Below are positions 1 through 61,688 of a stretch of 61,688 nt of DNA, in pieces; the stretch's first letter is position 1; every line of letters starts with the position of its first letter. The stretch is from Candidatus Yanofskybacteria bacterium (GTDB lineage: Bacteria; Patescibacteriota; Minisyncoccia; 2-02-FULL-40-12; IGHO2-12-FULL-4): positions 1-61,688 of the forward strand of contig JACPNK010000003.1 of NCBI GenBank assembly GCA_016185525.1, read 5' to 3'. The position numbers were made by a program, and so were the translations under genes. The notes beneath the pieces are model-generated. The model was not told where the DNA came from. It saw nothing but the letters and a program-made list of their open reading frames with translations, and did not search any database.

Positions 1-1
1 G

Positions 2-532
2 CCGCAGGAGTTTCCTATTTTTTCCGAAATCTTTTGTTTTTTTGAAAAACACGCCCGCGATATGCAAAACGGACTTCAAGAAGAAATGGCGCATTCGCCG
101 GAGTGGCTGGACATCTGGTGGTATCCGGATGAATATATTTTTATTAAGCTTTGCCGTGAAAATAAATTAGGCTTGTTTTACCAAGAAGCCGGAAAGCTTC
201 TGGCAAATTGCCTAGACCCGGCTCAAGATACCGATATTCTGTTTGAGTCAGCTAAACTAAACCAGTCTCTTATCAAATTGCCGTTCCAAACAAGTGATTT
301 GGAATTAACTATGTCTTACAACATATGGGAATTTTATAAGGCCGTCATGATGAGTAAAACCCTGCCGATTGTAGCCGGTAACTATAAATACGTCATTGAC
401 CGGACAAGCCCAACTGAACACTGGGACTCCTGGGAAGAGTGGTATCAGAAAATGGTTTGGTGGTGCAACCGCCGAGGCGCGTACCTTTACGGAAACAAAA
501 ACCCTCACCAAGAAATCGCCGGACATCATTAA
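2..532 (+). CDS. Hypothetical protein, C-terminal fragment (5' end lies left of the window)
   Basis: The frame of ORF 62..532 stays open back to nt 2, so the listed Met is probably internal. The C-terminus is Trp-rich (WWCNRRGAYLYG). A hairpin terminator follows. Family not recognised with confidence. Confidence 0.55.
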   Translation, partial: PQEFPIFSEIFCFFEKHARDMQNGLQEEMAHSPEWLDIWWYPDEYIFIKLCRENKLGLFYQEAGKLLANCLDPAQDTDILFESAKLNQSLIKLPFQTSDLELTMSYNIWEFYKAVMMSKTLPIVAGNYKYVIDRTSPTEHWDSWEEWYQKMVWWCNRRGAYLYGNKNPHQEIAGHH

Positions 533-539
533 TTATCAA

Positions 540-565
540 GCCCCGCAATAGAGGGGCTTTTTTTG
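540..565 (+). terminator. Rho-independent terminator
   Basis: GCCCC (540-544) pairs with GGGGC (553-557) across an 8-nt loop, followed by a T7 run, directly after the stop at 532. Confidence 0.7.
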
Positions 566-628
566 TTTTTGTTTGACTATATTTAAAAAAGTTGTATTAT
601 GCAGTCAATACATATCACGGGAGGAAAC

Positions 629-1603
629 ATGTTGTTTAAAAATAAAAACGTTTTAGTCGCCGGAGGAACAGGTCTCGTTGGCAGATTCCTGGTCAAATTA
701 CTTATTGAACAAGGCGCGAACGTCAGAATCGCATCAATGGACGACCCTTCGCGGGCTCATCCGCAGGCAGAGTTCAAAAAGACCGACTTGACCAATTATG
801 ATAATTGCTTAGCGGTCTGCAAAGATATGAATTATGTGTTTAACCTGCTCTGCGCCAAAGGGTCGCCGGACACGGTCAGAAAATATCCAGCCACGCTGAT
901 GCGGCCGATGATTCTGTTCAACACCCACCTGTTTGACGCCGCGTTACAGTCTAAAGTGGGTGGATTTTTGTACACCAGTTCTGTGGGGGTTTATTATCCC
1001 GCATCCGTTTATCATGAAAATGACACGGAACGTACTCCTCCGCCGCCGAATGATTTTGCCGGACGGGCAAAGCTTTTCGGCGAGTGGTACGCCACGGCTC
1101 TCCGCATAGAACATAATTGGGATGTGTCTATTGTAAGGCCGGCAAACGTTTACGGCCCGTATGACAACTTTGATTCTATAAACGCAATGGTGGTTCCGTC
1201 TTTAATTAAACGCGCCTTAACTGAAGACCCTATGACAGTCTGGGGCGATGGTTCGTCGGTCAGGGATTTCATCCATGCGGAAGATGTCGCCCGGGGCATG
1301 CTATGCGTATCCGAGAAAAAACCAAACCAGCCCGTCAACTTAGGCAGTGGCGTAGGGGTAAGTATACGAGAATTGGTGGAGACAATCGCATCTAATATCC
1401 AGCCGGCGCCCAAAGTAGTTTGGGATACATCCAAACCAAGCGGCGACGCTCAAAGGATTCTAAGCACATCAAGAGCCCAAGAACTCGGTTTCCGGCCTAC
1501 AATATCCTTAAAGCAAGGCATCGGAGAAACAATACGGTGGTATGAGGCCAACCGTAATGCCACAGACAACCGTTACGATATCTTCAAGCAAATCAAGCCG
1601 TAA
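629..1603 (+). CDS. NAD-dependent sugar epimerase/reductase (extended SDR, GDP-fucose-synthase-like)
   Basis: Rossmann motif VAGGTGLVG near the N-terminus, YxxxK-like site, RPANVYGPYDNFD segment typical of Fcl-like SDRs. The ORF opens at 599, but GGGAGG at 619-624 favours the ATG at 629. Confidence 0.8.
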   Translation: MLFKNKNVLVAGGTGLVGRFLVKLLIEQGANVRIASMDDPSRAHPQAEFKKTDLTNYDNCLAVCKDMNYVFNLLCAKGSPDTVRKYPATLMRPMILFNTHLFDAALQSKVGGFLYTSSVGVYYPASVYHENDTERTPPPPNDFAGRAKLFGEWYATALRIEHNWDVSIVRPANVYGPYDNFDSINAMVVPSLIKRALTEDPMTVWGDGSSVRDFIHAEDVARGMLCVSEKKPNQPVNLGSGVGVSIRELVETIASNIQPAPKVVWDTSKPSGDAQRILSTSRAQELGFRPTISLKQGIGETIRWYEANRNATDNRYDIFKQIKP

Positions 1604-1622
1604 ATTATTTACGGTTTTTTTT
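1598..1622 (+). terminator. Rho-independent terminator
   Basis: CCGTAAA (1598-1604) pairs with TTTACGG (1608-1614), followed by a T8 run. It overlaps the stop codon of the SDR gene. Confidence 0.6.
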
Positions 1623-1657
1623 ATTTAAAAAAACCGCGTTATACACGGTTTTTATAT

Positions 1658-2422
1658 TTAAGCTTCGGCCAAGAACTCCCTTATGGCCTTCTCTGAAGTT
1701 CCATTAAATACGGGCAACACCTGTGTGGCTTTCTGGTTGGCGATATTTCCCGTTTCATAATGGTGAGCGCCAAATACAACCTTTTTGCCTGTAATATCCG
1801 CGATATCAGCAAGACTGATGCTATCCGCCGAAGCCAGATTGAATATACCCGTTTCCTTGCGAGCTATCGCCAAGCTAATGAACTCTAGGACGTCAGAATA
1901 GCGGATGACATTGTATAGAGAGCTTGCGTCCAGAGATAGAACCGGATGTGGATCTTTAAATAATTTCAACAAATTATTTCTCCGCATATACGGTCCGATT
2001 AAGAAAGCAGGCCGTAAAATCAAATAATTTTTAGCTTTGTTTTGTACGACCGACTCTGAAATTAATTTCATAACGCTATATATGCTCCGGACAGAATCGG
2101 CTTGAACAATTTCATCCTCAAAATGAGGCTGACCGTCTCCCGGATATATATCCACCGTAGAAAAAAACACAAAATATCGGTGAGGTATTTGCAACATTTT
2201 TTCTGTCAGAATAACGTTATCGTAATAATATTGGCTCAAATTTTGGCTTGTAACAAGCCGGGTGGGCATGTAATTACAGGCGCAATGAATTATAATATCA
2301 AAAGACCGGCTTTTTAATTCATCAGGGTTTGATTGCCTGGTAAATCCTGTGCCGCCAAGATGTTCATGTATGTATTTACCGATACCGCCCCTGGTTCCTG
2401 TCACAAGGACATTGCTATTCAT
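1658..2422 (-). CDS. NAD(P)-dependent oxidoreductase (short SDR-like)
   Basis: N-terminal VLVTGTRGGIGKY Rossmann motif and YSVMK (YxxxK). 254-aa ORF with no competing frame. Confidence 0.7.
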   Translation of the reverse strand: MNSNVLVTGTRGGIGKYIHEHLGGTGFTRQSNPDELKSRSFDIIIHCACNYMPTRLVTSQNLSQYYYDNVILTEKMLQIPHRYFVFFSTVDIYPGDGQPHFEDEIVQADSVRSIYSVMKLISESVVQNKAKNYLILRPAFLIGPYMRRNNLLKLFKDPHPVLSLDASSLYNVIRYSDVLEFISLAIARKETGIFNLASADSISLADIADITGKKVVFGAHHYETGNIANQKATQVLPVFNGTSEKAIREFLAEA

Positions 2423-2482
2423 TCTGTTTTCCTTTTTAAAAAACTATGCCATAGTATACCGAATGTAAATGGCATTGGCAAG

Positions 2483-2509
2483 TTGACCCTTTTTGACACT
2501 TTTTGATAC
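2483..2509 (+). promoter_or_regulatory. Phased triple TTGAY motif, copy 1 (TTGACCCTTTTTGACACTTTTTGATAC)
   Basis: Hexamers at 2483, 2493 and 2503, exactly 10 bp apart. Located in the divergent intergenic region between 1658..2422(-) and 2544(+). TATAAT at 2530-2535 lies 8 nt before the ATG at 2544. Confidence 0.6.
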
Positions 2510-2543
2510 CTTAAATAAACTATTGCGTGTATAATTATTTATA

Positions 2544-3629
2544 ATGGATAACCTAAATAAAAATTTAAATGTAGCCATACTGATTTCAACAAAAGATCGG
2601 CCCGACTTTATGACCCGACAGCTTCTTTATTATTCAAAACTTAAATCACCTCATCCGGTTTATATCGCGGATTCAAGCAATGACAAAAATGCCGAAATCC
2701 TAAAAAATGCCGTCAACAAATTAAAAAATGAAATATCGATTAAATATACATGGTATCCGCCCGGACCCGATAATCATGGAAGCTTGTTGGAACAGGTAAA
2801 AGAAAAATATGCTTGTGTAATCAGTGATGACGATTATCAGATACCGGCCTCTCTGGTAAAATGCGCGGAATTTTTGGAAAATAATCCGGATTACGCCGCA
2901 GCGGGCGGACGCTCGGTAAGTTTCCGCCTAAAAGAAAGCGGGCCGTACGGAGAGTTACAAAGATTGGCCGACTATCCGAGATATTCGATTGAGGCGGAAA
3001 CGGCCCGTCAGAGATTGATTGATTTCATGAAAGTTATTTATTCCATATCATTCTTCGTAAATCGGGTAGATGGCATGAAAAAAGCTTGGAAAAGCAAGCT
3101 GTATATGGCCCAGACGATGAATGAACTCATTTCTTGGAATCACTTGATTATAGCCGGAAAATCAAAATTGATTGACTGTTTAAGTCTTGTCCGGCAAATT
3201 CATGCCCAACAATACTCAATGCCTAACATTTTTGATTGGGTAACCGGTAAAAACTTCTCTGATGATTATGAGTTCTTCAAGGATGATATCGCCAAAGCAG
3301 TAGCCGAAAAAGATAATATTGACGTCCAAGACGCCAAAGAAACCGCTAAAGAAATTTTTTGGCACTATGCGCAAAAAACACTGTCTTCGGATTATAAATA
3401 TTACATTGCCAAGCAATATCCTCCTAAAAAAATGTCGAACAAAAACCTAAGGGCTGAAATTGCGAAATCATTTCCGGTTCTTAAGAAAATATACAGGTCT
3501 TATGTAAGGCGGCTTCTGAGTAACGACCCGCAAATGCATTATGAAGTACTCCAGCCAAGTTCAAAATATTACAGAGACTTTAAGCCTGTTATGGATTCGT
3601 TCACCGGTTCTTCTCCAAAAAATCTTTAA
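2544..3629 (+). CDS. GT-A-like (GT2-like) putative glycosyltransferase, paralog 1 of 3
   Basis: N-terminus VAILISTKDRPDF...PVYIADSSND and an acidic DDD motif, as in GT-A folds. Clearly homologous to the two downstream minus-strand genes. Its 3' end overlaps the convergent paralog by 29 nt. Confidence 0.6.
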   Translation: MDNLNKNLNVAILISTKDRPDFMTRQLLYYSKLKSPHPVYIADSSNDKNAEILKNAVNKLKNEISIKYTWYPPGPDNHGSLLEQVKEKYACVISDDDYQIPASLVKCAEFLENNPDYAAAGGRSVSFRLKESGPYGELQRLADYPRYSIEAETARQRLIDFMKVIYSISFFVNRVDGMKKAWKSKLYMAQTMNELISWNHLIIAGKSKLIDCLSLVRQIHAQQYSMPNIFDWVTGKNFSDDYEFFKDDIAKAVAEKDNIDVQDAKETAKEIFWHYAQKTLSSDYKYYIAKQYPPKKMSNKNLRAEIAKSFPVLKKIYRSYVRRLLSNDPQMHYEVLQPSSKYYRDFKPVMDSFTGSSPKNL

Positions 3630-4656
3630 CAATTTTAAAATCATTAAAGTATTTTGATTCCGGCCGGTCAACGTAACTGGGAGGGTAAAATTTATAGTAG
3701 ATACTCTTTAAAAGCGGTTTGCTGGAAATAAAGTATCTTAGTTTTTTAAACAGATTCCGCCTGGCAGGCGCGGATTCTCCCTGGCCAACGGATAACCAGC
3801 CGGTTTCTAAAGTAAACTGGCGCGCAAGATAGAGAATAAATATCCATTTAACAATTTTTAAGCTTTCTTTTTCCGGCACGCCCTTTTCTTGTATAATTTC
3901 CGAGAATCCTTTTTCGCAAATGCTCCACTGTTCGCCAACGGATGGCGATAGCATAAAATCGACATAAAGAAAACTGGGATTGTGGTCAAGAGAGTATCTA
4001 AGGCCGCTTATTTGCATAACATACCCCAGCTTATCAAGCATCTTAGATTTTCCGGAAATTATAAGTATAGACGCCAATAAAAATTCCGTCATACGCCCGG
4101 CCAAAGAGAAATGCCTGGTAATATTGCGTATTGACCTTTCTGTCTCAACCCTTGTAACCGCAAAACTGATAAAAACCGGGTTGAACCAAAAACTTTTTAT
4201 TCGCGCAAGCATATCCTCATTTTCAATCGATCTGCTGGATGTGGATGTTTGCTGCTCAATTAAACCATAGGGCTTACTATAGTCTTCCTGCCGGAAACGG
4301 ATATTTACTTGCCTGCCGGCGCAAGTTCCGTAATCAGGATGTTCCTCCAAAAAGTCGGCGCATTCAGAGATTGTTTTTGGAATCATTATGTCGTCATCGC
4401 CCATTTGTATGCAGTATTTTTCTTTTACTAACGGCAATATCTGATACAGAGAATCTTTTCCCGGCGGAGCCCATTGGTAAGTAATTTCAAATTTTTTGAA
4501 CTTTTTAATTCCCTCTTTTAATTTTTCAGCGTTTTTTTCGTTACTGCTGTCTAATATGTATATCGGGTGTGGGCTGTTCATCAATTCATAAAACTCAAAT
4601 TGCCTTAAAAGAAAGTCAGGACGGTTCATTGTCGGAATTGTTATAGCAACCTTCAT
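3601..4656 (-). CDS. GT-A-like putative glycosyltransferase, paralog 2 of 3
   Basis: MKVAITIPTMNRPDF...IYILDSSNE and a GDDD motif. ATGA overlap with the upstream paralog at 4653-4656. GGAG lies 9 nt upstream of the ATG. Confidence 0.6.
   Translation of the reverse strand: MKVAITIPTMNRPDFLLRQFEFYELMNSPHPIYILDSSNEKNAEKLKEGIKKFKKFEITYQWAPPGKDSLYQILPLVKEKYCIQMGDDDIMIPKTISECADFLEEHPDYGTCAGRQVNIRFRQEDYSKPYGLIEQQTSTSSRSIENEDMLARIKSFWFNPVFISFAVTRVETERSIRNITRHFSLAGRMTEFLLASILIISGKSKMLDKLGYVMQISGLRYSLDHNPSFLYVDFMLSPSVGEQWSICEKGFSEIIQEKGVPEKESLKIVKWIFILYLARQFTLETGWLSVGQGESAPARRNLFKKLRYFISSKPLLKSIYYKFYPPSYVDRPESKYFNDFKIVKDFLEKNR
3613..3808. repeat. 196-nt near-identical segment shared by tandem paralogs (copy A)
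   Basis: Matches 4665..4860 with only 2 mismatches seen by eye. Covers the C-terminal ~60 codons of paralog 2. Confidence 0.85.
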
Positions 4657-5693
4657 AAGTAGGACTCCAAAAAATCTTTAACAATTTTAAAATCATTAAA
4701 GTATTTTGATTCCGGCCGGTCAACGTAACTGGGAGGGTAAAATTTATAGTAGATACTCTTTAAAAGCGGTTTGCTCGAAATAAAGTATCTTAGTTTTTTA
4801 AACAGATTCCGCCTGGCAGGCGCGGATTCTTCCTGGCCAACGGATAACCAGCCGGTTTCTGTAGAAAATCTATAAGGATAGACAAGATAAATAAGAAATA
4901 TCCATTTAATAATTTTTAAGCTTTCTTTTTCCGGCACACCCTTTTCCTGTATAATTTCCGAGAATCCTTTTTCGCAAATGCTCCATTTCTCGCTAATAAA
5001 ACTAAAATTAGCCGTAAGGCTGTGGTCAAAGGATCGAATGCCGCTTATTTGCATAACATACCCCAGTTTATCAAGCACCTTAGATTTTCCGGAAATTATC
5101 AATATGGACAATAGCAAAAATTCCAACATGTCCTCCAGAAGACCAAAATGTTTTGTAATGTTTCTTATTGTTTTTTCTGTTTCAGTCCTTCTGACTGCAA
5201 AGCAGATAAAAGTCGGGTCGGACCAGAAATTTTTTGCCCGCACAAGCATATTCCCATCTTCAACTGACCTGCCTAGCGGAAGCGTTTGCTGCTCAATCAA
5301 ACCGTAGGGTTTACTATAATCTTCCTGTCGGAAACGGATATCTACTTGTTTACCGGCGCAAGTTCCGTAATCAGGATGTTCTTCTAAAAAGTCGGCGCAT
5401 TCAGAGATTGTCTTTGGAATAACAATGTCATCGTCTCCTATCTGAACACAGTATTTTTCTTTTATTAAAGGCGTTAATTGATACAAACAATCTTTTCCCG
5501 GCGGAGCCCATTGATAAGTAGTCTCAAAGTTTTTGAACTTTTTAATTCCTTCTTTTAACTTTTCGGCGTTTTCTTCGTTACTGCTATCCAAGATATATAT
5601 GGAATGAGGACTACTCATAAACTCATAGAACTCAAACTGTCTCAATATAAAATCAGGGCGGTTCATTGTTGGAATTATTATAGCAACTTTCAT
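4653..5693 (-). CDS. GT-A-like putative glycosyltransferase, paralog 3 of 3
   Basis: MKVAIIIPTMNRPDF aligns with the paralog 2 N-terminus, so the ATG at 5693 is preferred. The ORF is open to 5777, but that extension would run into the regulatory motif at 5761-5787. Confidence 0.6.
   Translation of the reverse strand: MKVAIIIPTMNRPDFILRQFEFYEFMSSPHSIYILDSSNEENAEKLKEGIKKFKNFETTYQWAPPGKDCLYQLTPLIKEKYCVQIGDDDIVIPKTISECADFLEEHPDYGTCAGKQVDIRFRQEDYSKPYGLIEQQTLPLGRSVEDGNMLVRAKNFWSDPTFICFAVRRTETEKTIRNITKHFGLLEDMLEFLLLSILIISGKSKVLDKLGYVMQISGIRSFDHSLTANFSFISEKWSICEKGFSEIIQEKGVPEKESLKIIKWIFLIYLVYPYRFSTETGWLSVGQEESAPARRNLFKKLRYFISSKPLLKSIYYKFYPPSYVDRPESKYFNDFKIVKDFLESYL
4665..4860. repeat. 196-nt near-identical segment shared by tandem paralogs (copy B)
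   Basis: Counterpart of 3613..3808. The identity ends 5 codons before each stop codon. Confidence 0.85.
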
Positions 5694-5760
5694 ATAGGAT
5701 TCGTGGAAATTATTTGTTAAATAATATAATTTAGATGAAACAAAGTCCATAGCCGACTTA

Positions 5761-5787
5761 TTGACACCTTTTGACATCTTTTGATAC
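5761..5787 (+). promoter_or_regulatory. Phased triple TTGAY motif, copy 2 (TTGACACCTTTTGACATCTTTTGATAC)
   Basis: Hexamers at 5761, 5771 and 5781. Only 9 nt separate the motif from the GTG start at 5797. Located in a divergent intergenic region. Confidence 0.6.
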
Positions 5788-5796
5788 GCTTATCTT

Positions 5797-6930
5797 GTGA
5801 GCAAAACAAAGATAAAATTTATTCCTTATGGCCGGCAAGTAATTGACGAGAGCGACATCAAGGCCGTTGTAAAGGTTTTGCGCTCGGACTGGCTGACACA
5901 AGGCCCTGCTGTAAGGCAATTTGAAGAGTCTTTGGCTAAATACTGCAACGCAGAATACGCCGTGGCTGTTTCAAACGGCACAGCCGCTCTTCACTTGGCA
6001 TATTTAGCAGCCGGCTTAAAAGCCGGTGATGAAGTTATCACCACGCCCAATACATTTGCCGCAACAACCAATATGCTCTTGGCTATCGGGGCAAAACCTG
6101 TTTTTTGCGATATACGGCTGGACAACTACAACATTGATGAGTCAAAAATTGAAACGCTGATCACGCCAAAAACAAAAGCCATAGTCCCCGTCCACTTTGG
6201 CGGCCATCCATGCAATATGGACAAAATATTGAGTCTGGCCAAAAGACACAATCTGCTAGTAATTGAGGACGCCTGCCACGCCCTTGGCGCTTCTTATAAA
6301 AACAAAAAAATCGGCGGTATCGGCGACATGTCTGTTTTCAGCTTTCACCCGGTTAAATCCATAACCACCGGCGAAGGCGGAGCAATTCTGACGAACAGTC
6401 AAGATTTTTATAAAAAACTACTGCATCTGCGCACTCATGGCATAACCAAAGATGCCGATGGTTTTAATGTCATGACCGCGCTTGGTTACAACTACAGAAT
6501 TACCGATATTCAAACGGCTTTGGGAATAAGCCAGCTAAAAAAACTGGGCAAGTTTGTAAAAGCCAGACAGCAAGTTTTCAATTCTTATAAAACAGAACTC
6601 GCAAGCGTGAAAGAAATCTCTACACCGTCAATAAGTAAAAATACCGTTTCCGCAAATCATCTTTTTGTCATCAGGACAAAAGATCCGGTAAAAAGAAACC
6701 CCCTCGCCAATTTTCTCAAACAAAACGACATCGGCGTAAATTTTCACTATCCAATGGTCTATTCCCACCCATACTATCGGGAAAATGGGTACCAAAATGT
6801 TACCCTCAAGAATGCAGATCTATATCATAATTCTTGCATCACTCTTCCGCTTTATGCAACCTTAAAAATACCTGAAATTAAATACATTTGTAAAAAAATT
6901 AAAAAATTCTTTACGCAAAATAACCCGTGA
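5797..6930 (+). CDS. pseC: DegT/DnrJ/EryC1-family sugar aminotransferase, PseC-like
   Basis: N-terminus IPYGRQVIDESDI...SDWLTQGPAVRQFE and NGTAALHLA match my recollection of the PseC-type signature. A PLP-lysine region (SFHPVKSIT) is present. GTG start. Confidence 0.7.
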   Translation: MSKTKIKFIPYGRQVIDESDIKAVVKVLRSDWLTQGPAVRQFEESLAKYCNAEYAVAVSNGTAALHLAYLAAGLKAGDEVITTPNTFAATTNMLLAIGAKPVFCDIRLDNYNIDESKIETLITPKTKAIVPVHFGGHPCNMDKILSLAKRHNLLVIEDACHALGASYKNKKIGGIGDMSVFSFHPVKSITTGEGGAILTNSQDFYKKLLHLRTHGITKDADGFNVMTALGYNYRITDIQTALGISQLKKLGKFVKARQQVFNSYKTELASVKEISTPSISKNTVSANHLFVIRTKDPVKRNPLANFLKQNDIGVNFHYPMVYSHPYYRENGYQNVTLKNADLYHNSCITLPLYATLKIPEIKYICKKIKKFFTQNNP

Positions 6931-6952
6931 CAAACTCCCAAACTTCGAACTC

Positions 6953-6981
6953 TTGACATCCAATGGTTTTTAAAATATAAT
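6953..6981 (+). promoter_or_regulatory. Consensus sigma70-type promoter
   Basis: TTGACA (6953-6958), exactly 17 nt of spacer, then TATAAT (6976-6981). GAGGG at 7010-7014 lies 6 nt before the GTG at 7021. Confidence 0.75.
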
Positions 6982-7020
6982 ATTTTAGACTTTCGGGGTC
7001 TTTAAAAACGAGGGCGAAGA

Positions 7021-8019
7021 GTGACAAAGAAGAAAAAAGTATTCCTGGCAATAATGGTTGTCATTACATTAATGGTGATGTCAACTATTTTTTTATCAGG
7101 TTGGCAGCAAACTGTATTCTTGAGAGTGGCCTTAGCTAACGGGATAGCATCAATACTTATAAAAACCGTCGCCAGTTCTTTATCAAGAACAAAAAAGTTA
7201 AGCCTCCAGTTTTTCACCTGCTTTATTTTATCTCTTATTTTTGGAGCTATTTCAACCGATCTCGACTCTAGGCAATTTAACGGTTTTTTCTTGCTGGTAA
7301 TAGGTATGGGTCTGATAAATAGTGGTGCCAATTACTGCCAATGGCGGGCCATGGACATGAATGTGACTAAAACATCACTTTTCACCCAGGGTGATGATAT
7401 TCTATCGATGGTCTTGGCTTATTTCATCCTAAATGAGAGTCGGATCATAACATTATCGTGGAGTCTAGGCATTGTCCTGGTCTTGATTGCCGCGGTTCTG
7501 TTCGTTACTGCTCCCATCGCCATTCCCAAAGAAACAGACGACAAAAATAAAGCCTCTCTTCGAGAACAAGGCAGAAAAAACAATCAGGCAATTTGGAAAT
7601 GGGTCATGGGTTATAACCTGGGCTGGGGACTTACAAGTTTTATGTTCAGAGTTTTGAGCCTTAACGGTTTATCTATATTTTACTTCCTGCCAGCCTGGTA
7701 CGGGAGCAGTTTCATCGGTTCACTGTTCATTCTTTTTCTCGGCAACAAGGAAGAGGCTTCCGGTAAATTAACTTTGAAAAATACTTACCCCGTACTACTG
7801 CTCTCTCTGGTAGTATTTGTCAGTCTCGGTCTTTTTTATCAGGCTTTCGCCCTTGCTGAAGTGTTGAAGGTGCGACCGATATTCCAAATGGGCCAAGTCA
7901 TGATACCGCTTCTGGTCGGCCTATACGTATTCAATGAGTTCAAAGACTTCACCAAGCAGAGTAAATTGGCGATGATCATGGGTTTAATAGGAACGCTAGT
8001 CATATTTGCAAATATCTAA
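7021..8019 (+). CDS. Polytopic membrane protein, DMT/EamA-like 5+5 TM architecture
   Basis: About 10 hydrophobic helices are split by a charged central loop (PKETDDKNKASLREQGRKNNQ). Both halves end in G-rich helices as in EamA repeats. Family call is tentative. Confidence 0.55.
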   Translation: MTKKKKVFLAIMVVITLMVMSTIFLSGWQQTVFLRVALANGIASILIKTVASSLSRTKKLSLQFFTCFILSLIFGAISTDLDSRQFNGFFLLVIGMGLINSGANYCQWRAMDMNVTKTSLFTQGDDILSMVLAYFILNESRIITLSWSLGIVLVLIAAVLFVTAPIAIPKETDDKNKASLREQGRKNNQAIWKWVMGYNLGWGLTSFMFRVLSLNGLSIFYFLPAWYGSSFIGSLFILFLGNKEEASGKLTLKNTYPVLLLSLVVFVSLGLFYQAFALAEVLKVRPIFQMGQVMIPLLVGLYVFNEFKDFTKQSKLAMIMGLIGTLVIFANI

Positions 8020-8056
8020 AACGTTCTACAAGATCCGTTAAGGTAAATTTTTATCT

Positions 8057-8090
8057 CCGCACTTACGCACGAGTGCGGGGTTTTATTTTA
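8057..8090 (+). terminator. Rho-independent terminator
   Basis: CCGCACT (8057-8063) pairs with AGTGCGG (8072-8078), followed by GGTTTTATTTT. Confidence 0.7.
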
Positions 8091-8178
8091 AACAACACGC
8101 AAAGCTTTATATGTCAATATGGTATTAGTAGAAAGGCTGTTGTATAATCCATCCATATTAACCATTTAACATTCAACT

Positions 8179-9993
8179 ATGCAAACTTACTTACTCTTCG
8201 AAATAGCCAATTCCTGTGCCGGGTCGAGCAAATTAATTAAAAAATTAATAGATTCTCTGCCGGATACAAGCCTGCACCCGGCTTCGCCTCAACAAAAAAA
8301 TATTGGCGTTAAATTCCAAATTTATAAGTACAATGAAATTGCTTTGCCTGACTATGAATGGTATCCGGTTTATAAAGAGACTTTCGTAAATGCACAAAAC
8401 TGGAAAAAGATTTTTGTTCATACAAAGAGCAAAGGACTTGATGTTTGGATAGATGTTTTTGATCTTTACAGCGTTGAAGTGCTTAAAAATAATCTGCCCT
8501 TGGTAACCGGAATAAAACTGCAATCTTCGGTTTTAAATAATCTGAAAGTATTGACGGCTCTATCTGAAGCAATAAAAGATAGCAAGGTTAAAGTAATGTT
8601 AAATGTTGCGGGAAGAGATCTGCCAAATATCAAAGCCTTGCTCGCTGATATTAAGTCAAATTATTTCAATAATGAAATAACCCTTCAAGCCGGTTTTCAG
8701 GGCTATCCGACTGACAAAGAAGACTTGACCGTAAGCAAGGTCCGGATCTTAAAATCTGAATTTCCCGACACAATCGTATCTTATGCTGATCATGTTGACG
8801 GTTCTTCTCCTCTCGCTTTTGATATTCCGGTTTTCGCCGTGACGGCCGGAGCTGGACATATCGAAAAACATGTCTGCTTGGACAGGAAAAATACAAAATA
8901 CGACTTCCAGTCGGCAATTGAGCCTTACGAATGCGATTTACTAATCTATAAGATTAAAGATGCTGAAAAAATCTTGGGAACAAAATTTATACCCGACAAA
9001 GAAGCAAATTACCTAAAAACAACCATAGAAAAACCAATCGCCTCTGTTCCTCTGCGAGCTGGGGATATCATAAACTTCAAAAATTTTGATTTCAGAAGAA
9101 CTGGGCAGGACGGCCTGACTGTTGCCGAGATAAAAGATCTAATGAGTAAGAGGTATATACTTGCAAAAGACATAAAACCCGGAAAAACAATCACAAAAAC
9201 CGATCTTAAAAAAGCCCGGATAGGCGTAGTCATCGCCTGTCGAATGAAATCAACGCGCCTTAAGCACAAAGCCATACTACCCATTCAGGGCTTGGCATCA
9301 ATTGAAAGATGCATTCTGAACGCTAAAAAAATTAAATCAGCCGATGAAATAATCTTGGCCACATCAACCTTAGAGGAAGACCGGGTTCTGAAAAAATATG
9401 CCCTGAAACATAAGATTCATTTTTTTGCCGGAGATCCGGAAGATGTAATGCTCCGATACTTAGGCGTGGCCAAAAAATATAAACTTGACATCATCATCCG
9501 TGTTACCGGTGATTGTCCGATCGTGTCGTATGAAATGGCCGAATTTTTACTTGAAAAACACTTTGAACGCGGCAATGACTATACCGGCCCCAAAGATTAT
9601 TGCACCGGCCAAAACAGTGAAGTTTACAACGTAAACACTCTCAAAAGAGTCATGGAATACCTTGGCGACGCCAGACACTCCGAATATATGACCTGGTACA
9701 TGATAACCAACAAAGACATCTTTCAAGTTGATATGCATAACCTGCCCAAAGAATGGATTCGAACTTACCGGCTGACTTTGGATGTCCAAGAAGATTTGGA
9801 TATGTTCAACGCACTATTTGAAAAATTAGGCAAAAAAGAAGCCAGCATTAAAAATGTTTTTGCTGTTATTGATAAGGAGCCTTGGATCCACGAACTCAAC
9901 GACGCCATGGTCCTCAAATATAAATCGGACAAAAAGCTGATAGACATGTTAAACAAAGAAACACGGATAAATCCAAAAAGAATCACTAAATGA
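8179..9993 (+). CDS. Fusion protein: NeuB/SpsE-like TIM-barrel + SAF domain + SpsF-type cytidylyltransferase
   Basis: N-terminal LFEIANSCAGS and HIEKHVCLDR resemble NeuB motifs, with NH replaced by SC. A SAF-like segment (PLRAGDII...KPGKTITKTDL) follows. The C-terminal IACRMKSTRLKHKAILPI is the RMxSxRLxxK cytidylyltransferase motif. Confidence 0.7.
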   Translation: MQTYLLFEIANSCAGSSKLIKKLIDSLPDTSLHPASPQQKNIGVKFQIYKYNEIALPDYEWYPVYKETFVNAQNWKKIFVHTKSKGLDVWIDVFDLYSVEVLKNNLPLVTGIKLQSSVLNNLKVLTALSEAIKDSKVKVMLNVAGRDLPNIKALLADIKSNYFNNEITLQAGFQGYPTDKEDLTVSKVRILKSEFPDTIVSYADHVDGSSPLAFDIPVFAVTAGAGHIEKHVCLDRKNTKYDFQSAIEPYECDLLIYKIKDAEKILGTKFIPDKEANYLKTTIEKPIASVPLRAGDIINFKNFDFRRTGQDGLTVAEIKDLMSKRYILAKDIKPGKTITKTDLKKARIGVVIACRMKSTRLKHKAILPIQGLASIERCILNAKKIKSADEIILATSTLEEDRVLKKYALKHKIHFFAGDPEDVMLRYLGVAKKYKLDIIIRVTGDCPIVSYEMAEFLLEKHFERGNDYTGPKDYCTGQNSEVYNVNTLKRVMEYLGDARHSEYMTWYMITNKDIFQVDMHNLPKEWIRTYRLTLDVQEDLDMFNALFEKLGKKEASIKNVFAVIDKEPWIHELNDAMVLKYKSDKKLIDMLNKETRINPKRITK

Positions 9994-10559
9994 TAACTAT
10001 ATATATATTGGGCGGATTCTTAAAAAAAAATCGCGACGGAAGTTACAGCAGTGACGGGTTTAGCTACTTGAGAGTTTTGGCCGGATATTATCTTTACAAA
10101 AAATTATCCGAAAAGGACAAGGTTGAATTGATTGTTTCCGGGAGTAGGGGAATTTATAGAGGAATTCCTGACGTTCCTCGAGTAGCAACGGTAATGAAAC
10201 GGGAACTGATAAAATTGGGGCTAGACCCAAAAGAAATAAAAACAGACAAAACAGATTTTACTTACAAAGAGCTTGTCTGGCTGAAAAAATATATAGTTAA
10301 AAAAGCGGGCAAAGGATTCATTGTATCTAATGCCTATCACTTACCACGAATTAAAACTATGATTAGCCTTCTTCCAGAATTAAAAGAATTAAAAAATATA
10401 GTTAAATTAGTCCCCGCAGAAAAAATAGCAGTGAAACTTAATAAGAAATTAAAATCAAGAATTAAAAAAGATAATAAAAGTTTTGAAATGAAAAGAATTA
10501 TTGCTTCAGAGAAAAAAGGTATAAAAGCTCTAAAAGAAGGAAAGTATAAATTTACTTGA
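9990..10559 (+). CDS. DUF218/YdcF-like protein
   Basis: ILGGF...IVSGSRG and SNAYHLPRI match the DUF218 pattern (GG, SGG, HxxR). ATGA overlap with the upstream gene. Confidence 0.6.
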   Translation: MITIYILGGFLKKNRDGSYSSDGFSYLRVLAGYYLYKKLSEKDKVELIVSGSRGIYRGIPDVPRVATVMKRELIKLGLDPKEIKTDKTDFTYKELVWLKKYIVKKAGKGFIVSNAYHLPRIKTMISLLPELKELKNIVKLVPAEKIAVKLNKKLKSRIKKDNKSFEMKRIIASEKKGIKALKEGKYKFT

Positions 10560-10615
10560 CAAATTATCTGAAAAAATCTAAGATTCACCAGATTCTTTAA
10601 ATTTAAGGCTTAAAA

Positions 10616-11713
10616 ATGAACATAAAACCAATAAAGATTGATACGCCCAAAGGCACTCGTTTAATCGGCCCCGGCCAGCCGACTTTTATCGTTGCGGAAA
10701 TATCGTGCAACCATCAACAGAATTATGCCGAAGCAGTTAGGCTGGTAAAAGCCGCCGCTAAAGCCGGCGCTGATGCAGTCAAATTCCAAACCTACACCCC
10801 GGATACTATAACCTTAAATTGTGATAATCCCCTGTTTGTAATAGGCGGAAAAGATAACCCGGATTCGTGGCAAAAATTGACGTTCTATTCTATCTACCAA
10901 AAAGGTTACACGCCTTGGGAATGGCTGCCTAAACTTAAAAAACTGGCTAAATCTCTGGGCCTGGTCTTCTTCACTTCTGTCTTTGACGAAACGGCAGTTG
11001 ATTTTAACGAAAAAATGGGTGTTCCATTATATAAAGTCGCGGCTTACGAAGCAACCCACGTTCCTCTACTCAAAAAAATCGCTTCAACCGGCAAACCCGT
11101 TATAATTTCCATCGGATTCGCCTCTCAAAAAGAATCTCAAGAAGCGGTTGAAACACTTAGAAAAGCCGGGGCCAAAGAAATTGCAGTTCTGCACTGCTTG
11201 ACCTCATATGCGGCTACGCCTAACTCATCAACAACACATTTAGCAACAATCCGAGACATTGAGAACAGATTCAATGTTATCAGCGGGCTGTCTGATAATA
11301 ACGGGGGGATTGAACTGCCTGTTATGGCTGTTTTGTCCGGAGGGCATATAGTGGAAAAACATCTCAATATGCGCCACGGCAACAAAAGTTTTGATGACCG
11401 TTTTTCGATTGATCCCAAAGAACTGGCGATGATGGTAAAAAAGATTCGTGAAGCAGAAAAGTTTTTGGGCACAGTTCATTATGGACCAAACAACGACGCC
11501 GAAAAACACAACCGCAATTTTCGACGTTCAATTTTTGTTTCACAAGCCATTAAAAAGGGACAGAAATTTACAAGACAGAATATTAAAGTAGTCAGACCGG
11601 CATATGGTCTTCACACAAAATACTTTGATAAAGTTCTTGGCAAAGTTGCCTCGACAGACATTCAATTTGGCGATCCTTTAAAGTTCGCTCATGTTGTTGA
11701 CTTAAAGAAGTAA
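10616..11713 (+). CDS. pseI: Nonulosonic acid synthase, pseudaminic acid synthase (PseI)-like, with C-terminal SAF domain
   Basis: VAEISCNHQQ, KFQTYTPDTITL, YKVAAYE, GLSDN, VEKHL, and a C-terminal RRSIFV...KKGQKFTRQNIKVVRP...GLH SAF region. The pattern matches my recollection of PseI more closely than NeuB. Confidence 0.75.
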   Translation: MNIKPIKIDTPKGTRLIGPGQPTFIVAEISCNHQQNYAEAVRLVKAAAKAGADAVKFQTYTPDTITLNCDNPLFVIGGKDNPDSWQKLTFYSIYQKGYTPWEWLPKLKKLAKSLGLVFFTSVFDETAVDFNEKMGVPLYKVAAYEATHVPLLKKIASTGKPVIISIGFASQKESQEAVETLRKAGAKEIAVLHCLTSYAATPNSSTTHLATIRDIENRFNVISGLSDNNGGIELPVMAVLSGGHIVEKHLNMRHGNKSFDDRFSIDPKELAMMVKKIREAEKFLGTVHYGPNNDAEKHNRNFRRSIFVSQAIKKGQKFTRQNIKVVRPAYGLHTKYFDKVLGKVASTDIQFGDPLKFAHVVDLKK

Positions 11714-11747
11714 GACTGGTGAGATATAATCACACTGGTCTTTTTTT
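11714..11747 (+). terminator. Hairpin plus T7 run between pseI-like and hisH-like genes
   Basis: GACUGGUG (11714-11721) pairs with CACUGGUC (11733-11740), including two G-U pairs, followed by TTTTTTT (11741-11747). The loop contains TATAAT (11725-11730). The ATG at 11750 follows. Confidence 0.45.
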
Positions 11748-11749
11748 AT

Positions 11750-12358
11750 ATGATCGGAATTATAAATTATGGCGTCGGAAATTTAACATCCGTGAAAAAT
11801 TCACTGGACTTTTTAAATATTCCAAATGCCGTAACCGATAGGCCGGAGGAGATAAATAACTTTGATAAGATAATTCTGCCCGGAGTCGGCGCCTTCGGTG
11901 CCGCGATGGAAAAATTAAATAATTTCGGTTTTGCCGATAAAATTAAAAACTTTGCAAATGCCGGTAAGCCCGTTTTGGGAATTTGTTTGGGCATGCAGCT
12001 TCTTTTTGATGAGAGCCGAGAATACGGCCACCACAAAGGACTAGGCCTTATAAAAGGAAGGGTTCTGCCGTTCAGTGAAAAAGTCAAAAGTTTGCCTCTT
12101 CCTCAAATCGGATGGAATAACATAACCAAAGAAAATGCTTCGCCGCTTTTGGAAAACATTGAAGATAACTCAAGTTTTTATTTTGTCCATAGTTTTTACT
12201 GCAAACCCAAGAATCAAGATCTCGTAACGGCCAGCTCCGATTACGGGATAAAATTTGCAGCCGTTATCCACGAAAAGAACATCTTCGGCTGTCAATTTCA
12301 CCCAGAAAAAAGCCAGTCAGCCGGACTTCAGATTTTAAAAAACTTTAACGACTTATGA
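11750..12358 (+). CDS. hisH: Glutamine amidotransferase, HisH-like (WbuY-type in glycan loci)
   Basis: Class I GATase motifs: LPGVGAFG, GICLGMQLL (catalytic Cys), FHPEKS. No other his genes are in the window. Confidence 0.85.
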   Translation: MIGIINYGVGNLTSVKNSLDFLNIPNAVTDRPEEINNFDKIILPGVGAFGAAMEKLNNFGFADKIKNFANAGKPVLGICLGMQLLFDESREYGHHKGLGLIKGRVLPFSEKVKSLPLPQIGWNNITKENASPLLENIEDNSSFYFVHSFYCKPKNQDLVTASSDYGIKFAAVIHEKNIFGCQFHPEKSQSAGLQILKNFNDL

Positions 12359-13140
12359 TAAAAAGGAGATTAATTCCTGTGCTTTATATTAAGAATGGCT
12401 TTATTGTGAGAAGCGAAGGATTTTCGTACCATCATAATATAGGCAATGTGATAGCTGAAGCCGGACGATACAATGGTTGGGACGTTGACGAGTTGATCTA
12501 CATAGACATAAGCCGGGAAAAAAATTACGATCTTCGCCGCGACGACTATAACGTAAACTCCTATAACTCCATTGGCGCCATCATCAGCGAAATATCAAAG
12601 GTTTGTTTTATGCCCCTGACTTTCGGCGGAGGCATCCGAACCATTGATGATGTTAGTTTTAGAATACAAAACGGAGCTGACAAAGTAACTCTAAACACCG
12701 GAGCGTTTGAAAATCCAAAACTCATAACTCAAGTGGCTGAAAAATACGGCTCTCAAGCTATGGTAATTTCAGTAGACTATAAAATTATTGACGGCAAACC
12801 TGTTGTGTTTACCGACTTTGGCCAAAAAAATACCGGTAAACTTGTTTACGACTGGACGAAAGAATGCGAAAATTTAGGCGCCGGAGAAATATTTCTTAAT
12901 TCTGTTGATCGAGACGGGAAAGCCAACGGTTATGACACGGAAACCATCGGCAAAGTTGTCGCTTCCACCAAATTACCGGTAGTCGCCTGCGGCGGCGCCG
13001 GCAGTCCGGAGGATTTTGTAGATTTGGCAAAAAAAACGAATGTATCAGCGATAGCCGCCGGAAATATATTCCATTTCACCGAATTGAGTTACCCCAACGC
13101 AAAAATATTACTTAAAAAAGAAGGATTAAACTTTAGATGA
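12355..13140 (+). CDS. hisF: Imidazole-glycerol-phosphate-synthase cyclase subunit HisF-like (WbuZ-type)
   Basis: RLIPVLYIKNG...DELIYIDI...GGGIR...ACGGAG...AAGNIFHF is the HisF TIM-barrel pattern. ATGA overlap with the hisH-like gene. Confidence 0.85.
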   Translation: MIKRRLIPVLYIKNGFIVRSEGFSYHHNIGNVIAEAGRYNGWDVDELIYIDISREKNYDLRRDDYNVNSYNSIGAIISEISKVCFMPLTFGGGIRTIDDVSFRIQNGADKVTLNTGAFENPKLITQVAEKYGSQAMVISVDYKIIDGKPVVFTDFGQKNTGKLVYDWTKECENLGAGEIFLNSVDRDGKANGYDTETIGKVVASTKLPVVACGGAGSPEDFVDLAKKTNVSAIAAGNIFHFTELSYPNAKILLKKEGLNFR

Positions 13141-13143
13141 TAA

Positions 13144-14343
13144 ATGAATAAGGTCAAATATTGCACTAATTGCGTGTATCCGACAAGCTCGGCTGTTCCC
13201 CTTGCCTTTGATGACAAGGGGGTTTGTTCCGGTTGCCGAACCAGCCAAGAGAAAAAAAACATAAACTGGGACGAGCGCAAGAAAAAATTTGAGAAGCTTA
13301 TTGAAGAATACCGAAATAAAAACGGTACCGGTTACGATCTGATAATTCCTGTTTCCGGAGGCAAAGATAGTTATTTCCAAGTCCATCTGATGAAAAAGGT
13401 GTACGGACTAAATCCCCTGCTAGTTACATATAACGGCAACAACTATACTCCGACTGGCATGGAAAATTTGCTCAACATGCGAAATGTTTTCGGAGTAGAC
13501 CATGTATTTTTTACCGCCAATGTTAACGTGCTTAAAATTCTAAATCGTCTCGGCGTACAAATCTTAGGCGATATGCAATGGCATTACGCTTCCGGTATTT
13601 ATACTTATCCGATTAGAGTAGCCGTAGAAACCAAAACTCCTCTTATGCTCTGGGGAGAACACGGCCACATGGATTTGGGCGGAATGCATTCATACAATGA
13701 CTTTGTGGAATTTACATATCGCTATCGGCATGAGCATGTCATACGCGGATACGAGTGGACAGATTTTTTGAAACGCGCGCCGGAATTCGGCGAAAAACTC
13801 ACCAAGCAACAGCTAATCCCCTGGATGTATCCTTCGGACAAGGAGATAGCCGGTATCGGCGTCCGCGGCATTTACACCGCTAATTATTTTAAGTGGGACG
13901 CAAACATCCACGGACCGTTGATGATTAAAAAATATGGGTTTAAAGTGCCAAAAGAGCCATTTGAAAGAACATACAGAAAAATGTCCAACCTTGACGACAT
14001 GCACGAAAATGGCGTTCACGACTATTTGAAATTCATAAAATTCGGCTACGGCCGGGCAACCGACCATGCCTGCAAAGACATCCGCTCCGGGATTATGACC
14101 CGCGACCAAGCCATAAAAATCGTTAAAAAAATGGACTCCATAAAACCAAAGGACACTTACCGCTGGCTTAAATATGTCGGCTGGACAGAGAAAAAGTTTG
14201 ACCAAATCGCCGACACATTTCGCGACCCCAGAGTCTGGTGGATAAAAGACGGACAGTGGTGGAAAGATAACCTTTGGGGAAAACCATCATCTTATGGTAA
14301 AGTGCGCTTAGACCCTAAACAACAAAAAAAATATCAGGCTTAA
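13144..14343 (+). CDS. N-acetyl sugar amidotransferase (PP-loop ATPase, WbuX/PseA-like)
   Basis: N-terminal Cys cluster CTNCVYP...CSGC plus the PP-loop SGGKDS. Adjacency to the HisH/HisF homologs is the classic trio. Confidence 0.8.
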   Translation: MNKVKYCTNCVYPTSSAVPLAFDDKGVCSGCRTSQEKKNINWDERKKKFEKLIEEYRNKNGTGYDLIIPVSGGKDSYFQVHLMKKVYGLNPLLVTYNGNNYTPTGMENLLNMRNVFGVDHVFFTANVNVLKILNRLGVQILGDMQWHYASGIYTYPIRVAVETKTPLMLWGEHGHMDLGGMHSYNDFVEFTYRYRHEHVIRGYEWTDFLKRAPEFGEKLTKQQLIPWMYPSDKEIAGIGVRGIYTANYFKWDANIHGPLMIKKYGFKVPKEPFERTYRKMSNLDDMHENGVHDYLKFIKFGYGRATDHACKDIRSGIMTRDQAIKIVKKMDSIKPKDTYRWLKYVGWTEKKFDQIADTFRDPRVWWIKDGQWWKDNLWGKPSSYGKVRLDPKQQKKYQA

Positions 14344-14345
14344 CT

Positions 14346-14786
14346 ATGGAACTAACCGTCAGACCGGCACAACTTGGCGATGCGCAAAGAATTTGGGAAA
14401 TCAGAAACGAACCGGCATCTTTGGCAGTCGCGGCCAGCCAAGACATGATTCCTCTGGCTCAACATGTTGCTTGGTTCAATAATAAATACTTTGAGGACAA
14501 GGATAATGTTTGTTTTGTAGCTGAAGTTAATCAGAATGTCGTCGGATATTCCCGTTTTGATCTAAGCGGCGATCACTACCTAAACTCAATCGCCGTTTCA
14601 TCCTCAATGCATGGCAAAGGCATCGGCACTCTTCTGTTGGGTCAGTCCGTAGCACAGTTAAAAACAGACAAACCAATCCACGCCGAGGTGAGAAAATACA
14701 ATTTGGCATCCGTAAAAATATTTGAAAGGAACGGATTTCAAAAAATATCCGAAGACGACAAAAATATATATTACCAGTTAATATAA
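14346..14786 (+). CDS. GNAT-family N-acetyltransferase (possible PseH role)
   Basis: 146 aa. HGKGIGTLLL acetyl-CoA-binding motif (Q/RxxGxG/A-like). Located in the nonulosonate cluster. Confidence 0.7.
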   Translation: MELTVRPAQLGDAQRIWEIRNEPASLAVAASQDMIPLAQHVAWFNNKYFEDKDNVCFVAEVNQNVVGYSRFDLSGDHYLNSIAVSSSMHGKGIGTLLLGQSVAQLKTDKPIHAEVRKYNLASVKIFERNGFQKISEDDKNIYYQLI

Positions 14787-14812
14787 AAGACCCGAAAAGG
14801 TCTTTATCTTTT
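14787..14812. terminator. Hairpin terminator between convergent genes
   Basis: AGACC (14788-14792) pairs with GGTCT (14799-14803), flanked by an A-run upstream and T-rich sequence downstream. Confidence 0.55.
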
Positions 14813-14885
14813 GTTAGGATTCATGATAATTCAGAATAGCTTTCGCAACACGCTCGGTATAAATGACTATGGAAATGCCTTTGTG

Positions 14886-15344
14886 TTACCTTGCTTTTAC
14901 TGTCCAAACATCGCCCCACTTATACGGGTCAAAGCGTTTGTCATCTTTGAGAGATTCCTGCGTAGTGGCGCTTGAAGCGCAAACAAGAATAGTGTCGTCA
15001 GAAAGAGAAACCCAGCCGTTGGCATAAAAAGGCGGGATTATTATTAAATTATTTTTTCTTGCCGAGCTTACAAATTGAAACTTTTCGTCCGGTTTGTCGG
15101 GATTTAAAGCGACAAATTTTGCCGACCCGGACACGATAACAAAAAATTTCCATTCTTTTTTATGGTAGTGGAAACCCCGCACAATTCCTTTGCTATCATT
15201 ACAAACATAATACATTCTTTTAACCGCGACACTCTTGGGAGCAATTTCTTTTAAGCCGTTTATAAAAGGCGCAAAGATTCCTCTGTCATCGGCAAAAACA
15301 GGATATTCAACAGCTCTTGGCTTATTGTGGTTTATTTTTTCCAT
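14886..15344 (-). CDS. RmlC-like cupin sugar 3,5-epimerase/ketoisomerase
   Basis: DDRGIF...VRGFHYH...IIIPPFYANGW pattern of dTDP-4-dehydrorhamnose-epimerase-like cupins. Confidence 0.65.
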   Translation of the reverse strand: MEKINHNKPRAVEYPVFADDRGIFAPFINGLKEIAPKSVAVKRMYYVCNDSKGIVRGFHYHKKEWKFFVIVSGSAKFVALNPDKPDEKFQFVSSARKNNLIIIPPFYANGWVSLSDDTILVCASSATTQESLKDDKRFDPYKWGDVWTVKAR

Positions 15345-16309
15345 ATTTTTTTATTGTCCTTCATTAAACCCGCTAAATGTTTTTCATTAAAATGAACGGG
15401 TTCTTCCGAAGACGCTCTGTTAAGACTGGCGAGGGTCGCCATCTCTTTTATACCATGGCCTAAATTATATTTTAATCCCTTAAGCAGTCCCGCTTTTTTT
15501 GCCTTATCCGTGTCAACGTGATAATTGCGTTCATCTTGAAATGGCTGTTCGGTCGCTTCAACTTTGCAATTTGTCAATTTGCCGATTTTTTTGGCCAAGT
15601 CTTTTATTTGAGAATTTTCGGTAGTAAGATTGTAAATTCCTTTTGCGCTGCTACCGAGACCGTTAACAAAAGCTCTGGCAATATCTTTTACGTGGATAAA
15701 AGGCCTCCACTGGGTGCCGCCAAAATAAGTTAGCTTACCCTCATTAACAGCCTTAAAACTTAATAAGTTAACGGCTAGGTCTAGACGAATTCTAGAATGA
15801 TGGTCAGAAACGCCGTAAGCGGTGCCGACGCGATATATCAAAACATTCGGATGTTTGGCAAGGACTGACTCTACTTCCAGTTTGCTTTTGGCGTAAAGCG
15901 AGAGGGGTTGCGTCGGCGACAGTTCGTCAAGCATTGAAACGCTCTTGCCGTAAACCGAACAAGTTGAAGCAAAAAGTATCCGTCCCTTATAATTTTTGAC
16001 TAGCCACTTAACAGGTTCAACGTTAACCGCTCTGGTCATCCATTCGTCTATCTGACAGCCCGGGTCGCCGACAATCGCCGCCAGCCAAATAATATGAGTG
16101 TACTTGGGCAGTATGGATTTGAGTCTTTTATAATCCCGAATATCGCCATAAATAAAATCAACCGGTTTCATATATTGATGCTCGTAAACAAGCTTGTCGT
16201 AAACGCTGAATGAGATTTTTTTAGCAAGCAAAACATCAGTTATCGCCCCACCAATATAGCCGGCTCCGCCAACCACAAGAACGTTGATTTTTTGAGAATT
16301 TCTAATCAT
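15332..16309 (-). CDS. NAD-dependent sugar epimerase/dehydratase (extended SDR)
   Basis: VVGGAGYIGG Rossmann motif, STCSVYG, YAKSK catalytic YxxxK. Confidence 0.8.
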   Translation of the reverse strand: MIRNSQKINVLVVGGAGYIGGAITDVLLAKKISFSVYDKLVYEHQYMKPVDFIYGDIRDYKRLKSILPKYTHIIWLAAIVGDPGCQIDEWMTRAVNVEPVKWLVKNYKGRILFASTCSVYGKSVSMLDELSPTQPLSLYAKSKLEVESVLAKHPNVLIYRVGTAYGVSDHHSRIRLDLAVNLLSFKAVNEGKLTYFGGTQWRPFIHVKDIARAFVNGLGSSAKGIYNLTTENSQIKDLAKKIGKLTNCKVEATEQPFQDERNYHVDTDKAKKAGLLKGLKYNLGHGIKEMATLASLNRASSEEPVHFNEKHLAGLMKDNKKIWKK

Positions 16310-16355
16310 TTTGCTATAATAACAAAGATAAGTCGCAAAGCAAGATGTCTACCTG

Positions 16356-16382
16356 TTGACATCTTTTGACACCTTTTGATAC
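16356..16382 (+). promoter_or_regulatory. Phased triple TTGAY motif, copy 3 (TTGACATCTTTTGACACCTTTTGATAC)
   Basis: Hexamers at 16356, 16366 and 16376. The motif ends 15 nt before the ATG at 16398. Located in a divergent intergenic region. Confidence 0.6.
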
Positions 16383-16397
16383 TCTTAAGACGTCCTT

Positions 16398-17300
16398 ATG
16401 CTAGTAAGTATTGCGAACAAAATCAAAGTTATTCCAGGTTATCTATATAGGAACTATGTCGCTCCTAAAATTTATAGCATTCTAGACAGAAAGATTTTGT
16501 TAAAGAATTTGGAGCTTAAAAACAAATATGTCGGCCAGCGCTGTTTCATTATTGGCGCCGGACCCTCCATAGCCGACACCGACCTTTCGCGATTGAACCG
16601 AGAGTACACTTTCGTGGTTAATGAATTTGAGAAAAACAAACAGTATAATTCTTTAACACCCACATTCCACATCATATCAGAGTCAAACTATTTTACCGAA
16701 AGCGGACCGGAATATTGGCGTAATCGTTTTAAAGAAAAAAGTCGTGACGTGTCCGTAAGCACAACCATGATTTTTAACTTAGCGGCAATACCGTTCATTG
16801 AGAAACACAGCTTATTCAAACAGCATAAAATATATTATGCGGGCACACAAGGAATTTTCAGCGACAATCTGCCCTTCAATATAAACCTTGACCACTACGT
16901 TCCCAACCCAAAAAACTCAATTTTAATGTGCCTGATAGCCGCTGTCTGGATGGGCTTTAGTGAAATTTACCTTCTTGGATGCGAGCATAGTTTTCTGGCA
17001 CAACCGCTTGGTCCAAACAAGTCGTTATCGTTCGGCCACAGTTACGGTCACGAAATTTCCGAATCAGATAACGTTTCTATTGAAGTTTTAAAAAAATACA
17101 TTACACCCAGAGAGATGGGCTTTAACTATGAAATGAATATGGCCAGCGTGTTGCAGTTATTCAAAAACTATCGATTGTTTTACGCTAAAGCCCGTAAAGC
17201 CCACTCCGACCTACAAATATTCAATGCGACTCCCAATAGTTTTCTGGATATTTTCCCCATGATAAACTTTGAGGATATAAAACTAGCGACTAGTGGCTAG
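16398..17300 (+). CDS. Putative nonulosonate (sialyl-type) transferase, GT42/DUF115-like motifs
   Basis: CFIIGAGPSIADTDLSRL...FVVNEF resembles the Cst-II-type IIAGNGPSL...FRCNQF. SILMCLIAAVWMGFSEIYLLGCE resembles TSGVYMCAVAIALGYKEIYLSGID. A GHS motif lies downstream. The comparison is from memory. Confidence 0.45.
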   Translation: MLVSIANKIKVIPGYLYRNYVAPKIYSILDRKILLKNLELKNKYVGQRCFIIGAGPSIADTDLSRLNREYTFVVNEFEKNKQYNSLTPTFHIISESNYFTESGPEYWRNRFKEKSRDVSVSTTMIFNLAAIPFIEKHSLFKQHKIYYAGTQGIFSDNLPFNINLDHYVPNPKNSILMCLIAAVWMGFSEIYLLGCEHSFLAQPLGPNKSLSFGHSYGHEISESDNVSIEVLKKYITPREMGFNYEMNMASVLQLFKNYRLFYAKARKAHSDLQIFNATPNSFLDIFPMINFEDIKLATSG

Positions 17301-17310
17301 TGGCTAGGTA
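17283..17310. repeat. Heptanucleotide tandem tract CTAGCGA-CTAGTGG-CTAGTGG-CTAGGTA
   Basis: Four 7-nt units span the stop codon (17298-17300) of the transferase gene and end 6 nt before the TTG start at 17317. Confidence 0.8.
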
Positions 17311-17316
17311 AAAATT

Positions 17317-18045
17317 TTGAAAAAGTATATAAAATATAACAATATAGAGGTCGCATACAAAGACAACCTGCATGGTGGCGGAATAAGATTCGGACAACAG
17401 TTTATTCCAGTTGTAAAGGAAAGGTTCGGTCATATTGGCCACGTGTTTGAATTTTGCGCCGGACCAGGATTCATTGGATTTTCACTGCTCGCCAATAACC
17501 TTTGCGACAAACTGACCGTAGCCGATGTAAATCCGGAAGCCGTCAAAGTTTTAAATGAAACAATCAAAAGAAACGGTTTGGAATCAAAGGTTACCGTCTA
17601 TCTTTCCGACTGTTTGGACAACATACCCGAAACAGAAAAATGGGATCTGGTTGTTGGCAATCCGCCTCACGTTTTTTGTGCGACCAAAGATGAATACAAA
17701 AAAGACATAACTTTATTTGACCCGAATTTTAATATCCACAAAAAGTTTTATCGGGATATTCATAAATTTTTAAAACCGACCGGTTCAGTGCTTCTACAAG
17801 AACATGCCGAGTCAACAAGCATCGCTGATTTCAAAGAAATGATAGAAAAAAACGGCCTAAAAATCATAGACGTTTTTACTTGCATTCCGCCGCTTGCATC
17901 TGGCTCTAAAAAAAACAATATTGGTTTTAATCTGCCGACTTTTCGTAAAATAACTAATCCGTTTAAGGCCTACAGGGCAGTTAAAAGACGACTATGGCCG
18001 AATAAGCCTAGAAATTATTATTTTATCCACGCCAAAATTGTATGA
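17317..18045 (+). CDS. Class I SAM-dependent methyltransferase with NPPH (N-methyltransferase-type) motif
   Basis: Motif I VFEFCAGPGFIG and motif IV VVGNPPH, as in HemK/RsmC-type amino-group methyltransferases. TTG start. Confidence 0.7.
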   Translation: MKKYIKYNNIEVAYKDNLHGGGIRFGQQFIPVVKERFGHIGHVFEFCAGPGFIGFSLLANNLCDKLTVADVNPEAVKVLNETIKRNGLESKVTVYLSDCLDNIPETEKWDLVVGNPPHVFCATKDEYKKDITLFDPNFNIHKKFYRDIHKFLKPTGSVLLQEHAESTSIADFKEMIEKNGLKIIDVFTCIPPLASGSKKNNIGFNLPTFRKITNPFKAYRAVKRRLWPNKPRNYYFIHAKIV

Positions 18046-19805
18046 TGACTCTTGGATTAAAAATTATCGGTCACGATACCGGCGCCGCTCTTTTATCAGA
18101 TAACCAGACGGTGGCTATATCTCAAGAACGGCTGGACCGCAAAAAATACTCTAGAGCCTTTCCCAAAGAGTCGACTGATTATTGCCTGTCTGCGGCTGGT
18201 CTGAAAAACATTAACGACGTGGATTTAATTGCCGTTGAACAAATGGATACGACGCCTGCGCCTTTAATAGATTTGCTTAAACGTCACGGCTGGTGGTATA
18301 ACATCAGCCGTAAGACCATATTTGTTAATCATCACGACGCCCATGCGGCTAGCGCTTTTTTTTGTTCTCCTTTTAACGATGCCGCGGTTATGGTGGTTGA
18401 TAGCGCCGGCCAAAAGACCAAATTGGAAACAGGGCTAGTTGGAATGGAGACAGAGACGTTTTATCGGGGCGATGAGAACGGTCTGCATCAAATCACGCGT
18501 AACCATACTCCCGTTAATCAATTTACCGGATGGCTTTTAAATTTTTCCGGAGTTGGCAACTTCTATTCCCAAGTTACATATTTTCTTGGGTTCGGCAAAC
18601 ACGAGGAGGGGAAAACAATGGGTTTGGCGCCTTACGGCAAAGGAAGATTTGTTTTAGAAATTCCGGAAGAACAGTTCCTCAAGAAAATAAGCCCGTCTCG
18701 CCACATTTTTCCTTCTCGCCTGGAACCTCATCCCGATATGGGATTAAAATATCTTTTCAAAAAAACTTCTTATTCCCGCAAGAGCGCCATAGCCAGACAG
18801 CTAAAGCTACTAACGCATGCTTTTTCAAAAAAAGGTTTGGCTTATGAAAAGCCGGCTCATTTCCCCAAAACCCCCGAAGTTTTCTTTGAACACCCGCGCG
18901 CAAATAAAAAAATTAAGCTTCCCGACAATCTTTACACCGAGTTAGCTTACTGGGCTCAGTTTAATTTGGAAAAAGTGATGGTAAATTACGCGACACATCT
19001 GCACAACATTACCGGATCAAAAAATCTTTGTATCGCCGGCGGCGTCGGCCTGAATAGCGTGGCAAACAAAAAAATATTGGACCAAACTCCTTTTGAAAAT
19101 ATTTTCATCCAGCCGGCTTCCGGCGATTCCGGTCTGGCTCTCGGCGCGGCTTTGTGGGCCAGTCACCAGATAAAAAAAGAACCGGTCAAATGGAGAATGA
19201 GCAATGCGTATCTTGGCAAAAATTATGATGAAAAAGAAATTTCTGACGCCGTTTCAAGTTCAGGTTGTAAGTATCAAAAAATTGAAAATCCCGAAACAAC
19301 AGCCGCAAAATTACTGGCAGATGGAAAAATTATCGGCTGGTTTCAGGGAAAAAGCGAATACGGTCCCCGGGCTTTGGGCAGTAGAAGTATTTTGTGCTCC
19401 CCTATTCCTTCGGGAATGAAGGATAAGTTAAATATGCAGGTAAAACACCGCGAGTCGTTCCGCCCTTTCGCTCCGGCCTGCCTTCAGGAAGCCGCCGGTG
19501 AATATTTTGAACTTGATTGCCCCAGCCCGTTTATGCTTCTCATCGCTAAAGTAAAAAAGGATAATATTCCGGCCGTGACTCACATAGACGGCACCGCCCG
19601 TGTACAGACAGTCAGCGCAGAACAAAACCCCAGATTTTACTCGCTTATAAAAGAATTTCAAAAACTGACCGGTGTGCCGGTCGTACTGAATACGTCATTT
19701 AACGACTCCGGCGAACCCATCATTGAAACTCCAAAAGACGCGGTAAGAACTTTTAAAGCCACGAATCTTGACGCGCTTATTATTGGAAACTACCTAATTA
19801 GCTAA
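18042..19805 (+). CDS. NodU/CmcH-family carbamoyltransferase
   Basis: N-terminal LGLKIIGHDTGAALL...ISQERLDRKKYS, the HHDAHAASAF motif and a C-terminal TSFN segment are typical of carbamoyltransferases of about 590 aa. Confidence 0.85.
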   Translation: MMTLGLKIIGHDTGAALLSDNQTVAISQERLDRKKYSRAFPKESTDYCLSAAGLKNINDVDLIAVEQMDTTPAPLIDLLKRHGWWYNISRKTIFVNHHDAHAASAFFCSPFNDAAVMVVDSAGQKTKLETGLVGMETETFYRGDENGLHQITRNHTPVNQFTGWLLNFSGVGNFYSQVTYFLGFGKHEEGKTMGLAPYGKGRFVLEIPEEQFLKKISPSRHIFPSRLEPHPDMGLKYLFKKTSYSRKSAIARQLKLLTHAFSKKGLAYEKPAHFPKTPEVFFEHPRANKKIKLPDNLYTELAYWAQFNLEKVMVNYATHLHNITGSKNLCIAGGVGLNSVANKKILDQTPFENIFIQPASGDSGLALGAALWASHQIKKEPVKWRMSNAYLGKNYDEKEISDAVSSSGCKYQKIENPETTAAKLLADGKIIGWFQGKSEYGPRALGSRSILCSPIPSGMKDKLNMQVKHRESFRPFAPACLQEAAGEYFELDCPSPFMLLIAKVKKDNIPAVTHIDGTARVQTVSAEQNPRFYSLIKEFQKLTGVPVVLNTSFNDSGEPIIETPKDAVRTFKATNLDALIIGNYLIS

Positions 19806-19914
19806 AAGTCAATTTTTACTTTTTAATTTAAAATTTTTACTTAATTTGCAATAACTAATTTTAAAAAAATTAAAAATTCATTAAAAATTGAAAAGTGAAA
19901 ATTAAAAATTTTTT

Positions 19915-21120
19915 ATGCAAGTTCTTCAAATTAACACAACCGACACCCGTGGCGGGGCCGCCAAAGTCGCCTATCGCCTCAAACATGGGCTGATTGACCG
20001 TGGACATCAAGCAGATATGATTGTTGCCCGGAAGTACTCCCAGGACTCCGGTGTGCATCTACTGCGCCCTTACAGCCACCTGCGCGAACGTATTGTGCGA
20101 AAATTGACTTACTTATTGGCGGATGATCTGGATTTTTCTCCGGCAGGCCGCATTCGCGTCATGGCTTCTTACCGGCAAGCCGATATTGTTCATTTACACA
20201 ATATCCATTCAAACTACTTTAATCTGGGGACGCTTCCTTCCATTACCCGCGAAAAGCCCACCATCTGGACATTGCATGATATGTGGCCGCTGACGGCTCA
20301 CTGCGCTTATGCCATGGAGAGTTCCGTTTCTAATGGATTTTTTCAGTGCCAAGACCTCAACGCTTATCCTGCTATCGCATGGCACAATGAAAAATATCTG
20401 GAGTGGAGGAAACGCAGTGTATATTGCCGGTCTAACTTTCACATCGTAGTCCCCTCCCGATGGCTTTTAGAGAAAGTGAAGCAAACGGTTCTAAGCGCAA
20501 AACCGGCATCCGTTATTTACAACGGTATTGACACGGAAGTTTTCAGGCCCCAGTCACAAAAAAAAATGCGCCATGAGTTGAATCTGCCGGAAGACAAGTT
20601 CGTCATCCTGTTCGCATCAAAAGGAGGCCACGACCAAAAACGTAAAGGTTATGACTATGTCCAGTCGATTTCACGATTACTAGGAAACAATCCCAACGTT
20701 CTTCTCTTAATCGTAGGCGGAGACGAGACCGTCAATACTCCTAATCTTAAAAGAGTCTCCTATATCAGCGACGAAGCGCTTCTGGCTAAATATTTTGCCG
20801 CGGCAGATATTTTTCTGTTCCCTTCCACAGCCGATAACTGCCCGCTGGTAGTGCTTGAAGCAGAAGCATGCGGCTTGCCAGTAGTATCGTTTGCCACCGG
20901 CGGCATCCCTGAATTGGTTGACCATCAAAAAACGGGCTACATCGCCCGCTACAAAGATGTTGAAGATTTGATCGCCGGAGTCCGCTGGACACTTTCCCGT
21001 TCACCGGCTGAACGCGCCGCTATGCGTGAAGCGGCCATCGCCAAAATCCGTTCTAGTTTTACTTTGGAAAAAATGACAAATCAATATCTGGAACTTTATC
21101 ACAAGATAATAAATAAATAA
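19915..21120 (+). CDS. Glycosyltransferase family 4 (GT-B)
   Basis: N-terminal RGGAAKVA and the C-terminal EX7E region VLEAEACGLPVVSFATGGIPELV. Confidence 0.85.
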   Translation: MQVLQINTTDTRGGAAKVAYRLKHGLIDRGHQADMIVARKYSQDSGVHLLRPYSHLRERIVRKLTYLLADDLDFSPAGRIRVMASYRQADIVHLHNIHSNYFNLGTLPSITREKPTIWTLHDMWPLTAHCAYAMESSVSNGFFQCQDLNAYPAIAWHNEKYLEWRKRSVYCRSNFHIVVPSRWLLEKVKQTVLSAKPASVIYNGIDTEVFRPQSQKKMRHELNLPEDKFVILFASKGGHDQKRKGYDYVQSISRLLGNNPNVLLLIVGGDETVNTPNLKRVSYISDEALLAKYFAAADIFLFPSTADNCPLVVLEAEACGLPVVSFATGGIPELVDHQKTGYIARYKDVEDLIAGVRWTLSRSPAERAAMREAAIAKIRSSFTLEKMTNQYLELYHKIINK

Positions 21121-21137
21121 TTACCACCAAATTAAAA

Positions 21138-21180
21138 CCCGGCACTTTCTAAAAAGAAAGGAAAGTGCCGGGTGATTTTT
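21138..21180. terminator. Bidirectional rho-independent terminator
   Basis: An 11-bp stem, CCCGGCACTTT (21138-21148) with AAAGTGCCGGG (21162-21172). T-runs lie on both strands (TGATTTTT on plus, TTTTAATTT on minus). It sits between convergent genes. Confidence 0.8.
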
Positions 21181-22693
21181 ATTGCGTAGGCGCCATCGAG
21201 CGGACGATGCTGACTCTTTCCGGCTTGTTCAAAAATTCCCACGCTTTTCTTGAAACAAATTCAATATACTTTGGGTCCATCAATGTTTTCATTGAAGGCC
21301 ACAGCCAGTCAAGGTCTGCTATTTCAATTCCCGGCAAAAGCAAATCGTTCTGGATAACATAGTCGTAGAGAGCTGTGCCGGGAAAAGGAGTTACTATCGT
21401 AAAGTTTACATATTCAGAACCGGCATCCATGTGTTTTTTGGCAACCAGAATGGTGGTAAGCAGTTCTTCGTATGTCTCGTCGGGATAGCCGATAAGATAA
21501 CAACTTGAAACAGTAATGCCGAGCGCATTGGCTTTTCTTATCAAAGCCGATATGTCGTAAGTCTCATGGCTTATCTTGCCGGAAGCCCATTTGTCTATTA
21601 TTCTTTGGGAACCGGATTCAACGGGAAACGAGAGCCGTCTAAAACCGGCTTCGGCCATTGTTTCCAGCATTTCTTCGTCAATCACTATCCGGCCACTGCC
21701 GTCGTTTTTGTGCAAGTGAGAAAGGTTGACGCCGTTTACATCGCCAAGTTTAAAACCAAACTTAATCATCATTCTGAAAATATCCAAGGCTCTTTTCTTT
21801 TTTGCCAGCAAGGAGTCGTCCTCAATGTAAATATCTTGCGCTCCAAGCTCTTGAATGGAAACCAACTCTCTTTCTACGCGTTCCACGGACTGAAATCTGA
21901 ATTTGCCTATATAGCCGGTGTCCGCTCCTTTTTGTTCTCCGGAAATATGGCAAAAAGTGCAGATATACGGACAGCCCCTTGAAGTCACCGCCGACACATA
22001 TGGCAATGGCTTATCAAGCTGGCCGATGCTTATAACACCGCCGTGAGGCCGGGCAATCTTCCAAATACGGTCAAGCGGCAGAAGGTCTCTGGCCGGAATG
22101 GGCAACAAGTCCAGATTGTCTTCAATATGACCCATCGGGTTAATTTTTAACCGTCCGTCTTGCGTAAAAGCAACTCCGGAGATACCAGAAAAATCACGGC
22201 TTCCGTTACGAAGAATATTGCCGATTTCAACTATCGTTTTTTCTGCTTCTGAAATACAGATAAGATGAGCGCCGGCATCAAAAAATCTTTTCATCTGTGT
22301 CCGGGCATTGATGCCGCCCATGATAATCAGTTTGTCCGGAAAAGCACATGATATCAACTTGACCAACTCCTCAACCATATACGTCTGGGGGGTGAAGATG
22401 GAACTGACGCCGATGACATCATAGTCGGCAACTTCTTTGATAACGTTTTCCGGAGCCATGCCAATTCTTACCATGCCGTTTGGTAACGGCGTCTGCCGAT
22501 AGAAACTTTGCTCAAGAGAATATCTCTCGTTTCCCAAACAACAATCTAAAATATTGACATGGAAGCCGGCATCTCGCAAAGCCGCGGCCAAATACAAGTT
22601 GCCGAGAGATGCCTCGGGTTTAACCGCGCCAAAGCACAGGTTGAATCGTTGGGGCGCATACATTAACAAAAACCTCGGTTCCGCTTTTCCCAT
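21179..22693 (-). CDS. B12-binding-domain radical SAM enzyme (class B-like)
   Basis: CPYICTFC = CX3CX2C. The N-terminal domain resembles a cobalamin-binding Rossmann-like domain (LLMYAP...NLYLAAALRDAGFHV). Confidence 0.8.
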   Translation of the reverse strand: MGKAEPRFLLMYAPQRFNLCFGAVKPEASLGNLYLAAALRDAGFHVNILDCCLGNERYSLEQSFYRQTPLPNGMVRIGMAPENVIKEVADYDVIGVSSIFTPQTYMVEELVKLISCAFPDKLIIMGGINARTQMKRFFDAGAHLICISEAEKTIVEIGNILRNGSRDFSGISGVAFTQDGRLKINPMGHIEDNLDLLPIPARDLLPLDRIWKIARPHGGVISIGQLDKPLPYVSAVTSRGCPYICTFCHISGEQKGADTGYIGKFRFQSVERVERELVSIQELGAQDIYIEDDSLLAKKKRALDIFRMMIKFGFKLGDVNGVNLSHLHKNDGSGRIVIDEEMLETMAEAGFRRLSFPVESGSQRIIDKWASGKISHETYDISALIRKANALGITVSSCYLIGYPDETYEELLTTILVAKKHMDAGSEYVNFTIVTPFPGTALYDYVIQNDLLLPGIEIADLDWLWPSMKTLMDPKYIEFVSRKAWEFLNKPERVSIVRSMAPTQ

Positions 22694-22762
22694 TTTTAAG
22701 GTACCCTCAAGCTAAAATGGCATTTGAGTCAACGTAGCAAAAAAAATCAGCAAAAACAATAC

Positions 22763-23815
22763 TCAAACAGTTTCAATCTTGTCCAGTAAATTCTTGGCTA
22801 AAATAGCTGACTTTAGTTTTTTCTGATAGAGTTCGTAGCCATTTTCAGCTATTTTTTGGGCCACGAAATAATTGTTTCTAATCCACAATATCTTGTCGGC
22901 CAATGATTTTTCATCTGCGGGATTGCACAAAAGACACGTCTCGTCCGGTGTCAAAAGTTCTAACACGCCGGTATTGGCGGAAGTCAGATAAGGCAGTCTC
23001 ATGGAAAGGGTTTCGTAGACTTTGTGGGGCAGGGTCCTTTTCAGCCGCACGTGGTGCGACAGTTGGCCAAGAGAAATGTGGCATGATTGCATCATCGTTC
23101 TTAAAATATCATCGGGAACATAATCTGTGATATGCTTTAAGTTTTTTGGAGCTATGTCCTTGATAAGTTTTTTTGTTTTTTCCATAAGCAAGCCTCCGCC
23201 AATAAGAACAAAATTTATATTTTCACTCTCCAGAATTTTAGCCGCCTTGATTACATATTCCGCGCCCGCTTCGGGCATTAACGCGCCTCTGAACAAAACC
23301 GTAAAAATATTCTGTTTTGGCACGGCTGGATCATAATAAAATTTATCTTCATTAGAACCAATCCAACTGCGGCATAATTTTTTCTTGGAAACTTTGAATA
23401 ACTTATTAAAAAAGTTGGCCTGTTCATTGCTTTCAACAAGAATCAGGTCCGCGCTATGCACCGCCAAAAAATCCAAAAGCCAGTAATAGATTCCTTTGAG
23501 CGATATCTTTCTGGCTAACTGCCTAGAAATCACCATTCTTTCGTATTCCGAGAGAACGGCGTTGTAGACAATTTTTTTGCGGCAAAAAGGCTTCAGGAAA
23601 AAAGCTAAAGGCTGGCTGTTGTAGCCGATTATCACCAAATCGGCGTCTTTTGAATTGCGCCTATAAAAAGACAGGGCGTTAATAAAACCAAAAACACCTT
23701 TTTGAACATGGGCATCAGCAACTTGAACGCTGTTCTCGCGCAACCCTTTGATGAGGACGGCATTCAAAGAGTAATCCAGCCGGGTGTTGGATAAATAAAT
23801 TATTTTTTTTATCAT
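22763..23815 (-). CDS. GT-B glycosyltransferase (paralog of 34200..35243)
   Basis: N-terminus IIYLSNTRLDYSLNAVLIKGLRENSVQV parallels ILYFGSYDPNYTRNRVLIDGLRQNGVEV. The C-terminus has a KVYETLSMRLPYLTS acceptor/donor-loop region. Confidence 0.6.
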   Translation of the reverse strand: MIKKIIYLSNTRLDYSLNAVLIKGLRENSVQVADAHVQKGVFGFINALSFYRRNSKDADLVIIGYNSQPLAFFLKPFCRKKIVYNAVLSEYERMVISRQLARKISLKGIYYWLLDFLAVHSADLILVESNEQANFFNKLFKVSKKKLCRSWIGSNEDKFYYDPAVPKQNIFTVLFRGALMPEAGAEYVIKAAKILESENINFVLIGGGLLMEKTKKLIKDIAPKNLKHITDYVPDDILRTMMQSCHISLGQLSHHVRLKRTLPHKVYETLSMRLPYLTSANTGVLELLTPDETCLLCNPADEKSLADKILWIRNNYFVAQKIAENGYELYQKKLKSAILAKNLLDKIETV

Positions 23816-23828
23816 TAATTTTTAAATT

Positions 23829-24614
23829 TTAACTCTCTACTTTCAATTTACTTAAGGTTGTCAGTTCACCTTGCCAGTTATAGCCCACCCAGTGTTTAAA
23901 TTTAGTTTTGAGGTCCTCGTTTTCGTAGCCGGGATGACAGCCGAGTTCAACAATTTTATCCGGATATTTTTGAGCAAGGTCTTCGGCGTATTTTATATCG
24001 CTATCGCTCATATTTCCGGCACTGACAAAACCGACAAAAAAGTCATTGCATTGGAGACCGGCTTTGCGTATTTTTTTCTTTGCCGCCGCTGACAGAAAGT
24101 TTAAAAACAACAGCTGAAGTTTCCTGAAAAACTTGCCGCCGGAAAGATTAACCGGCTCATTAACAATTCTTATATACGGAATGCCGTATTCCCCGGCTAA
24201 TTTTATGCACATATCCATAATCCCCGGCAGTAAATGCAGGTGTTGATTGCCATTTATAAAAGACAGCTTTACGCCGGTCTGAATGATTTTTTTAACCTGC
24301 GCTTCCAACTCTTGCCAAATATAGTCTTGCTTGACCAGACCCAAGACATATTTCAAGAAAAAAATACGGTGATTTGCATGCATCAACTCCCCCGATACCA
24401 CCGACCTTTGTTCTACAAGATTCAAATGAGCTCCGATGCCGCCCAGTCCGGCATCGGAAATTTGTTTAGCGGCATCTTCAAACTCTTCTCCATTAGCCAT
24501 CAGTGAAGCTCCGTCTATCTTGCCTTCTTTTAATAAAAAAATGATTCCGTCGTTAACGGACTTGTGAAGACCCATGTCATCGGCAATGATTTTTAAATTA
24601 GAATTTCCGGTCAT
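23829..24614 (-). CDS. YdjC/ChbG/HpnK-family carbohydrate deacetylase
   Basis: IIADDMGLHKSVNDGI...GASLMANG and HLNL motifs of YdjC-like deacetylases. Confidence 0.7.
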   Translation of the reverse strand: MTGNSNLKIIADDMGLHKSVNDGIIFLLKEGKIDGASLMANGEEFEDAAKQISDAGLGGIGAHLNLVEQRSVVSGELMHANHRIFFLKYVLGLVKQDYIWQELEAQVKKIIQTGVKLSFINGNQHLHLLPGIMDMCIKLAGEYGIPYIRIVNEPVNLSGGKFFRKLQLLFLNFLSAAAKKKIRKAGLQCNDFFVGFVSAGNMSDSDIKYAEDLAQKYPDKIVELGCHPGYENEDLKTKFKHWVGYNWQGELTTLSKLKVES

Positions 24615-25557
24615 TTTCCAAATTCTTAGTTTCCGCGATAATATACACCGGCCGGCCTTTTATTTCGTTGAACATTTTATACAAATACTCGCCAATGATG
24701 CCTATGACCATCAACTGAACACTGCCCAGGATCAAAACAACAATAGTCAGCGAAGAGAGACCCTCAATAAGATTTTCCGGATACAAAAATTTCTCTATAA
24801 CAACGGAGACGCCATAACCGACGCTCCCCAGAAAAATCACCAAACCTATCCAAAAAGAGATCCGGAGAGGAAAGGCGGAAAACGAAGTAACCCCGTTTAA
24901 TATAAATTTGGCCAGTCCTCTGATGGAAGTGCCTCGGCCGAACTTTCTAAACCTTACGGCGTAAGGAACATATTTTTTCTTAAAACCGACCCACTGGGCC
25001 AACCCCCTGAAAAATTTCTCTCTTTCGGGTAATTTTTTGATTACATCAACAACTCGTCTTTTGTATAAAACAAAATCACCGGCATTTTTAAACTCAAGGC
25101 CAGTTGTAACGCTTAAAAATTTATAGATGGCTCTGCCGACCATTTCTCTCAAAAAAGAGTTTTGTTTATTAGCCATTCTTTCTCCAATGACAATGTCATG
25201 CCCCGCTTCAGCCTGCTTAACAAATTCTTTGATTAATTCCGGAGGATGTTGAAGATCGCTGTCCATCGTCACCACAAGCTCTCCGCTGGAAGCGTCTATG
25301 CCGGCGCTTAAAGCGGCTTGATGCCCGAAGTTTCTTGAAAAACGAATGACCTTAATTCTTCTGTCTTTTTCCGCATATTGGCGTAACATGTCATAGGTTT
25401 TATCGGTGGAACAATCATTAACAAAAATTATTTCATATTCTTTGTTCAAAGAATTGCAGACAGAATAAAGCTCCCTCATTAACTCCGGAAGGGACTTTTC
25501 TTCGTTATAAATAGGCAAAATTACCGAAAGATAGACTTCTTTTAATTGACCGTTCAT
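24598..25557 (-). CDS. GT2 polyprenyl-phosphate glycosyltransferase (ArnC/GtrB/DPM1-like)
   Basis: LSVILPIYNEE, FVNDCSTD, MDSDLQHPPE, plus two C-terminal TM helices. Confidence 0.85.
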   Translation of the reverse strand: MNGQLKEVYLSVILPIYNEEKSLPELMRELYSVCNSLNKEYEIIFVNDCSTDKTYDMLRQYAEKDRRIKVIRFSRNFGHQAALSAGIDASSGELVVTMDSDLQHPPELIKEFVKQAEAGHDIVIGERMANKQNSFLREMVGRAIYKFLSVTTGLEFKNAGDFVLYKRRVVDVIKKLPEREKFFRGLAQWVGFKKKYVPYAVRFRKFGRGTSIRGLAKFILNGVTSFSAFPLRISFWIGLVIFLGSVGYGVSVVIEKFLYPENLIEGLSSLTIVVLILGSVQLMVIGIIGEYLYKMFNEIKGRPVYIIAETKNLENDRKF

Positions 25558-25606
25558 TTTTTAATTATACATAACTCGGCCAGAGTTGTCTAGGTAGACG
25601 TAAAAA

Positions 25607-27331
25607 TTAGTTTGACGGTAAAGAACGGCAGTCAAAGATATAAGCACCCACATATTTGTCGGTAAACTTTTGAGCCAGTTCGCATCTGGATATCAGTTTC
25701 CAATACAAACTGTTTTTATCAATGGCGGGAAAATCAACTATCATATAATGCCCCCGATGGGAAGTGAGCCTAGAGCTGTAATCACGAGAAGGAGCCGTAT
25801 AAAACCTCCCCAGATATTTATCTGCTATCTTCAAATAATAAACACCCGCGTCATAATATGTAACAACACTGCTATTGCCAACTTCTTTGCTGTTAACCAC
25901 ATACTCAACGGATTTTTTCGTAATATCATTTACACTGCCATAGAAAGCGCCCGCCAGATTTTCGCTTGAAAGCAGAACATTATAACCGACCCCAAAAACA
26001 ATAAAAAAAGCAATCGCTATTTTTTTCTTATTGAACAATAGCCAAAAGAAGCCAGCAACCCAAACCCACAAAACAAACTGCGCCGAAACATAAAATCCTA
26101 TCGGTCCCGAACCCCCGGTCATTGGAATAAGAAAATTAAAATCCAGGTTTTTTACTTTTTGCACATAAGCCTCTTTGGGATTAAGCGGCACAACATCATA
26201 AGCAACTAAAAGCGTGAAGGCCAAAAGAACCACAAATCCCAATATGCTCAAGAAAAAGTGTTTCTTGCTAAATCCCGAAAACAGCGAATAGATAATATGG
26301 CCGCTTACAATAGCCGCCGGCGCTATTATAAACATAAAATATCTTTCAATCGGAAGCCGGGCAAAGTCAAAAATTACCAGATAAAAAAGAAAGTTAAATA
26401 AAGAGTAAACATACCAGAGACGGTATTTTGCGAAGTCCCGCACCAAACCCGCCATAGCGGGGTCTGGTGCGTGGGTGAAAAAATCTTTTCTGAACAAGCC
26501 GTAAACCATTGGCAAAAACAAGAGCGGAGATAGCCAGATAAAGAACTTGAACATGCGCAAAAACAGTTCAAAGTAAGCGCGGGAAGCAAAGTTAAAATAT
26601 TTGAAACCGGTAACATATTCCGCGAACCTCGGATCCGTTTTTCCATACAATACGTAAAAAACAACAACAAAAATACAGGACATGCCCAACAAAAAAACTA
26701 TTCTTTTTATCTTGTACTTCAGTTTGCCCTTATCATACAAAGCCCACAAGTACTCAACCGCCAATGCTCCGGCAAAAAGCGCGTAGCTTAGTTTTGTAAA
26801 AAATCCAACCATCATTACCAACACTAGAGGCAGAATAAATTTACTTTGGCCGTCCTTAAAAACTTTAAGGTAAAAATAATAAGCCAGTAGAACTAAAAAC
26901 GGCAAAACCGTTCCGTCAATATCTAACATCAGACTGGCAATCAGACTATATACGTTAATAATATAGAGACCTGACGCGATATAGGCAATTTTTTTGTTGC
27001 CGGCTTGCCATGAGCCATTCGAACTGGTGAGTTTTAAAGATACTATATAAATTAGAACGAGATTTAAAACGCCGAAGATAAAAGGCACAACACGCAAGTT
27101 GTTATATCCAACGAGTTTGCCGCCTAGCAACAAAAGGCTTTGCATTACCGGCGGATGAGGAGAATCTACTTCGCCGAATTCAGCTGTATATACTTGAGAG
27201 ACCCACCTGTACTCGTCCTGGTAATACAACTGGTCCAAGCCAAAAAATCTGGTGGCAATGAACAACAAAACCAACAGCCAAAGCCAATAATTATTTTTTA
27301 GCAATGACTTCAAGGATGAGCTCCAGTTCAT
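25607..27331 (-). CDS. GT-C fold membrane glycosyltransferase (ArnT/PMT-like, GT39/83-like)
   Basis: At least 12 predicted TM helices, an early YYQDEYRW acidic loop and a soluble C-terminal domain. Located in an operon with the GT2 and the deacetylase. Confidence 0.65.
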   Translation of the reverse strand: MNWSSSLKSLLKNNYWLWLLVLLFIATRFFGLDQLYYQDEYRWVSQVYTAEFGEVDSPHPPVMQSLLLLGGKLVGYNNLRVVPFIFGVLNLVLIYIVSLKLTSSNGSWQAGNKKIAYIASGLYIINVYSLIASLMLDIDGTVLPFLVLLAYYFYLKVFKDGQSKFILPLVLVMMVGFFTKLSYALFAGALAVEYLWALYDKGKLKYKIKRIVFLLGMSCIFVVVFYVLYGKTDPRFAEYVTGFKYFNFASRAYFELFLRMFKFFIWLSPLLFLPMVYGLFRKDFFTHAPDPAMAGLVRDFAKYRLWYVYSLFNFLFYLVIFDFARLPIERYFMFIIAPAAIVSGHIIYSLFSGFSKKHFFLSILGFVVLLAFTLLVAYDVVPLNPKEAYVQKVKNLDFNFLIPMTGGSGPIGFYVSAQFVLWVWVAGFFWLLFNKKKIAIAFFIVFGVGYNVLLSSENLAGAFYGSVNDITKKSVEYVVNSKEVGNSSVVTYYDAGVYYLKIADKYLGRFYTAPSRDYSSRLTSHRGHYMIVDFPAIDKNSLYWKLISRCELAQKFTDKYVGAYIFDCRSLPSN

Positions 27332-28205
27332 CTTTAAGTCCGGGCATTTTAAGGCCCAGTTTTACAGCTTTATTGGTATTCAACCACATCTCTTTTGGCC
27401 TAGCGGCAAAATTTCCGGGCATGCTCTCAACGGAAATCAGTTTGGCCTCACCGGAAAAGTTAGGAAATTTACTGATGACCGCCTGTCCTATTTCAGCCTT
27501 TGATAACCGGTCTCTGCTCCCGATGTGAAGAACTCCTTTTTTAAAAACTTTTGGAATTTTCAACAGTATGCCGGCAAATGTCTTAGCGCTTATCGCGTTA
27601 ATATAGACATCGTTAAAAAGATTGAATGACTTGTTTTTGTTGACCGAATCCACAAGCCATTCTATGAAGTTGGCTTGAGGCCGACCGATACTGTGAATAC
27701 CAATGGGCACGACCCTAATTACTATTCCTTTGTCATAAGCCAAAACTGCCTCTTCTCCCAAAAGTTTGGTCCACGAATAAAAATTTTTGGGGTCCGGTGT
27801 GTCGTTTTCCTTGTAATTGCCTTTTTCTCCGAAAAAAACGGAACCGGTTGATATATATATTAACTTTGCTCTATGCTTTTTTGCCAGTTCAACCATATTT
27901 CTCGTTCCCACAACATTAGCTTGCCAGCAGACTTCTCTGCTATTCTCACATTTGTCAATGCCTGTCATTGACGCGCAATGGAATATTGCATCAATTTTGC
28001 CGACCTTTTTATCTAAAAAATTAACCGACCCGATATCGCCAATGTCGCATTTTAAATTTCTGTAATTCTTATCGGTTAAATCCGGATTGGCGTTGTAAAC
28101 ACCGACAACATTGTAACCGTTTTTCACTGCGCAACGGACTAATTCCAAGCCCAAAAGCCCGCTTGCGCCGGTTATTAATGCTTTGTTTTTTGTTGACCTT
28201 TTCAT
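27291..28205 (-). CDS. RmlD-like NAD(P)-dependent sugar reductase/epimerase (paralog of 31060..31965)
   Basis: LITGASGLLG, YSWTKLLGE (YxxxK), about 300 aa. Confidence 0.7.
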   Translation of the reverse strand: MKRSTKNKALITGASGLLGLELVRCAVKNGYNVVGVYNANPDLTDKNYRNLKCDIGDIGSVNFLDKKVGKIDAIFHCASMTGIDKCENSREVCWQANVVGTRNMVELAKKHRAKLIYISTGSVFFGEKGNYKENDTPDPKNFYSWTKLLGEEAVLAYDKGIVIRVVPIGIHSIGRPQANFIEWLVDSVNKNKSFNLFNDVYINAISAKTFAGILLKIPKVFKKGVLHIGSRDRLSKAEIGQAVISKFPNFSGEAKLISVESMPGNFAARPKEMWLNTNKAVKLGLKMPGLKDELELILEVIAKK

Positions 28206-28247
28206 TGAAAAATTACTATTTAAAGATACTTTAAAAATCAGATTTCA

Positions 28248-29153
28248 TCAACATCGCACCTTATCTATTCCATAAGCAAACATTTCGTGCCTGCGCGGAC
28301 TGGTAAAATGTTTGGCAACAGTGTTTGAATCAGGTCTTCCTTTTATAATATATCGGTCTAAAGGTAAAAACTCGCAATTTGTTTGGCCAATGAGACAATT
28401 CCACCCCGTCATTTCAACAAAGTAATCGGACATGTCCAGTTCGCAGTTTTCAAGATACTCACTTAATTTACTTTCTGAAATAGAGAATTTCTTGTAAACT
28501 ATGATGCCGGAATTCATAAGTTCAATGTTTTTTTGGGTCAGGTTGTATTTATTTAAATAACTACTATTTACCCTGACGGCAAACCCACCGCCCGCTTGCG
28601 AAATTAAGGCATCTCGACCACAACTTCCTTTTACAAATCTGACTATTTCTTCGGGTTTTTTGAAAAACAAAACATCGCTGTCCAAAACCATTATCTTTTC
28701 AGACCGGCTTAATAAAAAAATGTCAACCAATTTTAAAATCAAAGGATACCCGTTTTTTCTATAATCTTTAACGATGGGATTGACATTCATTTTGTCTATC
28801 AGTTCGTCGGCATCTTTTTTCCAAACAATTTCCAAGTTATCAAATTTGCTTTTAAAGATAGCGGCTGATTCGCCGTCTAAAGATCCGTCATCGTGAATAA
28901 CTATTTTAGGACAAAGCTGTGAATTTTTTAAAAAAGACCAGAGAGACCATGTTGCCGTTACTACGTCGCTTTTTTGACAAAGCATGTGAACTTCAAAATC
29001 ATCCTGTTTTTCACATTTCCACTTTGGTATTTTTTTTCCGATTTGCCGGGCAAAAATCTTATTTTTTAAATAATTCAACAAGGAAGCCGGCCCGTAACCG
29101 TATCTGACCGTTTCTTTAATATAAAACAGTTCTTTTTTTAACTTTGAGAACAT
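28248..29153 (-). CDS. Hypothetical protein, possible GT-A/GT8-like nucleotide-sugar transferase
   Basis: VIHDDGS and a VLDSDVLFF (DxD-like) motif. No confident family match by eye. Confidence 0.4.
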   Translation of the reverse strand: MFSKLKKELFYIKETVRYGYGPASLLNYLKNKIFARQIGKKIPKWKCEKQDDFEVHMLCQKSDVVTATWSLWSFLKNSQLCPKIVIHDDGSLDGESAAIFKSKFDNLEIVWKKDADELIDKMNVNPIVKDYRKNGYPLILKLVDIFLLSRSEKIMVLDSDVLFFKKPEEIVRFVKGSCGRDALISQAGGGFAVRVNSSYLNKYNLTQKNIELMNSGIIVYKKFSISESKLSEYLENCELDMSDYFVEMTGWNCLIGQTNCEFLPLDRYIIKGRPDSNTVAKHFTSPRRHEMFAYGIDKVRC

Positions 29154-30403
29154 AAGAATTTTATTATAGTCTCAGCACGTTTTTGCCAAGTGTAATTTTT
29201 AACATCTTCTTTGGCTTGTTCGGCTATTTTTTCTACCAATTCCTTATTTTTATCATCAAAAACCCAAGCTATTTTGTTGGCCAAATCTTCAGCATCTCCC
29301 GCCTTAGCGAAAACTGAGTTGTTCCCATTTAAAACTTCTCTGAAAGAAGGCAAATCTTGAGCTACAATGGGACAACCGGAGGCCATGTATTCAAACATTT
29401 TAAGAGGCGAGGTATACTTTACCGAAATCGTTTCAGACTCATTTCCGGTTAATATTGCGCAGTCGGCTGTTTTTAATACAGCATCTATCTTTTTGTGAGA
29501 AAACATACCCTCCATAACAATAGAATAATCTTCATTTTTCGCATTTGTTTTTGTTCTAATCGCATAAACAATATTCGGATGAATTTTTAGTTTTTGTCCA
29601 AAATTATTAATATCAAACTCTGTACCGCCAATTATCCAGACGAGGTAATTGGGGTTAATATTTTTTAAATTCTCTGCCACATTAATCAAAATGTCTGCGC
29701 CTTTCCACGGATACAAATGACCTGTATAAACCGCGATTTTCTTTCGTCTATAACAATCGTAATGAAAATTAAAAAACTTTTCTCTAAGCTGAATTTTGTT
29801 TTCCTGACAATTAAACTCTCCCAAATCAACCCCGTCAGGCGCAACTAAGATCGGGCCTTTATAGTGTTTTTTAAAATCTTCTTTCAGTCCCTCAGATATA
29901 ACAATTAGGCCGTTTATTTTATTCAGTAGTTTTTTGTAAAACCTTGAATTAATTTTGTTAGGAAAGTTATGGACTTCCCAAAAAAGTTTAAACCTACTGG
30001 CATCAATCAAACTAAGGACAAATGGATCACGCGAATAAACTATTCCTTCTTTGTCAACTAAATATTTTTTGGATGACCGAGCAAAAATAAACTGCTGAAC
30101 CCAAAATAAAATTTTATTAAAAAAAGGACCAAGATTTATGTTAATGAGATCGGGAGATTTTAATTCTATAATTTTAAATGGCGTTTTTATGTTGTAGTAT
30201 TCTAATATACTTCCCTCTCCCGTATTCGGATATCTGTGCCGCCTTGGCACAATTAACTCTACAGCGATTTTATTTGCATTATTTGTATAATTATTTGTGT
30301 CATTCGGGTCGCTTTGCGCAAACGCTTCACACATTTTAATTGTCTGCAGGCCATATGCCTTGATAGTCGGTATTCGACTATTGGCTACACAATATATCTT
30401 CAT
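29138..30403 (-). CDS. Glycosyltransferase family 4
   Basis: C-terminal PLKMFEYMASGCPIVAQDLPSFREVL EX7E-type region. The N-terminal domain contains an Asn-rich insertion (DTNNYTNNANK). Confidence 0.8.
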   Translation of the reverse strand: MKIYCVANSRIPTIKAYGLQTIKMCEAFAQSDPNDTNNYTNNANKIAVELIVPRRHRYPNTGEGSILEYYNIKTPFKIIELKSPDLININLGPFFNKILFWVQQFIFARSSKKYLVDKEGIVYSRDPFVLSLIDASRFKLFWEVHNFPNKINSRFYKKLLNKINGLIVISEGLKEDFKKHYKGPILVAPDGVDLGEFNCQENKIQLREKFFNFHYDCYRRKKIAVYTGHLYPWKGADILINVAENLKNINPNYLVWIIGGTEFDINNFGQKLKIHPNIVYAIRTKTNAKNEDYSIVMEGMFSHKKIDAVLKTADCAILTGNESETISVKYTSPLKMFEYMASGCPIVAQDLPSFREVLNGNNSVFAKAGDAEDLANKIAWVFDDKNKELVEKIAEQAKEDVKNYTWQKRAETIIKFLCSQS

Positions 30404-30510
30404 TATGAGATGGATACTACCACATTTTAAATAATTTTAAAAAGCACGGTTTTTGTGTCTTAAATTGAATTTTTTTAATAATAAGTTTTAGTTTTGAACA
30501 ATTTTTTAAA

Positions 30511-30539
30511 TAAAAAAACGGGTAGAATTATCTACCCGT
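30511..30539 (-). terminator. Rho-independent terminator of the small gene
   Basis: On the minus strand, ACGGGTAG pairs with CTACCCGT, followed by a T-run (plus-strand A-run at 30512-30517). Confidence 0.7.
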
Positions 30540-30573
30540 TGTAATGAGCCTACAATACAATGTCAATCAGACA

Positions 30574-30882
30574 CTAGATTACTAAGTCTGGTCTTATACG
30601 CCTTAAACTTTCAAACAATTCAGGAGATGGCGGCAGCGTGTGGGCTGATGTAACGTTCCAGTCAATAACTGGAGAGATAAAACCGTCAAGCTGTATGAAT
30701 ATCTTCTTCTCTATTTCGTAAAAAACCTTAGTAGAGGAAAAAAGACCCATGCCATATTGAATGGGTATAAACCTACCTGTCTTACATCCAAGATGATATA
30801 ATTTTGGCCACATACGAAGTCGTTGACCAGGCGTTGCCCTGTTAAATCTTGCCACAACGTCACCAAATGTATCAAAGAACAT
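30574..30882 (-). CDS. Hypothetical small protein (102 aa), monocistronic
   Basis: AAGGAGG (30888-30894) lies 5 nt upstream of the ATG at 30882. The ORF-track start at 30930 is upstream of the predicted TSS. The gene has its own promoter and terminator. No recognisable domain. Confidence 0.6.
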   Translation of the reverse strand: MFFDTFGDVVARFNRATPGQRLRMWPKLYHLGCKTGRFIPIQYGMGLFSSTKVFYEIEKKIFIQLDGFISPVIDWNVTSAHTLPPSPELFESLRRIRPDLVI

Positions 30883-30920
30883 CAATACCTCCTTTTTTGT
30901 GGCCTTGGTGCCACTTTGTG

Positions 30921-30949
30921 ATATTAACACTGTATTAAATTTTTGTCAA
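30921..30949 (-). promoter_or_regulatory. Strong sigma70-type promoter with extended -10
   Basis: On the minus strand: TTGACA (30949-30944), 17-nt spacer, TGT-TAATAT (-10 at 30926-30921). Confidence 0.7.
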
Positions 30950-31059
30950 TTTTTTAACGTATTTAACGAATGGAGGCGTTGATCCGACTTAAAAAAGCGC
31001 GTGGGTACCGTAAGCCTTTTCGGTCGGCAATCTAAGATTAGATAAGTAAAGTAGTTTCT

Positions 31060-31965
31060 TCATTTTCTATTTAAGATTTCGTTCAAAACAATACGAACTT
31101 CTTCTTTCCAGCTTGGCAAAGAATAGCCCAAGCCTACCGCCTTATCCACGTTTAACCACATCTCATGCGGACGAGAGGCAGCTTTTCCATCCCGGGTTTT
31201 ATCAACGCTTAGTCTTGTTACTGTGCCTGAATAGTCAGGAAACAATTCCAAAACCTCTTCCCATATTTCCGCTTTATTGACTCTATCCCGACTTCCCAAA
31301 TGAAGAATCCCCGGTTTAAATTTATCAATAATTTTAGACAAAAAATCGGCTAAAGTGGCTGTACTGACCGGATTTATCACGACATCGGTAAACAGACTAA
31401 ACGATCGGTTGCTTGATGCCGTATCCATAAACCACTGCATAAAACTCGGATGGGCACCCAACGGTCTTTTGCCTATGGGATTTACCCTCACTACCAGTCC
31501 TTTTCCATACTTTAGAACTGCTTTCTCCGCTTGGCTTTTTGTTTTTCCGTAATAATTAAGCGGTCCGGTCTCGTCATTTTCCGAATAATTGCCTTTTCTG
31601 CCGGAGAATACCATCGGCGTGGAAATGTAAATAAATTGGGCATTCAACGATTTGGCGAGGTTGATTAAATTTTTTGTGCCAGCCACATTGACTTCTCTGC
31701 AAAAAGGTTTGTTCAACTCGCAAAAGTTTACATCCGTTATTGCGGCACAGTGAATTATTGTGTGAGTGTTTTTAAATCTATTGGGGTTTATTTCACCGGT
31801 TATGTCCAAATGTGTCTTTTTAACGTTCTTGCCGTCCGGCACAAACTTTTCATTGGAATCAAAAACGGCCAGAATTTGAAATCCCTTTTCGGCTAAAACT
31901 GACGACACTTTTGAACCGAGCATCCCACTTGCTCCGGTAATTAGTATTTCTTTGTCAGATGTCAT
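31060..31965 (-). CDS. RmlD-like NAD(P)-dependent sugar reductase/epimerase
   Basis: LITGASGMLG, YGKTKSQAE. Collinear similarity to 27291..28205 throughout. Confidence 0.7.
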   Translation of the reverse strand: MTSDKEILITGASGMLGSKVSSVLAEKGFQILAVFDSNEKFVPDGKNVKKTHLDITGEINPNRFKNTHTIIHCAAITDVNFCELNKPFCREVNVAGTKNLINLAKSLNAQFIYISTPMVFSGRKGNYSENDETGPLNYYGKTKSQAEKAVLKYGKGLVVRVNPIGKRPLGAHPSFMQWFMDTASSNRSFSLFTDVVINPVSTATLADFLSKIIDKFKPGILHLGSRDRVNKAEIWEEVLELFPDYSGTVTRLSVDKTRDGKAASRPHEMWLNVDKAVGLGYSLPSWKEEVRIVLNEILNRK

Positions 31966-33143
31966 AATGAGTTAAGAAATTTTTCCATTTTTTCAGCCGT
32001 AGAATGGTAGCTGAAGTGTCCGGTAATGTACTCTCTACCCGCCTTACCCATGGCATATCTTAGAGCGTCGTCAGAGAGAATCTTTTTCATGGCGCGATAA
32101 ATTGGCTCGGGGTCGCTTTGCTCAACTAAAATTCCGGTTTTTCCGTCAAGAACTGTTTCTTCCAGTGAACCGGTCTTGCTTGTAACAACCGGAGTACCGC
32201 AAGCCTGGGCCTGAAGCATTAACAACCCCCACTGCTCCTCCCAGCCGTCAAAGGGAACTGAAGGATGAACCATCACGTCCGACTGAGCATACATAGGAGC
32301 CAGCTCGTTTATCGGTTGCCAAGGAAGCAAAGTCACCGAATTTCTCATATCCGGATTGTCTATTATCCGCTTGACTTGTGATTCTAACTCTCCTGTACCC
32401 ACAATTACCAGATGGGCTTCCGGCATTTCTCTGTGAAGCATCTTAAAGGCTTCCAGGGTCTGCAGTGTTCCCTTCCGAGGCGTAAAAGTAGCTGAATATA
32501 TAACCACCTTCTTGTCCGTCAGGTTGTGCTTTTCACGAAAATCATTTTTTGCCTCCGGTTTAAAAACGTCCGTATCAACTCCGGCCTGATTGAATACTGC
32601 GGTCTTAAGAGCGGGATTATATTTCTCAAAATAATCTTTGTGGACTTCGTAAGCTTTTTGCATTCCGCATATTCCAGCTGTGCTCAACTCTATGTTCCTT
32701 TTCAGAAGCCACTCTGTGAGCTTCAGCTTTAAACCCGACATCCTCTCCCGATAAGGTACATTCTGCCAAGTAAAAAAAATGTGTTTTAATTTCAAGCTTT
32801 TAGCAATAAGACCGTAAATATATGTGACAAAAAGATTTGGTTCGTAGGCGCTAAAAAAAACATCGCCCGGTTTAGACTCCTTTTTTAATAAAAACCAAAG
32901 CATCGGCATCCAGCCTTTTAACTGCCCTCTTATAACCGGATATTTTGAATGATAAAAACAGGCCGGAGTTGAGACGACTTTCACGTTATTTATGCGAGGA
33001 GGGTAAACCGTTTTTTTATTTCCTTTAGTTGACCTCCATTTTTTCGGCACAACTAAAAAAAGATTGCTTTTATTTTTGAAGTAATCAAAGATGCGGTGAT
33101 TATGCTCATATATATAAGTATAAGAGGCGATAAAAATTCTCAT
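31962..33143 (-). CDS. Glycosyltransferase family 4
   Basis: LMLQAQACGTPVVTSKTGSLEETV EX7E region. The ATG at 33143 (MRIFIAS) is preferred. The ORF is open to 33194, but that start would overlap the upstream gene by 22 nt. Confidence 0.8.
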   Translation of the reverse strand: MRIFIASYTYIYEHNHRIFDYFKNKSNLFLVVPKKWRSTKGNKKTVYPPRINNVKVVSTPACFYHSKYPVIRGQLKGWMPMLWFLLKKESKPGDVFFSAYEPNLFVTYIYGLIAKSLKLKHIFFTWQNVPYRERMSGLKLKLTEWLLKRNIELSTAGICGMQKAYEVHKDYFEKYNPALKTAVFNQAGVDTDVFKPEAKNDFREKHNLTDKKVVIYSATFTPRKGTLQTLEAFKMLHREMPEAHLVIVGTGELESQVKRIIDNPDMRNSVTLLPWQPINELAPMYAQSDVMVHPSVPFDGWEEQWGLLMLQAQACGTPVVTSKTGSLEETVLDGKTGILVEQSDPEPIYRAMKKILSDDALRYAMGKAGREYITGHFSYHSTAEKMEKFLNSL

Positions 33144-33172
33144 TAAACATTTTTGAGACGGTAGGTTTAGAG

Positions 33173-34213
33173 TTATATCAATTTTGCCGTCCAAGTTTTG
33201 GGAGTCTTAGGGTGGTCAAGTTCTAAACTTGTTAAATATATAAACGGCTGTTTATCTATGGACTTTGCCCAATCAGTCATCTTGCTTACACCTTCCGACA
33301 ATTTAACTTTGGACCTAAAACCCAAAAGCTTCTCGGCCACCTTGTGCTCGCAATAAGCATATTTAACTTCCCGTGGCCGGTCAGGCACATGTTTGGGTAA
33401 GATTTTTTTAGGAACACCCGCACCACCGCCATAAAAAGTTTTTAATACGGTCTCGGCAAGATCGTTTAAAGTTACCGGCTCATCGGAACCGATGTTTATG
33501 ATCTTACCCTCGCATTCTTTTTTAAAACCGGCCTTGACCATTGCCGGCGCCACGTCGTCAATGTAAGAAAATGCCCGCTTTTGCATTCCGTCTCCGTAGA
33601 TATAAAAACTCTTGCCGTGGAGCAGGCTGTTTATAAAAATTCCGACAACGTTTCTGTAGGGGTCGGACAGATTCTGCCTTGGCCCATATACATTATGCGG
33701 CCTAATGACGACAAACTTAAAGTCATAGACATCAGCTAAGACACGAGTCGTCTGTTCCATAGACATCTTTGAAATACCATAAATATCTTCCGGTTGCGGC
33801 ATCATACTTTCTTTAAACGGGACCTGTTGCGCTCCGTAAACGCTCATTGAACTGGTCAATATCATTTTTTTCAAACCGCACTTGATAGCCGGAATTAAAA
33901 CATTTTTATAAGCAACGATATTTCTGTCCATCGCGCTGAACGGAGTAAACTGGCTTCTGCCTTCCGTCGCATCGGCGGCCAAGTGGAAAATAATATCCGG
34001 TTTTATTTTTTCAATATAAGTCGCCGTTTTGGTCCTGTCTCGCAGATCAAGCTTGGTAAAGAATTTTTTTTGAGAAACGTTTCTAATAAATCCCCCCGAC
34101 AAGTCATCCACCCCATAGACTTCATAACCCATACCAAAAAGCAGGTCATAAATGTGGCTTCCTATAAAACCAGCTGAACCGGTAACTAAAATTTTTGGCT
34201 TACTTGAATTCAT
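33173..34213 (-). CDS. NAD-dependent nucleotide-sugar dehydratase/epimerase (extended SDR)
   Basis: VTGSAGFIGSH, SSMSVYG, YGISK, RPHNVYGPRQ. Confidence 0.85.
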   Translation of the reverse strand: MNSSKPKILVTGSAGFIGSHIYDLLFGMGYEVYGVDDLSGGFIRNVSQKKFFTKLDLRDRTKTATYIEKIKPDIIFHLAADATEGRSQFTPFSAMDRNIVAYKNVLIPAIKCGLKKMILTSSMSVYGAQQVPFKESMMPQPEDIYGISKMSMEQTTRVLADVYDFKFVVIRPHNVYGPRQNLSDPYRNVVGIFINSLLHGKSFYIYGDGMQKRAFSYIDDVAPAMVKAGFKKECEGKIINIGSDEPVTLNDLAETVLKTFYGGGAGVPKKILPKHVPDRPREVKYAYCEHKVAEKLLGFRSKVKLSEGVSKMTDWAKSIDKQPFIYLTSLELDHPKTPKTWTAKLI

Positions 34214-35243
34214 TGATAATATTTTTTAACTTATTCCCCAAAACTCTCGGGGAAGCGTTGTTTTTAAATTTATTATAGCCCGCCGTGGCCAGTCTGTCTC
34301 TCAAATCAGGGTCATTTTTCAAACGCAATATCGCGTTGGCCAAAGATTCTGAATCGACAACCTTAACCAGCATCATATCTTCTTCGTTAAACAATTCCCG
34401 TGTCGCCGGCGTATCGGCGGTTATAACCGGTTTCTGCATGGCAAGACACTCGTAGACCTTGTTGGGAATAACCCTCAGCGTTTTTTGGGTGTCGCCGAAT
34501 ATGCCCAGACAAACATCAGCTCGGGCAATCTTTTCTCTTATCCACTCTTGGCTCATAAAACCCGCAAATTCAACGTTTTTTAAGCCAAGTTCATCGGACA
34601 ACCTTAGCATCTTTTTTTTCTCCTGTCCATCGCCGATGATGAGGAAGTTAACGCCGTCTTTTTCACAGATTTTGGCCGCTTTTAGAATATATTCAATTCC
34701 CTGCAAAGGGATGAACGACCCGTGAAAAACAACGAGAAATCGGCTTGAATTCGGTTTTGGCATAGGATAAAAAATATTGTCGCTGGCCCCTATCCATATT
34801 CTACGAAACTTGCTTTTTTTGACCCCAAATTCTTTTGACGCATATTTAATATGCTCATCAGTATCAAAAAGAACGACATCGGCCAAATGCATGGATAACC
34901 AATCCAAAATCCAATAATAAAAAGCTCTCATAGAACCCCGTTTTACCGTTTTGCGGTCAAAAACATTTGAGTCATAAAGCGACAAAAATGCGTCAAAAAT
35001 TATCGGTTTTCTGGAAATTATTTTTGCAAACGGCACTATCTGTTGCCCTAAAAAACCGACAACCATTATGTCATACGGGTCTTTTAACTGCCGATGCTTT
35101 TTAAAAAGATTTATAAATTTTCTTATTCCAGGCGAACTATCTCTGCACTCAATCACCTCAACGCCGTTTTGTCTCAAACCGTCAATTAAAACCCGATTTC
35201 TAGTATAATTGGGATCATAGGATCCAAAATATAAAATTCTCAT
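34200..35243 (-). CDS. GT-B glycosyltransferase (paralog of 22763..23815)
   Basis: MRILYFGSYDPNYTRNRVLIDGLRQNGVEV and KVYECLAMQKPVITAD. Confidence 0.65.
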   Translation of the reverse strand: MRILYFGSYDPNYTRNRVLIDGLRQNGVEVIECRDSSPGIRKFINLFKKHRQLKDPYDIMVVGFLGQQIVPFAKIISRKPIIFDAFLSLYDSNVFDRKTVKRGSMRAFYYWILDWLSMHLADVVLFDTDEHIKYASKEFGVKKSKFRRIWIGASDNIFYPMPKPNSSRFLVVFHGSFIPLQGIEYILKAAKICEKDGVNFLIIGDGQEKKKMLRLSDELGLKNVEFAGFMSQEWIREKIARADVCLGIFGDTQKTLRVIPNKVYECLAMQKPVITADTPATRELFNEEDMMLVKVVDSESLANAILRLKNDPDLRDRLATAGYNKFKNNASPRVLGNKLKNIINEFK

Positions 35244-35252
35244 AATACGTAG

Positions 35253-35281
35253 ATTATGGCAGTAAAAGTCTTAAAAATCAA
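35253..35281 (-). promoter_or_regulatory. Putative promoter giving a near-leaderless transcript
   Basis: On the minus strand: TTGATT (35281-35276), 17-nt spacer, CATAAT (35258-35253). Only 9 nt separate the -10 from the ATG at 35243. Confidence 0.45.
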
Positions 35282-35307
35282 AAAGCTAAGCATAACAGCT
35301 TAGCTTT
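35273..35307 (-). terminator. Rho-independent terminator after the NUDIX gene
   Basis: A 10-bp stem, AAAGCTAAGC with GCTTAGCTTT (35282-35291 / 35298-35307), followed on the minus strand by TTTTGATTTTT. Confidence 0.7.
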
Positions 35308-35315
35308 GTAAGGCT

Positions 35316-35927
35316 TCACAAAAAAGTTCTCAACATACTATTTTCCGCCAGTAATTTCAAGGTTCCCATTCCGGTAAAAGTGTCTGGAACCAGAGCCGCC
35401 AGCCTCCAATCTACAAACAAACACTTTCCGATTTTTTCCCCTATTTTGGTTGCGGGTCTGATTGAACCGTCGCGAAATTCAAAGCACAGAAATCTTGCTG
35501 TACCTCCACCAAACATGGGTATAATAAAACCGCCATCTTTCCGCACAAGTATGCCGGGCGGAATCTCTACACTGAAGAACTCTTCCTTCAGTTTTCTTTT
35601 TGCGCTCTCTAAATGCGTTTCCCCGGGATTGATAAAACCCCTGGGGATGTTCCAAGTAAAACGACCTGGAATAGTTGGCCTTTCTTCCTGTATCAACCCA
35701 ATATAAAGAAGATTGTTAATAACAGAAAAGGGAACAACCCCCTGGTCTCCGCCGGACGCTTCATGCCACATCCAGCCAACCGTGCCCTCGGGTCTTTGAC
35801 CAAATGAAAGTTTGCCGAATTTGGGGTTATCAAATACGACATGTTTCGCATCAACAGACTGGCCATCAACTTCAATCGTCCAGTCATGCTTAGTTTCTTT
35901 CGTAATAGGCTTTATTAGGTTTGACAA
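35316..35927 (-). CDS. NUDIX hydrolase (possible nucleotide-sugar pyrophosphatase)
   Basis: Nudix box GFINPGE-THLESAK-RKLKEEF (GX5EX7REUXEE-like). AGGAGGT (35934-35940) lies 6 nt upstream of a TTG start. Confidence 0.6.
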   Translation of the reverse strand: MSNLIKPITKETKHDWTIEVDGQSVDAKHVVFDNPKFGKLSFGQRPEGTVGWMWHEASGGDQGVVPFSVINNLLYIGLIQEERPTIPGRFTWNIPRGFINPGETHLESAKRKLKEEFFSVEIPPGILVRKDGGFIIPMFGGGTARFLCFEFRDGSIRPATKIGEKIGKCLFVDWRLAALVPDTFTGMGTLKLLAENSMLRTFL

Positions 35928-35970
35928 AGTGCTACCTCCTTTTTTTTAAAAATGGTCCTTTCTCTCCTCC

Positions 35971-36180
35971 CTACCTTTGAATTAGGGTTCGCGTTGTCCA
36001 GGCTTGTTTGGTTCTGCGGGCCGTCCTGAAATTGATGACAGCCAATCCCGCCCAGGCAAGAGCGATCGCTCCAAAGATTAGGGCGAAAATCGGCCTTCCA
36101 GACAAGTAAAGTCCGTAGGCCGCAACACCGATTATAGGCGAGGCTACAGCCTGAATGGTTCCAAACGTCTTTGCTTTCAC
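35971..36180 (-). CDS. Small membrane protein (2 TM, 69 aa)
   Basis: Two hydrophobic helices. GAGGAGA lies about 8 nt upstream of the GTG start. Sits just downstream of promoter 36248..36275. Confidence 0.5.
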   Translation of the reverse strand: MKAKTFGTIQAVASPIIGVAAYGLYLSGRPIFALIFGAIALAWAGLAVINFRTARRTKQAWTTRTLIQR

Positions 36181-36217
36181 GGTTTTTATCTCCTCTTTTT
36201 TCTCCTCAAGGTACTGT

Positions 36218-36243
36218 TCTCTACGGCACTATTACCGTAGAGA
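36218..36243 (-). other. 9-bp perfect hairpin in the predicted 5' leader
   Basis: TCTCTACGG (36218-36226) pairs with CCGTAGAGA (36235-36243). No U-tract on either strand. Begins right at the predicted TSS of promoter 36248..36275. Confidence 0.5.
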
Positions 36244-36247
36244 TTAA

Positions 36248-36275
36248 AGTATAACAGAAAGGTCTAGCTTGTCAA
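36248..36275 (-). promoter_or_regulatory. Sigma70-type promoter
   Basis: On the minus strand: TTGACA (36275-36270), 16-nt spacer, TATACT (36253-36248). Confidence 0.6.
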
Positions 36276-36310
36276 GGTTCACGTTTGTTGAAACTGCGAC
36301 TTTCAATATT

Positions 36311-37369
36311 TTACCGAGAGTCATTGATTGTTGCGTAAATTTTACTGATAAGTTTGTCTAAGTCGTGATTTTCTAAAACATAGTCTCTAAATTCTCTTCT
36401 ACAGCCCGCGCCGCACAAATTTTTTATCTTGCCAGCAAGTTCTTCAGGGTCGTCTTCTTTAAAAACTGATTCGTCTTTCAAAAACTTTCGGGAAGAATCA
36501 TTGGAACTCAATACATTGCACCCGCAGGCCATTGCTTCAAGAATGGTCTTGTCCAAGCTTCCCGTTTTGCTTAAGTGCACAAAAATATCGTGAGACTGAT
36601 AGTATTTTGGCAACTCTTTGTGATTTATTTTTCCAATAAAACTAAAATTTTCCTCCAACTTCAAACTTTTAATTCTAAACTTTAAACTTGCCAAATAGCG
36701 GACATCGCTATCCAGCGCTGTTTCTCCGACCATAGTTACGGAAAAATTTACCCCGCCGTCTTTCAATATTTTAGCCGCATTGATCAGCGTCTCGTAATTT
36801 TTAACCGGCGAAACCCTTCCCACGCTCAATATCTTAATTCCACCGAGGTCGAACCTCGGTGTCCTTCTATCGAGGTTCGACCTCGAAAAATCTGGCTTAA
36901 ATAATTCTGTATCAATTCCGTGCCCCGTAACTATCACCTTTTTTGACGGCAAGCGAAAACTTTCTTTTGAAGCGGTAAAAATAGTATCGGCAAATTTTTC
37001 AGCCAACTTTAACTTGGCTGTCACTCCGCCGCTGGTATACCAAAAAAATATCTTCTTGCCTGTTAAGCGCCACCACCAGCCGCCCAAAACAACCCATATC
37101 GGGTTCATGTGGACAAAAACGGCATCATAATTATTTCTCAAGTTGAAAATTGAAAATTGAAAATTTAAAAATTGCCTTAGTTTTCCGGCGCCCTTGTCTT
37201 TGCCCAAACTTATAGCCCTTACGTTATCGGGTAACGCAAGGGAGCCTTCTTCCAGACACAAGACCGTAACTTTTTCAAACTTCTTCGAAAACAATCTTAT
37301 CCATTCAATAAAAAACCCGAGCAACTGGTCGTTTTCGTCAACTTTTTGTGTAATAATTAATAATTTCAA
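36311..37369 (-). CDS. Glycosyltransferase family 4
   Basis: ILEAMACGCNVLSS EX7E region. N-terminus MKLLIITQKVDENDQLLGFF. TTG start. Carries two in-frame repeat insertions (36842..36886 and 37144..37164). Confidence 0.8.
   Translation of the reverse strand: MKLLIITQKVDENDQLLGFFIEWIRLFSKKFEKVTVLCLEEGSLALPDNVRAISLGKDKGAGKLRQFLNFQFSIFNLRNNYDAVFVHMNPIWVVLGGWWWRLTGKKIFFWYTSGGVTAKLKLAEKFADTIFTASKESFRLPSKKVIVTGHGIDTELFKPDFSRSNLDRRTPRFDLGGIKILSVGRVSPVKNYETLINAAKILKDGGVNFSVTMVGETALDSDVRYLASLKFRIKSLKLEENFSFIGKINHKELPKYYQSHDIFVHLSKTGSLDKTILEAMACGCNVLSSNDSSRKFLKDESVFKEDDPEELAGKIKNLCGAGCRREFRDYVLENHDLDKLISKIYATINDSR
36842..36886. repeat. Twin palindromic hairpins inside the GT4 CDS
   Basis: ACCGAGGT-CGA-ACCTCGGT (36842-36860) and TCGAGGT-TCG-ACCTCGA (36870-36886). 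They encode NLDRRTPRFDLGG in the interdomain linker. Confidence 0.85.
37144..37164. repeat. (TGAAAAT)x3 heptanucleotide tract inside the GT4 CDS
   Basis: Three perfect units plus a degenerate fourth. Encodes NFQFSIFN on the minus strand. Confidence 0.9.
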
Positions 37370-37377
37370 TAACTTGT

Positions 37378-37407
37378 CAGCTTATAAGCTTACTGGCTTA
37401 TAAGCTG
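37378..37407. repeat. Double palindrome / 12-bp hairpin at a gene junction
   Basis: CAGCTTATAAGC (37378-37389) pairs with GCTTATAAGCTG (37396-37407). Each arm is itself palindromic (GCTTATAAGC). The stop codon of 37390..38535 lies in the loop. Confidence 0.85.
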
Positions 37408-38535
37408 TTTTATTTTATCGGCATAGTTTCTAATCATTTTTTTTCTTTCAAACTGCCCGGCAATCGCCTGACCGGCTTGGCCAAATTTTTTCTGAAGTTC
37501 CGGTTGGCCAAACAGATAAGTAATTTTTTCGGCAATCGCTTTCGGTTCCCAGCCCGCAAATAACCCGTTTTCGCCGTCTTTGATCAAGTCATTCATAATT
37601 CCCACTCTTGTTGTAATAACAGGCAAACCGCAAGCCATAGCTTCCAGAGCCACCCTGGGACCGCCTTCGTTGAACGACGGGTTTACGAAGATTTTAGCGC
37701 TGTTGTAAGCTTTCGCAACATCGTAAGAAGTCTCCAGCCATCCGGAAAATTCTATATTGTTTTCCAACCCTTGATTTTTGATTCTTGATTTCAGATTCAT
37801 TTTCTCCGGACCGCTGCCGACAATTAAAAGTTTGATGTCCGGCATTTGTTTTCTGGCTATAAGAATCGCTGAAACCAAGTTAAAAATTCCCTTGTTTTTT
37901 TCCAAGCGGGAAGCAAAAACTAAATCGTATTTTTTCGCTACCTCCGGATAGGCCTTGAAAACGTCCAAATCTATGTACATTGAGGGGATGTATTTTATTT
38001 TTTCTCTGGCCACTCCGGCCTTAACTAAAAAAACAGGAGTCTCTTTCCGGTTTACAACTCTGACAGCAATCGCTTTTTTTGAGTCAAACTTAACAAAAAA
38101 CTTCGTCAGCCGGCAATAAACTTTTTCTTTCAAGTTAGCAGCTTTGGGATAGCCGGGAATATGGTGAATCTCAAGAACATAAGGAACTTTAATCATATTC
38201 CACAAAATTCTGGAGCCAATGCCGTTATAAAACGGCGGAAATTCGTGGACTGTCATCAGATTAAATTTCTGCTCCCGACAGACGTCTATAACTTTTTTCA
38301 AAAACCAAAACGGATAAAGAACCAGAGGCCAAGGCGAAATATGGATATAAACATTGCCGAATAGATTTGTTATAGGTTTTAGGTTATAAGTTTTAGGTTT
38401 AATAAAATTTAAAATTGACGGACATATTATGTCCACCCTGTCCCAGTAGCGGTGAAATTCTTCCAAAGTATTATAAAACGCTCCGCGTTTTCCCGCGGCT
38501 AAACTCCTATCCCCAGTTATCATAAGTAGATTCAT
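37390..38535 (-). CDS. Glycosyltransferase family 4
   Basis: ALEAMACGLPVITTRVGIMNDLIKDGENG EX7E region. Confidence 0.8.
   Translation of the reverse strand: MNLLMITGDRSLAAGKRGAFYNTLEEFHRYWDRVDIICPSILNFIKPKTYNLKPITNLFGNVYIHISPWPLVLYPFWFLKKVIDVCREQKFNLMTVHEFPPFYNGIGSRILWNMIKVPYVLEIHHIPGYPKAANLKEKVYCRLTKFFVKFDSKKAIAVRVVNRKETPVFLVKAGVAREKIKYIPSMYIDLDVFKAYPEVAKKYDLVFASRLEKNKGIFNLVSAILIARKQMPDIKLLIVGSGPEKMNLKSRIKNQGLENNIEFSGWLETSYDVAKAYNSAKIFVNPSFNEGGPRVALEAMACGLPVITTRVGIMNDLIKDGENGLFAGWEPKAIAEKITYLFGQPELQKKFGQAGQAIAGQFERKKMIRNYADKIKQLISQ
38373..38400. repeat. Imperfect heptanucleotide tract TAGGTTT-TAGGTTA-TAAGTTT-TAGGTTT in CDS
   Basis: Four 7-nt units encode KPKTYNLKP in the GT4 N-terminal domain. 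Confidence 0.8.
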
Positions 38536-38616
38536 AACCAGTTTTGGACAACTAGAGTTTCAAAAATTAAAAATATAACGCTCTTGTAGACGCTGTGAGC
38601 CTGCGGTTTGCTTGGT

Positions 38617-38703
38617 TGGCTGGAGTATAATTATTCTGTAACTCCAGCCAAAACCCAGGCGAACAGCGAGTGAGCTGTTTCGCTGGAAAACAGCGAACGT
38701 TCG
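38617..38703 (-). other. Structured intergenic element with mutually exclusive hairpins
   Basis: A 10-bp perfect stem (38617-38626 / 38641-38650). Then GCGAACAGC/GCTGTTTCGC (38659-38683) competes with TTCGCTG/CAGCGAA (38679-38697). Palindrome CGAACGTTCG at 38694-38703. Confidence 0.5.
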
Positions 38704-38720
38704 GAAAGAGTGGTATATTT

Positions 38721-39881
38721 TTAATTTGCCAAAACCCTGATAGTCTTATCCAGCATCTTTTCAACGCTAAAATACTTCGCCGTTTCTTTGCCATTTTCAA
38801 TAAATCTTTTTTGCAATTCCGGCGTCTGCCAAACAGTTTTAGTCGCCTCTATTAAATTAAACTCGTCATTATATTTTACCAGAAAGCCGTTTTCCCCCTG
38901 ATGAATTATTTCTTTGTTGCCCCCAACGCATGTCGTTACCACCGGCACGCCGGCAAGCATTGCTTCAAGAATTTCGTGGGAAAAACCTTCATAACCGGTA
39001 TTAAGAATAAAAATGTCAGACGCCGCCAGATAAACCGCCAGCTGTTCTTTACTCTGTTTGCCGATCAAATAAACCTTTTTTTCCAAACCCATGTTCTTTA
39101 CCATTCTTTGCAGAATTTTTGACTCCGGTCCTTCTCCGACAATAACCAGTCTGAAAAATTGGTTTATCTCCAAAAGCTTAGGCATTATTTTTATCAGCAT
39201 CCTGAAGCCCTTCCATGGCACCAACCGGCCATAAGAAAGAATGATGTTCCCGGCAATGCCAATTTTTTTTCTGGCTTCTTCCTTACTTAATTCCGACGGC
39301 TTGAAACTAGCTCCGTTATAAATAACTTGTATTTTTTCTTTAGGCACTCCCCAACCTTGCACCAATCTAGATATATACTCGGAAGGCACAATCACCATAT
39401 CGGCTTTTCTGCAGATTAACGATTGAAGCCAAAACAACATTTTGACCCGGCCATTTTTCTTGGAATTTTGAAAGTCATCTATCAGTAAATCGGTCCGCCC
39501 TTTCAAAACTGCCGTCTGCCAAGCGTAGTCACCAACGATTCTTATAAAAAACTTCTTTTTGAAAAATTTGGCCGCTATCAGGCCCGTGATTCCGCCGTTA
39601 ATAGTGCTTAAAGAAAAAACAACGTCATTCTTGCCCGCCAGCGACATCACCTTAAAAAAATAAGACAAGTGCCTAAAAAGCCAAAAATTTTTCCTCCAAA
39701 CACGAACAACTTTAAAATTTAAATTTTTATCTTCAACAGATTTTCTCACCGACGAATAAGTAATCACGGAAATTCTAAAATTTTCCGAGAGTTTTTGTCC
39801 GACGGTTTTGGCGTAAGAAGCCGGTCCGCCGATATCGGGAGGAAAAATACCCGTAACGATTAAAACGCGTTGCGTTTTCAT
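38721..39881 (-). CDS. Glycosyltransferase family 4
   Basis: ILEAMLAGVPVVTTCVGGNKEIIHQGENG. N-terminal GIFPPDIGGPASY. Confidence 0.8.
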   Translation of the reverse strand: MKTQRVLIVTGIFPPDIGGPASYAKTVGQKLSENFRISVITYSSVRKSVEDKNLNFKVVRVWRKNFWLFRHLSYFFKVMSLAGKNDVVFSLSTINGGITGLIAAKFFKKKFFIRIVGDYAWQTAVLKGRTDLLIDDFQNSKKNGRVKMLFWLQSLICRKADMVIVPSEYISRLVQGWGVPKEKIQVIYNGASFKPSELSKEEARKKIGIAGNIILSYGRLVPWKGFRMLIKIMPKLLEINQFFRLVIVGEGPESKILQRMVKNMGLEKKVYLIGKQSKEQLAVYLAASDIFILNTGYEGFSHEILEAMLAGVPVVTTCVGGNKEIIHQGENGFLVKYNDEFNLIEATKTVWQTPELQKRFIENGKETAKYFSVEKMLDKTIRVLAN

Positions 39882-39896
39882 AAATTTATAATTGCT

Positions 39897-40024
39897 CTAA
39901 TTGACCTAATTATTCTAATCAAATTCTAATTTCTAAATCCTAATATCTAAAAGTTTGCATTTTTAGACATTTGGCCATTGAGGTTTAGTCATTGGTTAGG
40001 TAAATTAGAAATTAGATTAATTAG
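39897..40024. repeat. AT-rich intergenic inverted arrays of the pentamer CTAAT/ATTAG around a central hairpin
   Basis: CTAAT at 39897, 39906, 39915, 39926 and 39940. ATTAG at 40004, 40011 and 40020. Central hairpin TCTAAAA/TTTTAGA (39946-39952 / 39961-39967). Confidence 0.75.
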
Positions 40025-40042
40025 GTTAATTTAAGATTTAAT

Positions 40043-40753
40043 TTATTTTCTTGAAAAAAAGTTAAATCTGACAATATGCCATATTGCCGCCAAACCGTCT
40101 TTCCAGTTTATTTTTTTACCTTCTGCATAAGTGCGCCCTTGATAAGAAATCGGCACCTCTGCAATTCTAAATTTATTTTTACCAATCCAAGCCGTAAGTT
40201 CCGGGTCAATGCCAAACCTTTTAGAAACAAGGCGAGGATGGATAGCCGTAATCGCTTTGCCTGAAAAAACTTTATAACATGTGTACATATCAGAAGTATG
40301 AACGCCGCTGAAAATACCGGATAGCCAGTTCAACATCTTGCTGAATAAAAGGCCGTGCCTGTAAACAACCTTGTTCTCCTTCGTTTTCTCCGATTTGAGA
40401 AATCTAGAACCATAGACGACATCCGCCGTCCCATTTAAAATTGGTTTTATTAAATCGGGATATTCTTGCGGGTTATATTCCAAATCTGCGTCCTGAATAA
40501 GAACAATGTCGCCAGTTGCTTCCTGAAAGCCTCTTTTTACGGCCGCTCCCTTGCCCTGGTTTTTCTCCAGAAATATAACCTTGTGCTTGTTTTTGTAGCT
40601 TGAAAGTATGTCTCTACTTTTGTCAAACGAAAAGTCATCAACAAAAATAAGCTCTTTCTCAAGAGGCAGTTCAACTTTTTCCACGGCGAAAACTAAAACA
40701 GGTAAAGTTTTCTCCTCATTGTAAACTGGAATAATTACAGATAACTTAGTCAT
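40043..40753 (-). CDS. GT2 glycosyltransferase (polyprenyl-phosphate sugar synthase-like, soluble type)
   Basis: LSVIIPVYNEE, FVDDFSFD, IQDADLEYNPQEY. Confidence 0.8.
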   Translation of the reverse strand: MTKLSVIIPVYNEEKTLPVLVFAVEKVELPLEKELIFVDDFSFDKSRDILSSYKNKHKVIFLEKNQGKGAAVKRGFQEATGDIVLIQDADLEYNPQEYPDLIKPILNGTADVVYGSRFLKSEKTKENKVVYRHGLLFSKMLNWLSGIFSGVHTSDMYTCYKVFSGKAITAIHPRLVSKRFGIDPELTAWIGKNKFRIAEVPISYQGRTYAEGKKINWKDGLAAIWHIVRFNFFSRK

Positions 40754-41925
40754 ATGTTATTATAAATTCTAGCATATTCTAAAGCAATTTTGTCCCAGTC
40801 ATATTTTTCTTTTACTAGTTCTTGGCCATTTTTAATAACTTTTCTTCTTAGGTTGTCGTCTTCCAAAAGTATCTCTATTTTTTCAGAAACATCTTCCGGT
40901 TTGAAAGCATTGCAAATCAAACCTGTTTGATTATGGAATAAAAAATCGGTAATACCGCCTACGGCTGTCCCCACTATCGGCAGTCCGGCTGCCATAGCTT
41001 CCAAAAAAGAGTTGCCCAAACCTTCGGACCGCGAAGGTCTGACAAATATGTGGGAAATTTTAAGATATTTTGTCAATTCGTCTTGGCTGACGGATTTAAC
41101 AAAAACAACCTTGTCGGCAATACCCAAAGCTTCGGCTAAGCTGACGAGTTCCCGCTCTTGGTTTCCCTCTCCCACAAGAATAAGTTTATACCGTTTTTCT
41201 TTATTTTTTGCAGCCAGAATTGCAAAAGCTTTAATTAAAACATCTAAACCGTTCTTGGGCACCAGACGACCGGTGCTGACAACGACTTTTTCATCTGGAA
41301 AAATACCGAGCTGGTCAGCCAATGTTGAAAGCTCGCCGTAGCTAAAATCCTTAGTGAATTTAGCCACATCCACCCCGTTTGGAATCACGGAAACGGAAAG
41401 GTTCTTCCTTAGCTCTAAAACATAATCTTTGAGATAAACACTGATTGCGGTAGCAAAGTTGATTTTACTGATAATCAGACGGCGAAAAAACTTTTTTAAA
41501 AACTTCTGCCGTTTCAAATCTTGCCCCTCTTGCAGTGTTAATAAAACAGGCAGTTTAGGATACCGCCATTTTAAAAGCCAGGCGGCGCCGGCGGCTTGAG
41601 AAGCCTGAAAAACATGAACGAGATCATACGGCCCATTTTTTTTAATAAGCTCTAACGCCTTCAAAAACATACTGACCGGTAAAAAATTTTTAGGCAACAA
41701 AAAGTCAAAAAGACTAAGGCTCCCGCCGACTCTGAAAATGCTTACATTGCCCTTCTTTTCTTCTCTGGGGACCAATCCAAGGGGACCCCTTGGATAACCG
41801 GTAATAAGACCAAAATTAACGTCAGGAAGTCTGTCGGTTATTTCTTTTACAGCAACTTCCGAACCGCCGACCATAGGCAGATAGGAGGTGCTAAGTATTA
41901 AAATTCGCTTTGATTTATTGTTCAT
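40750..41925 (-). CDS. Glycosyltransferase family 4
   Basis: FLEAMAAGLPIVGTAVGGITDF. ATGA overlap with the downstream GT2 gene. Confidence 0.85.
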   Translation of the reverse strand: MNNKSKRILILSTSYLPMVGGSEVAVKEITDRLPDVNFGLITGYPRGPLGLVPREEKKGNVSIFRVGGSLSLFDFLLPKNFLPVSMFLKALELIKKNGPYDLVHVFQASQAAGAAWLLKWRYPKLPVLLTLQEGQDLKRQKFLKKFFRRLIISKINFATAISVYLKDYVLELRKNLSVSVIPNGVDVAKFTKDFSYGELSTLADQLGIFPDEKVVVSTGRLVPKNGLDVLIKAFAILAAKNKEKRYKLILVGEGNQERELVSLAEALGIADKVVFVKSVSQDELTKYLKISHIFVRPSRSEGLGNSFLEAMAAGLPIVGTAVGGITDFLFHNQTGLICNAFKPEDVSEKIEILLEDDNLRRKVIKNGQELVKEKYDWDKIALEYARIYNNI

Positions 41926-41947
41926 TTATGTTATAATAATGCCACAA

Positions 41948-43114
41948 ATGGAAGACAAAATCAAACGGGTTTTATTTATAATTACTCAATCTGAAATGGG
42001 CGGCGCCCAAAGATTTTTACTTAACCTAACTTCCCAGCTCAATCAAGACAAATATGAGATCCTGATAGCCGTCGGCTCCGATGGCAACGGAGAATTCCTG
42101 AAATACTTGGACAGAGAGAAAATCAACCGTATCACCCTGCCTAATCTAAAGAGAAATATTTCGCCTTGGCATGACTTTAGGGCAACCCTTGAAATTAAAA
42201 AACTCATCAAAAAATTTCAGCCTGATACTTTATTCTTGAACAGCTCTAAAGCCGGCTTTCTCGGCTCTTTTGTTTCCCGATTCATGATTCACGGCTCAAG
42301 ACTCAAGGTTGTTTACCGTATTGGCGGCTGGAGTTTCAACGACCCATGGCCCAAATGGAAAAAAGTTTTGTGGGTTTTTTTAGAAAAATTGAGCGCCGGT
42401 TGGAAAGACTGCATTATACTAAACAACCGGCACGATTTTGACCAGGCAAAAAAACTGAAAATCAAACCCAGAAAATCTTTGGAACTGATTTATAACGGAA
42501 TTGATTTGAAAAAAATGGAATTCTTGGAGCCGGACAGAGCTAAGCTGGAAATATTTAAAAAAATTTCCGCCAGAGGAGGAAATGTTTTTCAGGCAGAATA
42601 CATAATCGGCTCTGTCGCCAACTTCTACAAGCCAAAAGGATTGGAATACCTGATTGAAGCAATCAAGTTTCTGCCCAAAGAAACATCCGCCATTCTGATA
42701 ATAGTCGGTGACGGAAGAGAGAGGAAATATCTTGAGAGTTTGATTGTAAAGAATAATCTGCGGTCAAAGATATTTATGATTGGCGCCTTAAATGACGCTT
42801 CCCAATATCTAAAAGCTTTTGATGTCTTTGTCTTGCCTTCGGTCAAAGAAGGATTCCCTTGGTCCCTGCTTGAAGCTATGGCCGCCAAACTTCCAATCGT
42901 TGCGACATCTGTGGGAGCAATCCCGGAAGTTATGGAATCCGGAAAAAACGGACTGCTGGTTGCTCCCAAAAATCCAAAAGCCATAGCTGATTCCATAACA
43001 ACAATTTTGTCCAACGATAAGCTCCGCCAAGAACTGGGCATCCAAGCCCATCAGACGGTTTTGTTCAAATTTTCTTTAGAGAAGATGGTGAGAGAAATTG
43101 AGGCTCTGCTGTAG
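41948..43114 (+). CDS. Glycosyltransferase family 4
   Basis: LLEAMAAKLPIVATSVGAIPEV and N-terminal ITQSEMGGAQRF. The start is taken at 41948 (41939 is also possible). The ORF-track start at 41888 would overlap the divergent gene. TATAAT at 41932-41937. Confidence 0.8.
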   Translation: MEDKIKRVLFIITQSEMGGAQRFLLNLTSQLNQDKYEILIAVGSDGNGEFLKYLDREKINRITLPNLKRNISPWHDFRATLEIKKLIKKFQPDTLFLNSSKAGFLGSFVSRFMIHGSRLKVVYRIGGWSFNDPWPKWKKVLWVFLEKLSAGWKDCIILNNRHDFDQAKKLKIKPRKSLELIYNGIDLKKMEFLEPDRAKLEIFKKISARGGNVFQAEYIIGSVANFYKPKGLEYLIEAIKFLPKETSAILIIVGDGRERKYLESLIVKNNLRSKIFMIGALNDASQYLKAFDVFVLPSVKEGFPWSLLEAMAAKLPIVATSVGAIPEVMESGKNGLLVAPKNPKAIADSITTILSNDKLRQELGIQAHQTVLFKFSLEKMVREIEALL

Positions 43115-43123
43115 TTGACCTCA

Positions 43124-45223
43124 CTATAAACTTTTGCCCAAGCTTTTCAAAAATATCCGCGCATCAGGCTCAAAAGACGGGTCAACTTCAACAGCTTTGC
43201 GGGCCATAATTACAGCTTCATCAATCCTGCCCAAATTAGCGTAAGCAGTTGCAAGTGAAGCGTAATTTTGAGGTTCTTTTGGATTTATTTTTATCATTTG
43301 CTCATATATCCAAGCAAGACGTTCGAAGTTGCTGGTCTTCAGATATGCGTTAATTAATCTCTGGAAATCAACTTCGCGCGGGGTGTAAAAATTTTTACTA
43401 TTTAAAGCTTTCTCCAAGTCCTCCGCTCCGCTCAAATCCCCGCTTTCAATTTTAGCCGCTCCAAGATAAGCGTGAGATACTCCAACATCGGGATTTAATT
43501 CAACCGCCCTTTGAAAATACTTAATAGCGTTAGGATAATCCTTTTTGTTGAGATATGCCTGGGCCAGTTCGTAGTATGTCCTGACAAAAGTCGGAGAAAG
43601 TTCAAGCGCTTTCATGGAGTACGCCAACGCTATATCATTGTATGACGACTTGGGATCGTCTTTGCCAAGCATTATATTCAACCGCGAACCGTAAAGATAA
43701 GGAAGATAGTCAATCTTATTTTCTGCAATATTTTTGTCAACTTCAGCTATAGTAAACTCATATGCTCTCCAGATATTTCCTTCTTTAACGCTGGGCCCCC
43801 CCGGTCCAACCAAATACTGGGCAAGCCTGTGCCGATATTCATACTTGCCCGGCACATCGTAAGTAAGGGCTTCTTTATATTTTTGAATGGAACCATTGAC
43901 ATCTCCCGCCCAACCTTTGACAATCGCTCTCGTGGTCGCATAGTTGGCTTTAGTCGGTAAAATATTCGTCTCATAGATCAGCCACGGAATAAATATAATC
44001 AAAAACGCCGCCAGTATATTGATAAACGCTTTGTTTTTAATAATAGCCCCTCCGGCTTTATTAGTATCGCCCGGTACAAGCCACGATATGAAACCCATGA
44101 TGGTAAAGAAAATAATAAAGTTAGCCGAAGTGTCAAAAATAAAAGAGTTATGAATTATATAAGCGATAACCAGCGGCATGAAACCAATTCCATAAATCGC
44201 AAGTTCAGAATTTTTTAACCATCTGCGCAGATAAGCAAATACCGCCGCAAAAATACCGAGATAAGACAATAAACCGACCAAACCCATAGTTGCAAGAATC
44301 TCAACAAACATGTTGTGCGCTCTGTCAAACAGCGTCTCTGACCCGGGACCGACAAAAAACTTTGGGTTGAAGTACTTTGAGAACGGAATATTAAAATTTT
44401 CCGGTCCCCATCCTAAAAATATTGTTTTGGGATTCTCAACCCAGCCCTTTAGTCCCGCTTCCCAAGCCCAAAAACGCGTCTCGGTTGTTTGTGATTTTAA
44501 GGAGAGGTCGGTTATTCTGCTCAAATACCTTGAATTTTCAATAAACTTAGCATTTCCAAAAAGAAGCGAGAAGACAATAAAAAGAACCGCCAACCCTACT
44601 AAGTAATTAAAGGCCAACCGTCCGAAACGGGATTTTTTATATCTGCCCCACAAAAACGCAAAAACCGTGATACCAACCGCATAAGCCAAGACAGACCCTC
44701 TGACCGCTGTCATTAAAGTGGCAACGGAAGTAATAGCAAAAGCAAACAAATAAAACAGCTTCTGATTTTTGGTATTTTGCGGCTGAAAAAATAATGTGAG
44801 AGATAAAAATACTGCAAGAAGCTGGGTGCCGGCAAATAAAGCCGCGTTACCGATGGTACCGAATATCCTTGCCCGCCCCCCGGAACCAAGAAAGAATTCA
44901 ATGTCCGTTTTTTGAAAAAAGCCATAAAACGCCGACAGTATCCCGGCAAAAATAGTCGTATTTAAAAGATTCCGCCAGTGTTCTTTTTTGGTTAATACGG
45001 AGGTTAGGATTATGTAAAACAAAAAATAGTGCCAGAAAGTCCAAAGACCGCCCATTCTTTCAAGCCCCAGAATTTCTACCAGAGACCTGAAAATGACGAC
45101 TTTCCCAAAATGAAAAGGGGAAATAAGATCCCTAAAAACAAGAAGGGGCACAAGCGCCGTAAGATATATCCCGAAACGAAGGAATTTTACCAAGTTGGAC
45201 TCTTTGTTAGCAAATTTTGACAT
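43124..45223 (-). CDS. O-antigen ligase/polymerase-family (Wzy_C-like) membrane protein fused to C-terminal TPR repeats
   Basis: Polytopic N-terminal half with RAHNMFVEILATMGLVGLL (the HN...E..G motif of WaaL/Wzy_C). The C-terminal ~250 aa contain TPR-like repeats (AQAYLNKKDYPNAIKYFQRAVELNP). Confidence 0.7.
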   Translation of the reverse strand: MSKFANKESNLVKFLRFGIYLTALVPLLVFRDLISPFHFGKVVIFRSLVEILGLERMGGLWTFWHYFLFYIILTSVLTKKEHWRNLLNTTIFAGILSAFYGFFQKTDIEFFLGSGGRARIFGTIGNAALFAGTQLLAVFLSLTLFFQPQNTKNQKLFYLFAFAITSVATLMTAVRGSVLAYAVGITVFAFLWGRYKKSRFGRLAFNYLVGLAVLFIVFSLLFGNAKFIENSRYLSRITDLSLKSQTTETRFWAWEAGLKGWVENPKTIFLGWGPENFNIPFSKYFNPKFFVGPGSETLFDRAHNMFVEILATMGLVGLLSYLGIFAAVFAYLRRWLKNSELAIYGIGFMPLVIAYIIHNSFIFDTSANFIIFFTIMGFISWLVPGDTNKAGGAIIKNKAFINILAAFLIIFIPWLIYETNILPTKANYATTRAIVKGWAGDVNGSIQKYKEALTYDVPGKYEYRHRLAQYLVGPGGPSVKEGNIWRAYEFTIAEVDKNIAENKIDYLPYLYGSRLNIMLGKDDPKSSYNDIALAYSMKALELSPTFVRTYYELAQAYLNKKDYPNAIKYFQRAVELNPDVGVSHAYLGAAKIESGDLSGAEDLEKALNSKNFYTPREVDFQRLINAYLKTSNFERLAWIYEQMIKINPKEPQNYASLATAYANLGRIDEAVIMARKAVEVDPSFEPDARIFLKSLGKSL

Positions 45224-45226
45224 TGG

Positions 45227-46660
45227 TTATATAGTACCAGAAAATGGAGAAACTTCCACTTTATAAATTAATCCGGCCGCATCGTCAGAGATGTAAAGAT
45301 TTCCGTCATTGTTAAACTTTAAGTCAACCGGCCGGCCATAAATTTGGTTACTGGTTACTGGTTGCTGGTTGCTGGTTGACAGCCATCCCGAAATAAAGTC
45401 AAACGGTTCTTGCGACAAAACTTTTCCGTTTTTGTCCAAATCGTACCTGACTACCTTGTAACCAGCCGGCTCGCTTCTATTCCATGAACCGTGGAGCGCC
45501 ACCAGCAAATCCCCTTCCCACTCTTTTGGCCAACTACGGCCAGGCGGAATAAAAGCAAGCCCAAGCGGCGCCGAATGAGCCGGAATTTCAATAACCGGCG
45601 GCTCTGTTTCCGCGCAATTTCGCGGAATGTCTATTCGCTCAAATTTGTCCGGGTTAAATTTTTTGTCCGTAACTTTGTCGCCGTAACAAAATGGCCAGCC
45701 ATACCGGCGAGCCCCAAATTTGTGTTCCGGACCGGCAACTTTGACAATGTTAATCTCGTCCGGCGGCAAATTATCCCCCAAATTATCTCTTCCCATTTCC
45801 GTTGCCCATATTTCTTTTGTGACCGGATGAAAAACAAAGAAAACAGAATTTCTTAAACCACCGGCAAATTCCGCCGTATAACTGCCCTCGGGGTCCGACT
45901 CCAGTATCGCCGCTCTTTTCCAGGTACTTTCTTCGCAAACATCGCAAGACGAACCGACACTGATATAAAGTTTGGTGTCAACTTGGGTATTGACAACTTT
46001 TAAACCCTTGATTATCTGGCTAGTGCGGAAGTTTGGTCCAAAGGCAATGGTTCGGGTAAAATGCCCGCCTGCCGGCGAGGCAGGCTGGCCTCCGTCTGGA
46101 AGTTTTGTAATTTGTTCGCCTGCAATGTCAACTAATTTTCCGGCATTAACATCATAGCGATAACGAACCACTTGCTGCGTTTCAGCAATGTATAAATAAA
46201 TAATTCCGGTTGAGGATACTTGTCCTGAGCCGTTCGGCACTGAGCTCACGGCCGAAGTGCTTGCCGAAGGATAAAAGTCTAGTCCGTGAGGCGACTTCAA
46301 ACCCTCAATCAAAACACGCTTGTTTTCAAAACCACCTCTTGCCCCGTGATCGCCTTGCGATTTTACGGGGTCTAAAATACTAACCTTACCTGCTTTTGTC
46401 TCGCTGACAAGCATCCTGCCTTTGGCGTCAAACAAAATAACTCGCGGATTGTCTAAGTCTTTAGCAACAACAGAAATTTCAAATCCCTCCGGGATATCTA
46501 AAAAAGACAACTCTCCGCCATTCTCCGAAACCGTCTTCGGCTCTTTAAGTTGCGGAATATTATAGCCAATTAGCTTTTTAACCAAACTAAAATCAGATAA
46601 AAACAGATAAACAACCGAGACGACTACAAACAAAACAACGCCAAAAATGGCTTTTTTCAT
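45227..46660 (-). CDS. Membrane-anchored PQQ-type glucose/sorbosone dehydrogenase-like beta-propeller
   Basis: N-terminal TM anchor. LKSPHGLDF, VGSSCDVCEE, MGRDNLGDNLPPDEIN and YGWPFCYG are typical of the soluble sugar dehydrogenase family. Confidence 0.65.
   Translation of the reverse strand: MKKAIFGVVLFVVVSVVYLFLSDFSLVKKLIGYNIPQLKEPKTVSENGGELSFLDIPEGFEISVVAKDLDNPRVILFDAKGRMLVSETKAGKVSILDPVKSQGDHGARGGFENKRVLIEGLKSPHGLDFYPSASTSAVSSVPNGSGQVSSTGIIYLYIAETQQVVRYRYDVNAGKLVDIAGEQITKLPDGGQPASPAGGHFTRTIAFGPNFRTSQIIKGLKVVNTQVDTKLYISVGSSCDVCEESTWKRAAILESDPEGSYTAEFAGGLRNSVFFVFHPVTKEIWATEMGRDNLGDNLPPDEINIVKVAGPEHKFGARRYGWPFCYGDKVTDKKFNPDKFERIDIPRNCAETEPPVIEIPAHSAPLGLAFIPPGRSWPKEWEGDLLVALHGSWNRSEPAGYKVVRYDLDKNGKVLSQEPFDFISGWLSTSNQQPVTSNQIYGRPVDLKFNNDGNLYISDDAAGLIYKVEVSPFSGTI
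45345..45379. repeat. Heptanucleotide tract (TGGTTAC)x2-(TGGTTGC)x2-TGGTTGA in CDS
   Basis: Five 7-nt units (35 nt) encode STSNQQPVTSNQ near the C-terminus of the dehydrogenase-like protein. Confidence 0.9.
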
Positions 46661-46690
46661 AAGTTTAATATAGCAAAAGTTTACTGAAAA

Positions 46691-48340
46691 TCAATTGGGA
46701 ATTAGCACCCTTAAGGCTTGGCGGGTTATCTCGCCGAAGAAACCGGAGGTTGGTTTAACTCCGTATTTTTCTTGAAGTCGTTTAACCGCATCACGAGTGA
46801 TATTGCCGAAATAGCCGGTCAGTAAATTGGCTGGATAACTAACTTGGTCCACCAGCAATGCTTGTAATCTTTTGACATCATCGCCTCTAAGACCAAGGTA
46901 TAGGTCTCTGGAAAAATCAAAACTAACAGGGGTAGAATTACAAATACCATTACCGCATCCAAAAGGACAAATATAAACACTTCGATATACTTTGCCGTCG
47001 TTGCCGCAATAGTACTCAAAAATGTAATCGGTCTGAGAACTATCAAGACAAGCATCATAATGAATAGAATTTGCTCCTAAACTAGGATCTGACCGATCAC
47101 TGGATATATTTGAGTTCTCTCCCACTATGATGCTTGGCGAACCATTAGCGGGCGGTCCCTTCGCGACCCCCCTTATAAAATAATCCAAACCCCCATCTGT
47201 ATCAGTGCAAGCTGATGCTGTTGGAGTTGGGATAGGAGTGGGAGTGGGTGTTGGAGTTGGAGTAGAACTAGAACTAATATAGGTTACAATATTAGATTCC
47301 GTTCCATTAGAATAAGAACATCCGTAAAAGTCAGCGTTACCACATCCATAAACTTTATAACGGTAAGTGAAGCCGGACTCGAGATTGAGTTTGTTGTCAT
47401 CATAACCAAAACCATCGACTTGGGACCAGATTTGATAGGCATTACCATTGACACTCCGATAAAGATGGTATTTTAGAGGGGTTCCTGACCAAGTAACCAT
47501 AATTTTATCAGCGACCAGAGAAGCAGTTACCGAGGTTGGCGGGAGTGGACTTGAAGTTGAAGTTGGTGTGGAAGAATATGTCGGTGTGGGGGCGGGTGTC
47601 GGTGTCGGTGTCGGTGTAGAACTTGCCGGTTGAATAGGAATTGCCGACACTGCCGGAATAGCCGGTTGAATAGAAGAAGTTGGTGTCGGAGTCGGAGAAA
47701 GCGATGTTGAAGCTGGACCGGGAGAAACAGTTGGAGAGACTAAGGGCAGAGAGTGTGAGGCTGGAACCGCCGGAATAGCGGGTATAGCCGGCATGACAGG
47801 AGTAGCCGGGGTAGCAGGAGTAATTGGCGCAACTCTATGGTATTGCGGCACTTCTTTGACCGACTTTAATTCTTGGCCTCTTTTGTACCACTTGAATTCC
47901 TTGTCGTTGATACAGAATACCTTTTTAAAGAAGCTGGGGTCGTCTTGGACAGCTTGGTCTCCGGAAGTGTTGACCCAGCGGAGTTCTCCGCTGTCTTCGT
48001 TGTCTGATTGAAAGCCGTAGACTTTAGGGTCGTTCTTTTCACAGTTGCGAAAGAGGCCGACGACAGGGAAGGCGTCTCGGACTTCGGGGGTTACTAATTT
48101 AATGTTGGCAAAACCTCCTAGGTGGGTGTAGAACTTAAATATTTCGGGATTTAAGAATAATCTCTTGTAGCCATGCTCGTTGATGATATAGACATCAGGG
48201 TCATCGGAGAAGATGGCGGAGATGAGGTCGCCTTCTTTAAGACCGTAGTCGGAGGGCTTGGAAGCGTAAGAGAACTTAGATAAACCCAAAATTAAAACTG
48301 CCAAAAATACAAAAATTAATAGTATAGAATATTTTTTCAC
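46691..48340 (-). CDS. Secreted wall-associated protein: conserved N-terminal domain, Pro/Thr linkers, C-terminal PG_binding_1 domain
   Basis: Signal anchor, the shared domain (DYGLKEGDLISAIFSDDPDVYIINEHGYKRLFLNPEIFKFY...), long PT/PA tracts and a C-terminal LRGDDVKRLQALL...YFGNITRDAVKRLQ peptidoglycan-binding motif. GTG start. Confidence 0.75.
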   Translation of the reverse strand: MKKYSILLIFVFLAVLILGLSKFSYASKPSDYGLKEGDLISAIFSDDPDVYIINEHGYKRLFLNPEIFKFYTHLGGFANIKLVTPEVRDAFPVVGLFRNCEKNDPKVYGFQSDNEDSGELRWVNTSGDQAVQDDPSFFKKVFCINDKEFKWYKRGQELKSVKEVPQYHRVAPITPATPATPVMPAIPAIPAVPASHSLPLVSPTVSPGPASTSLSPTPTPTSSIQPAIPAVSAIPIQPASSTPTPTPTPAPTPTYSSTPTSTSSPLPPTSVTASLVADKIMVTWSGTPLKYHLYRSVNGNAYQIWSQVDGFGYDDNKLNLESGFTYRYKVYGCGNADFYGCSYSNGTESNIVTYISSSSTPTPTPTPTPIPTPTASACTDTDGGLDYFIRGVAKGPPANGSPSIIVGENSNISSDRSDPSLGANSIHYDACLDSSQTDYIFEYYCGNDGKVYRSVYICPFGCGNGICNSTPVSFDFSRDLYLGLRGDDVKRLQALLVDQVSYPANLLTGYFGNITRDAVKRLQEKYGVKPTSGFFGEITRQALRVLIPN

Positions 48341-50254
48341 TAGTTGGAGATTAGCGCCCTTAACGCTCTGCGGGTTATCTCACCGAAGAAACCGGAAATT
48401 GGTTTAACTGCGTATTTCTCCTGGAGTTTTTTGACCGCTTCACGGGTGATATTGCCGAAATAGCCGGTAAGAAGATTGGCTGGATAACTGACTTCGTTTA
48501 CCAAGAGAGCTTGGAGACGGACGACGTCGTTACCCCGAGAACCGAGGTAAAGATCTCTGGAAAAGTTGTCAAAACTTACACTGGAAGTAGTGGGAGTGGG
48601 GGTTGGTGTTGGCTCAACAAGATAGAAAGTGTAATCACTTGAGTAAAACACTTCTCCGGATTGGGTTGTAGCCTTGGCCCTGACATGATAAGTGGTATTA
48701 AAATTTAAATACTGACCCAAATAAGTTTCACCAATATAATAACCGCCATCGGCTGGGTAATTCCCTTTTGCTGCTTCGGATGACCCCCAATTATTCCAAC
48801 CGGAGGTACCGCCATAACTCGTTGTAGTGCCGTACTCGTAAATCACTATTACCTGCTTATTTGAGTGATAGGCCACCCAAACTCGTTTTTGACTAGGCTG
48901 TAAGTCAATAGATAAGGTTATAGTTCCAACGACTGTCGGAGTTGGTGTCGGGGTCGGCGTTGGGGTGGGAGTAGCAGAACCCGCCGCAGTCACATTAAGA
49001 GAAAGCACAATGCTGTTGTAAGGCCATGAACCGCGCTCTTGCGCCCCGGTTGAAGTCACTCTGACAATCGTGTTGTTGTAAGTTTTAATTTGTTGTTGTA
49101 AGTTTTAATTTGACTGTTTGCTGTTGTTGGCGAACAGGTTACTGTAACTGTCTGGGGACTGGCTGGATTAATTAAAACTGAACTTGGCGAAACGGTGCAA
49201 AAAGAAAGAGGCGTGCTTATATCAAGCACTTCAACTTTAAGCAAATCATTGCCAGCCCAGTTGCCCGAAACAGCATTGCCATCATAAGTAGTGCTTATGC
49301 GCATGCTTGTTGAGGCATTGGAATTTTGAGGAATCGTCAAAGAAGAAGGCGTAACCGAGAGAAAATAACCGCCATAATATGCATATGTTGATGTTGATGT
49401 TGATGTGGGTGTCGGTGTTGGGGTCGGGTCGTCGGAGTGGGGGTCGGCGAAAAAGATAGAGATGAGGTTGGCGATGGTGTAACCGTAAATGACGGCGATG
49501 AAGTCGGTGACGGGGAAATAGTTACTAATGGAGTAGCGGTAGGAATCATCGGCGTCGGAGTCGGAGCAAAACATGACCCAACCGTATCTCCATGATCCAA
49601 ATGGGCTTTTAAGGCCGAGGCGTTGACACTGATAGTCTGAAACGCGCCAGCACTATTGGAAGGATGATGACAGATAACCGCTTGGCCGATATCTTTAAAC
49701 TCTGCTTTGGATTCCAGCTTTTTTTCAGTTGAAACTCTTTTCAGTTCTTTTATCCTTTCATATTTGGGTACTTCTTTGACGGTATTCAAGGCCGTTTGGC
49801 TTTTAGGATACCAGTTGAACTCTTTGCGGTTGATACAAAAAACTTTCTTGAAAAAATTGGGGTCGTCTTGGACAGCCTGGTCGCCTGAAGTATTGATCCA
49901 CTTCAGTTGGCCGGAATCTTCGCCTTCTACATCAACTCCGTATACTTTTTCGTCATTATCTTCGCAATTCCGGAAAAGACCCGAAGTGGGAAAGGAATCT
50001 ACCACTTCTTGAGTAACCAATTTAACACTGAAAAACCCTCCCAAATGAGTGTAGAACTTGAATATCTCAGGGTTGAGGAATAATCTCTTGTAGCCTTGTT
50101 CGTTGATGATATAGACATCGGGGTCATCGGAGAAGATGGCGGAGATGAGGTCGCCTTCTTTAAGACCATAGTCGGAGGGGGAGGTAGCTGAAACTGTGGA
50201 AAAATTAAAAAAGATTACCAAAAAAAGCCCAAGGAAAAACCAAGATTTATTCAT
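48340..50254 (-). pseudogene. Disrupted paralog of the wall-associated protein gene (three ORF fragments)
   Basis: ORFs 49337..50254, 49056..49574 and 48340..49059 form one gene. Deleting one copy of the 20-bp duplication (49071-49110) rejoins IKTYNN to TIVRVTSTGAQERGSW. A 1-nt shift near 49426-49428 rejoins the PT linker. Confidence 0.65.
49071..49110. repeat. Perfect 20-bp tandem duplication (TGTTGTTGTAAGTTTTAATT x2)
   Basis: 49071-49090 equals 49091-49110 exactly. The length is not a multiple of 3, so the duplication shifts the frame. Confidence 0.95.
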
Positions 50255-50320
50255 ATGCTTTTATTCTACTCTCTCTACAGACGAAAAAAAATGAGTTATC
50301 AACAAACAAGGTTAGGTTTT

Positions 50321-51919
50321 TTATTTGAAATCATACACAAAGAATGACTGCCCGATTTTGTCAACCGGCTCATACAACGCCAGCCAATTAAGGGCCGGGT
50401 CTTTTTTTTGCTCGCTCAATAACTGCATGCGAATCAGCAAAAAAGTGTTAACGGCAAACCGGCCTTTCGGTTCCCGCCACCAGCCGGATTCGTCGGCTTG
50501 CTTAAAGTTGCTCATACTCACCCGATAATATTCCGGACTTGAATGGCTCCATGAGTAAATAACTTTAGTTTCCGGGTTTTTTGCCTGATACTTGCCAAGC
50601 CGTTTTAAGTCCTGGCCCCATTCAATATTCGAGTCATCAAGATATTTGTAGCCGTTCTTGGAACCGCCGATAAATTCGTTGAAATAAGGCATGTAGTCGG
50701 GGTAGATGCTGAAAGCGGAATAAGCATACCAAACAGCCAAAACCAAAATTAAGATTGTTTTAAAATTAACAATTGAAAATTTATTGAAAATTGAAAATTG
50801 AAAATTGAAAATTTTTGATAAATAGCCGCCGGCGTAAAGAATTAAAAATGGAATTGCCGGAATAAGATATCTAATGCTTATATTTTGAGCCTTTGCGCTT
50901 GTCACAAAAGCGAAGAAAAGCATTGGTAAAAATACAAGCGCCTTGCTCCAACTGTCCATTTTTATTTTTTTGTAAAGTAAAATAGAAGCCGCAAACGCAA
51001 CTAATGCCGGAATAGGCGTTTTTATCAGAAACGCTTCCAAAAAGTAATACCACCAGCCGTCCGGCGAAAATTTGCCGTTCAAATAAAGATTAAAATCCGG
51101 CTTCCAGTTGGCGTAAACGCTTTTGAAACCTCTTAAATAAAACCCGGAGTCGGCCGGCATAAGATAGGAAAAATATATGACGGCAACAGCGGGAATAGCC
51201 ATGATCAGAGAAAGGTTTGCCAACCGGCGCATCTTCACATTAAGCTCACCGCCGCGTTGCCATGCATAAGTCAAAATAAATAAGGCAACCACGGGTAAAA
51301 AGATAGTGGCGGAGAATTTTGAACTTAAAGCCATGCCAAGAAACAATCCGGAGTAAGCCAAGTGTTTTTTTAGTCCGGCTGTAACAAACTTCCATAAATA
51401 ATAAAAAGTAATGAATGAAAAGGATGCCAGCGGAAGGTCCATCGTAACAAATTGAGCGTTGGTAATAATCACGGGCATAAATGCGTACAGGAACAGAGCC
51501 AAAAGGCCGGCTTTGCGGCTAAACATTTCTGACCCCCATTTGTAGATATAAAAACCAAGCAAAACCGACAAGAGCATCATCGGCAACCGTCCCCAAAGCA
51601 GTAACCGGTCGGCGTCGTTAGAAAATAAAAATTTACTCCCAAAGGTCCACTGTTTTTTAAAAGGACCGGCTAGGTTGACATCATCGGCGTCAAATTTCAA
51701 ATCCATGAAAAGCAGAGGAAACGAGGCCATTAATTTTACCAGCGGAGGATGTTCGGGATTCAATACTATCTCGCCTGTTTTCCAATAAGAATAACCGCCC
51801 GGCAAGTGAATTATTTCGTCGGTTGCCGGACTAAAATTTTGCGCGCTGAAAAACGGAATAAAAAACACTAACAACAACAGAACTGTGAGTATGCTTTTAT
51901 AATGCGAAACCGAAAACAT
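50321..51919 (-). CDS. GT39/PMT-like (ArnT-like) GT-C membrane glycosyltransferase
   Basis: First-loop TDEIIHLPGGYSY and NPEHPPLVKL motifs typical of PMT_2-type enzymes. About 12 TM helices. Carries the (TGAAAAT)n insertion. Confidence 0.75.
   Translation of the reverse strand: MFSVSHYKSILTVLLLLVFFIPFFSAQNFSPATDEIIHLPGGYSYWKTGEIVLNPEHPPLVKLMASFPLLFMDLKFDADDVNLAGPFKKQWTFGSKFLFSNDADRLLLWGRLPMMLLSVLLGFYIYKWGSEMFSRKAGLLALFLYAFMPVIITNAQFVTMDLPLASFSFITFYYLWKFVTAGLKKHLAYSGLFLGMALSSKFSATIFLPVVALFILTYAWQRGGELNVKMRRLANLSLIMAIPAVAVIYFSYLMPADSGFYLRGFKSVYANWKPDFNLYLNGKFSPDGWWYYFLEAFLIKTPIPALVAFAASILLYKKIKMDSWSKALVFLPMLFFAFVTSAKAQNISIRYLIPAIPFLILYAGGYLSKIFNFQFSIFNKFSIVNFKTILILVLAVWYAYSAFSIYPDYMPYFNEFIGGSKNGYKYLDDSNIEWGQDLKRLGKYQAKNPETKVIYSWSHSSPEYYRVSMSNFKQADESGWWREPKGRFAVNTFLLIRMQLLSEQKKDPALNWLALYEPVDKIGQSFFVYDFK
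50774..50812. repeat. (TGAAAAT) heptanucleotide tract, 1 + 4 copies, inside the GT39 CDS
   Basis: One unit at 50774-50780 and four perfect tandem units at 50785-50812. Encodes NFQFSIFNKFSIVNF. Confidence 0.9.
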
Positions 51920-51989
51920 GCTGATATCTTATATCAAACATAAAAGACCCGCAAATGGGTCTTTTGTGTTTGAATTTTTAAATTTTAAG

Positions 51990-53216
51990 TTATTTAACCA
52001 GCTGTAGATAATCACCATGCACCCAAGCATCTTTGCTCTGGTATTTAATCTTATGCCACAAACCTGACTGACTTAAACTTTCTATAATGCTCCCTGCCGG
52101 CAACTTGCCCAAAAGCGCGCTTGAAGTGGCGGCTAATGCCCTCACATTAAGCTGGTCTGTGTCAAAAACTTTATACTTCTTCAATGCGGAGACCGGAGCA
52201 GGAGTTGAAGATACGACATTTTTTCTTGAGTAATCCGGTATTTGATTTACGGAAGTGTAGTCAGAACCTTTCGGATACCAGTTAAATTCATTGGTGTTGA
52301 TACAGAAGACTTTTTTGAAGAAATTGGGATCGTCAGCAACAGCTTGCTCACCGGAGGTATTTACCCAGTGAAGTTTGCCGGTATCTTCGCCTGTCGTTTC
52401 CACGCCGTAGACTTTTTTGTCATTGGTCTCGCAGTTTCTGAAAAGACCGGAAGTTACAAAGACATCTCTGGTTACAGATGTGGTGCCCTTCACTTTAGAA
52501 AATCCTCCAAGATGACCGTAAAATCCGAATATGGCGGGGTTTAAAAATAATCTTTTATAACCGTGTGGATTAACTATGTAAACATCGGGGTCGCTTGAAC
52601 CGGCAGCACTAATAACGTCACCGTCTTTCAAACTTACATTGGCTAAGCTGACAAACCCTCGCGAGGCCGGTGTTGCTTGTCCCGAGCTTGTCGAGGGGGC
52701 CGGGGTTGGAGTTGCTTGCGGTGAGCTTGTCGAAACCGGTGTGGGAGTTGGTGTTTTCGCAGGCGTGGTTGTCCCACCGCCACCACTGCTAGGAGGACTA
52801 GTGGTGGTAGTGGTGGCAGAAGAACCAGCAATGGAACCGGTGCTTTCGCAAGAAGTTGACCTGGGAGTAACTATGATAGTTTTGGTAGCGTCAGCGTTAA
52901 TAGTAAGCCGTGACGCAGTAGCTCCACAAACAAAGCCGTAACCGCTGTCGTTGTCCAGATATAATTTACTTGCCGATGAAAGAACTATTTTTTGGCCGGA
53001 AATAACGCTTATAGTAATTGTGGTATTCGTAGTTGTTACCTCGTTTACTATGGAATTGGCTTCTATGGTAATATCACCGACACCCAAGTTTACAGTGGTG
53101 TCTTCAGAAAAAGTAACGGTTGTCGCTTTTGCTTCGTTGATTCCGACCAATAACAGTCCCGCCGCTAAAATGGTAACGAGTAAGGAGAGAAAGAAATTAG
53201 TCTTTAATAATTTCAT
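51990..53216 (-). CDS. Secreted protein: N-terminal beta-rich region, PT linker, shared surface domain, C-terminal SH3b domain
   Basis: Signal peptide, TPAKTPTPTPVSTSSPQATPTPAPS linker, the shared domain (DGDVISAAGSSDPDVYIVNPHGYKRLFLNPAIFGFY) and a C-terminal LNVRALAATSS...GLWHKIKY...AWVHGDYL SH3_3-like motif. Confidence 0.7.
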   Translation of the reverse strand: MKLLKTNFFLSLLVTILAAGLLLVGINEAKATTVTFSEDTTVNLGVGDITIEANSIVNEVTTTNTTITISVISGQKIVLSSASKLYLDNDSGYGFVCGATASRLTINADATKTIIVTPRSTSCESTGSIAGSSATTTTTSPPSSGGGGTTTPAKTPTPTPVSTSSPQATPTPAPSTSSGQATPASRGFVSLANVSLKDGDVISAAGSSDPDVYIVNPHGYKRLFLNPAIFGFYGHLGGFSKVKGTTSVTRDVFVTSGLFRNCETNDKKVYGVETTGEDTGKLHWVNTSGEQAVADDPNFFKKVFCINTNEFNWYPKGSDYTSVNQIPDYSRKNVVSSTPAPVSALKKYKVFDTDQLNVRALAATSSALLGKLPAGSIIESLSQSGLWHKIKYQSKDAWVHGDYLQLVK

Positions 53217-53245
53217 TATGAATAGGTAGTTAAAAATTTTTATTT

Positions 53246-53587
53246 TTATTGTATGCTCTGAATCGTTTTGACAACTTGGGAATCAGGTCTCATATTTTCC
53301 CAGAATAAGACTTGCTTTTTACTTATTGTCATCTGGTCTTTGGGTCCATGCGGCTCTATCGCCCCCAACTTAACTAGTTGGCCGGCGCCGTTGTCATCTA
53401 TCTTGACATAGTAAACATCAGATAAAATCAAGTAATCCTGATTGGCATTTTTTAAGCGTCCGAGTCGGTCAAAAGAGATGACCCAATAGCGCCGGCAAGA
53501 AATCCGATTATAACCAGACCAACTATAACAATAGGAAAGTTCTTGCTCCGAGTCATGGGCGTCATTCTCTAAATTAATTAATGGCAT
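53246..53587 (-). CDS. Hypothetical protein (113 aa)
   Basis: The ORF overlaps the upstream gene end by 10 nt (coupled arrangement). No recognisable motif. Confidence 0.45.
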   Translation of the reverse strand: MPLINLENDAHDSEQELSYCYSWSGYNRISCRRYWVISFDRLGRLKNANQDYLILSDVYYVKIDDNGAGQLVKLGAIEPHGPKDQMTISKKQVLFWENMRPDSQVVKTIQSIQ

Positions 53588-54534
53588 CGAACGGTGCTAA
53601 GAGTCGGTGTAGCGACACCCTGGTAAAAGCGCATATAAATCCATGCCCCTGTCGTAGATTTAAGTTGGAAACAAGTGCCCGTGGTCGCGGAATCATTGCC
53701 GCCGAAGTAAAAACTGGCTGTGCCCGTGCCGGGACCGACAAACCGCGCGGTATAACCTGCCCCGCCGGAAGCGGAAGCAGTAGTGGTGCCGACAGTTAGT
53801 TGGCTGGTTAATATCAAATCGCCGACAAACGAATGGGAAGCGGCCGTATCAAGTATAAATCTGCCCGATGCTTGAAGATTACCGGCAATAGAAGCCTTGC
53901 CGTCAACCTCTAAAGCCCCTGATATAAGAAGGTCGTTGGCAGAATCAAGTTCTCCGGTAGTACCAGTTGTATTGGTTCCAAATCTTGAATAAGCAACCGA
54001 GGCGCCGCCCGCAACTTGAATAGAATTCGAGGTCAGAAAGTAACCAGCAGAAGCCGTACTCCCAACCTCAAGACCTCTGTCAAATTGAGCCGAAGCATCA
54101 ACCTCCAGACGGCCTGTTATTAAGAGGTCGTTGGAGCTGCTTCTTAGAAAACTGTTGGAAGTAGTGTTGGTTCCAATCCTGTTATAGGCGGCAGAAGCCA
54201 CTCCACCGATTTGAATGGTATTTGCGGTCATTAAGTACGATGCCGAAGCGGTACCTTGAACCTCAAATACGGTAGACGGCGCGCCGCGAACACCTATTCT
54301 AGAGTTTGTGCTGTCGCCAAAAAAGTAGCTGGTGCCGGCGGCGTTTTGAAATTGGACGGATGTGGCAGAGTTAGAAGCGGGATTTACAAGAAAAGTGCCG
54401 GTTGTACTTAAATTAGTTCCGATCGTGCTGGCCGCATTTGCGGCGAGAGCAAAGACAAAAACAAAAGAAAAGACTACAAAAACTGTAGCCATTGTGTAGA
54501 CAATCGACCCCAAGAGACCTTTAGGTTTATTCAT
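53578..54534 (-). CDS. Secreted repeat protein (two ~65-aa internal repeats)
   Basis: N-terminal TM/signal. Tandem repeats VQGTASASYLMTANTIQIGGVASAAYNRIGTNTT...NDLLITGRLEVD and VGSTASAGYFLTSNSIQVAGGASVAYSRFGTNTT...NDLLISGALEVD. Confidence 0.6.
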   Translation of the reverse strand: MNKPKGLLGSIVYTMATVFVVFSFVFVFALAANAASTIGTNLSTTGTFLVNPASNSATSVQFQNAAGTSYFFGDSTNSRIGVRGAPSTVFEVQGTASASYLMTANTIQIGGVASAAYNRIGTNTTSNSFLRSSSNDLLITGRLEVDASAQFDRGLEVGSTASAGYFLTSNSIQVAGGASVAYSRFGTNTTGTTGELDSANDLLISGALEVDGKASIAGNLQASGRFILDTAASHSFVGDLILTSQLTVGTTTASASGGAGYTARFVGPGTGTASFYFGGNDSATTGTCFQLKSTTGAWIYMRFYQGVATPTLSTVRCH

Positions 54535-54610
54535 GTTACTTTTTATTTTTCCAACATTCCGGCCATTTTTTAGTAAGGACCGAAATCTTGAATATCAACA
54601 ATTAACTCTA

Positions 54611-54640
54611 ATTATAAAATAGCTTCTATGGGTAGCGCAA
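54611..54640 (-). promoter_or_regulatory. Putative promoter
   Basis: On the minus strand: TTGCGC (54640-54635), 18-nt spacer, TATAAT (54616-54611), upstream of the gene starting at 54534. Confidence 0.35.
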
Positions 54641-54660
54641 GAGCCAATTTGTGGATAACT

Positions 54661-54703
54661 TAAGTGTTTGTCCAAAAGTGTAACGATTGGTTACAAACAC
54701 TTA
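54661..54703 (-). other. 11-bp perfect hairpin immediately after a stop codon
   Basis: TAAGTGTTTGT (54661-54671) pairs with ACAAACACTTA (54693-54703) across a 21-nt loop. No U-tract, so either a non-canonical terminator or an mRNA-stability element. Confidence 0.5.
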
Positions 54704-56527
54704 CTACTTAGATAATGTTTGGACTTCAGAAATCTCTAACATTTTCTGAATCTCCGGCGCTGTGTTTCCCAGCTCCATCGCCCTTTTCAGATAAAACACG
54801 GCCGTTTTGTAGTCGCCTTTGATAAAATAAGCCGTGCCGGCCAAAGCGCTTATGTCGGGATTATTTAAATCGTCACCGAGATAATAAGCCACGGTATTGA
54901 TAGCTTCTTCCGGCTTATTAAGAGCTATCTGGGTATAGGCGTACCTGACCACATATTCGGTAACGGGGTAAAATTCTATTACTTTTTTAAACATAGCTCC
55001 CGCCTCTTCCAATCGGTTTTGTTTAGCGTAAAGTTCCGCTAAATTTATCTGCGCATTGACAGCATCGGGATTAAGCTCCAGCGACCTTAAATATTTTTCT
55101 TCGGCCAGCTTCTGATTGCCTTCATGGTCGGCAATTATGCCCCAGAGATTTTGAACACGAGAGTTGTCTTCATAAATACCCAGAGCAATGTTGAGCTGTT
55201 CTTTGGCTTCATCCCACTCATCATACTTTACATGCACCGCCGCCATAGCCATTCTGGCGATTAAACTGTTGGGCGCTTCTTTGAGCGTCGCCGTAAACAA
55301 AGTCCTTGCGTCGTACCAGTCCCTGTTGCGTATTACGGTTCTGGCGCTGAAAAATACTATTATCAAAGCCAAAAAAACATATACAACCTTTTTGCTGATT
55401 TTTTCAGATAACTTAAGCAACAGATAAGAAAAAAGGAGAAGAAAGCCAAAGGAAGGAAAATACATCAGACGCTCGCCCATTATCGTGCCGACCGGTTTAA
55501 TCAAGTTGGAAATTATCAAGTAAGGCGCCAAAAAGACAAGGGCCCCGAATGCGCCAAGCGGCTGGCGTATTCGTTTGGAAATCAAAAGCCACAACAAAAA
55601 GACAAAAAAACCGGCGCCAATCAGAAAAGTCGGGTCGGTAAAACTGCTGACCGGCGAGATGGCGCTGTATGAGTAATCCGCCGAAAGGCGGACCGGCCAG
55701 ACAAGCCGCTCAAGATACATATAAAGCACTTTGAAAGCCGTAAGAATTCTCTCTTTAAGCGGCAGAAATTTTAAATGGTTTCCGACAATAGTCGTGGAGA
55801 CATCGCCGAAAAAATAAGCGCCTAGGGCTTTATAACGCAATAAGGCATAAATAAAAATTGCCGGCGCAAAAACAAAAGTTCTTTTTATAGCCGGAAAAAA
55901 CCTGTTCCTTAACAACGCCCAGTCAATATAAAAAATAATCGGCAAAACCATCAAGGCAACCTCTTTGCTAAGCAAAGCAAAAAGAAAGGCGACAGAGCTT
56001 AGTAGTGAGTCTTTTTTAGTAAAGAAGTAAATAGCGGCTAGAGACCAGAAAAACGCCAGAAGCTCGGCCCGTCCGACAAGTGAAGTAACCGCTTCGGTAT
56101 GGATCGGATGAACCAAAAACAAAAGAAAGGTCGCATATGACAAAAACCTGTTTTTAAACAAGCGGTTAACCAGCCAAAAAAGAAGAAAAGAGTTAAAAGC
56201 ATGGATGATTATATTCACCACGCGAAAACCGGCCGCCTCCTGAAAACTCGTGGCGGAAACGGGAAGAATCGCGTCATTTATAAAATGATTAACGGCGTAA
56301 GAAGCCATTGTAAATGGCCGGAAGAGGCCTAGTTTTGCCAAAAGGTGGTAAGGAGAAACAAACAAATTAAAGAAGTTGGATGAATCTTTCAGGTCGCCCC
56401 TATTTTGAATAACCGCCACGTCATCAAAAGTGAAATCGTTAAAAATGCCGTTGCCGAAAACCAAGAAAGACAAAACAAGAGCGACCACAAACACAAAAAT
56501 CAGCTCGTTGTTTCTAACAAAATTCAT
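54704..56527 (-). CDS. TMTC-like GT-C membrane glycosyltransferase with C-terminal TPR repeats
   Basis: FTFDDVAVIQN, FRPFTMASYAVNHF, HAFNSFLLFWLV and HPIHTEAVTSLVGRAELLA, followed by a TPR block. The ATG at 56527 is preferred over the TTG at 56536. Confidence 0.7.
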   Translation of the reverse strand: MNFVRNNELIFVFVVALVLSFLVFGNGIFNDFTFDDVAVIQNRGDLKDSSNFFNLFVSPYHLLAKLGLFRPFTMASYAVNHFINDAILPVSATSFQEAAGFRVVNIIIHAFNSFLLFWLVNRLFKNRFLSYATFLLFLVHPIHTEAVTSLVGRAELLAFFWSLAAIYFFTKKDSLLSSVAFLFALLSKEVALMVLPIIFYIDWALLRNRFFPAIKRTFVFAPAIFIYALLRYKALGAYFFGDVSTTIVGNHLKFLPLKERILTAFKVLYMYLERLVWPVRLSADYSYSAISPVSSFTDPTFLIGAGFFVFLLWLLISKRIRQPLGAFGALVFLAPYLIISNLIKPVGTIMGERLMYFPSFGFLLLFSYLLLKLSEKISKKVVYVFLALIIVFFSARTVIRNRDWYDARTLFTATLKEAPNSLIARMAMAAVHVKYDEWDEAKEQLNIALGIYEDNSRVQNLWGIIADHEGNQKLAEEKYLRSLELNPDAVNAQINLAELYAKQNRLEEAGAMFKKVIEFYPVTEYVVRYAYTQIALNKPEEAINTVAYYLGDDLNNPDISALAGTAYFIKGDYKTAVFYLKRAMELGNTAPEIQKMLEISEVQTLSK

Positions 56528-56540
56528 AAAAAACAACTTG

Positions 56541-56563
56541 ATTAGGTTAATTAGTATAATTAG
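56541..56563. repeat. ATTAG pentamer x3 at 9-bp spacing in an intergenic region
   Basis: ATTAG at 56541, 56550 and 56559. The 12-mer ATTAGGTTAATT is identical to the one at 40020-40031. Confidence 0.75.
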
Positions 56564-56572
56564 AATAATTTT

Positions 56573-58405
56573 TTATTCGACGGTTAACTGTTGAATAAGC
56601 TGTTGTATCAACCTTCCTGTCTCAAGATCAACACTGGAATATTTCAACCCTTCTTTTAAATCGGCAATCGCTTTTTCTTTGTTATTTAAAGCGAGGTAAA
56701 CAAGCGCGGAGTTGTAATAGACACGAGGATTGCCAGGAAGAAGCATTTTTAATTTTTCCATATTCGCCGCCGCTTGAACTAAATCGCCCTGTTGGGCGTA
56801 GATAACCGCCAAATCTTGATATGGATAGAAAAAGCTAGGGTCAATTTCTATGGCCTTGTTAAACTCGGCAATCGCGCCCTTAATATCGCCTCGCGACCGT
56901 AGTATGCTTCCGATGTTAAAATGTGGCTGGGCAAAAATATCACCGGCTTCAACCGCTTTTCTGTAATAAACTTCGGCTTGTTCTTTATCGCCCTGGTTGA
57001 AATACTGATTGCCCAGATTGTTATTTATTCTGGCATTGTCCGGTTCATATTCTAAAATATTTTTGTAAAACTCAACCGGTTTGCCCCAAACAATATTGCG
57101 CTGAATGGATTGGTAGGCAAAAAAGGAGAAATAGGCAATGAGACCAATGACAAATGACAAATGACAAATGACAAATTTTTTACTTCTAAAATACTCAAAA
57201 AGTTTGACCAGATAGAAAGAAACTATCAGCCAGAAACCGACCATCGGCAGATAAAGCCAGTGTTCGTACATTAAAGCGTTAATCGGCGTAATTCCGGAGA
57301 CTGGAGCAAGGGCAACGAAGAACCAAAGCGCTCCCAAAAGCCAAATCCTGACATCGGATGCCGGAACGACATCCGATGTCCTTAAATTCTTATAAAACCT
57401 GTATGCCAAACGCCAAACGCCAAACGCCAACAACAATGCTATCAGCCACACCGGCCATTGAAATAACGAAGTGTATATCTTAACGCTTCGCTCCATGTGA
57501 AGCCCGACGGGAGCAACAAGGAGTTTTAAGTATTCCCAAAGTATCGGCAGAAAGGTAAAGATCCTAACATGCAAATTTTCAGAATAAACATTTTGCTGGG
57601 AATAAAAATTAAGCGTGTTCTGAAAATTTAAAACCGTGAGCCGTAAAATACCGTAAACGATAACCACCGCAAAATACGGCCATGTTTTTAAAAGTCCTTG
57701 TTTTAATGATTTTATTAAGGTCCGACCAACTGTTGGACGTTGAACGTCCCACAGTTGGATATAGAAAAAAACGAGAGCCAGAAATGGGAAAACTATAGCC
57801 GTTTCACGGCTTAAAAGGCTTAAAACCAAAGAGCCTATAATTAGTAGACGGTAACCAAAAGACGACGTTTTGACATCGGATGTCCGCTGGACATCCGATG
57901 TCGTTAATTCTGACTTGCAGAAAAACAATAAACCTAAGAGCATAAACATCGCCGCCAAAGCATCCCCCCTTCCGGAAATGTATGTTATCGCTTCGGTTTG
58001 CAGAGGGTGGATTAAGAAAAACAAAGCAGTCAAAAAAGCAAACGGGTCTTTTTTGAAAGCCCGCCTTATAAGCCAAAAAACGAGAACAGAGTTAAATATA
58101 TGTATCGCATTGCTGGTCAAGTGGTAAAGCAACGGTTTCACTCCGGATATAATATAGTTGAGAGTAAATGTAAAAAACAGGAACGGCCGGTAGTAGTTGC
58201 TCTTCAGCCCTATCCCCGCCAGAACGTCGTGAGTAAACCAAAATTTGACATTATCCCAGCTCACCGAATGAACAAAACTATTATTGATTATCCAGTCGTC
58301 GTCGTCCCAAAATAACCCGTTGTTTATGTTGAACGAGTACACAAAACCGCCGGCAATAATCAGAGCAATCACCGCAAGTCCTGTTTTATTTTTCAGTAAA
58401 TTCAT
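56573..58405 (-). CDS. TMTC-like GT-C membrane glycosyltransferase with C-terminal TPR repeats (paralog)
   Basis: LFWDDDDWIINN, YYRPFLFFTFTLNY, HIFNSVLVFWLI and HPLQTEAITYISGRGDALA, followed by a TPR block. Contains four in-frame repeat elements. Confidence 0.7.
   Translation of the reverse strand: MNLLKNKTGLAVIALIIAGGFVYSFNINNGLFWDDDDWIINNSFVHSVSWDNVKFWFTHDVLAGIGLKSNYYRPFLFFTFTLNYIISGVKPLLYHLTSNAIHIFNSVLVFWLIRRAFKKDPFAFLTALFFLIHPLQTEAITYISGRGDALAAMFMLLGLLFFCKSELTTSDVQRTSDVKTSSFGYRLLIIGSLVLSLLSRETAIVFPFLALVFFYIQLWDVQRPTVGRTLIKSLKQGLLKTWPYFAVVIVYGILRLTVLNFQNTLNFYSQQNVYSENLHVRIFTFLPILWEYLKLLVAPVGLHMERSVKIYTSLFQWPVWLIALLLAFGVWRLAYRFYKNLRTSDVVPASDVRIWLLGALWFFVALAPVSGITPINALMYEHWLYLPMVGFWLIVSFYLVKLFEYFRSKKFVICHLSFVIGLIAYFSFFAYQSIQRNIVWGKPVEFYKNILEYEPDNARINNNLGNQYFNQGDKEQAEVYYRKAVEAGDIFAQPHFNIGSILRSRGDIKGAIAEFNKAIEIDPSFFYPYQDLAVIYAQQGDLVQAAANMEKLKMLLPGNPRVYYNSALVYLALNNKEKAIADLKEGLKYSSVDLETGRLIQQLIQQLTVE
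57146..57176. repeat. (AATGACA)x4 heptanucleotide tract in CDS
   Basis: Four perfect units at 57146-57173 plus a partial unit. Encodes FVICHLSFVIG within a TM segment. Confidence 0.9.
57350..57380. repeat. GACATC-palindrome element, variant copy
   Basis: GACATCGGATG-CCGGAAC-GACATCCGATGTC. Encodes RTSDVVPASDV in frame. Confidence 0.85.
57405..57431. repeat. (GCCAAAC)x3 heptanucleotide tract in CDS
   Basis: Three perfect units at 57405-57425 plus GCCAAC. Encodes part of LLLAFGVWRLAY. Confidence 0.9.
57871..57909. repeat. GACATC-palindrome element, copy 1 (39-nt identity with copy 2)
   Basis: TGACATCGGATGTCC-GCT-GGACATCCGATGTCGTTAATT, a 14-bp stem with a 3-nt loop (57872-57902). Each arm is itself a GACATC-N-GATGTC palindrome. 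Encodes TTSDVQRTSDV. Confidence 0.9.
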
Positions 58406-60089
58406 ATTTGTATTTGGAAAAAATTGGTTTGTTTTTTGGAATATTTTTAACTAAAATAATAGCACTATTATTGATAAATACCACCTTCCAATCAGAATCC
58501 CGAACTATATTTTTTAAGAACGCCTGCCCCCACGGCGTAGCGTCGGTGTGTCCGAAAAAGACAAAGTTAATGCCGTATTTTTCTGAAAGCTCTTTCCATT
58601 TCTCTTTACTTTCCTGCATCGGTTTATAAATTTCGCTGAAAAACTTAACCGAGTAGGCTTCCGGTCTATTATCCACGAAAACCCTAAAGGGGTCAGGTAC
58701 CTTTTCGGCAGGGTACCTGACCCCTTCAATCTGCCATATCAAATAACCGCCGATGTCAAAATTATTGAACATCGGCCCCTCAATTTTATTTTCCTTAACA
58801 AAGTTAACGGCTTTTTCCAGTTCGCCGGGAACTGAAAAACCAAAAGCCTTGGCAGACCTTATCGCTTTGTAATACCCGCCGCCGGAAACCCAAAAAATCA
58901 TAAAAATGAGAAACCCGGCAACTGCTATCTTGAACACACCGCTTAAATATCTCCTGACATCGGATGTCCGCTGGACATCCGATGTCGTTAATTTAAAAAC
59001 ATCACCCAACAGCATCGTCAAGACCGGAAAAGAAACCAAAGCATATAGAGGCAGATTGCGAAGCATCTTAAAACCGGCATAAATTGAAAAGGCTAAAATT
59101 AAAATTTCAAAAATTCTTTGTCTCGTTTTTCTAAAAGTTGTGACCAGCAAAATTGCCGCCACTGCCACGGAAAGTTTGAAAACAAAAATTGTCAGTTTAA
59201 AGCCGAAGAAATTTGACAGAAAAGCGAGCGTCTGATTTTCAACAATGCTATAGCCGTACTCTTTTAAAATTGTAAAGGGAGCTAAAGCGCCTTGAAGACC
59301 GTTGGGGTTGGCTAGAGTAGCAACAAAAACTAGAGATAAGATAAGGACAACTTTTTTAAGCGATAAATCTACAAACGGGAGAATATGTCTCTTTCTTGCG
59401 CCGGACTCTTCGCCGTCGAACTGCGAAAGAGACATATTCTCCCGTTTGTTTTTACGATTTATCGCTTGATCAATTAAAAAACTCAACACCAAAAACGGTC
59501 CGATGAAAAAATAAATATGTAAATTTACCCAAAATAGCTCGGCTAAGGGCAAAAACCACAACAGATTTGAGGTTCGATCTCCGTATTTCTCATTCGAGGA
59601 GGTCCGACCTCCGTATTTCTCTCTGAACAAAACAAACAAAAAGAAAGCTAAAATGGCAAAACTGAAAATTTCGGGTCTGACTTCGGTGCGCTCAATAAAT
59701 ATAAAAATTGAAAGCAAAAAAGAAATTGCGATCGGCCAAAAGGTGGCATATTTTTTGACGGTAAAAAAAAGCAGTAAAAAAGCGGCCAAAACAAAAAAGA
59801 CTTTAAGCAAAATTAAGCCGGTAAAACCAAACCAGCCGTAAATTCCGTAAAATATGACCTCGCTTAACCAATGATGGTTTGCGAACGGAAAATCCGGTTC
59901 GGTAAAAGAAAAAAAATTTACCCTCGGCACTTCCTTTGTCTGCCAGATAACTTCCCCCAACTTTAAGTGCCGCCCGATGTCCTGCCCGATGGAGTCAAAG
60001 CTGTGAATCAGAAAAACAGCCAGAAGGCTAAATAATAATACAAAAACACAAAGCTCTAATTTATTCCTGTTTAGATTTGAGAAACCCAC
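58386..60089 (-). CDS. Polytopic membrane protein, unclassified (possible GT-C-like)
   Basis: At least 12 hydrophobic helices and a soluble C-terminal domain. GTG start. Overlaps the downstream paralog gene by 20 nt. Carries three in-frame repeat insertions. Confidence 0.6.
   Translation of the reverse strand: MGFSNLNRNKLELCVFVLLFSLLAVFLIHSFDSIGQDIGRHLKLGEVIWQTKEVPRVNFFSFTEPDFPFANHHWLSEVIFYGIYGWFGFTGLILLKVFFVLAAFLLLFFTVKKYATFWPIAISFLLSIFIFIERTEVRPEIFSFAILAFFLFVLFREKYGGRTSSNEKYGDRTSNLLWFLPLAELFWVNLHIYFFIGPFLVLSFLIDQAINRKNKRENMSLSQFDGEESGARKRHILPFVDLSLKKVVLILSLVFVATLANPNGLQGALAPFTILKEYGYSIVENQTLAFLSNFFGFKLTIFVFKLSVAVAAILLVTTFRKTRQRIFEILILAFSIYAGFKMLRNLPLYALVSFPVLTMLLGDVFKLTTSDVQRTSDVRRYLSGVFKIAVAGFLIFMIFWVSGGGYYKAIRSAKAFGFSVPGELEKAVNFVKENKIEGPMFNNFDIGGYLIWQIEGVRYPAEKVPDPFRVFVDNRPEAYSVKFFSEIYKPMQESKEKWKELSEKYGINFVFFGHTDATPWGQAFLKNIVRDSDWKVVFINNSAIILVKNIPKNKPIFSKYKYEFTEK
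58955..58993. repeat. GACATC-palindrome element, copy 2
   Basis: The 39-mer is identical to 57871-57909. It encodes KLTTSDVQRTSDVRR in a different protein. Confidence 0.9.
59358..59467. repeat. 110-bp imperfect inverted-repeat element inside a CDS (MITE/RPE-like)
   Basis: Perfect 23-bp arms at 59373-59395 / 59425-59447. Outer 12-bp arms AAGCGATAAATC (59358-59369) / GATTTATCGCTT (59456-59467). 29-nt loop. Read through in frame. Confidence 0.85.
59569..59628. repeat. 30-nt tandem direct repeat with GAGGTyCGAyCTC palindromic cores
   Basis: GAGGTTCGATCTCCGTATTTCTC (from 59569) and GAGGTCCGACCTCCGTATTTCTC (from 59599). Encodes EKYGGRTSSN / EKYGDRTSNL. Confidence 0.85.
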
Positions 60090-60106
60090 TCAGCAAGAAA
60101 TGGCTA

Positions 60107-60174
60107 CATTGTTATATTGTTACATTGTTAGCAATATAGTCATTCAACAGTGTAACAATTTAGCAATGTAACAA
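60107..60174. repeat. Intergenic octamer repeats (CATTGTTA-TATTGTTA-CATTGTTA) with downstream inverted copies
   Basis: Three 8-mers at 60107-60130. TTGTTACATTG (60117-60127) pairs with CAATGTAACAA (60164-60174). The nested ATTGTTA/TAACAAT pair gives alternative stems. Confidence 0.8.
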
Positions 60175-60179
60175 CTTAC

Positions 60180-60848
60180 CTACGGCAAGACTATTGTTGT
60201 TTTGCCTGAACATTGCTTTTCAAAAACTTTGACATCGCCCCCGACTGCCACAAAATTGCCTTTAGCATCCACCAATCGGCCGTATTGAATCTTCGCAGTC
60301 AGTTCATACTTCTTGTATTTTGGATTTTCCGGCAGGGCAATGCCCAGCAGACTTTCTCCGTTTGGCAGTTTCAATTTACTAAAAATATTCGGCCCGACTG
60401 ATATGTCGTCCTGGGAAGTTACGGTCCACGAAATATTCCTTGCCGGGTGGTCAACTCCGCTGTAAATTAATTTTGCATCTTGGTTATCATAAGTATTGCG
60501 GTTCAAAAATTTAATCTCGCCCTGCAGTTGGCACGATGCCTGGCCTAAAAGCAAGTTCCAAGGCACCGGTTCGTCAATGAAAGCAGTTTTACCGTCTCCG
60601 GTTGGAAGCGGCACTGCCCCGACACCGACATTGCTTGTCTGTTGAGGCGCGCGCGTTGAACTTGTCCCTGTCGGCTCCGGAGTCGGAGACAGGCTCACCG
60701 TTTCTTGCAGTGAGCCAGTCGAATCTGCTGACGGTTCCGGCGTATTTGTGCTTTCAACATCAGGTGGTTCCTGTTTACTCATTAACATAAGAGAAACCCC
60801 GGCAACTATGGCAGTGACTGACAATATATAGATTGTTTTATTTTTCAT
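60180..60848 (-). CDS. Secreted/anchored hypothetical protein with S/T/P-rich linker
   Basis: MKNKTIYILSVTAIVAGVSLMLM anchor, then PEPSADSTGS...SPTPEPTGTSS linker, then a globular C-terminal domain. The ATG at 60848 is preferred over the TTG at 60866. Confidence 0.6.
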   Translation of the reverse strand: MKNKTIYILSVTAIVAGVSLMLMSKQEPPDVESTNTPEPSADSTGSLQETVSLSPTPEPTGTSSTRAPQQTSNVGVGAVPLPTGDGKTAFIDEPVPWNLLLGQASCQLQGEIKFLNRNTYDNQDAKLIYSGVDHPARNISWTVTSQDDISVGPNIFSKLKLPNGESLLGIALPENPKYKKYELTAKIQYGRLVDAKGNFVAVGGDVKVFEKQCSGKTTIVLP

Positions 60849-60872
60849 AATGCTGAATAATATCAAAAATTA

Positions 60873-61688
60873 CTAAAAAGTAAATGGTCTAAAAATGTGG
60901 CCAAAAAGCGCCTTAATCAAAGAACTCCACCCCGGCTTTTTTATCCAAAATTCGGGGGTACTGAACGGAATTGATATATAGTCGGGTTCGTGTTCCGACT
61001 TACGATAATAGCCGTAAATATTAACTTTGTATTTGCTCTCGGGATTAAGCCCAAGACCGTCGTAAAGAAATTGTCTTTCTTTTTCCCCCGATGATACTTT
61101 CAACTGTTTGGTCCATACCGGATTTAAGGCGCTGTCACGGTCAGATATCATAATAAAATAATCCACGGTTGAATCCGCGGGCTTGCCCGTCATAGCTTCA
61201 GCGGAGGAGGGCCAATCATTTGCAATAGTCCACCTAAAATCAGGATAAACTCCGGTTATCGGCTGGCCGTTGACAGGACTTAGAATGCTGACAGGGTTTA
61301 AAAACACTATTTTTGCTTCCGGAGAAGCCGGGGTTTCATTTCCGTCTTTGTCCACTCCGGCAACATAGTAAGCATACTCGCCTACCGAATAGTCCGTTGA
61401 GGACAGATAGGCTGTTGTGCCACCGCGCTCGCCTTGCCCGTCCGAGAGGCGGGCGGGCGGCACTATTTTCCGGATTGTCCAATATCCGCACTGGCCGGCT
61501 TCAGTCATCATCCACTCTCCGTCAATGTCTATATCCTCACAGCCGATTGAAGACATTTCTTCAAAGGCGGCAATTTTATGAAAATACTTTTCTCCGGGTT
61601 TCTTTTCATATAATCTGAAATTTTCAATTTTGTCTTTTTCTTTGTCGGAATATTTGAAAGTGATTCTTCGGCCGATACGGCCGTAGTT
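60873..61688 (-). CDS. Hypothetical protein, partial (5' end lies right of the window)
   Basis: The frame of ORF 60873..61556 stays open through nt 61688 (44 further codons, no stop). Beta-rich sequence, possibly Ig/FN3-like. No confident family. Confidence 0.55.
   Translation of the reverse strand, partial: NYGRIGRRITFKYSDKEKDKIENFRLYEKKPGEKYFHKIAAFEEMSSIGCEDIDIDGEWMMTEAGQCGYWTIRKIVPPARLSDGQGERGGTTAYLSSTDYSVGEYAYYVAGVDKDGNETPASPEAKIVFLNPVSILSPVNGQPITGVYPDFRWTIANDWPSSAEAMTGKPADSTVDYFIMISDRDSALNPVWTKQLKVSSGEKERQFLYDGLGLNPESKYKVNIYGYYRKSEHEPDYISIPFSTPEFWIKKPGWSSLIKALFGHIFRPFTF

Follow-up and report, generated by a model that had tools for sequence, protein, structure and literature searches.

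A coding palindrome, probably formed in place, in a membrane-protein gene of Candidatus Yanofskybacteria

The 110-bp hairpin at positions 59358-59467, read in frame within a gene for a polytopic membrane protein, is probably a coding palindrome that was formed in place at a single locus and not an inserted element, a reading that we hold with moderate confidence. As judged from alignment with orthologs, one of its arms belongs to the gene itself, and the other repeats the native sequence next to it in inverted form. All positions refer to the window, the whole stretch of 61.7 kb of DNA that was analysed.

The hairpin and its host gene

The features of the host gene (all on the minus strand) that are referred to below are as follows.

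58386..60089, (-): host gene; its product, a polytopic membrane protein of 567 aa, is conserved among Candidatus Yanofskybacteria and in other Parcubacteria
59371-59395 and 59425-59449, coding (-): inner arms, 25 nt, perfectly complementary
59358-59369 and 59456-59467, coding (-): outer arms, 12 nt, perfectly complementary
59370 (1 nt) versus 59450-59455 (6 nt): asymmetric junctions between the two helices
59396-59424, (-): spacer, 29 nt, 66% GC, in coding sense GCAGTTCGACGGCGAAGAGTCCGGCGCAA
59425-59467, (-): native arm (5' in coding sense), made of outer arm, 6-nt junction and inner arm; encodes QAINRKNKRENMSL
59358-59395, (-): derived arm (3' in coding sense), inverted copy of the native arm; encodes (R)KRHILPFVDLSL
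about 59359-59427, (-): extra DNA relative to the empty site, 69 nt or 23 codons, comprising spacer and inverted copy
58687-58726, (-): another coding palindrome of this kind in the gene, with perfect arms of 15 nt and a spacer of 10 nt; peptide IEGVRYPAEKVPDPFR

The inverted repeat in CDS 58386..60089 is present as the earlier note had described it, with small corrections to the coordinates. The outer arms are perfect over 12 nt and the 29-nt loop is indeed GC-richer, at 66% in comparison to 33-40% in the arms and flanks. The inner arms are perfectly complementary, over 25 nt and not over the 23 bp given originally. The minus-strand ORF 58386-60089 (567 aa) continues without a break across the hairpin, and the translation ...INRKNKRENMSLSQFDGEESGARKRHILPFVDLSLKK... 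is flanked by hydrophobic helices, as had also been noticed.

The 110-bp hairpin folds at −61.8 kcal/mol as RNA of the coding strand, in comparison to −26.4 ± 3.4 kcal/mol for shuffled sequences (z = −10.3, 0/200), and at −39.2 kcal/mol as DNA (z = −8.9). A 25-nt arm with up to 3 mismatches occurred 0.00 times in shuffles and the inner arm is the longest perfect local inverted repeat of the whole window. The earlier note was right to call a hairpin of this size within an ORF unusual.

The host protein has 1794 homologs, the best named ones coming from Candidatus Yanofskybacteria, and matches no Pfam or NCBIfam family. Foldseek gave weak matches to AglB, PglB and AftB (E of at least 0.05, TM about 0.33, for a model with pLDDT 57), and the orthologous loci have PMT/GT22/TPR neighbours; the protein is tentatively regarded as GT-C-fold glycosyltransferase-like. 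Comparison of orthologs and a low-confidence AlphaFold2 model, in which residues 216-241 are unstructured between two long helices, place the insert in a hypervariable inter-helix loop. The host itself is an uncultured groundwater bacterium, a relative of Candidatus Yanofskybacteria.

Origin of the two arms

The native arm was found without its inverted partner in the empty-site orthologs L001 and L002 (90% identity over 40 nt), which read ...CAAGCGATAAATCGTAAAAATAAACCAGAGAATGTGTCTCT|CAAAAAAG... at this point. All orthologs share a conserved (A/L)(I/V)N where a helix ends, and it is the outer part of this arm that encodes it. The derived arm is missing from L001 and L002 in the DNA alignment, and it co-varies with the native arm across alleles. 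Since the native arm is already there in the empty-site orthologs, the extra DNA amounts to 69 nt and not to about 110 nt. The proposal that a segment of about 37 aa is an insertion was thus right as to presence and absence among orthologs and wrong as to size, only 69 nt (23 codons) being extra. Measured against the commonest loop (53 aa) the gain is 81 nt, again less than the 110-nt hairpin. Most orthologs, close ones included, do without the derived arm and the spacer peptide, and where this peptide is present it drifts freely (KRHILPFV, KRPIHLFV, KRHISSLT).

Both junctions of the 69-nt gain carry TC(T/G)CTT, a 5/6 direct repeat that leaves the ends of the gain ambiguous by up to about 5 nt and that fits the use of microhomology, not a duplication at the ends of the hairpin. 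A shorter allele was seen in sequencing runs X2 and X4, in the same samples as the filled allele, with 134 nt replacing 203, i.e. exactly 69 nt fewer. In a neighbour-joining (NJ) tree the empty-site protein P0005 is the sister of the window's hairpin clade, but it could be a partial-deletion derivative of the filled allele. The direction of gain as read from a single-arm ortholog is weakened by another hairpin family at the same loop, in which single arms occur in either polarity (P0065 and P0037).

According to the favoured reading, formation in place, a template switch during replication or repair within the variable inter-helix loop would have added 69 nt: first the 29-nt spacer and then, in inverted form, a copy of the 40 nt of native coding sequence located just upstream, with re-entry via the TC(T/G)CTT microhomology. 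The addition is translated as a 23-residue extension of the loop, given that its length is divisible by 3, that it contains no stop codon and that insertions are tolerated in this loop. The arms would afterwards have been homogenised repeatedly against each other, one templating the other as in quasipalindrome template switching, so that changes appear on both arms and the stem stays Watson-Crick while sequence and peptide drift. The polyphyly of the carriers suggests that homologous recombination among co-occurring Yanofskybacteria has carried the loop segment with the hairpin from one diverged orthologous allele to another. The hairpin would need no function of its own, being a side product that is tolerated and that arises from a mutational process unusually conspicuous in these genes.

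Two of the marks of a template switch were found. An arm is the reverse complement of adjacent pre-existing sequence in the hairpin at 59358-59467, in the palindrome at 58687-58726 and in the pair L030 versus L031, and matched changes that keep Watson-Crick pairing occur on both arms (11 of 37 pairs, see below). A third mark, the derivation of spacer and arms entirely from local templates, was not seen for the 29-nt spacer, which has no homolog anywhere searched. Had a simple fold-back occurred, the loop would be expected to hold native sequence; the empty site (L001/L002), in which the spacer has no homolog, counts against this. Searches of the window, the fetched loci, the GTDB representative genomes and the JGI metagenomes also yielded no source of the spacer, only matches at the same site.

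Comparable events were found elsewhere. The palindrome at 58687-58726 has its native part, TATCCTGAC (Y-P-D), which every ortholog possesses, within the 3' arm GGTACCTGACCCCTT; a spacer and an inverted copy, together the additional 30 nt, lie upstream of it, and P0007 is the only other protein with this peptide. In L030 versus L031 an inverted copy with its spacer (93 nt) was gained on the opposite side of a native arm, and L032 versus L033 is another such independent case. L004 carries a nested 63-nt palindromic insert within the spacer, and other lineages have acquired unrelated hairpins of their own at this loop. Altogether four in-frame hairpins are present in this 1.7-kb gene and three more in the neighbour gene. 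The one at 58955-58993 is a dispersed, RPE-like in-frame hairpin, and the idea of a Rickettsia palindromic element (RPE) does fit this hairpin rather than the one at 59358-59467.

Arm co-variation, spacer conservation and the alternatives

Co-variation was analysed in five alleles with 37 arm pairs, of which 25 belong to the inner helix. Both sides had changed in 11 of the 37 pairs, in comparison to 5.8 ± 1.5 in shuffles (0/500 as high) and 0-3 in slid controls. Within the inner helix 8 of the 25 pairs had changed in both partners and no pair in just one, there was no G-U and 96% of cells were paired. The arms were perfect in three of the five alleles; L004 and L005 had single mismatches, which look like mutations awaiting homogenisation. 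The lack of G-U intermediates together with the perfect arms in three alleles fits DNA-templated correction, and the whole pattern, as far as sequence comparison can tell, favours DNA-level homogenisation of the arms by template switching.

The spacer is the most conserved part of the structure: 26-29 of its 29 nt are identical between all carriers (90-100%), in comparison to 14-22 of 25 nt between clades in the inner arms (56-88%) and 65-77% in the 3' coding flank. The differences within the spacer are all non-synonymous, and its 9 unchanged codons are identical at third positions as well. The apical GGCGAAGAG is invariant among carriers, and the stems differ by 12-44% yet remain paired. A neutral by-product would not predict this conservation unless the cassette were young and the arms mutated faster, and the pattern leaves room for a functional element.

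It is unlikely that the hairpin is such an element, i.e. a selected nucleic-acid structure within the coding sequence with an apical loop of specific sequence on a stem for which pairing alone would matter. It might act as an mRNA hairpin (a processing, stability or translational-pause signal) or as a single-stranded-DNA hairpin recognised by a protein, and the pairing of the arms would then be kept by selection, not by templated correction. The conserved spacer and invariant apical loop on diverged but paired stems agree with it, as do the retention of the structure in three gene backgrounds and its extreme stability (z of −10.3 as RNA and −8.9 as DNA); the exclusively non-synonymous changes would put any constraint on the nucleotides and not on the peptide. 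However, the complete lack of G-U and one-sided changes in the 25 inner pairs is atypical for structural selection on RNA and typical of DNA-templated homogenisation. Rfam 15 gave no family match, the miRNA-precursor noise of 25-28 bits lying far from gathering scores of 80-119, and a terminator-like tail is absent on both strands. Most orthologs, close ones too, do without the hairpin, and the unrelated hairpins at the same loop in other lineages fit a mutational process better.

Several specific element types were also considered. An Rfam match to a frameshift site was sub-threshold, and inspection by eye revealed no slippery heptamer in register upstream of the hairpin. A SECIS element was excluded, there being no in-frame UGA, and the integron attC consensus (RYYYAAC / GTTRRRY) is not matched by the arms. 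The terminator and promoter scan detected no T-run after the hairpin on either strand.

Three gene backgrounds, which share 65-69% identity when the loop is disregarded, carry the same spacer and hairpin. A comparison that left out the loop gave an identity of 0.81 between P0019 and P0057, a protein with the ancestral loop, whereas the other hairpin carriers, P0009 and P0001, were only 0.69 and 0.65 identical to P0019. L005 and L029 are 0.87-1.00 identical around the hairpin and 0.72 overall, and several alleles share samples. The occurrence of the hairpin in three diverged backgrounds points to transfer of alleles by recombination, as seen in a sampling of about three independent lineages and a simple NJ tree.

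A selfish origin of this distribution seems improbable. The spacer, alone or with one arm, would in that case be a cassette spreading among orthologous alleles in a homing-like or gene-conversion-driven manner, with the arms re-templated on the resident sequence after each transfer. The nearest relatives of the three backgrounds have the ancestral loop, the spacer is near-identical while each lineage has arms of its own that agree with the sequence around them, and several alleles occur in the same samples, all of which would suit such a cassette. No associated enzyme is known, however, and the 5' arm of P0019, whose relatives have KDYANIKR in its place, was imported too and so was not templated on resident sequence. 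Moreover, the insert measures 69 nt in all carriers, as expected of one origin, and ordinary homologous recombination between co-occurring relatives would suffice.

A broader reading, which we consider rather unlikely, joins an undescribed class of coding hairpins in Patescibacteria membrane-protein genes with a hairpin at 59358-59467 that is selected or selfish and not a neutral scar. The class would comprise two kinds, hairpins made in place from their own gene and a dispersed in-frame GC-rich family, and the present hairpin, with an invariant apical loop and a co-varying stem exchanged between diverged alleles, would act as RNA or single-stranded DNA, for example as a processing, pausing or protein-recognition site.

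The earlier note had proposed that the whole 110 bp is a miniature inverted-repeat (MITE) or RPE-like transposable element inserted in frame, for which additional copies and target-site duplications should be sought. Neither was found. There is no second copy of arm or spacer in the window and no extra copy in the four source metagenomes, whose contigs show even depth and no loose ends at the borders. A spacer-core scan of the GTDB representative genomes gave only chance matches in high-GC taxa, all 4 matches in the JGI metagenomes are at the same orthologous site and none at an unrelated locus, and searches of phages and plasmids revealed no copy. Sensitive blastn-short searches with the spacer, the nested insert and the arm against the window and the fetched loci returned orthologous sites only. 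A spacer-core match in IMG/VR corresponds to two copies of one 55%-GC phage ORF without an inverted repeat and was put down to chance. The flanks of the 110 bp, CTTTTTT and GATCAAT, form no direct repeat and contain no target-site duplication.

Insertion of the whole unit is therefore very improbable, given the single locus, the missing target-site duplication and the fact that a whole arm is native gene sequence, and on these sequence data the 110 bp is refuted as a mobile unit. Compared with the ancestral loop, the gain falls short of the length of the hairpin, and the active maintenance of the arms contrasts with RPEs, whose repeats become less alike over time (PMC6649704). In-frame insertion with presence/absence variation among orthologs and the dispersed in-frame hairpins in the same genes would agree with the proposal, and the 7-mer GTTCGAC is common to the GC-rich spacer and the dispersed GAGGTTCGACCTC units; a small dispersed hairpin may, speculatively, have seeded the structure. 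The earlier note had named a lack of other copies, combined with orthologs that keep an equivalent peptide without an inverted repeat, as telling against insertion; the former was found, while most orthologs have no such peptide at all.

The probability that the hairpin is an artefact of assembly or amplification, for instance an inverted chimeric join, is practically negligible: inverted chimeras are known from amplified DNA and run X3 has a unitig break at 59352-59381, but zero-difference contigs span the hairpin in three independent runs, contigs of the fourth run (X3) meet across it with a 30-nt overlap, and diverged alleles with compensated arms, every one keeping the reading frame, are present in unrelated assemblies and studies from ENA, NCBI and JGI.

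Comparison with known systems

Formation in place agrees with quasipalindrome template switching, which homogenises and expands the arms of inverted repeats, coding DNA included (PMC8604942, PMC13100816, PMC7202029). In the Ripley model clustered multi-nucleotide changes perfect the arms, with growth from 5 to 16 bp and from 7 to 25 bp, and events in coding DNA lead to several adjacent amino-acid changes; published events are mostly length-neutral replacements with short spacers (PMC7202029, PMC8604942, PMC13100816). The hairpin at 59358-59467 resembles these in that one arm would template the other in coding DNA, and differs from them in its net in-frame gain of 69 nt, its 29-nt spacer without a local source and its arms totalling 37 bp. 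If this reading holds, template switching can add tens of residues to protein loops in one step in streamlined uncultured bacteria, and continued rewriting of the arms would produce both loop variation in surface or membrane proteins and false signals of RNA covariation. In E. coli, the exonucleases ExoI and ExoVII keep mutations of the template-switch type in check.

In the summaries given by PMC10969869 and PMC6649704, RPEs (Ogata et al. 2000/2002) form multi-copy families of about 150 bp, with 44 insertions in R. conorii; whole elements are found inserted in unrelated genes, the peptide that they encode is conserved within the family, and the identity of their repeats declines with time. 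On that description the likeness lies in palindromic DNA read in frame that adds a peptide to a tolerant region of a protein, whereas the present hairpin is confined to a single locus, is half native and stays perfect. For annotation this means that a perfect in-frame hairpin alone is no evidence of a transposable element, and that comparison of filled and empty sites can reveal half of a supposed element to be host gene. Palindromes of the REP/BIME type are short and dispersed, the REPs being extragenic (PMC3733652). The small hairpins (58955-58993 and others) are like them in being GC-rich, 30-40 nt long and present in many copies, but these copies lie in frame inside genes.

The coding palindromes of Nematomorpha are actively maintained without mismatches, and template switching has been proposed as the maintaining mechanism (PMC6649704). 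They too are long perfect inverted repeats in protein-coding genes, with both arms translated, locus-specific and gained or lost between species, and the present hairpin likewise is a long perfect inverted repeat of a CDS, translated in both arms, specific to one locus and maintained across species. In Nematomorpha, however, both arms encode conserved parts of the protein and there is no insertion (PMC6649704), whereas here one arm is native and the other, with the spacer, belongs to a new 23-codon loop insertion; the host is moreover bacterial (Patescibacteria) and the allele has probably moved between diverged orthologs. The literature searched contained no description of coding palindromes or RPE-like intragenic hairpins for Patescibacteria. 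Should such structures prove to be genome-wide, Patescibacteria would be a bacterial counterpart to the mitochondrial coding palindromes of Nematomorpha and would in addition harbour an RPE-like family of dispersed intragenic hairpins.

The hairpin and its host gene

The hairpin lies wholly inside the gene 58386-60089, as the earlier note had it; the gene is on the minus strand, and the hairpin is translated, the continuous ORF reading through it as ...INRKNKRENMSLSQFDGEESGARKRHILPFVDLSLKK.... Its parts are as follows (plus-strand coordinates).

59371-59395 and 59425-59449, inner arms, perfect over 25 nt
59358-59369 and 59456-59467, outer arms, perfect over 12 nt
59396-59424, spacer between the inner arms, 29 nt, 66% GC in a context of roughly 40% GC

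The outer arms and the GC-richer 29-nt loop were confirmed as first described, and the inner arms are indeed perfect complements, of 25 nt and not 23. The coding-strand RNA of the hairpin folds at -61.8 kcal/mol versus -26.4 +/- 3.4 for shuffles (z = -10.3), and as DNA the fold is -39.2 kcal/mol (z = -8.9). The chance expectation of arm-like sequence is none, and among the perfect local inverted repeats of the window this hairpin is the longest.

The host-gene product has 567 aa and matched no Pfam or NCBIfam family; among its 1794 homologs, the nearest with a name are those of Candidatus Yanofskybacteria and other Parcubacteria. In an AlphaFold2 model of low confidence (pLDDT 57) residues 216-241 are unstructured, with long helices on either side; the best fold matches of this model are weak (E at least 0.05) and all are GT-C membrane glycosyltransferases (AglB, PglB, AftB). 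PMT/GT22 and TPR membrane proteins flank the orthologous loci, and the host protein is tentatively predicted to be GT-C-like. In several Parcubacteria loci small 23S_rRNA_IVP (PF05635) genes directly adjoin the host-gene orthologs, with no such gene at the corresponding place in the window.

Loci L005/L006, 12060-12344, 23S_rRNA_IVP gene
Locus L032, 104-463 and 2559-2933, 23S_rRNA_IVP genes
Locus L033, 2654-3022, 23S_rRNA_IVP gene

Extent of the gain and coupling of the arms

Among the aligned homologous proteins the segment is present in P0001-P0004, P0006, P0029, P0009 and P0019, and missing from all the rest, among them P0005, which outside the loop is 81% identical. The DNA of the empty-site loci L001/L002 runs ...CAAGCGATAAATCGTAAAAATAAACCAGAGAATGTGTCTCT|CAAAAAAGTT...; these loci hold the coding-sense 5' arm in full, together with its outer arm, as plain gene sequence (90% over 40 nt) that has no inverted partner. 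The outer arm GCGATAAATC codes for the (A/L)(I/V)N with which, in all orthologs, the helix before it closes (DRLIN, DQLIN, DKLVN). Compared with L001/L002 the window has 69 extra nt, or 23 codons (about 59359-59427), made up of the spacer and of the native sequence upstream, copied in inverted orientation, and bounded by a 5/6 direct repeat, TC(T/G)CTT. In two of the groundwater metagenome runs holding the window (X2, X4) a diverged co-occurring allele has 134 nt for the window's 203, exactly 69 fewer; measured from the 53-residue loop, the most frequent one, 81 nt were gained, still fewer than the 110 of the hairpin. The proposed in-frame insertion of 110 bp and about 37 aa thus held as to its frame and its presence or absence among orthologs, while its extent shrank to 69 nt with one arm native; the hairpin appears to be only partly inserted, the remainder being native gene. 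Whatever the direction of change, the palindrome arose within this gene and at this very site, since every ortholog conserves codons homologous to the outer 5' arm. P0005 could be a partial-deletion derivative, because the P0040-type family has single-arm forms of both polarities (P0065, P0037).

Five distinct alleles were aligned and 37 arm pairs counted, with 91% of cells paired. Both-side changes were found in 11 pairs; shuffles gave 5.8 +/- 1.5 (0/500 reached the observed value) and slid controls 0-3. In the inner helix, 13 of the 25 pairs are invariant, 8 carry both-side changes and none a one-side-only change, and 96% of cells pair. An offsetting indel pair, CG-GGAGAATATG versus CGAGGAGA-TATG on one arm, is mirrored by its complement on the other. 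Arms are perfect in three of the five alleles, with one mismatch each in L004 and L005. The arm-coded peptides (KRENMSL/KRHILPFV, KQVNRSL/KRPIHLFV, KRGDMSL/KRHISSLT) vary freely between alleles, so that the arms are under no constraint from the protein. Watson-Crick compensation this strict, with G-U intermediates lacking, is what arm-by-arm templated correction yields; selection at the RNA level does not usually leave such a pattern. In the mechanism proposed, a spacer and an inverted copy of upstream native sequence would have been added in the host-gene loop, after which either arm could template correction of the other by template switching and so keep them complementary. We lean, somewhat beyond even chances, towards a locally made, actively homogenised coding palindrome.

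The spacer is the most conserved part, 26-29/29 identical in every pair, versus 14-22/25 for the inner arms between clades and 65-77% for the 3' coding flank. Its few differences are all non-synonymous, and the nine codons left unchanged agree in their third positions as well. This conservation, together with an invariant apical GGCGAAGAG, would suit a nucleotide-constrained spacer in a putative functional hairpin, of RNA or single-stranded DNA, whose apical loop is specific; that reading is unlikely, as the hairpin has no Rfam match, lacks terminator features and is missing from most orthologs. The spacer cassette may instead be younger than the genes and the arms faster-mutating, since each arm can pass its changes on to the other. 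No source of the spacer was found in the empty site, the window, the fetched loci, or the representative genomes and JGI metagenomes searched.

Gene backgrounds were compared over 486 columns excluding the loop. P0019 is nearest to P0057 (0.81), then to P0064, P0054 and P0025 (0.79), all four with the ancestral loop, and stands at 0.69 and 0.65 to the carriers P0009 and P0001; the nearest relatives of P0009 also lack the hairpin. L005 and L029 agree at 0.87-1.00 over about 75 codons around the hairpin and at 0.72 overall. As the shared spacer (26-29/29) excludes independent origin, the loop segment was transferred, most simply via homologous recombination, and the hairpin allele appears to have moved between backgrounds. 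Opportunity existed, since two to three types of filled allele and an empty-site allele occur together in the same groundwater samples.

Dispersed copies and other repeats in the window

The earlier note had taken the hairpin for a MITE/RPE-like element. No second copy of arm or spacer was found within the window. The four metagenomes, in which 97-98% of the window's sampled words were present, gave no loose ends flanking the hairpin and a flat contig depth across it. The spacer core found only chance matches among 185,579 species-representative genomes (high-GC Actinobacteria, Myxococcales and others), a JGI metagenome scan returned four loci, each of them this gene at this site, and phage and plasmid searches gave no match; two IMG/VR matches were rejected as a phage ORF of 55% GC without an inverted repeat. 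Additional copies beyond the orthologous site were therefore not found, nor was a target-site duplication at the hairpin ends. Of the four defining features taken from PMC10969869, single-locus occurrence, a native arm and the lack of target-site duplication fail three (copy number, site-foreign terminal repeats, target-site duplication), in-frame read-through alone being present; the hairpin is not a MITE or RPE. An assembly artefact was ruled out by identical contigs across the hairpin in three public runs, contigs joining over it in a fourth, and its presence in diverged alleles from unrelated assemblies. In run X3 only, a unitig break with a 30-nt overlap falls at 59352-59381, exactly the hairpin's outer edge, which suggests an assembly-graph branch; several diverged alleles map to this region at lower stringency.

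The RPE-like idea does apply to another hairpin, TGACATCGGATGTCCGCTGGACATCCGATGTCGTTAATT, a few hundred bases away.

58955-58993, 57349-57387 and 57871-57909, 39-nt GC-rich hairpin, 13-15-bp stem, 3-5-nt loop

Both membrane-protein genes carry it in frame, translated as ...TSDVQRTSDV.... Two copies are 100% identical, and further copies lie within and between genes in L003, L004, L005 and L026. Its depth in the source metagenomes is 180-409, that of its flanks, which are of many different sequences, 28-38; the repeat is thus genuinely dispersed and forms an intragenic REP/RPE-like family.

Other repeats were also noted.

59569-59621 and 36844-36885, GAGGT(Y)CGA(Y)CTC-type hairpin units, paired and in frame, coding for GGRTSSNEKYGDRTSN; the corresponding sites in orthologs hold variants (GSTLDLQKGRTSN, RSDLESSKRSDL) or nothing
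57726-57758, 16-nt hairpin, 94% complementary, CCAACTGTTGGACGTT / AACGTCCCACAGTTGG with 1 nt between them, in 56573-58405, the TPR membrane-protein gene next to the host gene; translated as ...LWDVQRPTVGRTL...
60098-60177, 32-nt inverted repeat, 81% complementary, in the 90 nt separating ORFs 58386-60089 and 60180-60866; sub-threshold miRNA-like Rfam matches; may be a terminator or regulatory hairpin
19881-19911, 37143-37173 and 50759-50814, A/T-rich TTGAAAATTGAAAATTGAAAATT-type repeats (family D9) at gene boundaries or close to them; possible promoter or regulatory motifs
3587-5583, adjacent minus-strand ORFs 3601-4656 and 4653-5777 with common 100-300-nt blocks (85-93% identical) and starts about 1040 nt apart; resembles a recent tandem duplication of a gene
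46691-52763, G-rich GTNGGNGTNGG repeats and 186-221-nt repeats (70-83% identity) common to several minus-strand ORFs; suggests a paralogous protein family with low-complexity linkers

Depth over 59569-59621 is flat at 90% likeness or more, so that copy is not highly repeated.

Recurrence and known systems

The palindrome-forming process appears to recur in the same gene and in other lineages. The host gene holds a second such structure.

58687-58726, in-gene hairpin, 15-nt perfect arms

Its native TATCCTGAC (the Y-P-D of all orthologs) is within the 3' arm, and the 30 extra nt, spacer plus inverted copy, are located upstream. In the target's loop in another clade, L030 (P0037) has the arm CGAGGGTCGAGAGTGGGTCGTATGGCTGATTTG only, and L031 (P0040) has it with 93 nt upstream (inverted copy and spacer), its loop segment folding at -93 kcal/mol; L032 versus L033 repeats the native-arm/inverted-copy pattern with an A/T-rich repeat. 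The closest relative, L004, carries at 1956-2019 a nested 63-nt palindromic insert (21 codons, LYVEGSNRPNPKDSLPIIGIDV) in the spacer of the target hairpin, with its own sub-hairpin at the apex and a total DNA fold of -54.8 kcal/mol; this allele is also present in X5, a run from another study. The loop has 52-53 residues in most orthologs and 57-101, with unrelated inserts, in many; it is an insertion hotspot because insertions are tolerated there.

In the literature searched, no coding palindromes or dispersed RPE-like intragenic hairpins were found described in Patescibacteria. Template switching homogenises and expands inverted-repeat arms, coding DNA included, with several adjacent amino-acid changes (PMC8604942, PMC13100816, PMC7202029), and has been put forward to explain how coding palindromes in the mitochondria of Nematomorpha are actively maintained (PMC6649704). 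On the favoured reading, the target hairpin is a variant of both these known kinds, template-switch inverted-repeat expansion and the Nematomorpha-type coding palindrome.
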